The translations under genes and the position numbers were made by a program. A DNA stretch of 64,000 bases from positions 992,001-1,056,000 of the forward strand of contig JAMWBK010000004.1 in the NCBI GenBank assembly GCA_029953675.1, given 5' to 3'. The notes beneath the pieces are model-generated. The model made no database searches. It had not been told where the DNA came from and saw only the letters and a program-made list of their open reading frames with translations. Below are positions 1 to 64,000 of this stretch, one piece after another (positions within the stretch are counted from its first letter, which is position 1; each line of letters starts with the position of its first letter). The stretch comes from Rhodosorus marinus CCMP1338. Taxonomy: Eukaryota; Plantae; Rhodophyta.

Positions 1-1
1 C

Positions 2-169
2 CACTGCCGGAGCTGCCGGGCAATTGTCGCAGAGCACGGGACATCTCGTCTGGAATTCCGCTGAAATACATCGGCCATCCGACGCTCCATCACAGAACGG
101 GGACTCGTCAGAGCATCCCACAGCAACGCTAGCAAGTGCTATAAAAACAAAGGCAACGAACAGCTTCAT
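2..169 (-). CDS. 5' part of a secreted protein: signal peptide followed by a ShKT-like 6-Cys domain; runs off the window edge
   Basis: Manual translation from ATG at 169: MKLFVAFVFIALASVAVG-CSDESPFCDGASDGRCISAEFQTRCPVLCDNC-PAAPAV. Hydrophobic N-terminus; C-x6-C-x7-C-x8-C-x3-C-x2-C spacing fits ShKT. No stop before the edge. Confidence 0.75.
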   Translation of the reverse strand, partial: MKLFVAFVFIALASVAVGCSDESPFCDGASDGRCISAEFQTRCPVLCDNCPAAPAV

Positions 170-1934
170 GTTTTCTTTTTCAAACCTTCTTTCTCGTTTT
201 CTCCCCTCTCTTCTCAGTGATTCTTCTTGGTTTCTTGACCCAGCGCTGGAGCAACATTGCACCCCATAGACCCTTGCTGGCTTCTTATACCCTCCGGATC
301 CCTTAGGGTGCTTCCTGGATGGTGACCTCTATCCACTATGTAATGATTTGATCAGACAGAAGCTAGCCATTGAACGACAAGGGATCGGGGTTCTTAGTCA
401 ACCTTGCTCGGTCGACGTGGAAACGAATGTGGACGCCAGCAGACCTCGTCCAGGATCCCACAGTCAGATGTTGATGGTTTCAGTGGGACCTGGGTTGCCC
501 ACTTTGACCGGTTTGGCTAAACATTTCAATCTACAGATCTTAATGAGATCGATCATGCGCCACGATGCTGACGGCATCGAAGGCCGGCGGCGCGGGATTT
601 GCGCTGCAATGCAAAGAAGGCGCTTTGGGCGGCAACTCCCTCGCGTCGAGGTTTTTAAATCCCTTAAGATGGCTCTCCGGGTCTGTTCTTTTTGCCAGTT
701 TTGCCTGCTCCATACGACAACACCGCTCTTGCCGGAATCGTCGGTGAAACGGTGTTAGCCATGGCCCATCACCGTTCAGGCTTTAACCCTGCCCCCACTC
801 AAAATTAGAATCGACTTACATTTTCCCTTTGTTGCCTCGGAGACGCTAAACAGGTAATCTCTGCAAGCAAGGACTCACACGCAACCTCGTCAACTCTAAG
901 CCTGCCCAGCCAGTTGGCCAAAAATGTCCCCCTATCTTGTTGGCAATCCTCTTAATTGATTGCTTGATCAGTCCACTAATTTTTTGGATTGTCTATCAGT
1001 CAAATCCAACGGGCAAGCCTTGTGAATATTTCGCCAACGAAGTGGAGGAAGAAGAAGTTGTTACCTGTTCGATAGTATTTGTTAGGGGTACGATCTCGAG
1101 CCAAAAGTGCAAACATTCATATTTAATAAATTTTTGTAAATCTAATTGATCTTCATTCGAGAAGTACTAAAGGGGTGGTTTCTTGCCACTGGTGTGAGCT
1201 TGAACTCTTAGAGTTGCCTTGGTTGTGAAAAGGTCTATTTTTTTGTTTTGTTATAATTTTATCATTGGTTTTCCTTCAAGTTCTATTTGCTTGATGTTTT
1301 TGTATGTATTTATTTTTGTGAGGATCTGCTCGCCCGTTCGCCTCTTTCAGATACAGTCTCTTTAATTGGTGAGTACTATCAAATTATTTACTATTATATT
1401 GATCAATTTCATGTATTAATTTAATAATTGGGCAGGCGTCCAAGCTCGTTGGTTATCATTGGTGTAATTATTGTTGCGTGTATGAAATAAACTAAAAAAG
1501 TTATAAGTACAATCAATATGCCAATGCGGATGTGTTTTGTCCTCTTCACGAGGAACCCTCGCATAAGTTTAAACATTGCTATGATCGCCCTGGGAATATA
1601 GGAACGTCCCATAGCAGCCTAGTCAGAATCACACCGCTCGACATTCCTTTTACTAAGCGGTGCCTATTGTGTGAGCATGTTTCTGACAACCGGTGAAGCT
1701 GGCATGGCTCTCATGGCTGCTTAACTGGGATTACGTTAGTCTGGGCTTACCCTAGACACGCAGAAGGCATAAGAAACATCTATTAGCTCTCGTTTAGACG
1801 CGTCGAGGAAGACACCCAGTTAAATAGAACCGAACGAGAGTCAAGGGAGGCATATGCTCCTCGACCTTCATTCGGCCTAGAGAATATGTGACGCGACGAG
1901 GCTTCGTTCCTTTTTATCTGCGGGTGGCTTTGAC

Positions 1935-2396
1935 GTGCATGCGTTTTGTACGATGACTTGTGAGCAATTGAGAATATGGGAGAAGGTTCTCGGGGTCGTG
2001 TTTGTCGCTGCTGTTGCCAGTATCGTCAATGCTCTACCAGTTGTCGACAACGTCGAACGTATTGTGGTACCGATTAGCTCGCTAGCTGAGTGCGAATCCA
2101 GGTGTACCAAGAATCTGCAAATTCTGATGAAGCAGGTGAACACTCACGAATGGTGTGGGAAGGTCTGCGGATGGATATGGATACCTTCTGGGCAGCTCGA
2201 GAGTAACTCGGAAGCAGAGCTCGGGGCCGGATCAAATATACCAAACGACTGCTTTGAGACGTATGTCCGGCGATGTGACATGAATTCCAGAGGCGTTCTA
2301 TGCTATGAAGCTTGTACGAGTGTTTGCAACAGTGGCACTGGGGCAACAGCCATAGATCCGTACAAGAACTTCAAATTCAGGGTGGACGGGAGATGA
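1935..2396 (+). CDS. Small Cys-rich, probably secreted protein; true start uncertain
   Basis: Hydrophobic stretch VLGVVFVAAVASIVNA followed by CxxxC pairs (CESRC, CGKVC, CYEAC, CTSVC). Confidence 0.5.
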   Translation: MHAFCTMTCEQLRIWEKVLGVVFVAAVASIVNALPVVDNVERIVVPISSLAECESRCTKNLQILMKQVNTHEWCGKVCGWIWIPSGQLESNSEAELGAGSNIPNDCFETYVRRCDMNSRGVLCYEACTSVCNSGTGATAIDPYKNFKFRVDGR

Positions 2397-2482
2397 CGCA
2401 AGGATAACCGTTACGGAGACTATATATTAATGTAGTTTTTCCTTTCAGTCAACATCCAAGGTTCCTTTGACTTTTTTTTTGC

Positions 2483-2515
2483 TCAAGACCTCGATTAGCT
2501 TAAACCATTCGTTCG
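2483..2515 (+). mobile_element. Isolated, diverged 3' end of a family A RLE retrotransposon
   Basis: T-run then CCTCGATTAGCTTAAACCATTCGTTCG, matching the family A end CCTCCGATTAAACCATTCGTTCG at 6491-6513. Confidence 0.55.
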
Positions 2516-3204
2516 ATGAGCAATCAGAAGTTCGAATCTATGTACAACGGTGCTGCTGCTGCTGAGTGCTGCTGCTAGTGACCAGTAGAAGAAAAACATC
2601 CATACTGACTTATGCAAAGAGTATTTTTTCCAAATGTTTCGGCGGACCTCAGTGCCCTTTCCGAGCAGCTTGCCAGGGGGAAAAAAACTGTGCGGGCTCT
2701 GCGCAGCAGCCCATCACGGGTGCATATTATTGAAATCTGGCCCGTTTTCCTTGTAGGCTTGTCCTTCAGAATATTCTGTGGTGCCTGCTTCTTTCTGAGA
2801 ACCTTGCTGATGCTCCCACCGTCTCCCTTTCACCCCGAACAGTCGATTCCAATCAGAAGTGCTAGCTCAAAACTCCAACCGACCATCAATGGTTTGGGAC
2901 AACCCCGTACTGTCCCGATCTGCTCTGGGGCTGATAATCTCGATACGGTTATAGGATATACAAGCAATTTATAAACGAAAATAACGCTTTGTACTGTTTA
3001 ATTTGTAAAACAACCCTAAATAGGGCAACCAATGATATCCACTAATAGTATACTTTGCTTTTTTTTAAAATTAGATTTAGTCCCAAAACATATCTCCAAA
3101 ACCATCCTTTGGCAATTAAGAAACGTCCACGTGTCCGGCCATGTTTACAAAAATCAATTTTCTCGAAAAAGCGAGGATTGCACTCAATTAGCTACCCTTA
3201 ATAA

Positions 3205-3215
3205 CCATTCGTTCG
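3205..3215 (+). mobile_element. Tail-only family A micro-insertion (11 bp) with 6-bp TSD
   Basis: TAATAA(3199-3204)-CCATTCGTTCG-TAATAA(3216-3221). Confidence 0.6.
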
Positions 3216-3244
3216 TAATAAGGTCCTGACCCGGCAGACGTACT

Positions 3245-3278
3245 GGTGGGTGGTGGTGGTGGTGGTGGTGGTGGTGGT
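3245..3278. repeat. (GGT)n/(ACC)n microsatellite, possibly an expanded family B-type tail
   Basis: About 11 GGT units. The minus strand reads CTAGTAGAAACCACCACC, resembling the tail CTAGTAAAACCAC(CAC). Confidence 0.7.
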
Positions 3279-3334
3279 TTCTACTAGACTTGCTATACAG
3301 TGAACTCCGGCACATGGTGAGGAATGAAGCTCTC

Positions 3335-3455
3335 GAAACGGAAGGTGAGAAGTCTTTACCCATCGCGGAATACTTGAATGAGGAAGTTCGTCGTATCACC
3401 TGTGAAGATAGCCGTCGAATTCATATGTGGACCTCGCTGTTCCGAAATGTTCCCT
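3335..3455 (+). mobile_element. Degraded family A RLE fragment
   Basis: Translates EGEKSLPIAEYLNEEVRRI..TCEDSRR versus family A EREKPLPVADFQNDERRVADLVITCDDSRR. Confidence 0.5.
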
Positions 3456-4476
3456 GAGGCCCCCCACAGGCTCTTCTCAGTGTTTACTAACCTGAGATTT
3501 GGCTTGGGGGCGAATGATTACCGCCTTGATGTCGGTTGCATGCGATTTCCAGTCAGTTTTCTGTTTTTACCCTCGGGGTTTGTTTCTAGCATCCGATAAA
3601 AGCGTTTCTTCAAAAGCGTATCAGAACTCAACGCAAAATTCTAGAATATCGGATTCGGAAATAAGAATTTAAGCCGGCCGGGGAAGGGCGGCTGCCTCCC
3701 CGTTTCTAACTTGTTTGGTGACTACTAGTGAGGCCGATTGCTGAGTAGAGGCCGCGAGAATCATTGGTCTAACCAAACATGAACCTTTGCACGTATTTAT
3801 GAACATCCCTAAAGAATTCTGCGTGCCTACCCATTCCTAGTTACCTGGCGGGTCTTTAGCTCTCGGCCATCCACACCTTACCTTATCCTCAAGTTCCGCG
3901 ATGCTTGGAGCAGTTTACGATATTGATTTCCACTACCTGAACCGTTTTTCAACTTTTAAATGCAGGGTAGAGTCTGCAGGATCGATAATGAACTGGCTTG
4001 CAGTCTGTAATTTTGCTATTGGTCCCCATTGAGGATCTGTCAACGTGTGGGACAAAAGCTTGACATCGATGATCTGGTAATCAGGAGGCGAACTGGTTTC
4101 TTCTAGTGATATAAAATCTACGATGATTAAAACTTATAATGAGAACTCTCCGCAGAGTCATGAACTCGAGGCGCTGGAGCATTCTTCGTCCAAATTGGCT
4201 TTCGGTATCACCGAAGGACCAATAACCAAACTTCCTGGAGTCAAAACATTGGGTGCAGCAGCGCAACAGCTCTTCTATATTCACATAAACCACTAGCTTA
4301 AGGGACTTGACACGGATCAGACCCTCGTCACAACAAGAGACCCTTAAAGCACCGCCCCTCAATCCTCTTCGAAGCAGTCGATCCGCCACCTCTACGCAGA
4401 AAAATTCTACACCAATATTTTCTTTCATAAACCGAATAGTATATAGCGCCGATAAAAAATACCTCTATATATTTCA

Positions 4477-6513
4477 TATATACGAACGAACGAATGGTAT
4501 TTTTATTCTCCGCTTGGTCGTGGGGCTACCTATGACACCCTTGGCGCTTCCTCACACACGTTTGCGGCGCGCACAGGGGTACAACAGGGTGATCCCTTGT
4601 CCCCTTTCCTACATGCCTGTGGACTACAACTCGTCTTGCTTTGTCTTCGCTCCGAATTCCCGCAGGTTCGTACGGTTGCATACCACGACGACGTGTGCCT
4701 CCTGGGGCCCCCCGATACTCTAGCGCTCGCTTATGATCGTCTCCGCTCCTTGGCTTCGCGGGTTGACCTGGAGGTTAATCATCACAAATCGTTCTACTGG
4801 GGAGGTGTAGCTGCACAAGAGCAGCAGGTACCTGCGTCGTTCCAGGATATTTGGAGACCGGATGGTTTTGTCCACTTAGGCATCCCCTACGGGTCGCCGT
4901 CCTTCGTTGAAGGCGAGTTGCTGCAGCTCCTCGGTAAGCACAGACAGCTGGTTGCAGGGCTTCGACGGCTACCTCCGGGCTTTCTTCAGTGCTCGTTGTT
5001 GCTGTTTCGGTATTGTTGCAGTCAGCGGTTAACCTATTGGCTCAGCTCACTTCCAACTCATTGGGGCCGGTGGTTGGCCACTCGTGCGGATGCTGAAAGT
5101 TTCCGTGACCTGGGGTATTTTCTCGATGAAGAGCTGAGCGCTCTGCCGCGACCCACCTGTGATGTTGTGCGCGCCCAGGTAGGCCTCCCATTGCGATTGG
5201 GGGGACTGGGCCTCTGCAATCGTGTTGTGGTCCAACCTGCAGCCGCAGTAGGGGCCTGGGGAACCGCACTTCCCACTTTGAGCAGCTTGGGTATCTCGAA
5301 GTTCGGCAATTTGATGGCGAGCCTCTCGCGGGGTGTCTTGCTTCCCAGCGTACCGGAAAGCGCCCAAGACTTGTTTCTGGAGCTCCAAGCCGCCCTGAAT
5401 TCCTGTACTAGTCTCCCCGAAACCGTTCAACCCCGTCTTCCTGACTGGCGAGCTGTATTTGACCGCTCTCGAGGTTCCGCCCCGGGGATTCGTCCTGCGC
5501 CTGAATCTGTTCTAGGGGAGATTGACCCAGTGGTTGCCGCAGAAGAAGAAGTTCCAGTTGATCCTCCTGATGATTCCCAGCGCGCTGGGAGCCGAGCTCA
5601 AGCACGCACGGATGCGCTGCAAAATATCCTTTCTTGGGACTTGCACCGTGCTGCATATGGCCGACTCCTCGCGCAGATGGTCTCATCTTCTCGCGCTCGC
5701 GCCCGCCTACGTAGTCTTGGAGGGGTTCTTAGCTCTCAGTGGCTCATGACCGTACCAGCCTTTCCGCCACTCACACTGTCGGATTTCGAAGTGCGTACTT
5801 CACTGCGCTTATACCTCGGCTTACATCAGCCCCCTTGGCCGTACGAGATGGGTTCGTCGTGCCCTCTCTGCTCTCAGACTGAAGACAACGCAGATTTTGG
5901 CGCCCACCTGCTCGCTAGTTGCCCGGCGGTGAAAGGTGCTCGAACCCGCCGCCGTACACGGATCTTGAACCTGTTATACCGGGAACTTCGGCCTATAGTC
6001 CGGCAAGCCGGTCTGGAAATCGAACGTGAGAAACCTTTACCCGTCGCGGACTTTCAAAATGATGAACGCCGTGTAGCCGACCTGGTGATAACCTGTGACG
6101 ACAGCCGCCGTACCACATACGTTGATCTTGCTGTTCCTAAACCTCAAGCTAGTCGTTATCTCCCGGCTGCGGGGGAGCGCCGTGGCTCTGCCGCCGCCAG
6201 CATGAGACGCCGCAAAGAGATTAAATACGCAGGGGCTTTGTCTTCCCCTGGTGTTCGTGCTTCGGCACTAGCACATCGCTTGGTACCCCTGATCATTGAG
6301 TGCTTTGGGTTCATGGACTCTGTTGGTTCTCGCTGGCTTCGGGAGTTGTTCCGCGAACGCCCTGACCGTCTTCAATCGTTGTTTACCCGCTTAAGTTTCC
6401 TGCTGTGGCGCATGAACGCCGCTTTGATGTTGGAGGCGCGAGTACTTCGCCGCGCTTAGTCTTTTTTTCCCCTCGGGGTTTTTTTTTCAGCCTCCGATTA
6501 AACCATTCGTTCG
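4477..6513 (+). mobile_element. Family A CRE-like RLE non-LTR retrotransposon, 5'-truncated within RT, 11-bp TSD, inverted tail copy at the 5' junction
   Basis: TSD TATATATTTCA at 4466-4476 and 6514-6524. Tail (TTCG)2. T-rich 3'UTR with a CCCC-TC-GGGG hairpin. Confidence 0.9.
4504..6459 (+). CDS. Family A RT C-terminal half, CCHC knuckle and RLE (no true start; 5'-truncated)
   Basis: GVQQGDPLSP, YHDD, QVGLPLRLGGLG, CPLC-x11-H-x4-C, VADLVI..YVDLAVP..KEIKY, LVPLIIECFG. Confidence 0.9.
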   Translation, partial: YSPLGRGATYDTLGASSHTFAARTGVQQGDPLSPFLHACGLQLVLLCLRSEFPQVRTVAYHDDVCLLGPPDTLALAYDRLRSLASRVDLEVNHHKSFYWGGVAAQEQQVPASFQDIWRPDGFVHLGIPYGSPSFVEGELLQLLGKHRQLVAGLRRLPPGFLQCSLLLFRYCCSQRLTYWLSSLPTHWGRWLATRADAESFRDLGYFLDEELSALPRPTCDVVRAQVGLPLRLGGLGLCNRVVVQPAAAVGAWGTALPTLSSLGISKFGNLMASLSRGVLLPSVPESAQDLFLELQAALNSCTSLPETVQPRLPDWRAVFDRSRGSAPGIRPAPESVLGEIDPVVAAEEEVPVDPPDDSQRAGSRAQARTDALQNILSWDLHRAAYGRLLAQMVSSSRARARLRSLGGVLSSQWLMTVPAFPPLTLSDFEVRTSLRLYLGLHQPPWPYEMGSSCPLCSQTEDNADFGAHLLASCPAVKGARTRRRTRILNLLYRELRPIVRQAGLEIEREKPLPVADFQNDERRVADLVITCDDSRRTTYVDLAVPKPQASRYLPAAGERRGSAAASMRRRKEIKYAGALSSPGVRASALAHRLVPLIIECFGFMDSVGSRWLRELFRERPDRLQSLFTRLSFLLWRMNAALMLEARVLRRA

Positions 6514-7539
6514 TATATATTTCAAACGATATCAATTATTCATATTTTTAATTTGTCGGAGAATATTTTCTAATAGTTAAAGAAAAATATTCATATTATA
6601 TTGAATACATTTATTTGTTACATTAGTCCATAGCTAACTAATGCCGTGGCCTAATCATGTACTTTTAAGAGATGGACATATGGTTTTGTAGTAAAATAGG
6701 AAATAACATCTTGAAGGACTGATTTCGAGCGGTTGATTGGGCCTTAGCTGTACGGGCCGCTTTGAGGGGTTGGTAGCTTCTTCGGGCAATCGGTTATGGG
6801 ATATGCATGGTGATATGGGAAGATATCATGTCATGAAATTTACATCAGAGTGGGTTTACAGGATATTATCTGGGACACCCCGCCAGGGATGGATGTCCCG
6901 GACGGTTCCTTTTCTCAGTGGTGAAAACTGATTTCCCAAGTCAGTTTCGGCTTTGTTCTGATGAGCGATTCGCAAACGACAAACGAAGTACAGCGACGGG
7001 GAGGTTTTGACAGACTGTTTGAGTTCATAAAGATCGCGTGGACAAGATCTTTGGTGTGGTGAGCTGATCGAGCTGCTCTGGTAGGGCATGAGCAGGAGCT
7101 TTCTTCCAGGCGTAGGCAACATGAGGGCCCGGGTATTCGTTTGTGTTTGCACGGATGAAGATCGGGGGATGTGTCTCTCTGCGGATGTCTATTGTGAACT
7201 CTTTTTGCGGAGCCAAATGCTGATGAGACAGTTTGCGGCTCAAAGGGAACAAGCGGTGCTCTGTTTTGGAGGACGATCGAGGTTTGGAACACGTCGGGAT
7301 GTGAAAGACAACCGCCCGACGGGTCGGCAAATGTCTAGAGGTGGCTTTTACCGCGAAGAAAGGTGCACTTCGGGAAGTGTCTTTGGGGGGGACGAGGACT
7401 GCTCTCAAGTACCCGACGATGTCAGGTTGCTTAAGTCAGAGAAGCTGAACAGCCTCAAGACGGCGCTGCTCACTATCTGCGCTGCTGAGAGTCCGTCATC
7501 TGCCAACTGCTGAGACTCAAGACTCTGCAGGGTAGCTCG

Positions 7540-9260
7540 CGTCCGGGTGGCGCGGAACGGAGTGATTAGGACGTTCCATCCCATTCGCGAGTGTCACGTT
7601 GGAGGACCTTTTGCCGGCAACGGACCGATCTGCCCGTTGGAGCTCATCTGCAAGAATCTGATCACCGGCACTCGACCATCATCCGTGGGACACAGTTTAC
7701 GGACGTTATCTTTGGCTTTGATGGACACCATAACATCCGAAGCCTGGGTAGTGACGATTTAATTAAAAGCAGTGACGGCAATATTAGAGTCTTCGGTGTG
7801 CGGCGATGAGAAGTTAGTGGGTAACGACAGGAACGACAACCTGTTAGCAGAGCACGGTAACGATCGGGTATTTGGCGGAGCTGACAAGGATTTCATCTCC
7901 GGGTTTGAAGGGAAGGACTTGCTCTACGGCGGCGATGGTATGGACCGAGTCGATGAACGTGGTGGAAAGGACGTCGTCAACGGTGCAAGCGGAATTGGCT
8001 TTTTTTCCATGGTGGAAGTGGGGCGGACTATATGCTCGGACTTCAAGGTGCTGATTTCATTGACGGGAATGCAGGCAATGACAAAATCAATGGGGGCATC
8101 GGAATTGATAAGATACACCGGTCGCAAGGGGACGATATCATCTTCAGGGAGTCAGGATCCGATGTCCTCTTCGGAGACAACGGCAACGATCGTATCTACA
8201 TCGGTGAAGGGGCTAATAAAGCACATGGTGGTGAAGGGGATGACTATATCACCGCTCCATCGGTTGAGAACCGGTTCTTTGGCGGCAATGGTCATGATAA
8301 GCTCATCGGAGGCGTCGATAGTAACAGCTTGGATGGGGGTGTCGGAGATGATCGGCTCGAGGGTAAGGACGCGGATGATAGCCCCGACGGAGGGGAGGAA
8401 AACAACGTGTTGATCGGTGCTGGTGGCGACGACAACTCTTTTGGATACGAAGGTGATGATGATCTGAGAGGTGGAGCAGGAGCTGATCACATGCTCGATT
8501 TTGAAGCAAACGACACTATGCCAGTTGGGGAGAAGGCCCGACAATATGACAGGAGGCCTTGGAAATGATGATATGAACGAGGGACGGGCCAATGATCTCG
8601 TGTTAGGAACGCAAGGGATAGACAAAATCATAACCGGGCAAGGTGACGACGAGGTACACGCCGGTAGGGGGGATGACGAAGTGGACGTAGGTTCAGGCGA
8701 CGATGCCATGTTCGGAGAGGCTGGCAATGATCAGGCGCCGGTTTGAACGAGTTGCATGGCGGCCTCGACAACGACGTTCTAGAGGGTGGTGAGGATGCAG
8801 ACACTATATTGGACGGACAGGAAAGGAACCCGTCTATGTCAACGGAGGGGATGATTTTTTGCTCGGTGGTACGGGTGATGACGCTATTCGAGCAGGCGAT
8901 GGCAATGCAAGGTTAACGGAGGTGAAGGTGAGGATGATATCGAAGGTGGGAATGGAAACGATAAGATGGAGGGGAAGGTCGGAGACGATGTTGTGAAGGG
9001 CAGTGATGGCAGGGACAACATCATTGAAGGACGCGAGCACGACGAGATAGAAGGGAATCGTGGAGAAGACCTTGTCCAAGATCTGAACCGGGACAATTCC
9101 TTAAGCGGCAAAAGGGAACGATACGATCACTGCGGGAGACGGCGATGACAGGATAAACGCGGGTCCAGGTAACGACAACATCACGTCCGTAAAGGGTTTT
9201 GATACGATAGATCCTGGCACGGGAACCGACATCGTTGACGTCAATCCAGGGGTTTGAAAC
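7540..9260 (+). pseudogene. Degraded RTX/hemolysin-type Ca-binding repeat protein; may extend upstream to about 6950
   Basis: More than 20 degenerate GGxGxDx(L/I) nonapeptides spread over several frames (GNAGNDKIN, GGNGHDKLI, GGVGDDRLE, GGAGADHML, GGLGNDDMN); several stops and frameshifts. Confidence 0.8.
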
Positions 9261-9419
9261 ATCGTTGCGACTTCAACGCCACACCTGCGTTTGACACCTA
9301 GCAGCAACTGGACAGTTGAAGGAGTTGTATCTTGCAATTGGGAGCATGGCGCTCCTTATCCCACTGCACATGGATCTCATCACAGTCCATATGGGAGCAT
9401 TATAGGATTTAAACTACCT

Positions 9420-9570
9420 ACCAGAGCTACAGAGCATCTAGAGCGCAAAGCGGACGCACAAGCCCTAGTGCGAGCGCATTTGAATCGACAACTATAGCGT
9501 GGTACGTCTCGCAGGGCGATCCATGCCATTCGTAAAGATGATAATGTCGGGATAACACTGTTTACCCTTG
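9420..9570 (+). mobile_element. RLE C-terminal fragment of a third CRE-like family (D)
   Basis: RATEHLERKADAQALVRAHLNRQL*RGTSRRAIHAIRKDDNV aligns with 23500-23620 EATANLEHKADRQTLIRVDINRELWRGTARSAIHAMRKDNHV. Confidence 0.55.
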
Positions 9571-10240
9571 CCCACATGGACGTAGGATTTCTTCGAAAAT
9601 GAACTTCGCCACATTCTCCTTCATAGTTTCCGGCATTGCTCGCACGCAGACCATCGCGTCAACGAATCTACCGCCACGAAGATCCCTTGATTTCCGCTCG
9701 CGTGAGCCTTTCGAAACCTCCCGACAAAACCCGAATGGCACCGAGGGAAGAACGCTTGGCAGTAGTGGCGTAATCCGACGTATTGCTGCAATTCCGATGT
9801 CGAACATGGGAGGGGACGCGTAATTAGTTGCAATGAGTGGATGGATTTACTACTATAGCCTGAATCGCTGCGCAAGGCGTGGCAATGAATGTTCACTGCT
9901 TCTACATAAGACGCATCTTGTAAGAATAATACGGCACGAGTCTTGAGATTTGACAAGACGAGCGGGAATCTGTCAACCGTCCACTGGTCAGGTTCCGGAC
10001 GCGATGAGTGAGAAAGTACAATGCACAAGGCGAATATGATGGGGGATGACTCCTGCAGAATTTTGCCCCCGGATTTAGGCCACGTCTCCGGCCTATGTTT
10101 GTTCACTCTCGAGCTCATTAGTCTCGAGGAAGCCGACGGAAAGCCAGAATCTCCATCAGTCTACCCGAAATTCCCGAAATGCGTTGTTTCTGATATTGTC
10201 TTTGATTCTCCTAACCTTACCGAGCTCTGTCAGAGTCCTT
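9570..10240 (-). mobile_element. Ty3/gypsy integrase N-terminal remnant
   Basis: ELQQYVGLRHYCQA (HHCC-like) and CVRAMPETMKENVAKFIFEEIL (start of core); frameshifted. Confidence 0.4.
9837..9881 (-). mobile_element. Tail-only family B insertion (45 bp)
   Basis: Reverse complement is CACGCCTTGCGCAGCGATTCAGGCTATAGTAGTAAATCCATCCAC, flanked by GCAATGA at 9830-9836 and 9882-9888. Confidence 0.75.
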
Positions 10241-10445
10241 AAAGTAGTCGCAACAAGCGTGTATCTTTCATCGCCCAGCCCAGCCCAGCCCATAATTTTA
10301 ATCTGGTAGGAGACAGTCCTTCACATCCATCGCTCGATAATGAGCACCAGAAAATACACATGTATACGAAACCCGATTGTCATTTATTTCACAGCGGATT
10401 TCATGTCCTGAGTCCACTACATCATCTAGATTACGGAATTATTAT

Positions 10446-11843
10446 CTAGTTCCGGGCAACGAAAGTCGGGACTCGTTTTGGCTTTACGCCGATATTGGGC
10501 TGAGCGAAGCCCAGCTCGCATGCCGCTCTGTAGTTGACCCGTCTGAAGCTCGATTTCACTGTATACTGTTCTCCAAAGATGCCCTTGTACTTGAGCACGA
10601 GTCTGGCCGAATCAACTTCGACGTAATAGGGTCCGCCAGCGATCGGTTTGTACAGGTTGGAAATGGCAATTCCGTTGTTGTTAAAATACCAATCGAAGGT
10701 CTCCCCGTTGGGTTGGTTGGCGTACTCGATGTATCCTGTTCCGATCAACGCAGCTTGTGAGACAACCACTGTTCTGAACCTGAACTGGAAAGGGCATATC
10801 TTCTCCATATTCGTAGCTGGTGCCCAGAACTTGTTGATCCTGATTGTGTTCCTGTGTATCAGCGTGGGCATCCGGTAGCTTAGGCACAGGCTATCGTTGA
10901 ACTCGAAGAAGTCATGAAGTTGCAGGTTTCCAAGGATCCAGTTCTTTAGCACAGCTCCTATGGGATGGTCGTCCACGTCGTGCTCCTCAAGCTTCTGAAT
11001 GATCACGTGTTTGAGTTCGTCCATGATGAGCTCGTCGAGATCAACAGTAAGCAGATCCTGAACTGTTTTGCTCGTCGCATAGTCCATCATAATGCTCTCA
11101 ATTTCGTCCTTGATGAGCTTCTTGACGTCCACAAACTTTTCGATGATGTCCAGGAACGTATCCAGAATCCAAGAATCCAACGCCACCTCAAAGTCAACAA
11201 CGACATCCACCGGCACCAGTCTGACGGTCGGCGAGCTGTCCTTCGATTGAATGTCAAACTTGGCTTTGACATTGAGACCGTTGAAGTGGCCCTTTTTGTT
11301 TAGAAGGTTGATATTACACGGATTCTTTGTGATTTTGTGGTAGCATTCGACCTGGATCTCATTGCCTCTCTGTTCGAAATCAAGCTCCAACACAACGAGC
11401 ACACCACCTTGCGGGTTTTCCTCGAGATATGTTTTGATTCCCCAAGGTTGGGACACGATGTCCTTGATGTAGAGCCAGTAGCGCCTGTTGAGAATAGCCT
11501 TCTTGATGGGAGGAATGTCGAACGATATCGGATCGAGACCAGGGAGAACCACGTGAGAGGTCTGCTTTTCCCAGTTCTTCTTGGATTTGTTGTACGGCCC
11601 AAGGTTGTTGAGACTGATCTCTGATTGGCTGAGCAAACCGTTCAAAACGTCTATCACGGAGTCATTGGGCACGCAGAGGTAGTCATCGACGTATCCACCC
11701 TGTGTATTGGATCGGTGTAGTTTTCCAGGAGACAAAAAATCAACGAACTTGGTGTTGGCAAACTCAAGCGCACCACGGACCGAGCTTACAATCGCAACCA
11801 GGAGCACCACCACCACCGCTTTCGTGTATGCGTTTTTCTTCAT
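10446..11843 (-). CDS. Secreted protein, 465 aa, intronless; possible BPI/LBP (TULIP)-like domain plus a beta-rich C-terminal domain
   Basis: Start at MKKNAYTKAVVVVLLVAIVSSVRG (signal peptide) in a long uninterrupted ORF. Long beta strands followed by the amphipathic helix DSWILDTFLDIIEKFVDVKKLIKDEIESIM. The fold call is inference. Confidence 0.8.
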   Translation of the reverse strand: MKKNAYTKAVVVVLLVAIVSSVRGALEFANTKFVDFLSPGKLHRSNTQGGYVDDYLCVPNDSVIDVLNGLLSQSEISLNNLGPYNKSKKNWEKQTSHVVLPGLDPISFDIPPIKKAILNRRYWLYIKDIVSQPWGIKTYLEENPQGGVLVVLELDFEQRGNEIQVECYHKITKNPCNINLLNKKGHFNGLNVKAKFDIQSKDSSPTVRLVPVDVVVDFEVALDSWILDTFLDIIEKFVDVKKLIKDEIESIMMDYATSKTVQDLLTVDLDELIMDELKHVIIQKLEEHDVDDHPIGAVLKNWILGNLQLHDFFEFNDSLCLSYRMPTLIHRNTIRINKFWAPATNMEKICPFQFRFRTVVVSQAALIGTGYIEYANQPNGETFDWYFNNNGIAISNLYKPIAGGPYYVEVDSARLVLKYKGIFGEQYTVKSSFRRVNYRAACELGFAQPNIGVKPKRVPTFVARN

Positions 11844-13449
11844 CCTTGATGATATTCTCCTCTGTTGTTCTTGATGCCCTCGTCTATGAGGCCAGTCCCC
11901 CCACAACCAGCTCCGACTGGTACTTATAGTCGTCTTCTCAGCGTCAATAGAACGACCCAAGTTATGGCCAGAACGGTTGACGTATGACTGCCCTGAGAAC
12001 CGATCATCATAAAACTTTCCGAGAAGACCCTTAGGATCAAGGCAATGCCTATGACCGCGACAGTATTCAGCGCTCGATCAAGGCCGCATCGAGACCGAGA
12101 AGCAGACGCGCACAATAATTCCCTGTGCCAGGGCAATCTGCGGTATATTCTGATAGGTAACGGACCCTGGCAGCCAGATTGCCACGTACTATGGCGATAT
12201 TGTGAGCAGCAAAAGTCCCCCCTCCCAGACCAGAGGTCCCACTCGGTATACCCCGCACTCCAAAAATAGCTCATCGATGACAATATTCCTGATGAAATCC
12301 ATATCAATCTATGCGTATCCCAGCCCACTACATCGAACCGCCTGGGCAGCCATCTATCGATTACCCTCAAACCTTCCTTGAGCACAAAAGTGAACGAAAC
12401 TATGCCTGCGCCAGGCTTAGCACCACCCGATCCGCGGTAAGCAACCGTGACCAAAAAGCCAACCGTCTTATTATTTGCAAGCTGGCTGTCCACATGAATA
12501 TGAAAAAAAGGAAATATATAAAGACAAACTAAATTTTAATGAGATAACGAGTAGTATAAAAGTAGAACATCAGTGGAACGAAGTCTTTTATTTCGTAAAA
12601 ACAAAAGTTGTGTTTTTGAGTTTTAACCAATCATTAGTTTTAATAGATGATAAACAGTTTTAGAGTATTTTCATTCGTGTATAAGAAAAACTTAACGATC
12701 TTAACAGGCTAGTTGATATATGTCTTGTTCTATTATATGGAGCTCTTTCTAATTATAGAAGCTGTGGATAGCCCGTTCATTCAAACAGCCAATTAACAAT
12801 CTCTAATTGATTGGCTAGCATTGCGTCCCAACGAAATGGGACAAGCTCCGGGAAAGAGGCTTCTGAGTCGTCCAGAGTTGGGAAGCCCTAATAAACAATT
12901 CATTCAATTGCGGATGAAGGGCTTACAGGCAATTTCGGATTATCACTGACCTGTAGGTAGCTTGACCATCGCCATGGACGGTTTACGTTTGGTACGCCTT
13001 CTTTCTCCATGCGCCACCACGGACAACCGCGCTGTGTGGTCTTTTTCGGTTGTCTATTGCGCTCTGATGGAGGCGAAGGCACAAAGTCAGCTAGTTTAAC
13101 GTTCTATAGTAGCCAGGTCAAGGCCGTCCTAGTCGCCACAGCAGAGCGACTGGTTGACCGAGCAGGTGTCACAGCATATCTCCGACAAATGCTGACAAGC
13201 CTTAGGTACAGGTATACACCCTTACCCGTTGGCGACTGGCTTAATAGCTTTCCAGTATTACGAAAATATCTGTCGTCCATATCTCCGGTTCCTTCCAGTA
13301 CGGTCTTTTACAGGCAATCACCGCCGCCAACTGAAATGAATTGGTTTAACTGGTGCACAGGATCACAGCAGGATTAACCCAGAAACCCTCCATCACTGGT
13401 CAATCAGCTTCATACCACTGCTCTCAACGCATAAATTGTACTGTTGTAC

Positions 13450-13620
13450 GGCTTGTTCCGCGAACGCGCTGACCGTCCTTCCCCATTGCTTACCCGTCTA
13501 GGTTTCCTACTGCAGCGCATGAACGCTGGTTTGATATTGGAGACGCGGCGCCTTCGCCGCGCGTAGTCTTTTTTTCCCGCAATCTTTTTGCTCTAGTATT
13601 AAACCAATGCGTTCAATACA
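13450..13620 (+). mobile_element. Family A 3' fragment
   Basis: LFRERADRPSPLLTRLGFLLQRMNAGLILETRRLRRA* followed by a T-rich 3'UTR. Confidence 0.75.
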
Positions 13621-13650
13621 GAATTTGTAACCTCTCAAATTCTCTATTCT

Positions 13651-13728
13651 GGGCTTTACCAGCATAGCCTGAAACGCTACGCAAGGCGTGAAAAGAAACT
13701 AAGAACTAGGGAGGGAAGCGTGCAAACC
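13651..13728 (-). mobile_element. Short family B 3'-end insertion (78 bp) with 7-bp TSD
   Basis: TSD CTATTCT at 13644-13650 and 13729-13735; carries the stop, 3' stem-loop and tail GGTAAAGCCC. Confidence 0.8.
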
Positions 13729-14589
13729 CTATTCTAACTATGAATACATCCTGGCAGGTGTCAGAAGTAGGTAATTAAAGAATCTTTTCACTTTCCATAA
13801 GTCAGCAGATGTGCAGCAAACCCGAAGGTTGCGAGGGTCAACGTACCTGGATTTACTACAACCATAGAACACGACGATGAGGAAGACTTGCAACGGAAGA
13901 GTGCAAGGGATTGCGCAGCTGGGTTTGCTACGACCGTGGAAACGTCTGGGGGAGAACCCCGACTACTGAAATGAACTGGGCAGGGAGAAAAAGAAAAGGA
14001 GCCATGTCTGCGATTATTATTGAATCAGGGGACCAAATAAGACACAATTAAAGAACCGCCATCGCGCGCGAGCAGGCAATAATATTCCCTGCGATAGAAG
14101 GGCGAAAACGCCTGCGTATTTCCTCGTAATCTATTTCTCATAGCTGTGCTTCCTCGCAGTTCTCAGTTCCTTGTAGAATTTCAATTGCTTCATAGAGGGG
14201 GGAAGAGGTAAGCCTGCCCGCCTGCGGGGCGTCGTCAATCTGAGTATTTCAACCAGGACTTTGCCTGGCCCAAGTCATGGACTAAAAAGAATGGTTCAAC
14301 AGTCGTGTGGATACTAGATCGACAATAGGAAACCGGCTGAAACCCGACACTGGCAGGTTGGGTCCCTTTATGAGGTACGCAGAGAGGTTGCAGAGAGCGC
14401 GCGCCCTGAACTAAGGCACCATTACAGCACCAGAGAGTGGGATTCACACAGTTGAGCACCAAATCATTAACCGTAATACCGAGCAACCCCACCGCTATCT
14501 AAGAATCCGACGACATCCATGGCTAAGCATGTAAGCAGATGGGTCAGGTGAGACTGCAAAGCCACAGCGGGGCCAGGTGCCTCCGATTG

Positions 14590-14695
14590 CACTGATCTCC
14601 TTTTGCTTCCGCAGACTACGAAAATGACGAACGACGAGTGGCTGACCTCGTGCTCACCTGTTAAGATAGCCACCGTACGACGCGAGTTGTAGGTT
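14590..14695 (+). mobile_element. Old family A RLE fragment, left part, split by the full-length family B insertion; right part is 19536-19870
   Basis: ADYENDERRVADLVLTC*DSHRTT continues after the insertion as VDLAVSNPDASRYLPAAGERRG. Confidence 0.75.
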
Positions 14696-17600
14696 CAACC
14701 TGTTTGAGTAGTCTGGGGTTGGGTATCGAGGCTATGCTAGTTGTCGAGGATTGGGGTTTTGTTTCTTTTTCGGTCGCGAGCGTGTTCGTTTACGGGAAGC
14801 GCTTCCTCTGGTACGCCTTCCCCTCGATTTTCCGCGGGGCGTCGTTTGCATTTGCAACTACTTCTGTCTTCCGGGTGGGTGAGTTGCGGGGCCTTTCCTA
14901 TTTGGGTTGGGTTTGGTCGATTATTCTCTCGGTGCGGTTTCATATTGGTGGTGCAACGTTTCCTTGGCGGATTCCCTCAGGATGGTAGGGATATCTCCGC
15001 ACTCGACGGAGCCTCCTCCCAAGGAGGCACTGCCAGGTGGGGGACTCCGTGTTCGCCTCAGCTGCGGCACGTTTTCTTCCGAGGTTGACTTGGAAGGCGC
15101 TTCTGGCACCCAGGCGCGTTCACTTATCTCCGCTGTCACCAGCCTGATCACGGCTGCGAGTGATCGTGGAGTGCTCCCTCAGCTCACCCAGAAGCTAGGT
15201 GGGCTGGAATCGGGATTGCTGGCCAGGTCAAATTCAAATTCGGACGAGAATTTGAATTGCCCCAGAGTGGCAGCGTTGGCTGAAGGCAGTCAACATCCGG
15301 TCAATCAACATGAACCTGTCCCGGGACAGGCGAGGGCTGTTGCTTCTGCGCGGGACAGTACGACGTTGGGGAGCGGCAGGCCGGGCCAAAACGCGCTTCA
15401 GCGCTCGGGGACTCGAGGCAATGGTGGTGGTGACTGTGCGGCAACCGGTGTGGAGGAGACTGCAGCTGTGGACTTCCCTCTCTTGGACCAGCCCTCAGGT
15501 GGTCACCAGCTCCCGGCTACTTCGGGGGCACGTGGTGGCCGCAAGGGGGCGCTTCGTACGCATCAGTCTTGCGGAAGGGCACCACTGCCACACGTACGGC
15601 GGCTATGCTCCGTTTCATACCATCTCGCGAGCCTCAGGATGGACCTGTGGAGACCACTCTCCAATTTCTGTGGGTGCGAAATGTCCGGCCCCAGACTACA
15701 CGAGGACAGGTTCCGTCTATGCGAGACTTCCGGGACACTTTTGCGGAATCGTTAGGGTGCAGCAGGGGTGATTTCTTCTTCGCAAACTATGAGGGCCGCG
15801 ATGTGCTGTTTTTGGTCTCCGCAACCGCCGCCAAGTACCTGGAGGCCTTGCTGGCGAAGCCTACCGAGCAGTGGCCTGAGAGCGCCCGGTGGCTGCGCTG
15901 CAACCCGCAGGTGGTTTTGCACTTCGATTTTGACCGTTTCTCGGGCAATTTCCTGTCTCCGGGAGAAACGGCAGGGCTCTCTGAGCATGAGAGCAGCGTG
16001 AAGGCGGCAGCGATCCATTGGCTACGGATTCAGCGCCTTGAGAGGATCTTGTTGGCGCGGTTCCGGTCGGGCCCTCGTCACCTGCGCATGGCGGTTTCCA
16101 GTTTCTTCGATCTGGAGAGGCGACTTGTGCTGACTTCGCGCTACAAGACAGAGCTGCAGCGGTTGGGGATTTTGGAGGGCTCTGCTTCCAGCACTACTTC
16201 CAGCGAGAGTGGTGAGGCAGGGGAGCAGACTGAGGGCATGGCGGTGGAGGACGCCCAGGTTACTTTGCTGAAGCCCGCGGGATCCGTTCCGCGAGCCTCG
16301 CGGAGTGGGAGGCTCACGACTTTGGTGCGGATAGGAGGTAAGAGAGCGAGGACCGACTCCCCGGGTCTAAGGGGAGAAGCACGATTAGCGCTCAGGCACG
16401 GCTGCGAGGTCGCAGCCTATGGATCTACAGTCTTATGTCCTGAAGGAGGGCGGAGACTGGGGCATTTGGCGTACGCGTTTTCGGAGTTGGCTCCGGCGGT
16501 GGATTTCTTTGGAAGGAGGCTCGCTTCCCTCCGTGGGGGCATTCCCCCAGTCGTCCTTCCTCGTGGAGACCTTCTAGTAGCTGGAACCATTCTCGATTTC
16601 ATCTTCACGAGCCTGGCTCGCAACATTCGGGACACAGTCATTTGGGTTTTTCTGGGGTCATGCCGCGCCTGATTCTGGCCCCCATTCACACATCGGAGCG
16701 CAGATGGCGAGTACGAGACCGACTGGCCCTGTTCTTGAAGGGAGACTTCGAAGTACTACAGCGCAGCTATTTGGCGTCGTCAGCACCATCCGCCCGTCGG
16801 ACTCGGCATGGCACAGTGTCGCCCGTGCCAGCTCGAGTACAGAAATTGGTAGCAGTGGGCGATTTAAGTCGAGCGGCGCGGGTTTTGGAGGGCCAGGCGC
16901 CTGTCCTCCCCTACGATGATAGTCTCGCCCAGACGGTGTCGTCTTTGTTCCCTGAGTCCGACGTGGATTTGTCCCCTGAATTCGAGGTATTCTTGGACCG
17001 TCCGGAGTTGGCCAGGTTTCGCATCGATCTGACGCTCAGTGAGTCTGACCTGGAGGATTTGCTTCGTACCTCGCGTCGGGGACGCTGTCCTGGACCCTCC
17101 GGACTAAGAACAGAGCTATTGCAGGCCCTGAGCCAGCCTGGCCAGAGCGCGCTTCTGAGGATCCTTAACAAGTTGTTCCAGGGCGTATCGGGTGCGTCCG
17201 CGCCATGGGAACATCTCCGGCAGGCACAGCTTTGCTTGCTCACGAAACCTGACCACCAGCCGGCCCACCCGCGTCTCCGGCCGATCGGGATGGTGGAGAG
17301 CCTACGGAAGTTAGCCGGGAGGTGGCTATGCCAGCGCCTTCGCCAGCGCGTCACAGCTTTTATGGCGCCCTTGCAAGTAGGGGTGGGATTTTCTGGGGGT
17401 TGCGAACTGATCACCCATGGGATCGAGCTAGAACGCGCCAGTAGGCCGGAGTGGGGAGTCTTGGTGGTTGATTTCCGGAACGCATTCAACAGCGTGTCGC
17501 GGACGCATGCGCTAGAGGTGCTCCGACGTGTGTTTCCGGAGGCGTGGCCGTTTCTATCGGGTATTTACGGAGGGGAGAGCCTCCCCTACTTGACAACGGA

Positions 17601-19535
17601 GGGCACTGTTTTTCAAGCACATACTGGCGTCCAACAAGGCGACCCTTGCGGACCTCTTCTTCATGCCTGTGCCCTACAGCTTGTACTTTTACGTCTTTCG
17701 ACTGAGGTCTCGGATCTTCGAATCTGCGCGTACCACGATGACGTAACATTGCTGGGCACCCCTGACACCCTGGCTAGGGGACTGACCGCGATCGAAGCGA
17801 TTGCACGTCGCGTCGGTTTGACTGTGGAAACAGAAAAATGTCGCTTTCTCCCCCCGAGGGACGTGTCGCTGAACTCTCTGCCACCCACTCTGCGACTAAT
17901 CAGCGAACGTGAAGGGTTCGAACACCACGGCGTCGGATTGGGGACTGACAACTTTGTCCAAGCATCCTGCGAGCGAGTTTTGGCACGGCACAAGCAACTC
18001 ACCGACGCCATTGAGCACCTACCCGACAGCATGCTGCAATCGGCCTGCTTGCTTTCCCGCTTTTGTGCCGGTCCCAGACTCAACTACTGGTTGCGCAGCC
18101 TGCCTCCAGCTTGGGGCTCGTGGATCGCGGCTAAAGCCGACGAAATGACCCTGCAACACTGGGGAACGCTCTTGGATGAGCCCCTCGATCTTGAAGCTGC
18201 TCCCGACAGGGACTTTATTCGTGCACAGATCGCTCTACCGTTGCGATTAGGGGATTCGGCGTCGCAGACCGTGGGCTGGTATGCTCGCCAGCGGCGGTTG
18301 CCTCCTGGGCTACCGCGCTGCGAACGTTGGTGACCTTCCGGATGCGAAGTGCCTGCCTCTTGGCTCGAGCTTTGACCAACGAGGATCCAGTGACCCTGCC
18401 GCCCCCGCTTTTGACAATTTATGATGGTCTTCAACACGCGTTCAGGAGGTGCAACGCCGTGCCGGACGCAAATCGGTCCCGCTTTCGTTCCTGGAGGGAG
18501 CTGTTATGGGGACGAGCTGAAGCGATTGAGGATTCTCCCCTCGACCGAGTTCTTGCCGATGACGGAGAGGCTAGCCCCGGGTCCCCTGTTGCAGACTACC
18601 CGGGTTTGAGCCGATTGTGGAGCTCCCGCACTGATGTGATTCAACATAGCCTCACCTGGGGCCAACACAGTGCCGCTCACACAGTCATGCTCAATTCTCC
18701 TCTCACGCCGCCTACCACTGCCGCTCGTCTCCGCGGCATGGGAGGCCACCTCTCGCACTTGTGGTTAACCACTCTACCGTCGTCATTGAGTCATCGTCTC
18801 GATGCTTTCCAGTTCCGTTCTGCCGCACGCATCTATCTCGGTTTGCCACAGGCTCCGTGGCACTCTAATCGGCCGTCTTTCTGTCAGGGATGTGAGAGCC
18901 GGATTGACGCTTGTGGCTACCACTTCCTGGGTTCCTGCGGACTGTTGCGAGGTCTCCGTACGAGGCGTCACACTCGCCTCAAGTACATCCTCAGCGAATC
19001 TTTGACTCGGATAGGGCATACGGTTGAGGTTGAGTCGGAACTGCCCAGATCCATCTCGGACTCTGCACCGCCCCGTTGTATAGCCGATCTCCTCGTCTCC
19101 GACGCTGCTGCCAGACGCTCAACATATGTGGACCTTGCGATTACCTGCCCCGTGGCCAGCGCCCACCTCACCGCAGCCGCCCGCCGCCGGGGGGCCGCGG
19201 CTTCAGCCCTTCGAAGAGTTAAGGAACGACGGTATGCTGAGAGCATGGCCAGTCTGCCTTGCGCTGAGGGTCGCTCTCACCGGTTCCAGCCATTCATTGT
19301 GCAAAGCTTTGGTCACGTCGATAAGTCGGGTTTAGAGTGGTTGCGGAAATGTTTTGCTGAGCATCCTACTGAATATTTGGCGCTCTTGAGGCGTTTAAGT
19401 GTCTCCCTTTGGCGATATTCCAGCGACATGCTTTCCGAGGCGCGCCATCGGCGCCTGGGGTTGCATGCTTCCCTCCCTAGTTATTAGTTCATCTTCACGC
19501 CTTGCGTAGCGCTTCAGGCTATGCTAGTAAAGTCC
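14696..19535 (+). mobile_element. Family B CRE-like RLE non-LTR retrotransposon, apparently full length (4.84 kb), 11-bp TSD
   Basis: TSD AGTTGTAGGTT at 14685-14695 and 19536-19546. The region from 14750 matches the start of the copy at 60745. 3' end is CTAGTAAAGTCC. Confidence 0.92.
14982..19487 (+). CDS. Family B polyprotein, about 1500 aa when three -1 frameshifts are bridged: RRM-like region, RT, CCHC, RLE
   Basis: Frames 14907, 15569, 16642 and 18327 join via 1-bp-short G runs at about 15545, 16655 and 18250; the 56-60 kb copy has one more G at each. Motifs RCPGPSGL, LRPIG, DFRNAFN, GVQQGDP, YHDD, CQGC..H..SC, RH, IADL..YVD..KERRY. Confidence 0.85.
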
Positions 19536-19870
19536 AGTTGTAGGTTGATCTTGCTGTTTCTAATCCTGACGCTAGTCGCTATTTGCCGGCTGCGGGAGAG
19601 CGCCGTGGATTTGCCGCTGCAAGTATGAAACGCCGCAAACAAGTGAAACATGCGGAGGCTTTGCCTTCCCCAGGCATTTGTACTTGGGCTCTAGCTCATC
19701 ACTTGGTAGCTCTGATCATTGAGTGCTCTGGGTCTATGGATTCTGTTGGTTCTCGTTGGCTTCGTGAGTTGTTCCGAGAACGCCCTGACCGTCTGTACTC
19801 GTTGTTTACGCGTGTAAGTTTCTTTTTGTGGCGTATGAAGGATGTTATTTTTTGATGTTGGAGGCGCGCG
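19536..19870 (+). mobile_element. Old family A RLE fragment, right part
   Basis: ASRYLPAAGERRGFAAASMKRRKQVKH..LVALIIECSGSMDSVGSRWLRELFRERPDRL. Confidence 0.8.
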
Positions 19871-20823
19871 GGAAATCGTCAGGGCCAATCGCCGAGATAA
19901 TTTCCGACGGGCAAATGTTCTTCCTTCGAGATGCAAATCGGCCCTCCCGCGTAATCTAAGAGGCAAACGTGAGAGGATCGAAACTGCACACAACGGAAAA
20001 CTCATATACCGCGCATGCGACAACGTGAGGGCGTGAGCGCCGGCGAATACGCCACGGAATTCAAGATAACGCTGGAGCGCTCGCCCCCAAACCTGGGCTA
20101 CCAGCCGCGCTCGAACAACGAAAAGCTCGTATCAAAGTTAAAACCATATAGTCACGTATGTGTTGGGATCTTGGACTTACCCTCGGGATAGTTAGAGGAG
20201 GTAGGATCGGATCGACTGTTGGTTTATTTGTACAGTCGTCGACCTTGACTTGGGTTAATGTTCGTGGCAATTAGTAATAGCCGTTATTAGATTAGAATCC
20301 CGCTGAAGACTACATTAGAGTTGCTTGGAGGCGAGACATATACGTTTAGAATCTGAGCCGACTTAGAAGAATTGGAGCAAACCCTGCGGGACCCATATAA
20401 ACCAATTTCGTTCGCATACTAGTAAGGGATCTTCCAAGGTAAGTAGTAAATTGTCATATACTCGAAAGGCATCGTATGCTCATACACCTTATGTTCCAAT
20501 ATGTTCAGGAGATCTGGCCTGTGGGAGTCTTTCGGAAAATGGAGGGCAAAAATTTGAACAAACCCTGGTGTTTGAATGTCCTATATCCTCTTGATTATCC
20601 ATTTATTCCGAACCAACCACACTTGATGGCTTCTAGGATCACCATATATACAATTCCAGTCTCCGAGATCCTTGGACTTACGGAAAACGTTCATGCATGT
20701 GCATGCGTGCAAAATCCCTAATCCAACCCTACCTTGATCCCTAATACTCTATTAGCTGACAAAATACGGGTCACTACTGGTGACTACAGTGGCTCTGTCA
20801 TAGTAACCCTGTTCGTCACTTAG

Positions 20824-20837
20824 CCATTCGTTCGTTC
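20824..20837 (+). mobile_element. Tail-only family A micro-insertion with a degenerate 9-bp TSD
   Basis: GTCACTTAG-CCATTCGTTCGTTC-ATCACTAAG (7/9 match). Confidence 0.45.
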
Positions 20838-20929
20838 ATCACTAAGTCCGACTTCTATAGAAACTCCCCGACAAAGCCCTGTCAAAATAAGGATCTTGAT
20901 TGGTTGTTGGCCTTCTCGATTGACCAATG

Positions 20930-22064
20930 GGAGTCTCACAGGTTCCAGCCTTTCATTGTTGGAAACCTTTGAGCATCTGGAAAATTCAAGCTTGGAATCG
21001 CTTGGTAAGCGTTTCACCGAACATCCTGAAAAATATCTGGTGCTCCTCCGCTGTTTGAGTATCGCATTCTGGCGGTATTCTAGCAACATGCTCGCCGAGG
21101 CGCCACCGTTGCTTGGGCTTACATGCTCTTCTTCCTAGCCCCTAGTTTCCTTTTAGGGTTTGCGTGGCGCGTCAGGCTATCCTAGTAAAACCACGCTTGT
21201 GGCTACCACTTCCTGGGTTCCTGCGGACTGTTGCGAGGTCTCCGTACGAGGCGTCACACTCGCCTCAAGTACATCCTCAGCGAATTTTTGACTCGGATAG
21301 GGCATACGGTTGAGGTTGAGTCGGAACTGCCCAGATCAATCTCGGACTCTGCACCGCCCCGTTGTATAGCCGATCTCCTCGTCTCTGACGCTGCTGCCAG
21401 ACGCTCAACATATGTGGACCTTGCGATTACCTGCCCCGTGGCCAGCGCCCACCTCACCGCAGCCGCCCGCCGCCGGGGGGCCGCGGCTTCAGCCCTTCGA
21501 AGAGTTAAGGAACGACGGTATGCTGAGAGCATGGCCAGTCTGCCTTGCGCTGAGGGTCGCTCTCACCGGTTCCAGCCATTCATTGTGCAAAGCTTTGGTC
21601 ACGTCGATAAGTCGGGTTTAGAGTGGTTGCGGAAATGTTTTGCTGAGCATCCTACTGAATACTTGGCGCTCTTGAGGCGTTTAAGTGTCTCCCTTTGGCG
21701 ATATTCCAGCGACATGCTTTCCGAGGCGCGCCATCGGCGCCTGGGGTTGCATACTTCCCTCCCTAGTTATTAGTTCATCTTCACGCCTTGCGTAGCGCTT
21801 AAGGCTATGCTAGTAAAGTCCAGTAAAACCACATGTGGATAAGTCGAGTTTAGAGTGGTTGCGGAAATATCTCGCTGAGCATCCTACTGAGTACTTGGTG
21901 CTTTTACGGCGTTTGAGTGTCGCCCTGTGGCGATATTCTAGCAGCATGCTTGCTGAGGCGCGCCTTCGGCGCCTGGGTTTGCACGCTTCCCTCCCTAGTT
22001 CTTAGTTCGTTTTCACGCCTTGCGTAGCGCTTCAGGCTATGCTAGTAAAGCCCAGTAAAACCAC
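20930..22064 (+). mobile_element. Head-to-tail stack of three 5'-truncated family B copies (about 20930-21183, 21195-21821, 21833-22053), each followed by AGTAAAACCAC
   Basis: The 11-mer is at 21184-21194, 21822-21832 and 22054-22064. The middle copy is near-identical to 18909-19535. Confidence 0.88.
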
Positions 22065-22151
22065 CTATGGAAGTTCCCAGATCTGGACTTATCACCAGAC
22101 CCCCGTGAACATGGAAGGCATTCACGTGGAGCTTCAGGGGATCATTCGTTG

Positions 22152-22905
22152 GTGGTTTTACTGGTTTTTACTGATGCGTTACGGCAAGGCGTAAAAGGAA
22201 ACCTGGCGCTAGAATAGCGCCAGAGAGCAACACTTAAACGGAGGAGGAGCACCAGACATTCTTCAGGATGTTCGGTAAAACATTTACGCAGCCGCTCCAA
22301 GCTAGACTTTTGCAGATGCCCAATGCTTTCCACAATGAAAGGCTGGAACCTGTGGGACCGGCCCTCTTCCCGGGGAAAACTGGCAATGCTCTCAGCGTAC
22401 CGTCGATCCTTCACGCGGCGAAGTACAGAAGCTGCTGCCTCCCCTGCAGAGAGCGGCAGAAGGGAGATAGGTACCGGACACGGGGCAAGTGACAGCGAGC
22501 TCCACATATGCTGAGCGTTTGACGGCTGCGTCCGATACCAGGAGATCTGCGATGCAACGAGGAGAGGTGGTTGCGGAGGGTGTACCAGGCAGTGCCGATT
22601 CCACCTCGACCGTGTAGCCAACTCCTGTCAAGTGCTCGCTCAGGATATATTTCAGAGACGAGTGTCTCTTGGTGCGATGACCTCGCAGCAGTCCACACGA
22701 GCCCAGAAAATGGTACCACATCAGTCGATACGGCTAGCACAACCTTGGCAGACGGAAGGGCGATTGGAAGACCAAGCGGCCCGTGGCAAACCCAGGTAGA
22801 TGTGTGGCGCGGTCCGGAACTGGAGGCGTTCAGGCGTTGGCCCGGTGATGAGGGCAGAGTAGTTAGCCATGAGTGGGATAGATGAGCTCCCATGCCCCCT
22901 TAGAC
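22152..22905 (-). mobile_element. Diverged family B 3' fragment, tail-to-tail with the stack
   Basis: HFLGSCGLLRGHRTKRH, CIADLLVSD, FQPFIVESIG; tail ends in AGTAAAACCAC (22152-22162 on the minus strand). Confidence 0.8.
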
Positions 22906-22926
22906 GAGCCCTCGATAGGTGCAGCG

Positions 22927-23157
22927 TGTAAACAAAACAGGGGTTTGTGCCTTTTGCTCGTTATGTCTCGCTCTAATTCTTCTCTTCGAATCTCCCTCAC
23001 TAGTATACCAATGAGTTTCCTCTAAGTCACCTCAGGGCCTACTCGTGCATGTCCGTAGGCACGTCAGGGGCTTGTGCTGGGGTGGAAACTTTACCAGCAA
23101 CTCTGACACAGTCTTCATGGGGTGGGAGTCGCTTCGATTGTACACGTTTGCTAGCAT
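22927..23157. mobile_element. Diverged solo LTR of copia family 1
   Basis: GCAACTCTGACACAGTCTTCATG..GGGAGTCGCTTCGATTGTACACGTTTGCTAGCA matches LTR 27787-28121. Confidence 0.55.
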
Positions 23158-23379
23158 TGATCAGTCGCATTCTAATATTTATAGCAGGGTTGTTCCAAGT
23201 GGGTCGGGTCTTTCGCTGGTTACCACGCAGAAGTGGTCAACCCCCGAAAACAGGGGGGTTTAAGAGGGGGAGTGAGGAGGGTGTGGGGCGGGGAATACAA
23301 GCGCAACGTAAGTGGGCAAATAGACGATTCCAGTGCTAGCAGATTGGTTCCGAAGGCAATAGTATATACAGATCGTACT

Positions 23380-23700
23380 GTGTGTCTTCGACGGGTAAAG
23401 GAAAATGACTTCCAATTTGTACCCTTCGCCGTCGAAGGGTTTGGACGACTCGGGCAAGCGGTCCAAGACTTCATTACCGAAGCTACCGCAAATCTTGAGC
23501 ACAAAGCGGACCGGCAAACGCTCATTCGCGTGGACATTAATCGAGAGCTATGGCGAGGCACGGCTCGCTCGGCCATCCATGCCATGCGCAAAGATAATCA
23601 TGTTCGGACGCTGTTCCCTATAGAAAGTAGTCTTCTACCCCACTCTGGGGTCTCCTTAGCCTAGCCCCTCCTGTTTTCCTTTTACGTCTCTCTAGCGCTA
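23380..23700 (+). mobile_element. Family D RLE C-terminus with a B-like 3'UTR
   Basis: FQFVPFAVEGFGRLGQAVQDFI is a typical CRE-type RLE terminal motif; homologous to 9420-9570. Confidence 0.6.
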
Positions 23701-23739
23701 CATTCGGTAGATGGTATAAACGGAAAAAGGGAAAATGGC

Positions 23740-24135
23740 AAGCGCACTCCTAAACATGTTGACGTTAGCTTACAGGATGCGCAGGAACAGGAACAATGGA
23801 ATAGATTTGACTTCAGGCATGTGGCAACGGAGAGCCAGACAGTGGATGTATTAACAAAGTCTCTGAGCAGTGTGCCGCTCGAGAAACACAGAGGACTTAC
23901 AAGCATTAGAAGTGATTCGTAGTTTGTCAGCTGCAAGAGCAATGAGGATTAAGCCTGAGTAGGATTAGGGTTTTTGTACGTTTGCATCTGCACGAACGTA
24001 AGTCCCAAGATCTCGGAGGCTGTAGGAGCATACACGTTGCTTCAAGAGGTCGGCAAAGTGCGTTTGGTACTACGAGACGGTTGATGATGTGACATTAAAT
24101 GAGACTCATAGACCTCGAATTTCCACCATCTACAA
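23740..24135 (+). mobile_element. Copia family 2 remnant: RNase H end fused to the LTR interior
   Basis: PKHVDV..RHVATESQTVDVLTKSL aligns with 51690-51840 and joins LTR sequence (52107 onward) at a shared ACAGAG microhomology; PPT and LTR start are deleted. Confidence 0.7.
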
Positions 24136-24139
24136 GTGG

Positions 24140-24800
24140 GCAATAGGCGATTCCTGTGCGTAGGTTGAACATTTGGTGGGTGTGCAATGAAATTTTAATG
24201 AGTATCCTCGGCTTTTAGTTGTTTTGGTATTGGAAATTTGTAACTGTTTTCCAGGGTACAGGGGGTTTCTGACTTTCAGAATCGCACTTTTTTATTGAGG
24301 GGAGCGCGGCAGACCAGAACAGCAGTGAGGGAATCTTGGTCGATTGGAAAACGGTCCGGTGTCAGGATGGGGAAGCAGTTTGCGGAGGTGGTCAAACAGA
24401 GAGGACAAGGGATCCACAGGGTGTGAGTAGAAGAATTACTTGACTCGGGCTTGGGAGCATTCCCCAGATTGCAGATGATTAAGTTTCTTGCAGGAAGTGG
24501 GATCATCGTTCTTTTCACAAGAGCAATGGAAGGCTGAGGGAGAGTCATGAAATAAAAGCGGAGGCAGCAAGTCCTAGTTTGTGAACATCAAATCTTTGTG
24601 GACCCTTTTTCCATGGACCAGCTTGTGGACTTCGTTTCTCTGGCTAGAAGGTATTTCTCATCAGTATCCATGGTATTCAATAAGCATAATTCCTCAGCTT
24701 TTGTGTTTCAAGTTGCACGAGCTTTGATGCTTTTCTGGGAAGTATCTGAAATAAAGAGTTCAGCAACATGTTCATTTGTCGGCGGAGGCTTTCCGGTTCT
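24140..24800 (-). mobile_element. Degraded interspersed repeat (family E), homologous to 38865-39420 and 40205-40380; possibly the C-terminal Zn knuckle of a LINE
   Basis: Clear nucleotide similarity among the three loci. A frame-corrected reading gives CSCEKNDDPTS.KKLNH.IWEC (CxC..H..C). Class assignment is weak. Confidence 0.4.
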
Positions 24801-26009
24801 GTGCCGTGAAGCAGCGTTTCCTGTTTTGAACTGGAAATCTGCTGCGTGATCATAGCGATCAACACTTCTCCTAGAGGCAAGAAGGCTTCGATCCGGTCCC
24901 AAAATGTTCACCTTTTATCCGCTCTCGGATTTCCGCATCCCTCACATATTAACATCTGACCGGCGAAGTGCAAGCGAGGAGGAACTTGAGAACGATGGAT
25001 TATGTTTAGATGGCATTTTGCTAGGCATCCTCGACATTTCTTGCTCTGTATTGCCATTGTTGTAGGCTCTCCTGGAAGATCCTGGAGGATAAGCAACTTC
25101 CACCAACGTACAGACGGAGTGAGAGGAATTCAGCATCGAAAAGTTGATTGGGCATGCAGTCATTATCGTCGTGTTGATTGTTGAATCTCGTACCGAATCT
25201 CAACCCAGCGGTGGGTGGCAGGTGTTCGGTGCGTGCGGTTCCTGGCCTACTCTGGTACGGGGCATTGACGGTTGGCCGCCAACGTAGGGCTTGAAGTCTG
25301 GCGTTCAACGCATGCAACTCTTCCTTCCGAGTTTCATACGTGTACAGCTCTTCCACGAGATGGAAGAAGCGACGGATCTCGGCTGTCGGAGTCCGAGTTG
25401 CAGGTAGGCGGGTGTCAGTGCCGAGCATCGGGCGAGGAAAATTTTGGGCATCAAAACAGTCCCCATTTGGCGTAGTAGCTTCTAGGTTTGCGCTGTGATT
25501 AGAGGAAAGGGGCAAGGGTACCTCTGCCAATTCTTGCACCGCCGGCTGACCTCCTTCCGTCATGTTCCCAGTTGCACTTGCCGTAGAACTTGCCGTGGAG
25601 AGGGGTTGTATTCCCAGAGGATGTCCGTTGGCAATATCCACCCCCACGAACTCTTCGTCTCGTACAGCTCCTCACCTACTTGTTGGTCTTTGATCTCCAC
25701 TTTCTTAAAACGCTAAAGACCTCGTCGGGGTCGGGTTGTTTATGCATATGGAGGGAGCTAGAGCAATTCCTGCTAGTTTTTCTCTAGCCTTAGCCGAGTT
25801 CGCCAACTTCGAGGCCAGTCTTTTGGGCCCCCTTTGAACTCGTACATGCGCCTACGAGTAGAGCATGTCAGAACGATAGCCGTTCCCATTGGCAAACATT
25901 ATACCGACTCCCGCCACTATATTGAAATACGAAAGAAACCTATATTCAGTCTGTATGAACAACAGGAGGCATCCGGTTCATTTTTACCATTCATACTCCC
26001 TTAACAACT

Positions 26010-26420
26010 TTAAATACTTATCATTGGTAGTCATTGCTCTAATAAAAGAACAAAATAGCATATGCTTAAAAATACTAACTTATACAATTTAACCGTTTTC
26101 GTTTCATCCAATGCATTGCCGCGAAAGTGCACATTAGCTAATCATTGAATTGCGCCCCAAAAATTCAAACCAATCCTGTTCAAAGGCAAGGCTTTGTTTT
26201 CCACTGCATAGTCGATTCCGGGCAAAATGAACACGAGTTGGTAACCGCGTTTTTGAGGTGGGTGGGTAGTAAACGGGTATTTCCATCTCCTGGAAATTTG
26301 GGGAAATTTTGGTATCCAACGGAGGGTGGGGCAAATCCGAAATATTTCGCATCAGTACTCCTCGGCCGAGGGTGGGCTATTCATTTCCTGCAAAAAACCC
26401 TATTTTATGGCCAATTCATT
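26010..26420 (+). repeat. AT-rich dispersed non-coding repeat, homologous to 42035-42600 and partly to 62330-62410 (inverted)
   Basis: Shared blocks TTATCATTGGTA, AAAATACT..TTATACAATTT, GTCGATTCCG and GGTGG(G)C(A/T)ATTCA(T/C)TTCC. Confidence 0.55.
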
Positions 26421-26722
26421 CATTAATTTATAGCGCATCTGCTAACAGAAAATTGTTGAGAGTTCCTTAATTAAACAAATTTATTCCTATATCACATATC
26501 AAAAATAAAATAAAAACTGTTTCTATTTCAATTATACCATAGATAGAACGTATTTAGTTGATAAAGGAACGGTATCATATTTTTATTTTGAATATATTTA
26601 TTATTATGCTTTCGAAAGGCTTGCGCCAGGATGCGCGGTCCGAAGAGAGTACTAAGGCAACTTCTGGGGGTCTGGAGCCTGGGGAGGGAGCAGGGCTGGA
26701 AAGGGGGAGGGGGTGGGGGAAG

Positions 26723-27664
26723 ATGGGGAAGGGTTGGACTGCTGACGACATTCCCGATCTCGACGGGAAAGTTGCGATTGTGACTGGATCGAACCATGGA
26801 ATTGGGAGAGAGATTGCGAAAAGACTTGCGGAGCACAATGCGACGACTGTGATGGCATGTAGAACGGCTCAGAAGGCTGAAATAGCGAAACAGGAGTTGC
26901 TGGAGGAGATAGGAGAGGAGAAGCATCTTGTGGTGTTGACTTTGGACGTTTCCTCGCTTGAATCTATTAGAAATTTTTCAAGAGAGTTCTCGTCCAAGTA
27001 CAAGCGGTTGGACGTACTGATGGAGAACGCCGGTCAGCTGACGTTTGGTCCGAGACAGGAGAGTGTAGACGGACTCGAGCTGCAGCTTGCGACCAACCAC
27101 GTGGGTCAGTTTGCGCTTGCCACTCACCTAATGTCGATGCTCACGAAGACGGAAGGGAGCCGCCTTGTCACACAAAGTAGCTCTGCCAGCTGGATAGGCA
27201 AGTTTGATTGGGATAACCTGCAGGGAGAGAAGACGTATAGCACCTGGAGCCAATATGCCATGACCAGGCTGGCCAATGTAGCTTTTGCAAAGGAGCTCAA
27301 CAGCAGACTCGAGGCATCTGGCAAGAGTTTCCCGACTGCTTATGCAGTCCATCCGGGATTCGTAATGAAGGAACTTGAACCGGGAGCCAGGCAGGGAATG
27401 TTGCAGAAGATCGGCTCTGCAGTTGTTTATCCGCTAGCCGGAACTTTGGAAACGGCCGCCAGGCCAGCCCTGTACGCATGTACAGCACCAGATATAACTC
27501 CCGGAGCCTTTTACGGACCCCAAGGCCCCATACCGATAATCAGCGCCATGAATGGTCAATATCCTGGAGAAAATTATTCTAATAAGATCGTTTTGGACGC
27601 GGACCAGAGGAGCAAGCTTTGGGAAGTCTCCGAGCAGCTTTGCAAAGCACAGTTGAAGATATAA
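26723..27664 (+). CDS. Short-chain dehydrogenase/reductase, retinol-dehydrogenase/WWOX-like, 313 aa
   Basis: Start MGKGWTADDIPDLDGKVAIV; TGSNHGIG, ENAG, NHVGQF, QSSSAS, YAMTR (YxxxK with Arg), VHPG. Confidence 0.9.
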   Translation: MGKGWTADDIPDLDGKVAIVTGSNHGIGREIAKRLAEHNATTVMACRTAQKAEIAKQELLEEIGEEKHLVVLTLDVSSLESIRNFSREFSSKYKRLDVLMENAGQLTFGPRQESVDGLELQLATNHVGQFALATHLMSMLTKTEGSRLVTQSSSASWIGKFDWDNLQGEKTYSTWSQYAMTRLANVAFAKELNSRLEASGKSFPTAYAVHPGFVMKELEPGARQGMLQKIGSAVVYPLAGTLETAARPALYACTAPDITPGAFYGPQGPIPIISAMNGQYPGENYSNKIVLDADQRSKLWEVSEQLCKAQLKI

Positions 27665-27786
27665 GAAAACGGGCGGTACTGTGAATTAAGAAATATTTTA
27701 AGTACTATGCAACTAGTTTTAGCTAGCGTCTTTTTTTTCTTGCACAGTTGGGTCGGTGGTAGGGTCCTGCGCAAAGAGGTCCTAGC

Positions 27787-28121
27787 TGTTACAGGGGTGC
27801 ACGGTTGACAAAGTAGGTGTTTTGTACCTATTTCTTATGTCTCTTGTTACTTTATCTGAGAGTCTCCCTCAATAGGATGACAAATGACCTTGGCTTATAT
27901 AGGCATCAGACTTGGTTAACGCTAATGCTTCGAAGTCGCTTCATGGTCTACACGTTGTGTGTCTCGATTCAACGGGTTACTTTCCATTCTAGAGCCTGCA
28001 CGCTCATTTGTCAGCCATCAACACGTTTCAGGGCCATGTGCCGGGATAGCAATTGTATCAGCAACTCTGACAAAGTCTCCATGCTGAAGGGAGTCGCTTC
28101 GATTGTACACGTTTGCGAACA
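27787..28121 (-). repeat. Copia family 1 3' LTR (335 bp, TGTT...AACA)
   Basis: Terminal TGTT/AACA, adjacent PPT, about 93% identity by hand count to 31073-31319. Confidence 0.8.
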
Positions 28122-31072
28122 CTCCTCCTCGAAGTGTGCCCTTTGTTTAAGATTCTCAGCTTGGCTCTATGTCTGTTGAACTTCGTCGTTTCTAGCGGCT
28201 TGGTGAGTGTATCCGCGACTTGATCCTGGGTTGGGATGAATAGGAACTCGTAGCTTCCTTGGTCGTGTTGCTGTGGTGCAAATTGGTAATGAAGATCAAT
28301 ATGCTCAGGCAGCGGCTTTTCCGGGAATATACTCCAGGTGAGACAGGCCGTGTTGTCTGAGAAGACGTTGGTAGGTAATGCCGGCACATCAATCTCTGCC
28401 AGTAAATTCTTCACCCACTGTACTTTCTGAAGTCCGTGCGTCAGCGCGATGTATTCTGCTTCGCTTGATGAAGTCGCGATGATTGTCTGCTTTTTGCTAA
28501 TGTATGAGATCGGGTTTCCGCACAGGTACGCGACAGCACCGGTTACGGATTTTCGGTCCTTTGGTGATGCCCATGACGCGTCTACGTAAAGTGTGATCTC
28601 CTCCTGTTCTTGACAAAAGGGAGAAAACTAGTGTTGCGTTGGTTGCGCCTCGCAAGTACCTTAATATTCACTTTCCAGCTGACCAGTCGTCGCCGTTGAA
28701 ACGTTGCGCCTTTGTGGCTAGTAGCCTAACGGCGTACGTGATGTCGGGTCTGCTTCTTGTAGAAATGTACAGTAGGGCCGTGATGAGTTCACGGTAAGGG
28801 TACTCTTCTTGTCTTCCGGACTTATCCGTTGGTATATAGTCCTTTGTCATCGGCGTTGGTACTGGTTTGCTCTCGTTCATTCCGATTCTTCGAGTATTTT
28901 CTGAATGTACTTCTTCTGCCCCAAGGAGATGGTGGATGCGCTTGGGTCTCTCCCGATTTCTATGCCGAGGTATTCTCTCGCGGCGCCGAGGTCTTTCAGA
29001 TCGTACATGGAGGTTTAGCTGCTTCTTAACTTCTGCCAGCCGCTGTCTGCTTCCGATGATTAGGAAGTCGTCGACGTATACGAGTAGGTAGTCGCCTTCC
29101 TTTACGAACACGTACGGGTATGCAGTTGTTGCCTTGAAGCCATGACCTTGTAGATATTTCCTTAGCTTCTCGTACTATATGTTTTCTGATTGCTTTAAAC
29201 CACAGTCAATACCTCGGCATAGAAATCGGGAGAGACCCAAGCGCATCAAACATCTCCTTGGGGCAGAAGAGGTACATCCAGATACTCGAAGAATTCGGAA
29301 TGAACGAGAGCAAACCAGTGCCAACGCCGATGACAAAGGAATATATTCCAACATGTAAATCCGGAAGACAAGAAGAGGACCCTTACCGAGAACTCATCAC
29401 GGCCCTACTGTACTTTTCTCAGATAAAGTAACAAGAGACATAAGAGACAGGCACAAAACACCTACCAGTGCCAACGCCGATGACAGAGGACTACATACCA
29501 ACGGATAAGTGCGGAAGACAAGAAGAGACTTTTTTTGTTTTTTTCAAACGCAAAACTGGCTCAATACGAAGAAGAAAAGTGGTTTGATTTGGTGCAGCAG
29601 GACGGACGCCGTGGGATGCTTCCTTAGATGCCCAAATTTGGAAGGCCCTGACGACTATAACTACTGCAAATTCAGCATTATCGAACGACTCAAGCTGACT
29701 GGACTACATGACACCGTTTTTGGGCAGGGATAACATCGACAAAAGATTCCAAGCAGCGTCGCTCATAAAACTCAACCTTGGAGCCGAAGCGATGTTGATA
29801 GCGGAACAGACAACTGATGCAACAGAACTTATGAACAAACTGGAAAAGAAATACGTCACAAAAACAATAGCGTCACAAATCGAGAGGCAAGTGGAACTGC
29901 TCACAAGGAGAGTGAAACCGGATGAGACGACGCTAGGGCTACTCACTTGGCTCGAAGAATACTACTCTTAAGGTATTCAAACTCGACGCAACTGAGTACA
30001 AGGCCACACCGCGCTTGGGCCACGTATGCCTGATCCTGAAAGATGAAAGCGTTTTCGATGCAACAATCGAAGGCCTGAAGAACATCTCCAAGGAGCAACT
30101 GGACTGGGAAACCATGAGAGCGCGTCTGACCTTATTTGTCGCGGTAATTTTGAGACTCTTCGACCTCTTTCGCTGTTAACTCGTTATTTTCACGTTCTTC
30201 GGTGTTGTTGTCAGGTTTCACGTCCTCATTGTGGGGTCTGTGGTGGGTTTTGTGACCTGGTGTTTCTAGTTCGTCTTCGAGGCTCGATGGCTCCTGATTC
30301 CGACTCATGTAGTCCTTGGCTTCGACGTAGTCGATAGCTTCTTGAATGTCCGGTGTAAGTGCGGCTGGGGTTTTCTTCAGAGGGAAGGTTTCCTCCAGCA
30401 CTACGACGTCTTTCGTCCGAGTTGGATCAGGTGCTTGCTGCTTCGCTCACAGCGGAGTACAATCCCATGCATCGTTGGTACGTCGAGCTTGTCGCGTCGT
30501 ATGGTACCATCTTCCTTTGGTGCGTGCGCGATCGCTAGGCAGCGGAAGGGGTACATATTGTTGAAGTCGTCTTGCTTGCCGGTGAGTATTTCCACAACAG
30601 GCTATGAGCGCAGGGGCTTTTGTTGTTGCTTCGTCTTGGTCTTTCGTGCAGTATCCTTTCGATAATTTGTAGGGTCTCCGTGCAGGAGCTTTTTTCTCTA
30701 TGCCTGACTAGTACAGGAATACCCGCATGAGCATTAGGATGCTCCGATTGGCTCGCTCCGAGATCCCGTTCGTTTCCGCGCTGTATGGGGGCATCGTGTC
30801 CAGCGTGATCTCTAGCTTCTTGAGTTTTTCTTGCATGCCAAAGTATTCGCTTCCTCCGTCGGAATGGACGGTAATTATTCTTTGACCAGATAAGCGCTCG
30901 AAATACACCTTATACTCATCGAATCCCTCAGAGAAGTCGTTTTTTCTTAGTATTGGGTATATTTTTGTAAATCTCCATACTACGCCTGTAAAGGTAACCC
31001 ACTTCTGCTCCTTTCGCTCCTTTCGCTCCTTTCGATTTGGGCAGCTTTTCGCAGACGTCCGTGTGAATCACT

Positions 31073-31319
31073 AGGATAACAAATGATCTTGGCTTATATA
31101 GGCATCAGATTTGGTTAACCCCGATGCTTCGAAGTCACTTCATGGTCTACACGTGTGTGTCTCGCTTCAACTGGTTAGTTTCCATTCTAGAGCCTGCACG
31201 CTCATTCGTCAGCCATCAACACGTTTCAGGGCCATGTGCCGGGATAGCAATTGTATCAGCAACTCTGACAAAGTCTTCATGCTGAAGGGAGTCGCTTCGA
31301 TTGTACTTCTTTGCTAACA
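31073..31319 (-). repeat. Copia family 1 5' LTR, truncated and fused directly to integrase
   Basis: Direct repeat of 27873-28121; PBS, gag and PR are missing at this position. Confidence 0.8.
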
Positions 31320-31811
31320 GCACAGAGGGATTTTCAACTGAAATATGGCGTAACAAATGCTCTCGGGTTGGTTTCGGTTGTCACCAACGTCTTCCGTTTC
31401 GTTGCGAGTGACTTCCCTTATAGAGTAGCACATGGGCGAGCTCTCACTCTCCCCAAGAGCAACAGAAACCGACGTTGCGGTAGCAAAGCGCTGGAGAACA
31501 ACTACGGCTCTCTAAATAGCTTTCTTGATCTCCTTCGAACTAAACATATGTCGAGAGACCGCGACAAGTTCGCGACAAGACTCTACTTTCAATACCACGC
31601 AGGGCGTCTTGAATCAATCAGTTAATTCGCATACTAACCAAACAAACGACCGTCAGGAGGGACGATTGACTGAATCCATTGAAAAACTATTTAATATTAA
31701 AATATGTATGGATATTGATAGAGTTGGATTTTTCTGAAATACGAAAAAAGACGGAATGGATTAGCTTGATTTTGTTTTCTCATCCACTGTCTTCAATTTG
31801 GTTTTACTGAA

Positions 31812-32330
31812 ATGACTGAATGATTTTTTTAATCGGAGACTGAAAGGAAAACCCCGGGAAAGAAAAGACTACAAGCGGCGAAGATCGGGTGCCACCAACC
31901 TCAAAGCAGCGTTCACACGCCACAACAACAAATTTAAACGGGTAAACAACGAGGACAGGCTGTCAGGGAGTTCGCGGAACATTTCCCGAAGCCAACGAGA
32001 ACCAACGGGATGCATAAACCCAAAGCACTCGATGATCAGAGGTACCAGGCGATGAGCTAGAGCCGAAGCACGAATGCCTGGGAAATAAATAGCCGCTGCA
32101 TATTTGACCTGTTTCCGGCGTCCCACCTCATACTTGCGGCGGCAAATCCACGGCGCGCTCTCCCGCAGCCGGCGAATAACGACTAGCCTGAGGATTAGGA
32201 ACTGCAAGATCAACGTACAACGTACGTCGTACGGCAGCTATCGTCACAAGTTACCACGTGGTCAGACATCTTCGTTCGTCATCTTGGAAGTCTGCGACTG
32301 GCAGGCGTTTCTCACGTTCAATTTGAAGAC
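31812..32330 (-). mobile_element. Family A 3' fragment
   Basis: LVPLIIECFGFMHPVGSRWLREMFRE; 3'UTR CTCCGATTAAA with a TTCA-type tail abutting AGTAAAACCA (31799-31808). Confidence 0.8.
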
Positions 32331-32577
32331 ATACGACTTGCGCTCTCAGAAAGAGCTTGGATGCCTAAATAGGCCAAAGGAGCTTGGGAGCTCATTTGGA
32401 TTTCATGCGCTAGGTTACTTCCCTTGTTTTCCTGCATTCCATCTACACTATAGGAACACAGGTAGTCTTTTCCCGAATAGACTGTATTCTCCGCACCATT
32501 TCTCCCGTAATCACGTGCCTCCTTCAGGAAAAGTTTGGTCTTCCCCTGCCCAACATTTAGATCCACGAAATCAATGG

Positions 32578-33300
32578 TCAGCGAGCCGATGACGACGTTG
32601 TAGCCATCGTAATCTCTATTTTATAATCGCCTGCATCTCGAGGAAAGATTAGCAGATAGTTGGAATTCGTTCCCCTCAAACGCTCGCTTCTGCAATCGCC
32701 CGGACACGGAGATTCTGGCTCACTATTTCCTTGATTGTACAAATTGACGAGAACTTGCCCTCTCTCACAAGTTTCCGACCTGTAGACCAGAGGCCGCAAT
32801 ATTACTCTCGCCGACGTCCCCAGAATGTTGATGACAACGGACTTGGTAGGAGCGCATTCAATATCCACCCTTGTCGTCGTCCCGACGTTTCCATTGACTT
32901 GGGACAACTGGTTCATCTCCAAGTGGAACACGTTATAGGCCGGGTGATTCGCCAGCAATTTCAGCTTGTTTCCGTCCTGTGTCGTCTCCCCTTGTGTTGA
33001 CAGCGAAACTGATCCCGTTCGTGTATCCATGCACCCCCCCCCACTGACTCTACAGTCCTGTTTACGCGGTTCATCATCAAGTCTGAGCAGCGACTCATCG
33101 TTGTACAGCCGCTCCGACAGCTCAACTGTTTGTGTCTGGAACCGACCCAAGTCTGCAGCAAGCCACGAATTCTCCGAGTTGACGATGCGTCCTGCATTCC
33201 TTTGCCTCAAATTCAGGTGCATCCCGTATGGAATTACTCTTCCATCTTCTGAAGTCGCATTCTCTGCCGTGGACTTCCCTCATCCTCACCCTGTCACCTG
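32578..33300 (-). pseudogene. Possible choice-of-anchor A / beta-solenoid-like gene remnant
   Basis: YNVFHLEMNQL..SVVINILGTSA..QVLVNLY resembles the VF..V-INV-G..ilwNF pattern; flanked by TE fragments; no clean start. Confidence 0.35.
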
Positions 33301-33399
33301 ATACCACACCACGTGGGAGTGGGCACCTGGCCGATGACCCGCTGATGGCTCCGAGAATGTTCACTAGATTTCTCGTCCTGCTGCCTTTTAACTACTAAG

Positions 33400-34130
33400 A
33401 GCGCAAAGATTTGATGCCCCCAACATCAAATCAGCTTTCATACGCCACAACAGGAAACTCAAACAGGTTAAGAACGAGGAGAGCCGGCCAGGGCGCTCGC
33501 GGAAAAAACGCCACAGTTTGTGGTTGCAAATAAATATTTGCAACCACAAACTGTGGCGCTAACGAAGACCAAGACAAATGGGGAATGTAAGGAGCTTCCT
33601 CAATGGGGTAGCAAACTAGACTCTAAGGGAAAACTATTGTTTGGAGACGAATCGCGTATCATCGCATTGGCAGCTGACGTTGCATTAGCGCACGAATCCA
33701 AATTACTTAATGACCAAAGGCACCAGCCGATGTACTAAAGCCGAAGCGCGAATTTCTGGGGTAGACAAACCCCCCTCGTATTTCACAGGTTGAGAGCGCC
33801 TATGGTGGCAGCATTGGCATCAAGGTGCTCCTCCGCCGCCGTCAGATAACGGTTATCCGGGGGTCTGGGTACAACAAGATCTACGTACGCCTTGCGACGA
33901 CCATGTTCGCAAGTGCAAGCGCAGTTATCAGATACTAACTACTCTGAGAGCACTAAAATACCAAAGACGCATGTAATGCGCTTCAAAGCCCATGGCGGCG
34001 TTCATGCGCCATAGCACGAAGCTCAGAGCCCTTTTCAGACCGGAGAGTGTATCCTGGCACTCACGGAGGCATTCTTTGAGCCAAACCACTCCCCTACCGT
34101 CCAGAAACCGAACGACTCAAATAGCAAACG
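33400..34130 (-). mobile_element. Heavily degraded family A-like RLE region
   Basis: RRKAYVDLVVP..RYL, ASALVHRLVPLVI, LSFLLWRMKADLML. Confidence 0.6.
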
Positions 34131-34139
34131 GGACTAGAC

Positions 34140-35900
34140 AATGCGCACCCTCCAGATTTCAGGTCTAGTCGACGACAACGTGCGGGACACGATGTGGCAG
34201 GCAGTGGTCTCCGGACGACTGACGGTATCCTCCAGCAACGGCAACTTGTGGTAGAGTATTCTCACGATATTGTTTCTCAGCTCCGCTCCACGTTTTCCCG
34301 CGGAAGACTCTCCGTGGGTCTCGTCTTTGACGCGGAGATGGAGGCGTCCCAACCAGCCTGCCAGGCTGGTTGGGACGTGTGAGGGTGAACAGTTGGTGGT
34401 TACCTCGGATGCGGTGCGAGAGGTGGCCCAGTCTGCCCTCCGAAGGGTCGTTCTCCTGGGCACTCGGGGTTGCGTGTGGAGTATCGAACGAATGGTTTAA
34501 TCGGAGGCTGAAACAAAAAACCCCGAGGGGAAAAAAAGACTAAGTGCGGCGAAGAACTCGCGCCTCCAACATCAAAGCGGCATTCATGCGCCACAGCAGG
34601 AAACTTAAGCGGGTAAACAACGATTGAAGACGGTCAGGGCGTTCGCGGAACAACTCCCGAAGCCAGCGAGAACCAACAGAGTCCATGAACCCAAAGCACT
34701 CAATGATCACGGGTACCAAGCGATGTGCTAGTGCCGAAGCACGAACACCAGGGGAAGACAAAGCCCCTGCGTATTTGATCTCTTTGCGGCATCTCATACT
34801 GGCGGCGGCAGATCCACGGCGCTCCCCCGCAGCCGGGAGATAACGACTAGCTTGAGGATTAGGAACAGCAAGATCAACGTATGTGGTACGGGGGCTGTCG
34901 TCACAGGTGATCACCAGGTCGGCTACACGGCGTTCATCATTTTGAAAGTCCGCGACGGGTAAAGTTTTCTCACGTTCGATTTCCAGACGGGCTTGCCGGA
35001 CTATAGGCCGAAGTTCCCGGTATAACAGGTTCAAGATCCGTGTATGGCGGCGGGTTCGGGCACCTTTCACCGCCAGTATCACCGCCTTTTGGATGAGGAC
35101 AGTATGAAAGCGACAACGCAGTGCTGGAGGGATCGTCAATGGCGATCCTTTTTGTGATCGCATATGCTTTTTACTGGGGCGAACGCAGCTATATTTTGCT
35201 CTCCAAGTCGAGTCATACTGCTTCGATTCCTACCATTCGCCCTATTGGCATGGTGGAAATGGTCCGGAAACTGGCCGCCAGTTGGCCGGTCAAGGTTTTG
35301 TTCCCCAAAATCCTGCTGTTTCTTTAGACACACGCAGTTGAGCGTGGGTTATCGCGGTGGTTGCTAGCTGTTGTTACCCCTTTCTTGCTCGGAAATGACC
35401 TACTTCCCGGATTACAGGTAATTATACCTAGACTTCGGGAAGGAATTTAATCGTCTCTCCTGCCGGCCATCATGCATGTGGTACATCAGGTCCCTGTAGC
35501 TTTTCCATTTTTTTGTCGTGTGTACTCTTTGCTGGGCCATGGGCCGATCTATGAAATCCATGGCCCCTCCTCGCACTCCTTTGGGCGCGGGCTGGGGTTC
35601 AACAGGGTGACCGCTTGCCCCGCTCTTGCACGCCCGTCGAAATCAGGTCGTTTTGCTAGCCTGCATTCCGAGTTCCGCACAGTGAGATTTGCCACGATGT
35701 CTGCCTCCTGCTCCCCCCTTCCCCCCGGATGCTCTCACGGCGGCGTACGATCGTCTTCTCACAATGACACTACCGAACATTCCGGACTAGTTCGGAGACT
35801 GGCAAAAACCACCACCACCAGGTATGGGCAGGCCACAAAAGGTACACAAGCGGTAAGAAGGTACCCCGTAGCCTTTATCCCAGAGTAACGTAACCCCAGT
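34140..35900 (+). mobile_element. Degraded CRE-like RT region interrupted by a family A copy
   Basis: KGRSPGHSGLRVEYHRLL (reads through when the insert is removed), IRPIGMVEMVRKLA, VGYRGGC, LDFGKEFN, GVQQGD, CHDVCLL. Confidence 0.7.
34486..35074 (-). mobile_element. Young family A 3' fragment with 6-bp TSD
   Basis: AGTATC at 34480-34485 and 35075-35080; near-identical to 5925-6513. Confidence 0.88.
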
Positions 35901-36117
35901 ATACCAGTCATCATCCAATCCTTTCTGCCCTCAAGTGAGATGACCAGTGGAAACCGCTTTGCGCAGATCTAAGTTATCATAGCGATCCTTAGTCTCCGAC
36001 TCTGGTTTGATCCCATATGAAAGGGCTGAGGAGGGAGCACAGGCTCGTCCGTTGTTTGACCGGAAAACAAAAAAAAATTAATATTTATATGTCCATAGAT
36101 GACCTTCGGTTGCTATC

Positions 36118-37005
36118 CTACACGTCATATTCACTGCGGAGGTCTGAGTGCTCCGGGTACTCATTAGGATCTTCGACTATTATATCGGAGCTGACATAGG
36201 AGCGCTCTTGCTCTAGACCTTCGACTATTTTATCGAAACTGACATAAGAGCGCTCTTGCTCTAGATCGTCTTTCACCGGTTGCTTTCTGAACATTGCCAT
36301 GACCCTGAGGACGAAGACGGCGGTCACAGTGACGAGGTCGAATATCACTAGAGCGAAGAAGAATGGACTCAGCTTATCGACGAAGTCGAGGAACTGGCAC
36401 ATAGACGATGCTTCGCCGAATGATGCCGCACAATCGTTGGCGATTGATGCACAGATGAATGCTGCGAGCTCAAGTCCTCCTACGAGAAACAGAGGAACCT
36501 CAACCAGAGAATCGAAGAAGAGCACGAATCTTAGGGTCCACTCGAAGACGTTGTCCGCCCGCCAAAACCTACAAGGTTCGTTGAAGAAAGGTTTTCCGTC
36601 GAGGATTGTCATCCCTCGAAGGGACGATCGGTAGATATCAAACCGGCCACAACAGAAACACAGTGAAATAGCCACGCACGTCGCGGCGATTAGGTAGATC
36701 AGTGGCCAGGAGAAGAAGGCAATTATCGTCAGGTGAAGGGCGCTAATGACCATGCTCACACACGGATACTCGCAAGGAGAATCCGTGATGTTCAAGTGCT
36801 GATCGAAACCATCTCCACAATTCTCCACATCAACACAAATGTCCTCGGAATTGCCGGTCGCTTGATACACGATGGGGTAAACAATCGAGGTCGGCGGAAC
36901 GTTGTAATTGAAAAACAAGTAGATGCTCGTACAAAGCATAAACAGGTTGATCAAAAGATACATACACATCAAACACAGAGTCTTCACCCTCGACATTTTC
37001 GACAT
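36118..37005 (-). CDS. Four-transmembrane protein, 295 aa, with Cys-containing loops and a duplicated 16-aa C-terminal repeat
   Basis: Start MSKMSRVK; four hydrophobic segments; LEQERSYVS(F/S)D(K/I)IVE twice (48-bp unit). Confidence 0.75.
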   Translation of the reverse strand: MSKMSRVKTLCLMCMYLLINLFMLCTSIYLFFNYNVPPTSIVYPIVYQATGNSEDICVDVENCGDGFDQHLNITDSPCEYPCVSMVISALHLTIIAFFSWPLIYLIAATCVAISLCFCCGRFDIYRSSLRGMTILDGKPFFNEPCRFWRADNVFEWTLRFVLFFDSLVEVPLFLVGGLELAAFICASIANDCAASFGEASSMCQFLDFVDKLSPFFFALVIFDLVTVTAVFVLRVMAMFRKQPVKDDLEQERSYVSFDKIVEGLEQERSYVSSDIIVEDPNEYPEHSDLRSEYDV

Positions 37006-38639
37006 TTTCCCACCCCCGAAAAACAACAACCTTCAACACCCCCTCACGAGTTCTCATCTAACCATGCGTCACTGCAAGCTCGACTTCCAGAGTTCACTCG
37101 CCAGTCCCAGTCTACATATACAAACGAGTCGAGTCGAAGTATTGGTTCAATCCCAGCTGTCGATCACCTTGTACAGCCGCCACCTTGAGAAACGTTTTCC
37201 CAACTAGGCGTCATGTGTTGGTGCTGCGAGAGGTCTCCATTGGAGAAAAAAATGGATCAGGATCCTGCACAGGGGCCAATCAACGACGCTACTCATGTTG
37301 TCAGCACAAGTCGACTAACTGAAAGCAGAGAAGAGTTGTCAGTCTCCTCGCAGCAAAGGTTGGGGCAATCAATCCAAAAAAAAGCAAACCACACCAAAAA
37401 GTATAGTATAGTGACAACCCAGCTGCGGCCATAGATAAGCTATTTTTGTCCCTGCCTTACTGCTAATTCTACCGGCTTCGACTTTTCACGACAGTTAAAG
37501 GTAGAATTGAGCCAACCAAATGGGGCCTTCCCGACATGTTGGTATATTTATGGATTATAGTCCTAAGTTTAGACATTCCCAACGGCCTATTACGTTTAAA
37601 TATATCTGAAATCCAATATATCAGGAGTGTTATTTGTTAATTATGGATTCAAGATATGTTTGGGAGAGCAGGATCTTACGATTCTAGCAGCAGAAGAATA
37701 TTCCGCATTCTAATTATTTTCGAGCACATTTTACAATTTCGGCTTTCTGGAGAGTTAATGAATTCGAGCTGACGATTGCCATCTTTTCTAGCTGAATTTA
37801 TTCCGAAAACTACGAACGGAATGGATGAATTTTAGCGTATCTAATCAACAAATTCATTCTCCTCCAATAGAGAGCACCCGAATTAGCGGATTGGGTTCTA
37901 CTAAATAATGAAAAACCATACGATAGCGCGGAAATCCAGAGCGGGAAATTGAGTTGGATTCGGCATGAAAGGATGCCAATATTTTTGTTGAAACTACATT
38001 TTTGTGGAAGTAAGAATTTGAGCCATTTCCTTTTTTGCCCTGAGAAACCGTTGTATCTAGAGCCAACCGCCACATGAGATACTCATCAATCATTTAGGAA
38101 ACCTCGTTATTGAGCTGGTTTTGGGTTGTAAATGAGCGTGTTTGAACGTTGTGTTCCTTCGGGAATGAATTTGCGCGAATATGGTTCTCAAATAAGCAAA
38201 ACCAAGTGTTACCGAGGGAAGCTTGATATTGGAAATAATGTCAAAACTTCGGTAGAGTCATTTGGAGTCTCACCATCTCGGTATCGACCTCTCCATTACG
38301 GCGGAGTTGCGATCGATCTTCTTGCTCTGGATGAATGAATCAGAGTTACGGTGTCTTACTCTCCGTGATTTGGATGAAGCACCGTCCCAGCCAGAGCCGA
38401 GGTTGTGTGGACGAGGGTAGATTAAGTTCAATATGTGCTTATAAGTAAAATCCATTAGCGAACCAAATCACCTCGTAAAACTTGATAGTAGAAATAGTAC
38501 TCTGCGTGAAAGCTTCCTCTACCCGATTTGGATACCGACGTGAAGAGGGTAGCGCATCTTTACTGTACCCTCGTCACCACCGACCGGCCAAGGGGGCGGC
38601 ATTCACCGTCGAGGGATGCCACGCAAAAAAATGCGAGTT

Positions 38640-38790
38640 TAGAAAAACAGTAAAAAAATGGAAAAAGTGGAAAAAGAGTAAAAAATGGAAAAAGAGTAAA
38701 AAAGTGGAAATTGTGGAAAATGTGGAAAGGGTGGAAAAGGTGGAAAAAGTGAAAAACACGGCAGAAGTGGAAAAAGTGGAAAAAGTGTAA
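38640..38790. repeat. Low-complexity (GTGGAAAAA)-type 9-bp repeat
   Basis: Repeated AAAAGTGG/GTGGAAAA units. Confidence 0.7.
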
Positions 38791-38864
38791 AATAGGGGTG
38801 TGTGCCAAGTGGGTCGGGTTTTTCGCTGTTTACGTCCCAGAAGTGGTTAAACCCGGGGAAAGGG

Positions 38865-39420
38865 TCAATAGGCGATTCCAGAACGCCTTAACGTAGGTGG
38901 CAGAGAAATTTTCATGACTATAGCGGGTTTTTAGTGGGAAAAGGGAAATCCACCTGGTTTTTTAGGGTTAAAGTTTTTTTTTAATTTTTGGGCACTTTAA
39001 CGGGAGCGCGGAGATGGTGAAGCAGAGGACAAGGGACCTACAGGGTATATGAGTAGAAGAGCTACTTGAGCTCGACTCGGCCTTTTTGAGCATTCCCAGA
39101 TTGGATAATTAAGTTTCTTGAAGGAAGTGGGATCATCGTTCTTTTCACAAGAGCATTGGAAGGCCGAGGGATAGTCATGAAATAGATGCGGAGGCAATAA
39201 GTCCTAGCTTGCGAACATCAAGTCTTTGTAGGGACTTTTTCCAAGTTTTTGGAGTTCGTTTCTTTGGCTAGAAGTTATTTATCATCAGTTTATTCAATAA
39301 AGGAATAACTCCTCAGCTTCTGTGTTTCAAGTTGCACAGGCTTCGGATGCCTTTCTAGGAAGTATCTGAAATGAAGAGTTCATCAACGTCTTCATATTTC
39401 GGAAGAAGCTTTCCGGTCCT
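38865..39420 (-). mobile_element. Family E fragment
   Basis: Aligns with 24140-24800 (for example GGAAGTGGGATCATCGTTCTTTTCACAAGAGCA). Confidence 0.5.
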
Positions 39421-39640
39421 TTCTCCTCGCCATCTGTATCTTAGTAGCTCTGCTAGACTACGTGAACGGAACGTTCATTCTACTCTTTGAACTCGTGCAT
39501 GCTAGCAGCGTCCAGCGGGTAGAAAGCAACTACGCGATCTCCAGGGTTGAATAAAACCTCCCTCACCGTCAACTCCTCATGCAGTTCCTTCAGATCTTCC
39601 GCAAGATCTGTCGTCACCGGTTCTGCCTCCTGTCAAGACC

Positions 39641-40075
39641 TCAGGTTGTTGTCGATTCCGAAACACCTAACATTGCATGAAAGTGGGAACAAATCAATGC
39701 CGAATGCACTGCTGAATTGTATCGAAAACAAACCAAAACGGCTTGATCATATAGAGTACTGTTGAACTTCTCAGCCGCTCCGTTGGTCTGAAGATGAAAA
39801 GCACTTGTCAGGAGCCTTCTTCTGCCCATCTTTCTGCAGATATCTTGCAGGGCATTTGAGAAGAAACTCGTTCCCGAGCGCTCCGAGGGACCAAAAAGTA
39901 GAAACCATCGCTCCGTGATGATCTTCGATAGCACCTCCGTCCCCGCTCGAATCGGTATAACTACCTCGAATCTCGTCAGAAAATCCGTATCGACCAAGAC
40001 CTTACAATGAACATTGACGACTTTTGGCGATACCTCTACTACATCAGCTGCCACGATCTCAAACCGCCCTGTCCG
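39641..40075 (-). mobile_element. Ty3/gypsy integrase core remnant
   Basis: RFEIVAADVVE, FLTRFEVVIPI, WFLLFGP, TSAFHLQTNGAAEKFNSTL. Confidence 0.75.
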
Positions 40076-40655
40076 AGTGCTTCCCCATCCTGTCAAAGGA
40101 CCGCGTTTTCAAAGGCCCAAGCTTCCCCCACTGTTCCAAACCTTTGAAAACAGGTGCATTTTTCCGTTGCCCACTAAGAATCCACGATATTCAGGGCGGT
40201 AGAGCACGAGCAACAGTGGGGGAAGCTTGACCGATTGGAAAACGGTCCGTTGACAGGTTGGGCAGCAGTTCTGTGGAGGTAGTGAAACAGAGGACAATGG
40301 ATCCACAGGGTATGCGAAGAGCAACTTGAGCTCGACTCGGTCTTGGGAGAATTCGCCAGTTTGCAGGTGATTAAATGAATCCTGGACGCGACTAGCGGGA
40401 GCACCAGTTCTCAAACATACCACCTCACCTCTGGGTCTTCAAAAAACAGCCGAAAAACGGTGGTTTTACTATTAGCAGAAACGGTAGGTTATGTTAGGCC
40501 ATAATCCTTGCGAGCTTATCGCCGAGCTCTTCTGCTTGTTTCCTTTCTCCATGGGCGGACAAAAGTCAGTTGTGTAAACTCCCTCGCGTTTTCCGCTTTA
40601 GCGAAACGACGCTTGAAGGCGCGAACTCTGGCGCTGAAGCAGATCTCCCGCTGGA

Positions 40656-40850
40656 TCAGTGAGTGTCACCTGCCATCATGTACCGATTGCGCTTCTCCAG
40701 GCACTTGAGGCGTTCCATTTTGTTGCTTACCGGTAGGCCGCAATGCTTGCAAATCAGCTTAGCCCCAACATTGTCGTGGTTGCGGATTTTGCAACGTTTT
40801 GGTATCCTGAAGTTGCAACCCAGTTCATAGTCCTTTTTCCTCGTCATCTG
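40656..40850 (-). mobile_element. Possible BED zinc-finger remnant (hAT-like)
   Basis: AKLICKHCGLPVSNKMERLK resembles CxxC..RLKxH; short and degenerate. Confidence 0.25.
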
Positions 40851-40863
40851 TATCGCAGTAGTT

Positions 40864-41807
40864 CAGCGCGCTGGGAGCCGAGCTCAAGCACGCACGGATG
40901 CGCTGCAAAATATCCTTTCTTGGGACTTGCACCGTGCTGCATATGGCCGACTCCTCGCGCAGATGGTCTCATCTTCTCGCGCTCGCGCCCGCCTACGTAG
41001 TCTTGGAGGGGTTCTTAGCTCTCAGTGGCTCATGACCGTACCAGCCTTTCCGCCACTCACACTGTCGGATTTCGAAGTGCGTACTTCACTGCGCTTATAC
41101 CTCGGCTTACAGCAGCCCCCTTGGCCGTACGAGATGGGTTCGTCGTGCCCTCTCTGCTCTCAGACTGAAGACAACGCAGATTTTGGCGCCCACCTGCTCG
41201 CTAGTTGCCCGGCGGTGAAAGGTGCTCGAACCCGCCGCCACACACGGATCTTGAACCTGTTATACCGGGAACTTCGGCCTATAGTCCAGCAAGCCGGTCT
41301 GGAAATCGAACGTGAGAAACCTTTACCCGTCGCGGACTTTCAAAATGATGAACGCCGTGTAGCCGACCTGGTGATAACCTGTGACGACAGCCGCCGTACC
41401 ACATACGTTGATCTTGCTGTTCCCAACCCTCAAGCTAGTCGTTATCTCCCGGCTGCAGGGGAGCGCCGTGGATCTGCCGCCGCCAGCATGAGACGCCGCA
41501 AAGAGATCAAATACGCGGGGGCTTTGTCTTCCCCTGGTGTTCGTGCTTCGGCACTAGCACATCGCTTGGTACCCCTGATCATTGAGTGCTTTGGGTTCAT
41601 GGACTCTGTTGGTAGTCGCTGGCTTCGGGAGTTGTTCCGCGAACGCCCTGACCGTCTTCAATCGTTGTTTACCCGCTTAAGTTTCCTGCTGTGGCGCATG
41701 AATGCCGCTTTGATGTTGGAGGCGCGAGTACTTCGCCGCGCTTAGTCTTTTTTTCCCCTCGGGGTTTTTTTTTTTTTCAGCCTCCGATTAAACCATTCAT
41801 TCATTCA
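40864..41807 (+). mobile_element. Young family A 3' fragment (CCHC + RLE), tail (TTCA)3
   Basis: Near-identical to 5578-6513; ORF 40927-41745 is intact; no TSD found. Confidence 0.9.
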
Positions 41808-42191
41808 GTTCTGCTACTCTGTGTGAACGGAGCAAATAGTCTACTCTTTGACCTCGGGCATGCTAACAGCAGATTATGTCAACCCATAGCCATCCGTCCG
41901 CGTTCCCATTTTCCATCGCTTTCCGCCACTCCAGAATATATTGAAACAAGCAAGAAACATATGTGCAAGCTGTATGACCAATAGAAGAGGCTTCGGGTTC
42001 ACGTTCACCATTCATAATCCTTTAAGAAAACCAAGTCCTTATCATTGGTAACCATAGCTCTAATTAAAGTATAAAAACACACCAGATTTAAAATACTACT
42101 TTATACAATTTAATTGTTTTCCATTTACGCAATAAATTACTGTAATTACAAGGTGCGTGAGCCAATCATTAAATTGCCCACCAACTCAAGG

Positions 42192-42379
42192 CTGGCCTTA
42201 CCCAAACTGGGCTTACCCAAACTGGGCTTTACCCAAACTGGGCTTACCCAAACTGGACTTACCCAAACTGGGCTTACCCACACTGGGCTTACCCGCACTG
42301 ATGGGCTGGACTTTACTGATGGGCTGGACTTTACTGATGGGCTGGACTTTACTGATGGGCTTACCCAAACTGGGCTTTA
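42192..42379. repeat. Compound minisatellite: 15-bp ACCCAAACTGGGCTT (about 7 units) and 18-bp ACTGATGGGCTGGACTTT (3 units)
   Basis: Read directly; sits inside the dispersed repeat 42035-42600, whose 26-kb homologue lacks the array. Confidence 0.9.
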
Positions 42380-42705
42380 TTTTCCCAGGCAGAGTCGATT
42401 CCGTGCAACGAACAAGGGTGGATAATTCGTTTTGATGGGGTGGGCATTATTTTAACGGGTAATTCCACTTCCCCGCTCCGGAAAAGTTTTATATTCTACC
42501 ATTGTGGAAAAGTGCCAAGAGTAAACGGCACACAAATATTCCCTGCCCCCGGGGGGGGTGGGAGGTGGCAATTCACTTCCTGGACAACCGGAGGCGCAGG
42601 ATAGTCGCCCCAAATAGTCTTTTTTCCTTCAGGGTTTATTCTTTCGGGGGGGGGGAGACTAAAATCTACAACAGAAGCCACATTCAATCACATGGGACAT
42701 CTTCT

Positions 42706-43025
42706 CAGGAACGACGGTATGCTGAGAGCATGGCCAGTTTCCCCTCTGCAGGGGGGCGTGCTCTCACAGGTTCCAGCCTTTCATTGTGGAAAGTTTTAGG
42801 CACATCTGGAAAAGTCCAGCTTGGAGTGGCTGCGGAAATGTTTTACTGACCATCCTGTTGAATATCTGTTTCTCTTATCCGGTTAAGTGTCGCTCTCTGG
42901 CGATATTCTATCAGAGTGTTCGCCGAGGTGCGCCATCGCCGCCTGGCTTTGCACTTTAGCTCCCTAGTTTCTAGTTCCCTTTCCCTCCCTGCGTAGTGCT
43001 TTAGGCTATCCTACTAAACCACGAA
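42706..43025 (+). mobile_element. Diverged family B 3' fragment with 9-bp TSD; a second tail plus duplicated flank at 43145-43270
   Basis: ACATCTTCT at 42697-42705 and 43026-43034; ERRYAESMASFP. Confidence 0.7.
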
Positions 43026-43994
43026 ACATCTTCTTCAATCAGGAAACCGCAACCCCACCCCCCGCGCCCCCTCCCCTTTCTCGTTGCTCAATACGAAACC
43101 TCCATGACCTTGAAGAGATGCAGAACGCTTGGACAGAGTAAAACAAACCCTTTCACGCACTGCGTAGCGCTTCAGGCTATACTAGTAAATCCATCCAACA
43201 TTTTCTTCAATCAGGAAAGCCCACCCTACTTACCCCCACGCACAATCTCCCTCTTTCTCGTTGCTTGCAAGAAACCTCGATCACCTGGAAGGGGTGCAAA
43301 ACACTTGGAAGCAACCAAAAGGAAAAATAGGTAAGAACATAATATATTTCTGGCATTCTCCACGAACGTTTAGAATAGTTCAGTTTGTTGACTGAATGAA
43401 TATGTGTATATTCGAGTGGTGAACCACCAATTCTGTTGGTTCATATTGCCAAATTCGCGACCTCCTGACAAAAAGGACCTTGTACGGATTTTGCATCTTT
43501 AGGTTGAATGTTGAACAAAATATGTCCATTTATTGTTCTAAAAAATCAACCTGAATTGTTTTTGTAAATTGATCATGTATATACACCCGTACCAAAACCT
43601 GAAAAATATAAAAATATATTCTGTACAGTTGAGATGTCGATCACCGAACTTCCACAATTATATTCGTTTACGAAAAACCCTTAATGAAGGCTACGACAAT
43701 AACGTATAGTCTATATTATGGTTGTTTTTATCTAAGAAAGCTCCTATTCAATAGAAGATATATATCCCCATGTCTATCCATTTACATAATTTAATTGTAA
43801 AAATGCTTTGATTCTCCTGAAACCAGCTCTTCCCTTTTTGCTGTGCTCTACACAAGACAACCCAAAAAAAAAATCTCTAACATGCTTATGGTCTCGAAAA
43901 ACCATCGCCTCACCCCACCCCAAGGGCCCGTACCCACCAAGGGGGGGTGTGGGGTTGAGCTCTGCTTGAGACTTCCTAGGAGAGATCAAAGATG

Positions 43995-44175
43995 TTCTCC
44001 AGTCCGGGAACCCCCTGACCGTCTGTCCACGTCGTTTACCCGTTAAAGTTTCTCACTGTGGCGTATGAACGCTGTTTTGATGTTGGGGGTTGGTGATCTT
44101 CGCCCCGCTTGGTCTTTTTTTTTTCCCCCGAGGGTTTTTTGTTCCTTCAGCCCCCGATTAAACAGTTTCATTCGC
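43995..44175 (+). mobile_element. Family A 3' fragment
   Basis: PDRLSTSFTR*SFSLWRMNAVLML followed by a T-rich UTR and CCCCGATTAAAC. Confidence 0.7.
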
Positions 44176-44585
44176 GACAAGTATTAAATAGATAAATAGA
44201 TATAACTGAACCGTTTAAGGGAGGGTGGTGAAATCTTGTCTTTCGGAGATTGATGATCTATATTTAGGCTGATCTCTTCTTGTTTTTGAGCTGACCAGTG
44301 CAGTTCAATATTTCAAGGCGATTAGTTCATAAAAAAAAAATTTCTAGGCTAATAAGGCACCAGATAACGAGCTAGATGTAAGTACTTACAAACCAATCCT
44401 CGAGGTAAGGGATGGGTCCATTAACAGGATCTTCGACTGAGAATCGGGACAAGGACACGGCTACGACGACAAGGACTGGGTCAATGCCCGGGGCTCCTAG
44501 TTCCCTGACGGTTATGGATAGTTTCTGGAGATTTGTGAGAAAATTTTTGTCGCGGGATGGTTGGGGGCTCCTCCCCCCTGGCAGT

Positions 44586-44669
44586 ATCGCGCATGACGAA
44601 CTCTTTTGACTCGATCGCGCATGACGAACTCTTTTGACTCGATCGCGCATGACGAACTCTTTCGACCCG
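44586..44669. repeat. 28-bp tandem repeat, three units, upstream of the sulfatase
   Basis: ATCGCGCATGACGAACTCTTTTGACTCG twice exactly, plus one variant unit. Confidence 0.9.
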
Positions 44670-44892
44670 ATAGCGCAAACGTGTAAAACAATTATGAACA
44701 ATGTTGCGTCTTTTCGACGAGAGATGGGTTGCCATCTTCGCTTCCGGGAGGATGCAGATTTGCTAGGGACAGCGCGCTGGATATTCGTTTTAGTTGCGAG
44801 GTTGGGGAGTTTTTGAAGTCGCGAGTTTGATTAGGTGAGGAGGAAGGGTGACGGTTGTTTGATCGCGGTTAGCGTGCTGTTTTTTTTCTTCC

Positions 44893-46578
44893 ATGGGAAG
44901 GATGAGATCTTTTGGGATATGGTTCGGGTTGTGGGTGGCCCTGATGGGTTTTGGAGAGTGCCAGGGCGAAAAACCGAACGTGATTGTGATTCTTGTTGAC
45001 GATCTGGGCTATGCTGACTTGGGAGTCCAAGGGAGCGATGTCGTCAAGTCTCCTCATATCGACAAACTCGCAAAGGATGGAGTCATCCTCACCGACGGAT
45101 ACGCTCCGCACAATTTTTGTGGGCCATCGCGGTCCGCTCTTTTCGCAGGGATTTGGCCGTTCAGAATTGGCGCCCAGTTCAATGCCCCCAAAGACTACTG
45201 GGACAACCTCGTTGGACTTCCACTAGGTTACAAAACAATACCTGAGACGATGCAGGAGGCTGGATACCAGACCTACTGCGTTGGAAAATGGCATTTGGGA
45301 TACACTCCCGAACATCACCCGAAGAACCGTGGCTACAACGGCTTCTTCGGGTTTCTCAAGGGCTCATGGAACTATAGACTATCCAAAATGTACGACGAGC
45401 AACTCGATGACTATGATTACATCTACAGAGGGTTCAAACGAGTTGGTGGCATCAAGTACATCACAGATAACTTCACGGACGCCGCTATAGGCTACATTGC
45501 TCGTTCGAATAGGCTTGGAAAGCCTTTCTTTCTGTACCTGTCGTACAACTCGCCGCATGCGCCGATCATTTCCTTGAAGGAGGATCTGGACCCAGAGGTC
45601 CCGGCGAATCGTCGAAACTACGTGGGAATGATTAAATCACTGGATCGAGGAGTCGAAAAAATTCGCTCCTACCTCGAGAAACTCGGCATAGCCGAGAACA
45701 CCGTCATCATGTTCTCCAGTGACAACGGCGGACATAAACACGGCGCAATAAACGAACCGCTGAGGGATATGAAGGGTTCCTACTATGAAGGCGGCCTAAG
45801 GGTGCCGTGGTTCATTACCTGGCCTGGTACTCTCCAACCCGGGCGGACATTCACCAAGTTGGCGACGCATATGGACATCTACCCGACTTTAGAGAACCTT
45901 GCACAAGTTCCTGAGGGGATGAAGAATCCTACCCTCGTCGGCGTTGATCTCCTGCCTTACCTCAGGAAGGTTGGTCAGAGTACGCCGGAGGCAAGCGGAG
46001 CGACTCATCCTTTCCTTTACTTTGGAGGCCCTGCCGCTTCAGGTAAAAGCGTTGGAATGATTCGTCAAGGCCGCTGGAAGCTTGTCATCATTAACGAGAA
46101 CGACAACTCCGAAAACGAGCTCTACGACCTAAGGGCGGATCTAAGCGAAACTACGGATTTGTCGGATGACAGGCCGGGGAAAGCCACGAGATTGTTCGAC
46201 ATCTGGACGGAATGGAACAGTGAGAATATTCTGCCGGTATATGGTAGATCCCGCGCTAAGAACCCGCTGCTGCTTGAGCTTTCCGTCGTGGCCGACGAAG
46301 TCGTGATAACACCGGGTGTGCCAATCTCCTTCGAGGCAGCGGGGTCGAGCGCTGATGGGGAAACCGTGACCTACTTTTGGGAGACTTTCATCCCTGTACG
46401 TGTAGATGAGGCGACCTACCGGGACGTATGGACCGATGGTGTCACCAGCACTTCGCGAACGGAGGACTCCATAAGCATCACTTATTCGAACCCGGGTGAT
46501 TACATCGTCCGCGTCACTATTCAGACCGAGCGATGGCAACTGTGGGAGGATGTCCAGATACAAGTCGTACCAGAATAA
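44893..46578 (+). CDS. Secreted formylglycine-dependent (family S1) sulfatase with a C-terminal PKD-like domain, 561 aa, intronless
   Basis: Signal peptide; PNVIVILVDDLG, CGPSR (CxPxR at 45118-45132), GKWHLG, PFFLYLSYNSPH, SDNG, KGSYYEGGLRVP, ELYDL..DLSE; tail ISFEAAGSS..TYFW..ITYSNPGDYIVRVT. Confidence 0.95.
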   Translation: MGRMRSFGIWFGLWVALMGFGECQGEKPNVIVILVDDLGYADLGVQGSDVVKSPHIDKLAKDGVILTDGYAPHNFCGPSRSALFAGIWPFRIGAQFNAPKDYWDNLVGLPLGYKTIPETMQEAGYQTYCVGKWHLGYTPEHHPKNRGYNGFFGFLKGSWNYRLSKMYDEQLDDYDYIYRGFKRVGGIKYITDNFTDAAIGYIARSNRLGKPFFLYLSYNSPHAPIISLKEDLDPEVPANRRNYVGMIKSLDRGVEKIRSYLEKLGIAENTVIMFSSDNGGHKHGAINEPLRDMKGSYYEGGLRVPWFITWPGTLQPGRTFTKLATHMDIYPTLENLAQVPEGMKNPTLVGVDLLPYLRKVGQSTPEASGATHPFLYFGGPAASGKSVGMIRQGRWKLVIINENDNSENELYDLRADLSETTDLSDDRPGKATRLFDIWTEWNSENILPVYGRSRAKNPLLLELSVVADEVVITPGVPISFEAAGSSADGETVTYFWETFIPVRVDEATYRDVWTDGVTSTSRTEDSISITYSNPGDYIVRVTIQTERWQLWEDVQIQVVPE

Positions 46579-46980
46579 AAGACTGCGACCAGCAGTTGCA
46601 CAATTGCTCTTGTAACACTCTCCCAATAGAGTACCAGGCCTGCATAAACATCCCCTATTCGAGCCCGGGAGATTACTTTGTCACCGTCACTATTTAGTCC
46701 GAGCGATGGCAACTGCGGGAGCATGTCCGGATACAAGTCGTACCAGAATAAACGGCTCCGACCAGGGCCTTGCGCTGTTGCTCTTATAACGCTCTCCACA
46801 CAGAGTACCAGGACTCCATAACATCACCTACTCGGCCTGGGAGACTACATCGTCCTCGTCACCACTCAGGCCGAGCGGCGACAGTGGGAGGATATCCGGA
46901 TACAATTTGTACCAGAATAAAAGGCTCCGATCAGTGCCTTGTGCAGCTGCTCAAAAAAAAAAACGCTCTCCACACAGAAT
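46465..46980 (+). repeat. Tandem triplication (about 170-bp unit) of the sulfatase 3' end and 3'UTR
   Basis: GTACCAGAATAA ends at 46578, 46751 and 46920; the copies are diverged. Confidence 0.85.
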
Positions 46981-47338
46981 GCCGGACAAGGTGATCTAGG
47001 CAGCAACAGACTTGGACGGCCACGCGGTTTTGGACGTTAGACCAATCCTGCAAGTCCCAAGTCGTCAACGTAGTCGACTATTGGCCAACAAGGAGTGGAC
47101 GAGAAGGAAAGGTGACTCCTCAACAGTCCGGCACTCGCAGAACCCAATGCCTGCCCTCCACACTGAGGATGTTCAAGAACCCCAGCCTTTGTTTTAATGC
47201 CATGAACGTACTAGAGCTGCGTACATGCTCCATAGCTCCGCTGAGTGCATAAAAAAAAGAGTAAGAATTCCGTCCGTGCCAACGCTCTTCCATCTTCTTC
47301 AGCGGGAGATGGGCTAGGCAACAACGAGTTGCTCAGTC

Positions 47339-48298
47339 TCACGCCTGAATAGCCCTGCGTAATTTTCAGTGAAAGGAAAAACGTATGAACAAGGTCGTCG
47401 GGAACGATCCAGGTTTTTCTTAGCCACTGATTCCAACACCAGTACTCACCATCCTGCATCTATGATCATTTCAGAACCAGTCACAAGGGAGCTCTCATCG
47501 CTAGCCAGGTAGGTTACCAGCGGAACTACTTCGTCGACCCTCCCAGCACGTTTTAGCAGATGCAAGTTTTCCATCTCCTCCGAGGGTATGAAATCGGTCA
47601 TGGCGGTCTTGATAACCCCCGGGCCAATGGCATTCACCCGAACATCTGGAGCTGCCTAGGCGTGGTGAGCGACGGTAAACAAAGCTATTAGCATCGCCGT
47701 AGAAAAGAGGGCCGGCTGTCGCAGAGGGAAGGTGGAGGAAGAGCGTAGGCTTGGATCTCACCTCGACGGCCGCATACTTCATGATCATAGATGCCGCAGC
47801 TTTGCTAGCAGCGTAAATTGCGGGGGCTGATCCCAAACCCGTGGTTACCGCTGAAGCCATGGTGCTTGAGTTTACGATGATGGACCCGGTGCCTCCTGAT
47901 GTTTCTTTCATCGCGGGTAGGCAGTGCTTGATGCCGAGAATGACGGATTTGACATTGACGTTGAGAACCGTGTCGATCATATCCACGTCCAACTCGGTGA
48001 TGGGTGCCTTTCCGTAATAGCCGGCATTCAAGAAAGCGGCATGTAATGCACCAAACGTCGACAGGGCCTTCTCAACCATGCCTTTAGCAGTGCTCTCCAA
48101 GCCCACGTCTCCAACATAGGAAGTAGCCTCACCACCGGCCTCATTGATCTGTTTCACCAACGCATCGAGCTTATCGGCAGATCGTGCGACAACTACTACC
48201 TTTGCGCCTGCCGTCGCGGCTCCGAGAGCCACACCTTCGCCAATCCCGGCCGACGCTCCGGTCACGATCACCACCTTACCAGTTAACGAGGCCGGCAT
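47339..48298 (-). CDS. Classical SDR oxidoreductase, 3 exons, 252 aa: join(47762-48298, 47450-47655, 47339-47354)
   Basis: TGASAGIG, NAG, NSS, YAASK, VRVNAIGPG, TGSEMIIDAGW-AIQA*. Introns GTGAG..CTAG (106 bp, GCTAAT branch point) and GTGAGT..GCAG (95 bp); spliced length 759 nt. Confidence 0.9.
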
Positions 48299-49467
48299 GA
48301 TAATCAACTCTCCTATTAACCAACGTTTGAGGGATGAAACGTATCCAAGTTGCATGCAAGCAAACCATAATGGTCTGGAAATGTGGCACAGTTTAAAGTC
48401 AGCCTTTTATAGACCCGATGTGCGGATGCCCCCTCTCGGATCTCGAACAGAAGTCACTGTGCAACTAGCTTCAGTCCATCAAAACGCGGTGCATTTTTAT
48501 TTCCACTGTTCTTTTCGCAAATAACGTGTTTTTGTACTGTTTTTGTCTGCGGTTCGTACAACCGCCGACTAGAGGGGATGCATTGCTGTCAACTGCAAAC
48601 CATTGCTTTCCCGAGATTTTTCCTGTCTGATGAACACACTTGCTGTGTACTTACCAGCAAACTCACATTTCTCTAGTGGGTTCAGCCGGGGTATCGAACG
48701 GAATGATCTGGAAGGAAAGGGATTCACTACAAGGAATACTTCTTCAGCTGCATATCTCAGTTTATCCAGAGTACGCGAGGGAAGAGGAAGCCAGACTGTC
48801 ACCTCCGGCATTGTCAAATCTTGATAGAGACTACACGTCCGGCTTCCGAAAGGATCTAGAACGTATATGCGGTGGATGTGATGTTCTTATCCACATGAAA
48901 AGGAGCAGGAGGTCTAAATAGTTTTCAGGTCACCATCCCGCGAGCGTTCTCACTTCAAGTACAATACAGAACAGGTTCGAACACGAAAAAGATTACTTTT
49001 TGAAGTTTACTTTTCGAAGTTGGTGAGAAATTTGGAGTGGAAAGAGCAAAATTTTGGAGGCGATCTTTCGGATGTCCTAGATAAGCCTAAAACTTGGTAG
49101 ACAATTGGTATGTGTGGGTGCTGACGGGGTCCCTCCTCAGGCTCAGTTTTCTAATTCAGATTTAAATTCTGCTTTGCTCAACAGGTTTTCGAACTCGCCA
49201 CTTGCAGTACAGTTTTCAATATTAATACAGCATAACTTTAGGACACATTCGAAATATTGTCTCTAAATTTCATCTTATCCACTCAAAATTTGGGTTTCTC
49301 ACCCCACCGAAAGTTTGACAGTAATGTTCATATTCTAAATTTGGATAAGGCAAAACGCAAAAAATCAGAAACTTCTAGATTTCTAAGGGACGGTTTAGCC
49401 GTCCGTCCTCCTAGATAGATCCGACCAAAAATAAATCGATTTGGATTTAAAGTAAAAGTACGATGGA

Positions 49468-49921
49468 ATTTGACGGTATTATACGGTTACTGTCGAATGC
49501 CCCTTTAGTACGTGAATGTTTTGCATCCAAAAGCGTTTCTGGTATAAGTCCAGTCCCAGGACAACACATGGGTCAATCCACGGCGGGAGTAACATATGAT
49601 GTTTCCGATATTAACCAAGCTTTAGGCAGATGGGGAACTGAGGTAGTAGCATTGTTGGACAGAGTCCGCTACTAACACATAGGACTTGTAAGCAATAGAA
49701 GTGATTCGTAGTTTGTCAGCTACTAGAGCAATATGGATCAAGCCTGGGTAGGATTAAGGTTTTTGGACGCGTGCATCTGCACATACGTTTCCCTAAGCCC
49801 AAGATCTCAGAGGCTGTAGGAGTATATGTGTTGCTTCAAGAAGTCGGCAAAGTGCGTATGGTACCATTAGATGGGTGGATGGCAGATAAAAACGAGACTC
49901 ATAGGGCTTGAATTTCCAACA
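49468..49921 (+). repeat. Copia family 2 5' LTR (5' boundary approximate)
   Basis: Aligns with 51901-52358 with many substitutions; ends CCAACA, followed by the PBS. Confidence 0.75.
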
Positions 49922-51900
49922 GGTTATGAGCGCAGACACGGCCGAGGCCGATTCGAAGCGGGAAGGAGGCCAGTTAGCGATTGACGAGCTGTCGTCAATT
50001 GATGCGCATAAACAGCTCGTCATCAATTGCCCTTTGCCACAATTCGCCGTCCGGTCTTGTTAGAGCCTCTTTCACATTCCTCGGTTCATCCAGAACATTA
50101 TCACCTGCTAACTTGATACTATTCAAGACATCCATGTTGGCCTCCTTCTGCTTCGAATCGGCCTCGGCCGTGTCTGCGCTCATAACCTGTCGGGAATTCA
50201 AGCCCTATGAGACCTGCAAGTTTAGTATTATCCTAGGAATGTGAAAGAGGCGCTAACAAGACCGGACGGCGAATTGTAGCAAAGGGCGATTGATGACGAG
50301 CTGTCGTCAATTGATGAGCATAAACAGCTCATCATCAATCGCCCTTTGCCACAATTCGTCCGGTCTTGTTAGAGCCTCTTTCACATTCCTAGGTTCATCC
50401 AGAACATTATCACCTGCCAGCTTAATATTATTCAAGAAATCCACATTGGCCTTCTTCCTGCTTCGAATCGGCCTCGGCACCTTTTTGGGGGGTGCCGTTT
50501 CGTTGACTGGTACATCAGTGCCATCAACTAAAACAGCATCGGAGCAAGAGGGGGAAGCAGTCGTCGGGGCACAACGGCCAAAAAAAGTTTAATGCTAGTG
50601 GGGGCAGGGAGAAACCCACACTCCTAGCCATTGGAGGCTCCAGTGGTAAGAATGACCTAGTAGTTGACAGTGGGGCATCCACACACATATTCGGGAACCG
50701 TGAGTTCTTCGATAACCTGGATCCGGTGACGGAATCCAAGGTCGGGTTGGCGGATAGGCGTGAAATCTCATGCACCCACGAGGCAACCGTATCGTTCCAG
50801 GTAAAAACGGATGTGGGAGTTCGGAAGTTGGGCTTGTCAAGGGTCAAATATTCTTCGGAACAGACGGGCAACTGTGTGTCCGTGGTACAACGGACGGAGA
50901 GGGGGTGCCGGGTCGCTTTCGATCCGAAAGGCGGACGCGTTGATGACAAGACCGGTGGAATGCTCGCGAGGATGGTAAATAGCAAACAGGGTTATATCCT
51001 AGATAGTTATATGACGCTAAAAGAACGTGTTTGCCATTATCTATTGGATGCTCATTTTCGCACTGACCACATGAAAGACCAAACGGCCGGAAGGATGTTA
51101 GATGCGGGCGCGAAACGTCTCATTTGTCTGAGGACAACGATGAAAAGAAAGCGGCGCAAGGGCAGGTTGATGCATGCGCTGGAGGTTGCAGATATAATAC
51201 ACAGTGATGCCTATGGGGCCTTACCGCGATCAGACGCAGGAAACTTCTCTCAATTCGTGACTTTCACTGATGAGAAATCGAGGTAGCTGAGAATCTTTCC
51301 AGTCGTGAAGAAGAGCGACGTTGAGGTTACTTTCATAGATTATTGCGAATGGTTCCAGAGGAAGACTGGTCGTCTTGCGATGGTTGTACATTGTGATAAC
51401 GGTGGGGAGTTCGAGAAGTTGTAACAATTGTTGAGAAAAAAGGGGGTAGAATGGGATCCAGCGCCACCTCATTCGCCAGAAAGCAATGGTATTGCGGGAC
51501 GGGTAAAATTCGACAGTACTAGAGTTAATGAGGTCAATGTTGTGCGACGCTGGAGCGTCGTTGGCAAGTTGGCCAAACATTGTCCAGCTTGTGGAGAGGA
51601 TTACAAACTCACGAACCCGGAAAGCACAGAGCGCAAGTCCTGTAGAGATTCCGACCCTATAAACGGACAGTACTGCGTGAGATAAGCGTACACCTCAGCA
51701 TGTGGATATAAGTCTCTAATATGCGCAGGAACAGGAAAAATTGAATAAGTTTGAGTTGAAGCATGTGGCAACGGAGAGTCAGACAGCGGAAATGTTGACG
51801 AAATCTGAGAGCAGTGTGCTATTCGAGAAACACAGAGATTCGATGGGACTGTAGAGCAGAGACTGCAAAGTGGAACTGACAGGGATCATTCGAAGGGGGG

Positions 51901-52358
51901 TGTTAACAGATTACATATATCCGGTTATTGTCGAATGCTCCCCTGGTGCGAATGTTTTGCACCCAGAAGCGTTTCTGGTATAGGTCCAGTTCCAGGACAA
52001 CCCATGGGTGAATCCACGGCGCGAATAACCTACGATGTTTCCGATATTGACGAACCTTGCAGAGGTCGAAATGAGGTTGTAGCATTGTTGGACAGACTCT
52101 GCTACTAAAACAGAGGACTTATCAGCACTAGATGTGATTCGTAGTTTGTCAGCTACTTGAGCATAAGGATCAAGACCGGGCAGGATTAGGGTTTTTGTAC
52201 GCTTGCATCTGCATGAACGTTTTCCCCAAGTCCCGAGATCTCAGAGGCTTTAGGAGTATATATATGTTTCTTCAAGAAGTCGGCAAAGTGCGTTTGGTAC
52301 TGTTAGCTGGGTTTGGGAGAGATAAAAAGTGAACTCATAGGTCTTGAATTTCACAACA
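51901..52358 (+). repeat. Copia family 2 3' LTR (458 bp, TGTT...AACA)
   Basis: Immediately follows the PPT; terminal TGTT/AACA. Confidence 0.85.
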
Positions 52359-53281
52359 AAAAAACGTTGGAGCCAAAAAAAAACCGTTGGGGCCAAAAAA
52401 AAAATCCCGTTGGGAGGGAAAAGAAACCGTTGGATGTTCTTCTCGCTCTAGAGATTGTGAGAAATTTAAACGACCAGGAAGGTTGCAAACTTCTCGTTGG
52501 GAAGAAAACATCGGGTGCATGTTTTTCTTGTTACTTTCTATATGTATGGTGCTTGTCTACTGCATAGTCCCCTCTATATGGCTAAGCACTTGGCTGGGGA
52601 GTTGATATGTGCCTCAATGGTTGGAACGTGGACTATTGTCCAACAATTATGCTTAAGCTCGATATCCATATGTCCAATGGGATGTTGGTCTCCCATACGG
52701 CAAACACCTGATTCCTTCTTAACAACGAGCTCCAGCTGTCCGCGGAGCCGATATTCGTGAATCTATTTTCAGTTGTGTTTCTACTATAGCCGAAGAGCTT
52801 AAGTTTGTCCACGCCCGTTAGCTCAGATATTTGCATGACAAACTTTGGTTCTAACGGGCCCTTTTTGGAAGAGGGTGCTAATTCACATCCTTTTCGAGTC
52901 GAATTGTGCAGGGTGCACATGAATTGTGGAAACATCGATCGCCCCGGAGGCGATTTGGAAAGGGAAAACCAACTTACTGAGCGCTGGAGCTGATCGTGCG
53001 CCAAGAATGCCACGAAGACTGGAGCCATTTCCATACACATCCGGAAATGTGGATTTGGTGGGGGGAAAAGCTGTGCAAAGACTGTGCTTTCTCGGAGAAA
53101 TGGAGAGGCTAGCTGACCACGATGACATGTTTCAACGCGAGTTGATCTGGTAATATAAAGGAAACACTATGCTAATAAAGCCAGTCTATAGGGTGGGGGG
53201 AGGGGGTGGGGGAGATTGAGAAGGTGGTGGACGACTTGGACGATAGAAGAGGAACGGAACTCGTCGATGAAAAAAAAAAAT

Positions 53282-55130
53282 ATGGGACCCTGCGCACTCG
53301 TTCTGTTAACTTTCGCGTTGCTTCATGCTGCTGCTCGATCTCAGAATTGTTTGGAAGACCCAAAGTCCGGAGCGTTTGAGTTCTCAGCGTTCTGTAGGCC
53401 TCTGGTCGACAGGACCGGGGTCCGTTTGGGTGAAGTGTGTGCGGACACTCTGATAAACAAGAAAGATATTCCAGGAGGGGATTTTTTGCGGAGCTGCATC
53501 AGGCTCCAGTTCAGGACTGATGAGGGATTCCAGTTGAACCTGCTCAGAGGAGGAGCGCATTTTGACGAGCCTCCCACAGCACAGGCACGATTTACCTCCC
53601 GCAGAAACATCGATGGTTGGAAGGAGAACAATGGGATTACGGACGCAGTTACCTCAGGTAGGCTTCTGGTTTGTCCCGAGGAAATGTCGGGAAAGTCAGA
53701 ATGCTGTGGAGAAACCATCGGGGTTGTCGCGTACGCGGTAGTCACCCCCGTAGACAATCCTGAGGCACCACGAATTCGAGCTTTTCTGAGCCCCGAGAAT
53801 GATGACTTTCTATGCACGACGCGGGACAGCGACGACACCACGTCCTGCGACGTTTCGATTTCATGTCCGTCATGCGAAGTGGATGAATGTCGACAGACAG
53901 GAGGGGCATGTGTAGCAACTGACGCTTTCCCTTGCCGTGTTGGCTCTTCAGTAAGTTCCCATAAAAGTCCTGCTAGTGTAAATCGGTTTGTATAAGCTCG
54001 TGATCACAGTCTGCGCCGTTAACCCGGGTTCTTCTGTACTGGAGATGATCCCAACGGTGGTTTTCTTCTATAGAAGGCAACGCGTGCATGGTGACTGTTT
54101 CCGGTTGCTTGTCGAACAGCGATATCGCATGTGTTGGCGACCATAGTCGTGGTCTAACAGCTGACCCTTTCTCCCCAAATGTCTTCCTCTAGGCATCGTA
54201 CAAGCAGGAAGATGAATTTTGCGGGTGTTGTGGAGGCGAAGACTCGTGCTTCGAAGGGAATAAGTGCGTTCCGAATACCGGCTCTACTCTCTGTGCTTAT
54301 CCGCAGGTAGGCATTGCTCGACTATTTTCATTGGTTACTCGCATTCGAGATAATTTCTGTAGAGTTTGGGACCCCGTTCAGGGCGCACTTCACCATCAAG
54401 TTCCGTGACTTGCTCGCTCCTATTTAACGCCCGTCATCGAACCAATCCGACTGTCCGAAATTAGGCTCAAATTGGCTTTCCGCCGGATTATCTGTGTAAG
54501 TGCAGCTGCGTCGATGATAACACTTGCACGGACCCAGCCACAGGCAACTGCATCCCCGTGGCGGACTTTGTTTGCATTATTGACCAATGGGTGAGGAGGG
54601 CACTTCAAGTTGTGCCGATAAAGAGCAAAACCACAGCGAAGACAAACTGTGTCAACGGCGAGTGCAGCATAGTGGAAAGCTAAATAGTTTCTGGTGACTT
54701 TGCTCTATCCGAATTCTCCACACACAGTCTCCCCTCAGAGCAGAGGACGGGACTTGCACATGTGATGGGCTTAGGTGCCCGGAAGGGGAGTGCCTTCGCC
54801 AAGAATCAGCTCCTCCAGGCTCGTGCACGACGACCGGAGTCACTTGCGATAGTGCCGTAAGGAATGAGCAGGAAATTCTCTCCCCTGGTGGTTAAGCGAG
54901 CTCTAACGAGTGTGTACCTGCTTCTAACCGTGATCTATGCTTACATAGGGAATCCTTTCTCGAGCGTTCGACGGTCAGCGGTGCATTTGCTGCAATGACT
55001 TTGATACAGAGGTGGTTTGCATTCGCAAAACGGATAACATATGCATCCTGGTTAGCGACTTTCCTTGCCCTGATGGGGTAAGTTGACAGACGTCTTCAGA
55101 CCTGCAAGCTAGCACTTGGCGGCAATCACC
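53282..55130 (+). CDS. Multi-exon secreted Cys-rich protein; exon structure after 53950 uncertain
   Basis: Signal peptide MGPCALVLLTFALLHAAARS; GTAAG donors at about 53951, 54885 and 55077; recurring modules CRQTGGACVATDAFPC, CTDPATGNCIPVADFVC, CIRKTDNICILVSDFPC; further Cys-rich exons (EFCGCCGGEDSCFEGNKC, GTCTCDGLRCPEGEC). Confidence 0.65.
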
Positions 55131-55155
55131 CACGCAGGGTTTCCAACGGCATGCG

Positions 55156-55365
55156 CATGCCGGCAAGCGCTTTCTTTTAGCTCCTGTTGACCTGGACCTT
55201 GGTGTCTCTGCGCTCCCTTTTGTGTACAGGAGATTCCAGCGTCATTTTCCAACAAACTTTGCACTTGTGTCCCGCAGATCGCATGCCGGCAAACGCTTTC
55301 TTCTGTCGCCTGTTGACCTGGACCTTGGTGTCTCTGCGCTCACTTTTGTGTACGGGAGATTTCAC
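55156..55365. repeat. 126-bp tandem duplication followed by a family B tail (55360-55405)
   Basis: CATGCCGGCAA..CCTGTTGACCTGGACCTTGGTGTCTCTGCGCTC starts at 55156 and 55282. Confidence 0.8.
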
Positions 55366-55744
55366 ACCCTGCGTAGCGCGTCACGCTCTACTAGTAAATC
55401 CAATCCATCCGAACTCTTCATACAGCAACCGAAAACCGGAGTGCCTTTCGGCGATATAGCATCTCCTCGGTCCAGCTTTTCTTGTGGATAGTTGCTCTAC
55501 ACTCGATAGTCGAGGTAAAAAAAGGGGGTACTTCTGATTTCCTCAGCTGCTCTTTCCCGTGACCGCGCTGAATAGTTCCCCTCCTCCGCCCACAGGATCG
55601 GGGTTAAGCCTAAATACAGAATATTTCAAGTTATACTACACGCATAACAATTGACCAGAATTCGATTTGCTATGCGAAGGCGAAGCACGTACGGATTGGC
55701 CATTGCTTTGTTAGTTTTAAATATGTTTAGGAACGATGGTTGAT

Positions 55745-56035
55745 GCACTAGTTTTAATCGGAGGCTGCAAGAAAGGACCTCGAGAGGAAAAAGGAGAATA
55801 TGCGCGGCGAAGATAGCGCGCCTCCAACATCAAAGCAGCGTTCCTACGCCACAGCAATAAACTTAAACTGGTAATCAACGAGGACAGACAGTCCGAGTGT
55901 TCGCGGAACAATTCCCGAAGACAACAAGAACCAACGGAATCCATAGAACCCAAAGCATTCAATGACCAGAGGTACCAGGCGAAGAGGAAGAGCCGAAGCA
56001 CGAATGCTAGGGAAGACAAGGCCCCGGAATATTTC
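55745..56035 (-). mobile_element. Family A 3' fragment
   Basis: SMDSVGSCCLRELFREHSDCL..LLLWRRNAALMLEARYLRRA; CCTCCGATTAAAAC. Confidence 0.8.
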
Positions 56036-56124
56036 ACCTATTGGGATTGTAGAAACAAAGTGTTTTGTATGTGAAGGTGTATGGATCCTGACTTGTCTGC
56101 CATAAATACGATCGCCTCCTATGT

Positions 56125-64000: not shown

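Follow-up and report, generated by a model that had tools for sequence, protein, structure and literature searches.

The element at positions 14696-19535 (+ strand; copy A) is a genuine and apparently complete 4.84-kb non-LTR (LINE) retrotransposon of the restriction-like-endonuclease (RLE) type, belonging to the R2-containing group and residing in a red-algal nuclear genome. We read it as an R2-type LINE copy with two genes that was recently inactivated, and give this explanation as a whole a probability of about 0.7. The window, i.e., the whole stretch of DNA analysed, is 64,000 nt long and also holds a sister copy (copy B) that is 97% identical to copy A. The relevant features are as follows (window positions, strand).

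14610-14684, +: left part of an older, 5′-truncated RLE-LINE (family 2), interrupted by copy A
14685-14695, +: left copy of the target site duplication (TSD), AGTTGTAGGTT, present once in paralogous empty sites
14696-14981, +: 5′ UTR
14982-15544, +: N-terminal part of ORF1, frame 0, low-complexity, in an 849-nt open frame
15545-15549, +: frame break, ORF1 frame 0 to 2 (G5 in copy A, G6 in copy B)
15545-16357, +: conserved part of ORF1, frame 2, with a codon-usage signal
16359-16393, +: three 1-nt deficits relative to copy B (C4 at 16359-62, G4 at 16371-74, C/T at ~16392)
16386-16418, +: probable ORF1 stop (TAG 16386-88) and 30-nt spacer ahead of ORF2
16419-19487, +: ORF2, ~1023 codons, ATG 16419 to TAG 19485-87, in frames 0, 2, 1, 0
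16522-16530, +: frame break at ~16525, ORF2 frame 0 to 2, one base short of transcript L001
16654-16657, +: frame break, ORF2 frame 2 to 1 (G4 in copy A, G5 in copy B)
17272-17850, +: reverse transcriptase (RT) core with RLRPIG, VVDFRNAFN, GVQQGDP and AYHDDV
18250-18253, +: frame break, ORF2 frame 1 to 0 (G4 in copy A, G5 in copy B)
18882-19235, +: CCHC motif and RLE; the profile aligns to the R2 RLE (PDB 9nl3, 9dou)
19488-19535, +: 3′ UTR ending ...TAGCGCTTCAGGCTATGCTAGTAAAGTCC(AGT), without poly(A)
19536-19546, +: right copy of the TSD, AGTTGTAGGTT, a direct repeat of the left copy
19547-19868, +: right part of the family-2 LINE (RLE C-terminus and 3′ end)
21197-21833, +: 5′-truncated daughter, 99% identical to copy A 18907-19538
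56129-60693, -: copy B, 5′-truncated or rearranged at the equivalent of 14938

The RLE-type assignment made in the original prediction was borne out by the domain and profile searches. The RT core matches Pfam RVT_1 (E = 7.6e-16), and the family profile can be aligned, all the way from RT to RLE, with 9nl3 and 9dou, both of them R2 proteins (~710 positions, E = 1e-51); its match to LINE-1 ORF2p is confined to the RT (~1e-21 to 1e-22). The element has no APE domain and no long terminal repeats. ORF2 comprises RT, linker, CCHC and PD-(D/E)XK nuclease, and the related ORF2 proteins are 960-1080 aa long. Using published RLE motif definitions (PMC4838377; PMC12857005), the CCHC/RLE layout is C-x2-C-x9-H-x4-C-x9-RHT-x19-E-x15-IAD-x14-D ... 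K..RY. All invariant columns of the RT, CCHC and RLE are retained in copy A, and the full set of RT and RLE catalytic residues is present, as had been claimed.

The perfect 11-bp repeat noted earlier at the two borders is a real TSD, as the joined flanks of copy A match four uninterrupted paralogues straight over the junction (31891-32296, 34559-34954, 6045-6440 and 41331-41726). The 3′ AGT may be part of the element, in which case the duplication would be 8-11 bp long. The insertion point lies in the RLE-coding 3′ part of family 2, an older, related LINE. The AAAACCAC terminus present in other copies is missing from the 3′ end of copy A. The first 50 nt (14696-14745) are seen in no other copy, and homology of a second 5′ fragment (60741-61244) to copy A begins only at 14746. 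The sole support for the true 5′ end of the element is copy A. The 5′ UTR contains a 13-nt match to the 3′-end motif (14729-14741), of which the spacer between ORF1 and ORF2 holds a degenerate copy. Within the window, copy A is the youngest copy and the only one with a complete 5′ end.

Homologues and codon-position patterns point to a coding plan of two genes, ORF1 and ORF2, and not to the single ORF of ~1500 aa that had been proposed. Adding a base at each of three G runs does yield an open frame of 1502 codons, but ~55 of these codons (16359-16525) stand in a non-conserved frame. The ORF2 start is conserved in an R. marinus transcript, L001, that has a single ORF (MDLQSYV...) spanning 16419-17483. 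Along ORF2 of copy A, the codon-position bias switches from frame 0 to 2 to 1, with 12/19, 27/45 and 107/186 differences, respectively, falling at third positions. The frame order 0, 2, 1, 0 results from three 1-nt deficits. The host is a red alga near Rhodosorus marinus: a sulfatase shares 83% of its amino acids and 85.6% of its nucleotides with that of R. marinus from the same MMETSP sample as L001.

ORF1 is a lineage-specific protein that probably extends from 14982 to TAG 16386 (~470 aa). Its N-terminal part evolves at a neutral rate between the copies (A-B dN/dS 2.7), and the alignments of the relatives P0185 and P0177 cover its final ~45 residues before running on into the next piece. 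The conserved part (A-B dN/dS 0.34) has a SYASVLRKG motif, a beta-alpha-beta-beta-alpha-beta core and a helical hairpin, and a search of 1.84 billion representatives returned eight homologues. An AF2 model gave the core a pLDDT of 75-84, and a Foldseek search with the fold found nothing significant (best E = 0.06). The core is possibly RRM-like, from which we infer that the ORF1 protein would bind the element RNA. In copy B, ORF1 terminates at TAG 16386-88. The placement of the ORF1 end is based on copy B alone, and 16359-16374 is covered by no outgroup.

At least four single-base corrections are needed to make copy A readable as assembled. The three G runs pointed out in the original prediction, each one base short of its counterpart in copy B, are true frame breaks against relatives. 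P0177 and P0185 span the 15545 site without interruption, and at 16654-57 L001 has the run length of copy B, with P0001/L001 reading across. The break at 18250-53 falls within the conserved LP.R.GG(L/F)G motif, and ~15 homologues stop at 18252 and then continue in frame 0. The three G runs are not the only interruptions, as 13 indels separate copies A and B within the coding region. A fourth break, at ~16525, lies outside any G run, is common to both copies and separates the conserved ORF2 start (ATG 16419, frame 0) from the remainder of ORF2. Further deficits are found at 16359-16393, where L001, like copy B, carries the extra base at ~16392; with the copy B bases, the ORF1 stop becomes TAG 16386-88. 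As assembled, copy A can make neither protein: the breaks in ORF1 are at the 15545 G run and probably also at 16359 and 16371, and those in ORF2 at ~16525 and at the 16654 and 18250 G runs. Copy B has two stop codons, has lost 5 nt and 34 nt in two deletions and shows several indels of 1 nt, and by these lesions is clearly dead. The description of copy A as probably intact therefore did not hold, as it has at least four, and probably six, frame breaks, one of them common to copy B.

We consider these breaks to be most likely real mutations of a recently inactivated copy, because three unique host genes in the window, which together span 3.6 kb and include 15 G/C runs of at least 4, are free of frameshifts, because the ~16525 break is outside a G run and common to copy B, and because the lesions of copy B are unambiguous. 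That copy A is instead intact in the real genome and an active master copy, its breaks being homopolymer or context-specific under-calls of long reads, strikes us as rather unlikely, although several observations speak for it. Five deficits of copy A relative to copy B are single bases from G or C runs of 4-5, no conserved frame holds a nonsense codon over ~1500 codons, and, set against its lineage-specific substitutions (~22), copy A has somewhat more indels (~6) than neutral decay would lead one to expect, all of which fits long-read homopolymer under-calling. Copy A is also nearest to the A/B ancestor and has a daughter 99% identical to it, and the family was under purifying selection. The sole published Rhodosorus nuclear genome, that of R. 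marinus, was assembled from Nanopore data and then corrected with short reads in Pilon (PMC10250338), a procedure that leaves homopolymer errors in repeats, which is relevant only if the window was so assembled. The host-gene control is weak, since in such an assembly the errors persist in repeats and not in unique genes. However, six or seven errors would be required in 4.8 kb against none in 3.6 kb of unique genes, the ~16525 break recurs in the otherwise clearly dead copy B, and the daughter has no length differences from copy A over 632 bp. A break common to A and B might also arise from a context-specific systematic error. It is more unlikely still that ORF1 and ORF2 are made as one ~1500-aa polyprotein, either directly or via readthrough of TAG 16386. 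In copy A, frame 2 is open over 15569-16672 and equals the conserved ORF2 frame beyond ~16525, and in copy B the ORF1 frame is that of the ORF2 body, with the TAG between. The ~16525 shift is found in both copies, yet ORF2 dN/dS between them is below 1, and a related family, P0205, has just one long ORF, of 1666 aa. Its N-terminal region, with CCHH-like motifs, is however unrelated to ORF1. In addition, it is in frame 0, with third-position bias, and not in the fused frame that the 36 codons beginning at ATG 16419 show conservation with R. marinus, and P0188, P0197 and P0027 begin ~50-100 aa upstream of LP(K/R)L.LAP, like ORF2 from 16419.

Among known systems, the element shares with R2, a 28S-rDNA-specific RLE LINE (9nl3, 9dou, 8gh6), the order RT, linker, CCHC and PD-(D/E)XK nuclease, the nuclease motifs RH, E, D, D and K..(K/R)Y (PMC4838377), a short TSD, the absence of poly(A) and, presumably, target-primed reverse transcription. 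It differs from R2 in having a separate upstream ORF1, no N-terminal zinc finger or Myb domain and a target here that is not rDNA, and the identity is only ~25-30%. The NeSL/Utopia and HERO/R4 clades belong to the same RLE supergroup. At their N-termini, Utopia and NeSL have between one and three zinc fingers, and a Ulp1 protease occurs in some of them (PMC4640811), neither of which the element has; N-terminal zinc fingers of the kind described in Utopia/NeSL, in R2 and in the CRE-related FoTeRs are absent from copy A. HERO includes families lacking site specificity (PMC4640811), which fits the varied flanks of the element copies. The closest proteins found are those of unnamed RLE LINEs of marine eukaryotes (P0002, P0003/P0205, P0010-P0051; Polarella, Diplonema, Geodia), which are 25-38% identical to the element across RT and RLE. 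They have GVQQGDPLGP, LP.R.GGLG and RPAD...D in common with the element but lack an ORF1 homologue, and some consist of one long ORF that carries CCHH-like motifs at its N-terminus, or UCH, OTU or PHD domains.

Membership in the CRE clade (CRE1/2, SLACS, CZAR, Cnl1, MoTeR, FoTeR) appears unlikely to us. SLACS and CZAR have two ORFs each, as does the element, and the head-to-tail arrays of the element resemble those of telomeric CRE-clade elements. CRE-clade elements are likewise RLE LINEs, and the C-terminal CCHC and RLE of the element follow the published SLACS/CRE consensus (CCHC...RH...E...D...D) in order and most spacings (PMC12857005). Nevertheless, RHT and IAD replace RHD/N and R/KPD, a spacing of 9 rather than 7-8 separates C from H, and the N-terminal C2H2 motif was not found. 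The CRE clade was absent from the hits of both ORF2 searches, in which the named relatives came from a dinoflagellate, a diplonemid, a sponge, an octopus and insects. The target here is not a spliced-leader gene and not a telomere, and it also counts against the CRE clade that the window is free of spliced-leader genes, telomere repeats and other RNA genes. Similarly doubtful is site specificity for a sequence in the RLE-coding 3′ part of family 2 and for 3′ ends of the element's own kind. Copy A is inserted at the ...TTYVDLAV codons of a family-2 copy, family-2 sequence follows copy B in the same orientation and roughly collinearly, three head-to-tail copies each begin directly after ...AAAACCAC, and the family-2 target CCACATACG matches the CCAC terminus of the element. 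In contrast, the first ~95 nt of the copy B flank have no significant similarity to family 2, 4/6 family-2 sites are empty and other 3′ fragments have unrelated flanks. Moreover, the window is a nest of transposon debris, in which nested hits are expected by chance or relaxed selection.

[quoted passage not shown] The copies of the family in the window include many 5′-truncated forms and head-to-tail arrays, for which copying that stops short, jumps between templates or renewed insertion at 3′ ends would account.

The near-identical truncated daughters mentioned in the original prediction are present. The daughter is 99.05% identical to copy A without gaps over 21193-21824. Three 3′ fragments are arrayed head to tail across 20925-22064, and the daughter is the second of them. 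Dividing the substitutions between the lineages gives ~5 per 1074 nt in copy A vs ~13 in copy B, and A-B dN/dS is 0.34-0.50 across ORF1b and ORF2. A relative of the element is transcribed in R. marinus (L001). This transcript is the closest relative at 79% aa identity, and all others have 38% or less. Taken together, the 99% daughter, the dN/dS values and the few lineage-specific substitutions in copy A indicate a family that has been active recently and was under purifying selection. As its nearest relatives are unnamed sequences, the earlier proposal of a new RLE family stands in the form that the element may represent an undescribed family.

The ORF2 region of copy A, the LINE at 14696-19535 (+), codes for a reverse transcriptase (RT; Pfam RVT_1, E = 7.6e-16) on the + strand; downstream of the RT lie a cysteine-histidine motif and then a nuclease of the PD-(D/E)XK type. 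When the conceptual ORF2 was aligned with 18 homologues (alignment A2), the resulting profile matched the solved R2 proteins 9nl3 and 9dou over the whole stretch from RT to nuclease (E = 1e-51) and LINE-1 ORF2p over the RT alone (about 1e-21 to 1e-22); R2 and LINE-1 ORF2p are the best solved relatives of this RT. No APE domain (Exo_endo_phos) was found in copy A in a Pfam domain search, and long terminal repeats are absent. Nine further fragments of the element share its 3′ terminus, as 5′-truncated copies with one 3′ end. The combination of an RT and a CCHC/nuclease region with the lack of both APE and long terminal repeats identifies a non-LTR retrotransposon of the restriction-like endonuclease (RLE) type, and on its sequence copy A is established as a LINE of the RLE supergroup, the group of CRE, NeSL, R4, R2 and HERO.

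Copy A is a real insertion. As originally predicted, a perfect direct repeat of 11 bp lies at each end of it, and when the flanks are joined with one repeat copy they match across the junction at four other sites in the window with 78–81% identity. These uninterrupted paralogues belong to family 2, a second, related RLE LINE, and the insertion point lies in the ...TTYVDLAV codons of a 5′-truncated family-2 copy.

Copy A, its reading frames and its target
14685-19546, +, bounds of the perfect direct repeat AGTTGTAGGTT
14982 to TAG 16386, +, ORF1 (stop from the bases of copy B)
16419-19487, +, ORF2, about 1023 codons
14610-14695 and 19547-19868, family-2 copy split by copy A
31891-32296, 34559-34954, 6045-6440 and 41331-41726, uninterrupted paralogous sites in family 2
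CCACATACGTT, family-2 site considered as a possible target preference

The nine other fragments terminate in ...GCTAGTAAAGTCCAGT, and many of them continue with AAAACCAC. The "AGT" in the right-hand repeat may for this reason belong to the element or be microhomology used in priming, and the target-site duplication measures 8–11 bp. The 3′ flank of copy B, the sister copy at 56129-60693 (-), again belongs to family 2, oriented the same way, but over its first ∼95 nt no homology to family 2 is recognisable, and a shared insertion site for A and B is thus unsupported. The flanks of the other fragments are unrelated, and site specificity of the element is therefore unproven.

The sequence favours a two-ORF plan for the element. 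The N-terminal third of the putative ORF1 is poorly constrained (A–B dN/dS = 2.7), whereas its conserved part (15545-16357) has an A–B dN/dS of 0.34 and only eight homologues in a search of 1.84 billion representative proteins. No ORF1 homologue lies on the contig of the nearest distinct family. AlphaFold models of ORF1 were poor from the single sequence and moderate with an alignment; the latter predicts a beta-alpha-beta-beta-alpha-beta core (pLDDT about 75–84) with a helical hairpin. A PDB fold search with this model gave no significant match, the highest probabilities being those of RRM-type RNA-binding domains, and from the model we infer that ORF1 may be an RNA-binding protein. The length of ORF2 fits that of related proteins (960–1080 aa). 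Its RT keeps the invariant columns RLRPIG, DFRNAFN, QQGDP and HDD, and the nuclease reads C-x2-C-x9-H-x4-C-x9-RHT-x19-E-x15-IAD-x14-D, then K..RY (motif definitions: PMC4838377; PMC12857005). Every invariant alignment column is kept in both domains, so the expected catalytic motifs are indeed all present. Neither a zinc finger (C2H2 or CCHC pattern) nor a Myb motif was found upstream of the RT by Pfam and pattern searches.

Copies A and B are 97% identical, with 13 indels between them in the coding region. As had been noticed, A lacks one base relative to B in each of three G runs, and all three shortened runs truly disrupt a conserved frame. At 15545-49, the ORF1 relatives P0177 and P0185 are uninterrupted (...DFPVL...GPSYIATLRKG...). 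At 16654-57, a single ORF of L001, an R. marinus MMETSP transcript contig, spans the site, and both B and L001 have the longer run. At 18250-53, the alignments of ∼15 homologues follow frame 1 as far as 18252 and then switch to frame 0, and one added base would restore the conserved motif LP.R.GG(L/F)G.

These three runs are not the only interruptions. The L001 ORF starts (MDLQSYV...) at a position corresponding to ATG 16419, in frame 0 of the window, and along 16419-17483 the differences between A and L001 fall at third codon positions in 12/19 cases for frame 0, then 27/45 for frame 2 and 107/186 for frame 1. This shift of the bias from frame 0 to 2 to 1 reveals a further one-base deficit at ∼16525, common to A and B and outside any G run. 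Copy A is also one base shorter than B at 16359-62 (a C run), 16371-74 (a G run) and ∼16392, where L001 sides with B; with the bases of B, ORF1 would stop at TAG 16386-88, 30 nt upstream of the ORF2 start. Lengthening all three runs by one G does open a single frame of ∼1500 aa (1502 codons), but between 16359 and 16525 it is off the conserved frame. As assembled, the ORFs of A are interrupted at the 15545 run, ∼16525, the 16654 run and the 18250 run, and within 16359-16393. The RLE identity in the original prediction is borne out by the RT, the CCHC motif, the nuclease and the R2 match, whereas a probably intact copy is unsupported by the sequence as given. No further copies were found in metagenome contigs, in scans that also missed the known R. 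marinus transcript.

Whether the breaks are real can be weighed from several sides. We consider real mutations the probable cause (about 0.7). Three unique host genes in the window (3.6 kb, with 15 G/C runs of 4 or more) are free of frameshifts, and the break at ∼16525 is shared with copy B, which is plainly dead (two stop codons and deletions of 5 nt and 34 nt). That copy A is fully intact in the genome and its breaks are assembly errors is a minority reading that we hold to be unlikely, but it has points in its favour: five of the deficits are single bases missing from G or C runs, A contains no nonsense codon, and A is the copy nearest the A/B ancestor (per 1074 nt, A has about 5 lineage-specific substitutions and B about 13). 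Past purifying selection on the family (dN/dS 0.34–0.50) is a further such point. The last is that the sole published Rhodosorus nuclear genome, which may not be the assembly of this window, was made from Nanopore reads with short-read polishing (PMC10250338), a procedure that corrects unique genes better than repeats.

Should the breaks nevertheless be artefacts, copy A could be a live two-ORF RLE LINE without N-terminal DNA-binding domains, with a new RRM-like ORF1, homing to its own 3′ ends as well as to a fixed site within the nuclease-coding part of a sister LINE family. We regard this full scenario as improbable; if true, it would represent a self-targeting "safe-harbour" strategy and a new mode of target recognition for an R2-like insertion enzyme. 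Real mutations in copy A are still the reading we prefer.

The R2 clade is excluded by architecture and target. R2 elements carry N-terminal zinc finger(s) and Myb in a single ORF and occupy a fixed 28S rDNA site, whereas A lacks these domains, has two ORFs and sits in another LINE; Rfam and tRNA scans detected no rRNA, other Rfam family or tRNA within the window. The NeSL/Utopia group has between one and three zinc fingers at the N-terminus, in some cases together with a Ulp1 protease, and targets spliced-leader or U2 genes (PMC4640811), whereas A has neither zinc finger nor protease domain and the window contains no snRNA genes. The nuclease resembles the CRE consensus C[x1-3]C[x7-8]H[x3-4]C[x9-10]RHD/N..E..R/KPD.x12-14.D/E (PMC12857005) in order and most spacings, but departs from the CRE/SLACS pattern in three places: the C-to-H spacing of 9, RHT for RHD/N and IAD for R/KPD. 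CRE-clade elements target the spliced-leader gene or telomeric repeats, and neither telomere-type repeats nor RNA genes were seen in this one window. Zinc fingers at the N-terminus, known from Utopia/NeSL (PMC4640811), from R2 (PMC4838377) and from several FoTeR proteins related to CRE (PMC12857005), are missing from A, and neither ORF2 search returned a CRE-clade protein. On these grounds the label "CRE-like", one candidate beside NeSL/Utopia, R4 and HERO, is, if anything, weakly disfavoured.

All ORF2 matches were proteins without a name or labelled "hypothetical"; they come from marine metagenomes and from a dinoflagellate, a diplonemid, a sponge, an octopus and insects, and we found no description of RLE-type LINEs in red algae in the literature. 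This is a real RLE LINE family in a red alga and, in line with the original suggestion, probably an undescribed one. Its distant relatives differ in their N-terminal modules, with three CCHH-like motifs in P0205, a deubiquitinase-type protease (UCH or OTU) in P0244 and P0246, and a PHD in P0260; the module appears to be exchangeable within this LINE group.

The near-identical truncated daughters of the original prediction were recovered in the copy at 21193-21824 (632 bp, 99.05% identical to A), which forms the middle of a head-to-tail array of three 5′-truncated copies.

Head-to-tail array
20925-21196, first copy, about 60–75% similar to A
21197-21833, middle copy, the 99% daughter
21834-22064, third copy, 88% similar to A

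The members thus differ in age. Each terminates in ...CTAGTAAA(GTCCAGTAAA)ACCAC and each begins directly after the preceding ...AAAACCAC terminus, which suggests template jumping during target-primed reverse transcription or re-insertion at 3′ ends. A 22-nt motif, TAGCGCTTCAGGCTATGCTAGT, closes the 3′ UTR of every copy (19507-19528 in A). A degenerate copy of it lies exactly at the spacer between the ORF1 stop and the ORF2 start (16386-16404), 13 nt of it recur at 14729-14741, 34 nt from the 5′ end, and L001 opens with it (1-20). The motif may serve as a signal for protein binding or for template switching.

The window is a transposon nest. One family-2 copy (4495-6441) retains an open frame of 620 codons that spans the RLE and the C-terminal half of the RT and is 38% identical in amino acids to ORF2 of A. 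Two family-2 copies are 97–98% identical to each other, and family 2 would therefore also have been recently active. Further RLE LINE fragments (33–85% aa similarity) are scattered elsewhere, and scrambled element 5′ fragments, head to head, adjoin the 5′ end of B within 60694-61575.

Other LINE sequences and open frames in the window
4495-6441, 40864-41802, 34485-35074 (-), 31828-32330 (-) and 19547-19868, family-2 pieces
22208-22909 (-), 33946-34146 (-), 35196-35561, 42706-43193, 61879-62184 (-), 13649-13729 (-) and 9842-9889 (-), further RLE LINE fragments
60741-61244 (+), 61244-61399 (-) and 61397-61575 (+), scrambled 5′ fragments by B
44893-46578, 26558-27664, 47501-48355 (-) and 7772-8413, bacterial-looking ORFs
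10446-11960 (-), 36118-37029 (-) and 53216-53995, long open frames without a Pfam match

The long open frames (259–504 aa) match no Pfam family and do not resemble LINE ORF2. The bacterial-looking ORFs, all intron-free, encode a PKD-domain sulfatase, two short-chain dehydrogenases and an RTX calcium-binding repeat protein. A bacterial origin of the window, which these ORFs had suggested, is rejected on account of the sulfatase (44893-46578), with 83% protein identity to Rhodosorus marinus and DNA 85.6% identical to an R. marinus MMETSP transcript. Exact-sequence look-ups of two host proteins gave no record. Its next-best matches after the Rhodosorus paralogues are bacterial, and the gene may stem from an old horizontal transfer into the red alga. 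The nearest ORF2 relative, P0001 (79% aa; its contig L001, 77% nt), comes from the same MMETSP sample as the sulfatase transcript. Judged by these matches, the window comes from the nuclear genome of a stylonematophycean red alga close to R. marinus, and a deleted relative of the element is transcribed in R. marinus.

RLE-type LINEs are the source group for R2-based gene-insertion tools under development; without proof of intactness or site specificity, copy A is of no immediate use as a source of enzyme. The element is a useful repeat model for annotation of the Rhodosorus genome. A two-ORF RLE LINE in a stylonematophycean alga, with an ORF2 free of zinc-finger and Myb domains, a lineage-specific ORF1 and a relative transcribed in Rhodosorus marinus, is a data point on the evolution of the RLE group.

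Follow-up and report, generated by a model that had tools for sequence, protein, structure and literature searches.

The DNA analysed here, a 64,000-nt stretch (the window) and five further loci of the red alga Rhodosorus marinus, carries two related lineages of LINEs with a restriction-like endonuclease (RLE), families A and B, which appear to have no fixed host target and to home strongly to the tails of their own older copies, a habit that builds head-to-tail arrays. It is probable that in both families the nick site and the tail of the element are matched, so that older tails become preferred targets and arrays result. The family's own tail repeat is the target in 6 of 13 B-type events and in at least two of nine A-type events, the remainder having AGT or AGTWR only. 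The elements lack the N-terminal module with which site-specific clades bind DNA, and their insertion sites combine a short nick motif with own-tail homing.

Host loci and element anatomy

A 561-aa sulfatase encoded in the window shows 83% and 78% identity to proteins of Rhodosorus marinus (Rhodosorus is a unicellular red alga). Five extra 21.6-kb loci around sulfatase paralogues (L121 through L125) were taken from R. marinus assembly GCA_029953675.1 and add 108 kb, which brings the sequence examined to 172 kb; this is transposon-rich DNA adjoining sulfatase genes, a small sample that is regional rather than genome-wide. The extra loci carry families A and B at 97–99% nucleotide identity to the window copies. 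A full-length family A copy lies in L121 (3974–8722, with the target site duplication (TSD) ACCGTATTCGCTACC), and L123 has a near-intact family B copy in which ORF1 (502 aa), TAG, and ORF2 (1,033 aa) lie in a single frame. With copies this alike and one of them nearly intact, the lineage is probably still active.

The elements contain a reverse transcriptase (RT) domain (Pfam RVT_1, E = 7.6e-16 and 1.8e-15; the former value is that of the B1 ORFs). Downstream of the RT lies a C-terminal CCHC plus D..D..K region in which C40, C43, H53, C58, D123, and K153 are invariant among six aligned sequences that are 23–41% identical, and the first (A/P)D motif of the endonuclease is present in most of the six. 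An earlier reading of the window from its letters alone (the sequence-only reading) had called the elements RLE-bearing, and the RT match and these conserved columns bear it out. Compared with solved structures, family B matches R2 proteins best (E = 1e-14), and L1 ORF2 proteins also match; the CCHC/RLE stretch of family B aligns to the C-terminal endonuclease region of the R2 protein, weakly (stand-alone E-value 1.4). RVT_1 was the sole Pfam domain seen, and no apurinic/apyrimidinic-type (APE) endonuclease was found. Neither an N-terminal zinc finger nor a Myb domain gave a Pfam match even at E ≤ 1, and a regular-expression scan of all frames picked up the C-terminal CCHC alone. In family B an ORF1-like region precedes RT-CCHC-RLE. 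The family A protein of the window is a 5′-truncated RT-CCHC-RLE that is 38% identical to that of family B, and the closest homologues in the databases, which are unnamed proteins, reach just 32–39% identity. Exact-protein look-ups with three ORFs of the window gave no match. LTRs and terminal inverted repeats are absent, 5′ truncation is frequent, and TSDs are present, as in RLE-type non-LTR elements; the smallest copy measures 11 nt and the largest 4,840 bp, and the 3′ end is common to all. Every feature looked for as a mark of RLE-type membership was found, and families A and B are, to judge by their sequences, RLE-bearing non-LTR (LINE) retrotransposons of two related lineages.

The 3′ UTR is conserved as sequence only. 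RNAalifold, run on 23 diverged 3′ ends, gave just three predicted pairs and no covariation signal, and a search of metagenome contigs with the 16-nt 3′ UTR core gave chance matches only, with no wider similarity. The copies in the window are listed in Table 1, together with the TSDs of the B-type events in all loci.

Table 1. Positions of family A and B copies and their duplicated flanks in the window, and TSDs of the B-type events
Feature	Position	Strand	TSD, tail, and remarks
Tail-only family A insertion CCATTCGTTCG, 11 nt at 3205–3215	3199–3221	+	TAATAA (6 bp) on both sides
A1, 5′-truncated family A, element 4477–6513	4466–6524	+	Tail CCA(TTCG)2; 11-bp TSD TATATATTTCA at 4466–4476 and 6514–6524; inverted copy of the A1 tail at the 5′ junction (4483–4497)
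B9, 43-bp 3′ fragment at 9839–9881	9830–9892	−	Tail AGTAAATCCATCC; 9-bp TSD ACTCATTGC / ATTCATTGC, one mismatch
B6, 78-bp 3′ fragment at 13651–13728	13644–13735	−	Tail GGTAAAGCCC; 7-bp TSD AGAATAG
Family-A-like element split by B1	5′ part ~14596–14684, 3′ part 19547–19868	+	
Upstream TSD copy of B1, AGTTGTAGGTT, 11 bp	14685–14695	+	Exactly two copies in the window
B1, full-length family B, 4,840 bp	14696–19535	+	ORF1-like + RT-CCHC-RLE; ORFs frameshifted
B1 tail unit AGTAAAGTCC	19526–19535	+	Element end reads ...GCTAGTAAAGTCC / ...CAGGCTATGCTAGTAAAGTCC
Downstream TSD copy of B1	19536–19546	+	
Second tail-only family A insertion CCATTCGTTCGTTC, 20824–20837	20816–20846	+	Flanks TCACTTAG / TCACTAAG
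B0, older diverged B-like 3′ fragment	20925–21194	+	tblastn match to B residues 876–947; 3′ UTR motif and tail AGTAAAACCAC at 21184–21194
B2, young 5′-truncated B copy, 99% to B1	21195–21821	+	TSD AGTAAAACCAC at 21184–21194 and 21822–21832
B3, older 5′-truncated B copy, 88% to B1	21833–22053	+	TSD copy 22054–22064
B4, diverged B-like copy	22152–22909	−	Tail CAGTAAAAACC then unit AGTAAAACCACC; 22152–22162 is AGTAAAACCAC
A6, family A 3′ fragment 34485–35074	34480–35079	−	5-bp TSD ATACT at 35075–35079 and 34480–34484
B5, B copy truncated at position 243, element 56125–60694 (4,570 bp)	56115–60704	−	Tail AGTAAAGTCC+AATCC, i.e., GTCCAATCC
B5 TSD ACATAGGAGG, 10 bp	56115–56124 and 60695–60704	−	
B7, B-like copy	61856–62184	−	Two tail units, AAATAAAACCACC then AGTAAAACCGCC
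B-type TSDs, window (6 events)			AGTTGTAGGTT; AGTAAAACCAC twice; ACATAGGAGG; AGAATAG; ACTCATTGC
B-type TSD, L121 (1 event)			AGTTGTGCTCAT
B-type TSDs, L122 (2 events)			AGTAAAACCATC; AGTTGACAGTCT
B-type TSDs, L123 (4 events)			AGTAAAAAGC twice; AGTGAAGTC(C); ACATTCATT

Tail repeats and the phase of the 3′ junction

In all B-type 3′ ends listed from the 172 kb, the family B tail consists of one to four tandem 10-nt units of AGTAAAGTCC. Young copies end in GCT(AGTAAAGTCC)1–2, with one unit in single copies and two units in three L122 copies, and in L124 a first unit is succeeded by three older ones of the GCCC type (four in all). Variant B tails end in GCCC, TCC-ATCC, or GTCC-AATCC, and an older ACCAC(C) subfamily has AGTAAAACCAC(C). 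The family A tail has a 4-nt unit and reads CCA(TTCG)2–4 or (TTCA)2–3. The 5′ TSDs of B4, B7, and one window family A copy were not found; all three copies are followed by units that begin AGTAAAACC.

The junction strings and TSDs quoted in the sequence-only reading are all present in the DNA (AGTTGTAGGTT, ACATAGGAGG, AGAATAG, ACTCATTGC/ATTCATTGC, AGTAAAACCAC, ATACT, and TAATAA, and also TATATATTTCA). The "CC|A" junction rule drawn from them is better replaced: CC|A is the boundary between one 10-nt tandem tail unit and the would-be next one, that is, a phase of the tail repeat and not a free-standing rule of cleavage. The trinucleotide AGT is both the start of the family B tail unit and the preferred start of the TSDs.

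Target site duplications and bases preferred at the nick

The final set consists of 13 TSD-defined B-type events (the first ten and three later ones, with one further candidate dropped). A candidate long TSD at L121 ~15015 was left out as ambiguous. An apparent 22-bp TSD around a 150-bp insert at 43047–43196 of the window was rejected, because the 5′ part of the insert is 77% identical to the downstream flank; this match indicates an old tandem duplication of ~172 bp, and the event is not in the counts. The second AGTAAAAAGC event in L123 encloses an insert of 19 nt whose identity as a B 3′ end is no more than probable. TSD length is 7–12 bp in family B and 5–15 bp in family A, so the variable length claimed earlier stands.

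All 13 B-type TSDs begin with A, ten with AG, and nine with AGT. The sequence examined has 24.4% A and an AGT frequency of 1.3%, and the chance of an A in 13 of 13 is 0.244^13, or ~1e-8. When just the first ten events are taken, the binomial test gives 7.6e-7 (A), 1e-8 (AG), and 9e-12 (AGT), and the non-tail targets among these ten all start with A (five of five; P = 8.7e-4). The leading-A bias reported earlier was thus checked against background composition and holds; it is real, and base composition is not its source. The older ACCAC-type subfamily has a weaker bias, with ~5 of 12 flanks starting with A.

A 3′ junction taken by itself does not tell whether the A is part of the element or of the target, and if it were the element's own (a tail ending in ...CCA) the TSDs would be one base shorter and there would be no target bias. 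The upstream TSD copy, however, holds the A (usually AG or AGT) beside unrelated flank in 13 of 13 events, and the A therefore belongs to the target and not to the element alone. The boundary is ambiguous by one base in only one event (L123 ~6314), where the line between tail and TSD can be moved one base either way. It is extremely unlikely that the A is the element's own and that there is no target bias.

Of the seven targets outside tails, three (AGTTGTAGGTT, AGTTGTGCTCAT, and AGTTGACAGTCT) start with AGTTG, and the site preference appears to be approximately Y|AGTWR, roughly five or more bases. The B targets are other transposons and unique sequence; the seven distinct non-tail ones have little in common past their first bases. 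An Rfam scan of the window gave no match (no ribozyme, no rRNA, and no RNA-gene target), a tRNA scan of the window found none, and telomere-like repeat arrays were absent from the flanks read at TSD-defined insertions. The earlier view of the families as relaxed and without a fixed target is right in that no host multicopy gene is their target (given the empty Rfam and tRNA scans of the window and the seven different non-tail sites), but it passes over the preferences for AGT and for older tails. In its original form it held the target to be essentially random, with 1–3 nt of microhomology and no preferred sequence. The variable TSD length and the slight likeness among the seven non-tail targets past their first bases are what such a process would leave, but 6 of the 13 events are at older tail-unit starts, two sites, one of them in the window and one in L123, were each hit twice, and AGTTG occurs three times; random choice is very unlikely. 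The accompanying statement that the targets are unrelated apart from a leading A or AG fails on the same six tail-unit events and on the AGTTG of three of the seven others.

The target of B1 is the RLE-coding region of the family-A-like element that it splits: tblastn places A residues 479–509 at 14596–14688 and residues 509–611 at 19544–19852, and the empty site can be aligned to 11 relatives. The two occurrences of AGTTGTAGGTT compare with 0.03 chance matches expected, and two copies were found in 0 of 100 shuffles. The empty site (with one TSD copy retained) holds 7 nt, CGAGTTG, that are missing in 10 of the 11 related A-like copies; one of the 11 has a 7-nt insertion (a duplication) at the same place. 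An 11-bp TSD is the simplest reading of B1, but it requires a pre-existing 7-nt insertion in the target copy.

Insertion into older tails and the origin of arrays

The six B-type insertions at the unit start of an older B-type tail have the TSDs AGTAAAACCAC (twice), AGTAAAACCATC, AGTAAAAAGC (twice), and AGTGAAGTC, and one further B-type event hit the tail of a family A copy. Of all positions, 0.04% are unit-like starts, and the chance probability of the tail share is ~1e-17 (a figure for 14 events, one of which was later discarded). In family A, the TSDs CATTCATTCAAT and CATTCAGGGC lie in sequence that resembles the family's own tail.

The target AGTAAAACCAC of the window had seemed an ordinary one, and its reading is corrected here: B0, with ~270 bp of B-like sequence (coding region and 3′ UTR), runs straight into it at 21184–21194, which makes it an older tail. 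This adjoining B-like sequence also rules out AGTAAAACCAC as a spliced-leader or telomere sequence. B2 (99% identical to B1) and B3 (88%) stand in tandem at the B0 tail, each followed by AGTAAAACCAC, and their different ages indicate two separate insertions at one base of the B0 tail, that of B3 being the earlier. The L122 locus has a three-copy array inside an older copy's tail, flanked by AGTAAAACCATC, and in L123 an older tail was used twice, with the TSD AGTAAAAAGC. Elsewhere in L123, the tail of copy 2 is AGTAAAGTCC+AGTGAAGTCC, and copy 1 just upstream ends in AGTGAAGTC; an A-to-G variant is common to both, so the variant unit is the duplicated target, and copy 2 was therefore inserted at the start of a tail unit of copy 1. 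In all, head-to-tail arrays of 5′-truncated copies are found in the window, L122, L123, and L124.

Such arrays could also be made in a single event of target-primed reverse transcription (TPRT), if the reverse transcriptase, on reaching the 5′ end of its RNA, jumped to the 3′ end of a second RNA, as the R2 reverse transcriptase is well known to do. The L122 array fits template jumping equally well: its three copies are each 99% identical to B1, one 12-bp TSD encloses the whole and none lies between copies, and there are 2–3 nt microhomologies at the internal junctions. The two copies of the window array, on the other hand, are of unequal age (99% and 88%), and an identical 11-mer flanks both; and in L123 the rare variant of copy 1's tail recurs in the unit that follows the one belonging to copy 2, as expected of a TSD. 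Moreover, with TSDs of 10–12 bp and a unit of 10 nt, a TSD inside a tail resembles an extra unit, which explains the two-unit L122 tails. It is thus unlikely that template jumping rather than repeated homing built the arrays. Repeated homing to older tails would account for the transposon islands of head-to-tail fragments in the Rhodosorus genome.

A model for the match between nick site and tail

The simplest mechanism, and the one proposed, is ordinary TPRT with a matched nick site and tail. The family B transcript would end in one or more 10-nt units, AGUAAAGUCC, and that of family A in CCA(UUCG/UUCA)n, these being the presumed true 3′ ends of the RNAs. The endonuclease would nick the bottom strand at a loose site that reads Y|AGTWR on the top strand, and the freed 3′ end, ...ACT-3′, is complementary to the AGU at the start of a tail unit and may pair with it. 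The cDNA would then begin in unit phase, giving the junction ...GTCC|AGT..., and a top-strand cut 7–12 bp downstream would give rise to the TSD. Since every new copy carries a fresh AGTAAA... unit, which should be the best available target, tails would become hot spots and later copies would land at unit starts; re-used sites with identical TSDs, multi-unit tails, tail-only insertions, and arrays would all follow from such hot spots.

The suggestion that the elements are guided by 1–3 nt of microhomology between tail and target survives in part, in that the first target bases do match the would-be next bases of the tail, but the preference extends to approximately five or more bases (AGTWR). 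Since AGTTG is unable to pair with AGUAAA at positions 4 and 5, the protein or another source must contribute to the preference. The protein alone might even choose the site: the RLE, or some other part of ORF1 or ORF2 that binds DNA, would read the approximately five bases of Y|AGTWR, and the tail would happen to contain the motif, with no pairing between RNA and target. AGTTG begins three independent TSDs, one of them from a different subfamily (L122 ~2275), a pyrimidine precedes the nick in six of the seven reconstructed sites, and nicking by R2 is known to be protein-determined, all of which would agree with recognition by protein. Nevertheless, no N-terminal zinc finger or Myb module was detected, the junction is always in tail-unit phase, and family A, which has a different tail (TTCG/TTCA), also has different TSD starts, including CATTCA..., which is like its own tail, as RNA guidance predicts. 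Determination by protein alone is possible, if on the unlikely side; the protein-only and RNA-pairing models are not mutually exclusive.

A stronger form of the pairing model, in which target choice is largely RNA-guided by the 10-nt tail unit, the element homes to its own tails to build "safe-harbour" arrays, and a change of tail unit would retarget it although it has no dedicated DNA-binding domain, seems doubtful. If true, these elements would be natural, programmable relatives of the R2 systems with which transgenes are now inserted.

Comparison with other LINEs

RLE LINEs are usually site-specific. Non-specific ones, whose novelty the sequence-only reading implied, have nevertheless been described already, since the HERO clade "contains many non-specific retrotransposons" and some of its families are microsatellite-specific (PMC4640811). 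By that description (PMC4640811) HERO is the closest to families A and B in behaviour, being mostly without site specificity and having some families on simple repeats; HERO was described from animals, whereas families A and B are from a red alga. Their insertion is likewise mostly non-specific (seven non-tail and six tail targets).

Families A and B are like R2 in the order of RT, CCHC knuckle, and PD..D..K endonuclease, and in TPRT with variable 5′ junctions. R2, in contrast, has an N-terminal zinc finger and/or Myb module and one fixed site in the 28S rRNA gene, whereas A and B have neither and their targets are diverse; the ORF1-like region of family B is a further difference from R2. The absence of N-terminal DNA-binding modules fits the loose specificity of the two families. 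As a natural counterpart to R2 they are useful for asking how target specificity is acquired or lost among RLE LINEs. CRE/SLACS/CZAR and NeSL-1 insert into spliced-leader genes, which A and B do not (their targets are diverse, and the window has no Rfam match), and MoTeR inserts into telomeric repeats, whereas the flanks read at TSD-defined A and B insertions are without telomere-like arrays.

In Dong/R4, Togen, and some HERO families the tail repeat coincides with the target repeat. The microsatellite targets listed for these repeat-targeting RLE LINEs are (TAA)n for Dong/R4 and (TG)n for Togen, and some HERO families are also listed (PMC4640811). As in families A and B, their copies pile up in arrays, but the repeat of family B is a self-supplied 10-nt unit rather than a pre-existing microsatellite like those of Dong/R4 and Togen, and about half of its insertions are elsewhere. 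Families A and B are an undescribed red-algal RLE LINE lineage of a known kind; repeat-tailed and tail-targeting LINEs are already known, and no new principle is involved.

Tails of short tandem repeats are also found among APE-type LINEs. The eel LINE UnaL2 initiates reverse transcription on its (UGUAA)n tail, and the template slips in the process (PMC1636434). UnaL2 and the L2-type stringent LINEs share with family B a conserved 3′ UTR and short tandem tail repeats, slippage changing the number of repeats; they differ in carrying an APE endonuclease and a structured 3′ stem-loop, where the 3′ ends analysed here gave no conserved fold. In L1 and Alu, by the logic proposed here for family B, the primer freed by the TTTT|A nick is complementary to the element's own poly(A) tail, which makes older tails insertion hot spots; these elements differ from family B in their APE endonuclease, homopolymer tail, and relaxed RNA recognition. 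The LINE-like Zepp of Chlorella inserts into the tails of earlier copies and forms nested tandem clusters; having poly(A) tails and a different enzyme type from families A and B, it serves as a lead only.

Family B: 5′ end, coding capacity and rearranged pieces

Three observations suggest that the true 5′ end of family B may lie near position 47 (TGTCGAGG...) of B1, the full-length copy inserted in a family-A-like element. The first 33 nt of B1 have no second occurrence in the 172 kb formed by the window and the five sulfatase loci, the next stretch, positions 34–46 (AGGCTATGCTAGT), is identical to the 3′-end motif, and all three near-full-length copies start at positions 47–57 with tail-like sequence before each. 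In the near-intact copy, ORF1 (502 aa; no Pfam match) and ORF2 (1,033 aa) lie in one frame with a single TAG between them, which could reflect stop-codon readthrough or one inactivating mutation.

Coordinates of the features discussed (L122–L124 are 21.6-kb R. marinus loci around sulfatase paralogues)
Feature	Location	Strand	Detail
Near-intact family B copy	L123 16473–21173	minus	
Family B 5′-end comparison (B1)	window 14696–14755		
Family B 5′-end comparison	L124 3356–3409		
Family B 5′-end comparison	window 60705–60760		
5′-only family B piece	window 60741–61575		inverted part, 61244–61399
Tandem B-type tails and flanks	window 42985–43310		3′ ends at 42990–43022 and 43152–43196
Interrupted B-type tail	L122 ~1260–1303	minus	
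A1 5′ junction	window 4477–4497		
Tail-only family A insertion, 11 nt	window 3199–3221		CCATTCGTTCG; own short TSD
Tail-only family A insertion, 14 nt	window 20816–20846		CCATTCGTTCGTTC; own short TSD
B1 empty site	window 14677–14695 + 19536–19560		
A-like copy with duplication	window 32136–32285		
Intron-free host genes	window 10446–11960, 26558–27664, 44893–46578, 47501–48355		
Further repeat family	window 23942–24083, 49731–49877, 52163–52313		

One family B piece comprises only the 5′ part (positions 51–728), carries an internal inverted duplication that is the reverse of positions 407–562, and is separated by 36 bp from the 5′ end of copy B5, which runs in the opposite direction. Elsewhere in the window, two B-type 3′ ends stand 172 bp apart, and the flank after each is similar (77–95%). 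The region is neither a long TSD nor a SINE: a tail together with its flank was duplicated in tandem, and the duplication is old. In L122, a B-type tail is broken after AGT by an inverted unit of the older type (GGTGGTTTTACT, the reverse complement of AGTAAAACCACC), after which the tail continues with AGT; the inverted unit may stem from a tail-only insertion of opposite orientation.

Family A junctions and the B1 target

The 5′ junction of A1, a 5′-truncated family A copy, reads TATATA-CGAACGAACGAATGG, that is, its own 3′ tail (CCATTCGTTCGTTCG) inverted plus six TSD bases. Such a junction would be the expected residue of top-strand-nick priming on a second tail ("twin priming"). The two tail-only family A insertions appear to be products of TPRT that aborted just after its start. 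The B1 empty site contains 7 extra nt (CGAGTTG) absent from 10 of 11 related A-like copies. In one A-like copy, TACGTTG stands twice at that position, a duplication of 7 nt.

Host genes and other repeats

Between the transposon clusters of the window lie intron-free host genes: two for short-chain dehydrogenases, one for a PKD-domain sulfatase, and an ORF of 504 aa without a Pfam match. The surroundings of the R. marinus sulfatase paralogues are likewise transposon-rich, and these paralogues lie near contig ends. A further repeat family, unrelated to families A and B, is present in the window in three copies (63–85% identity).
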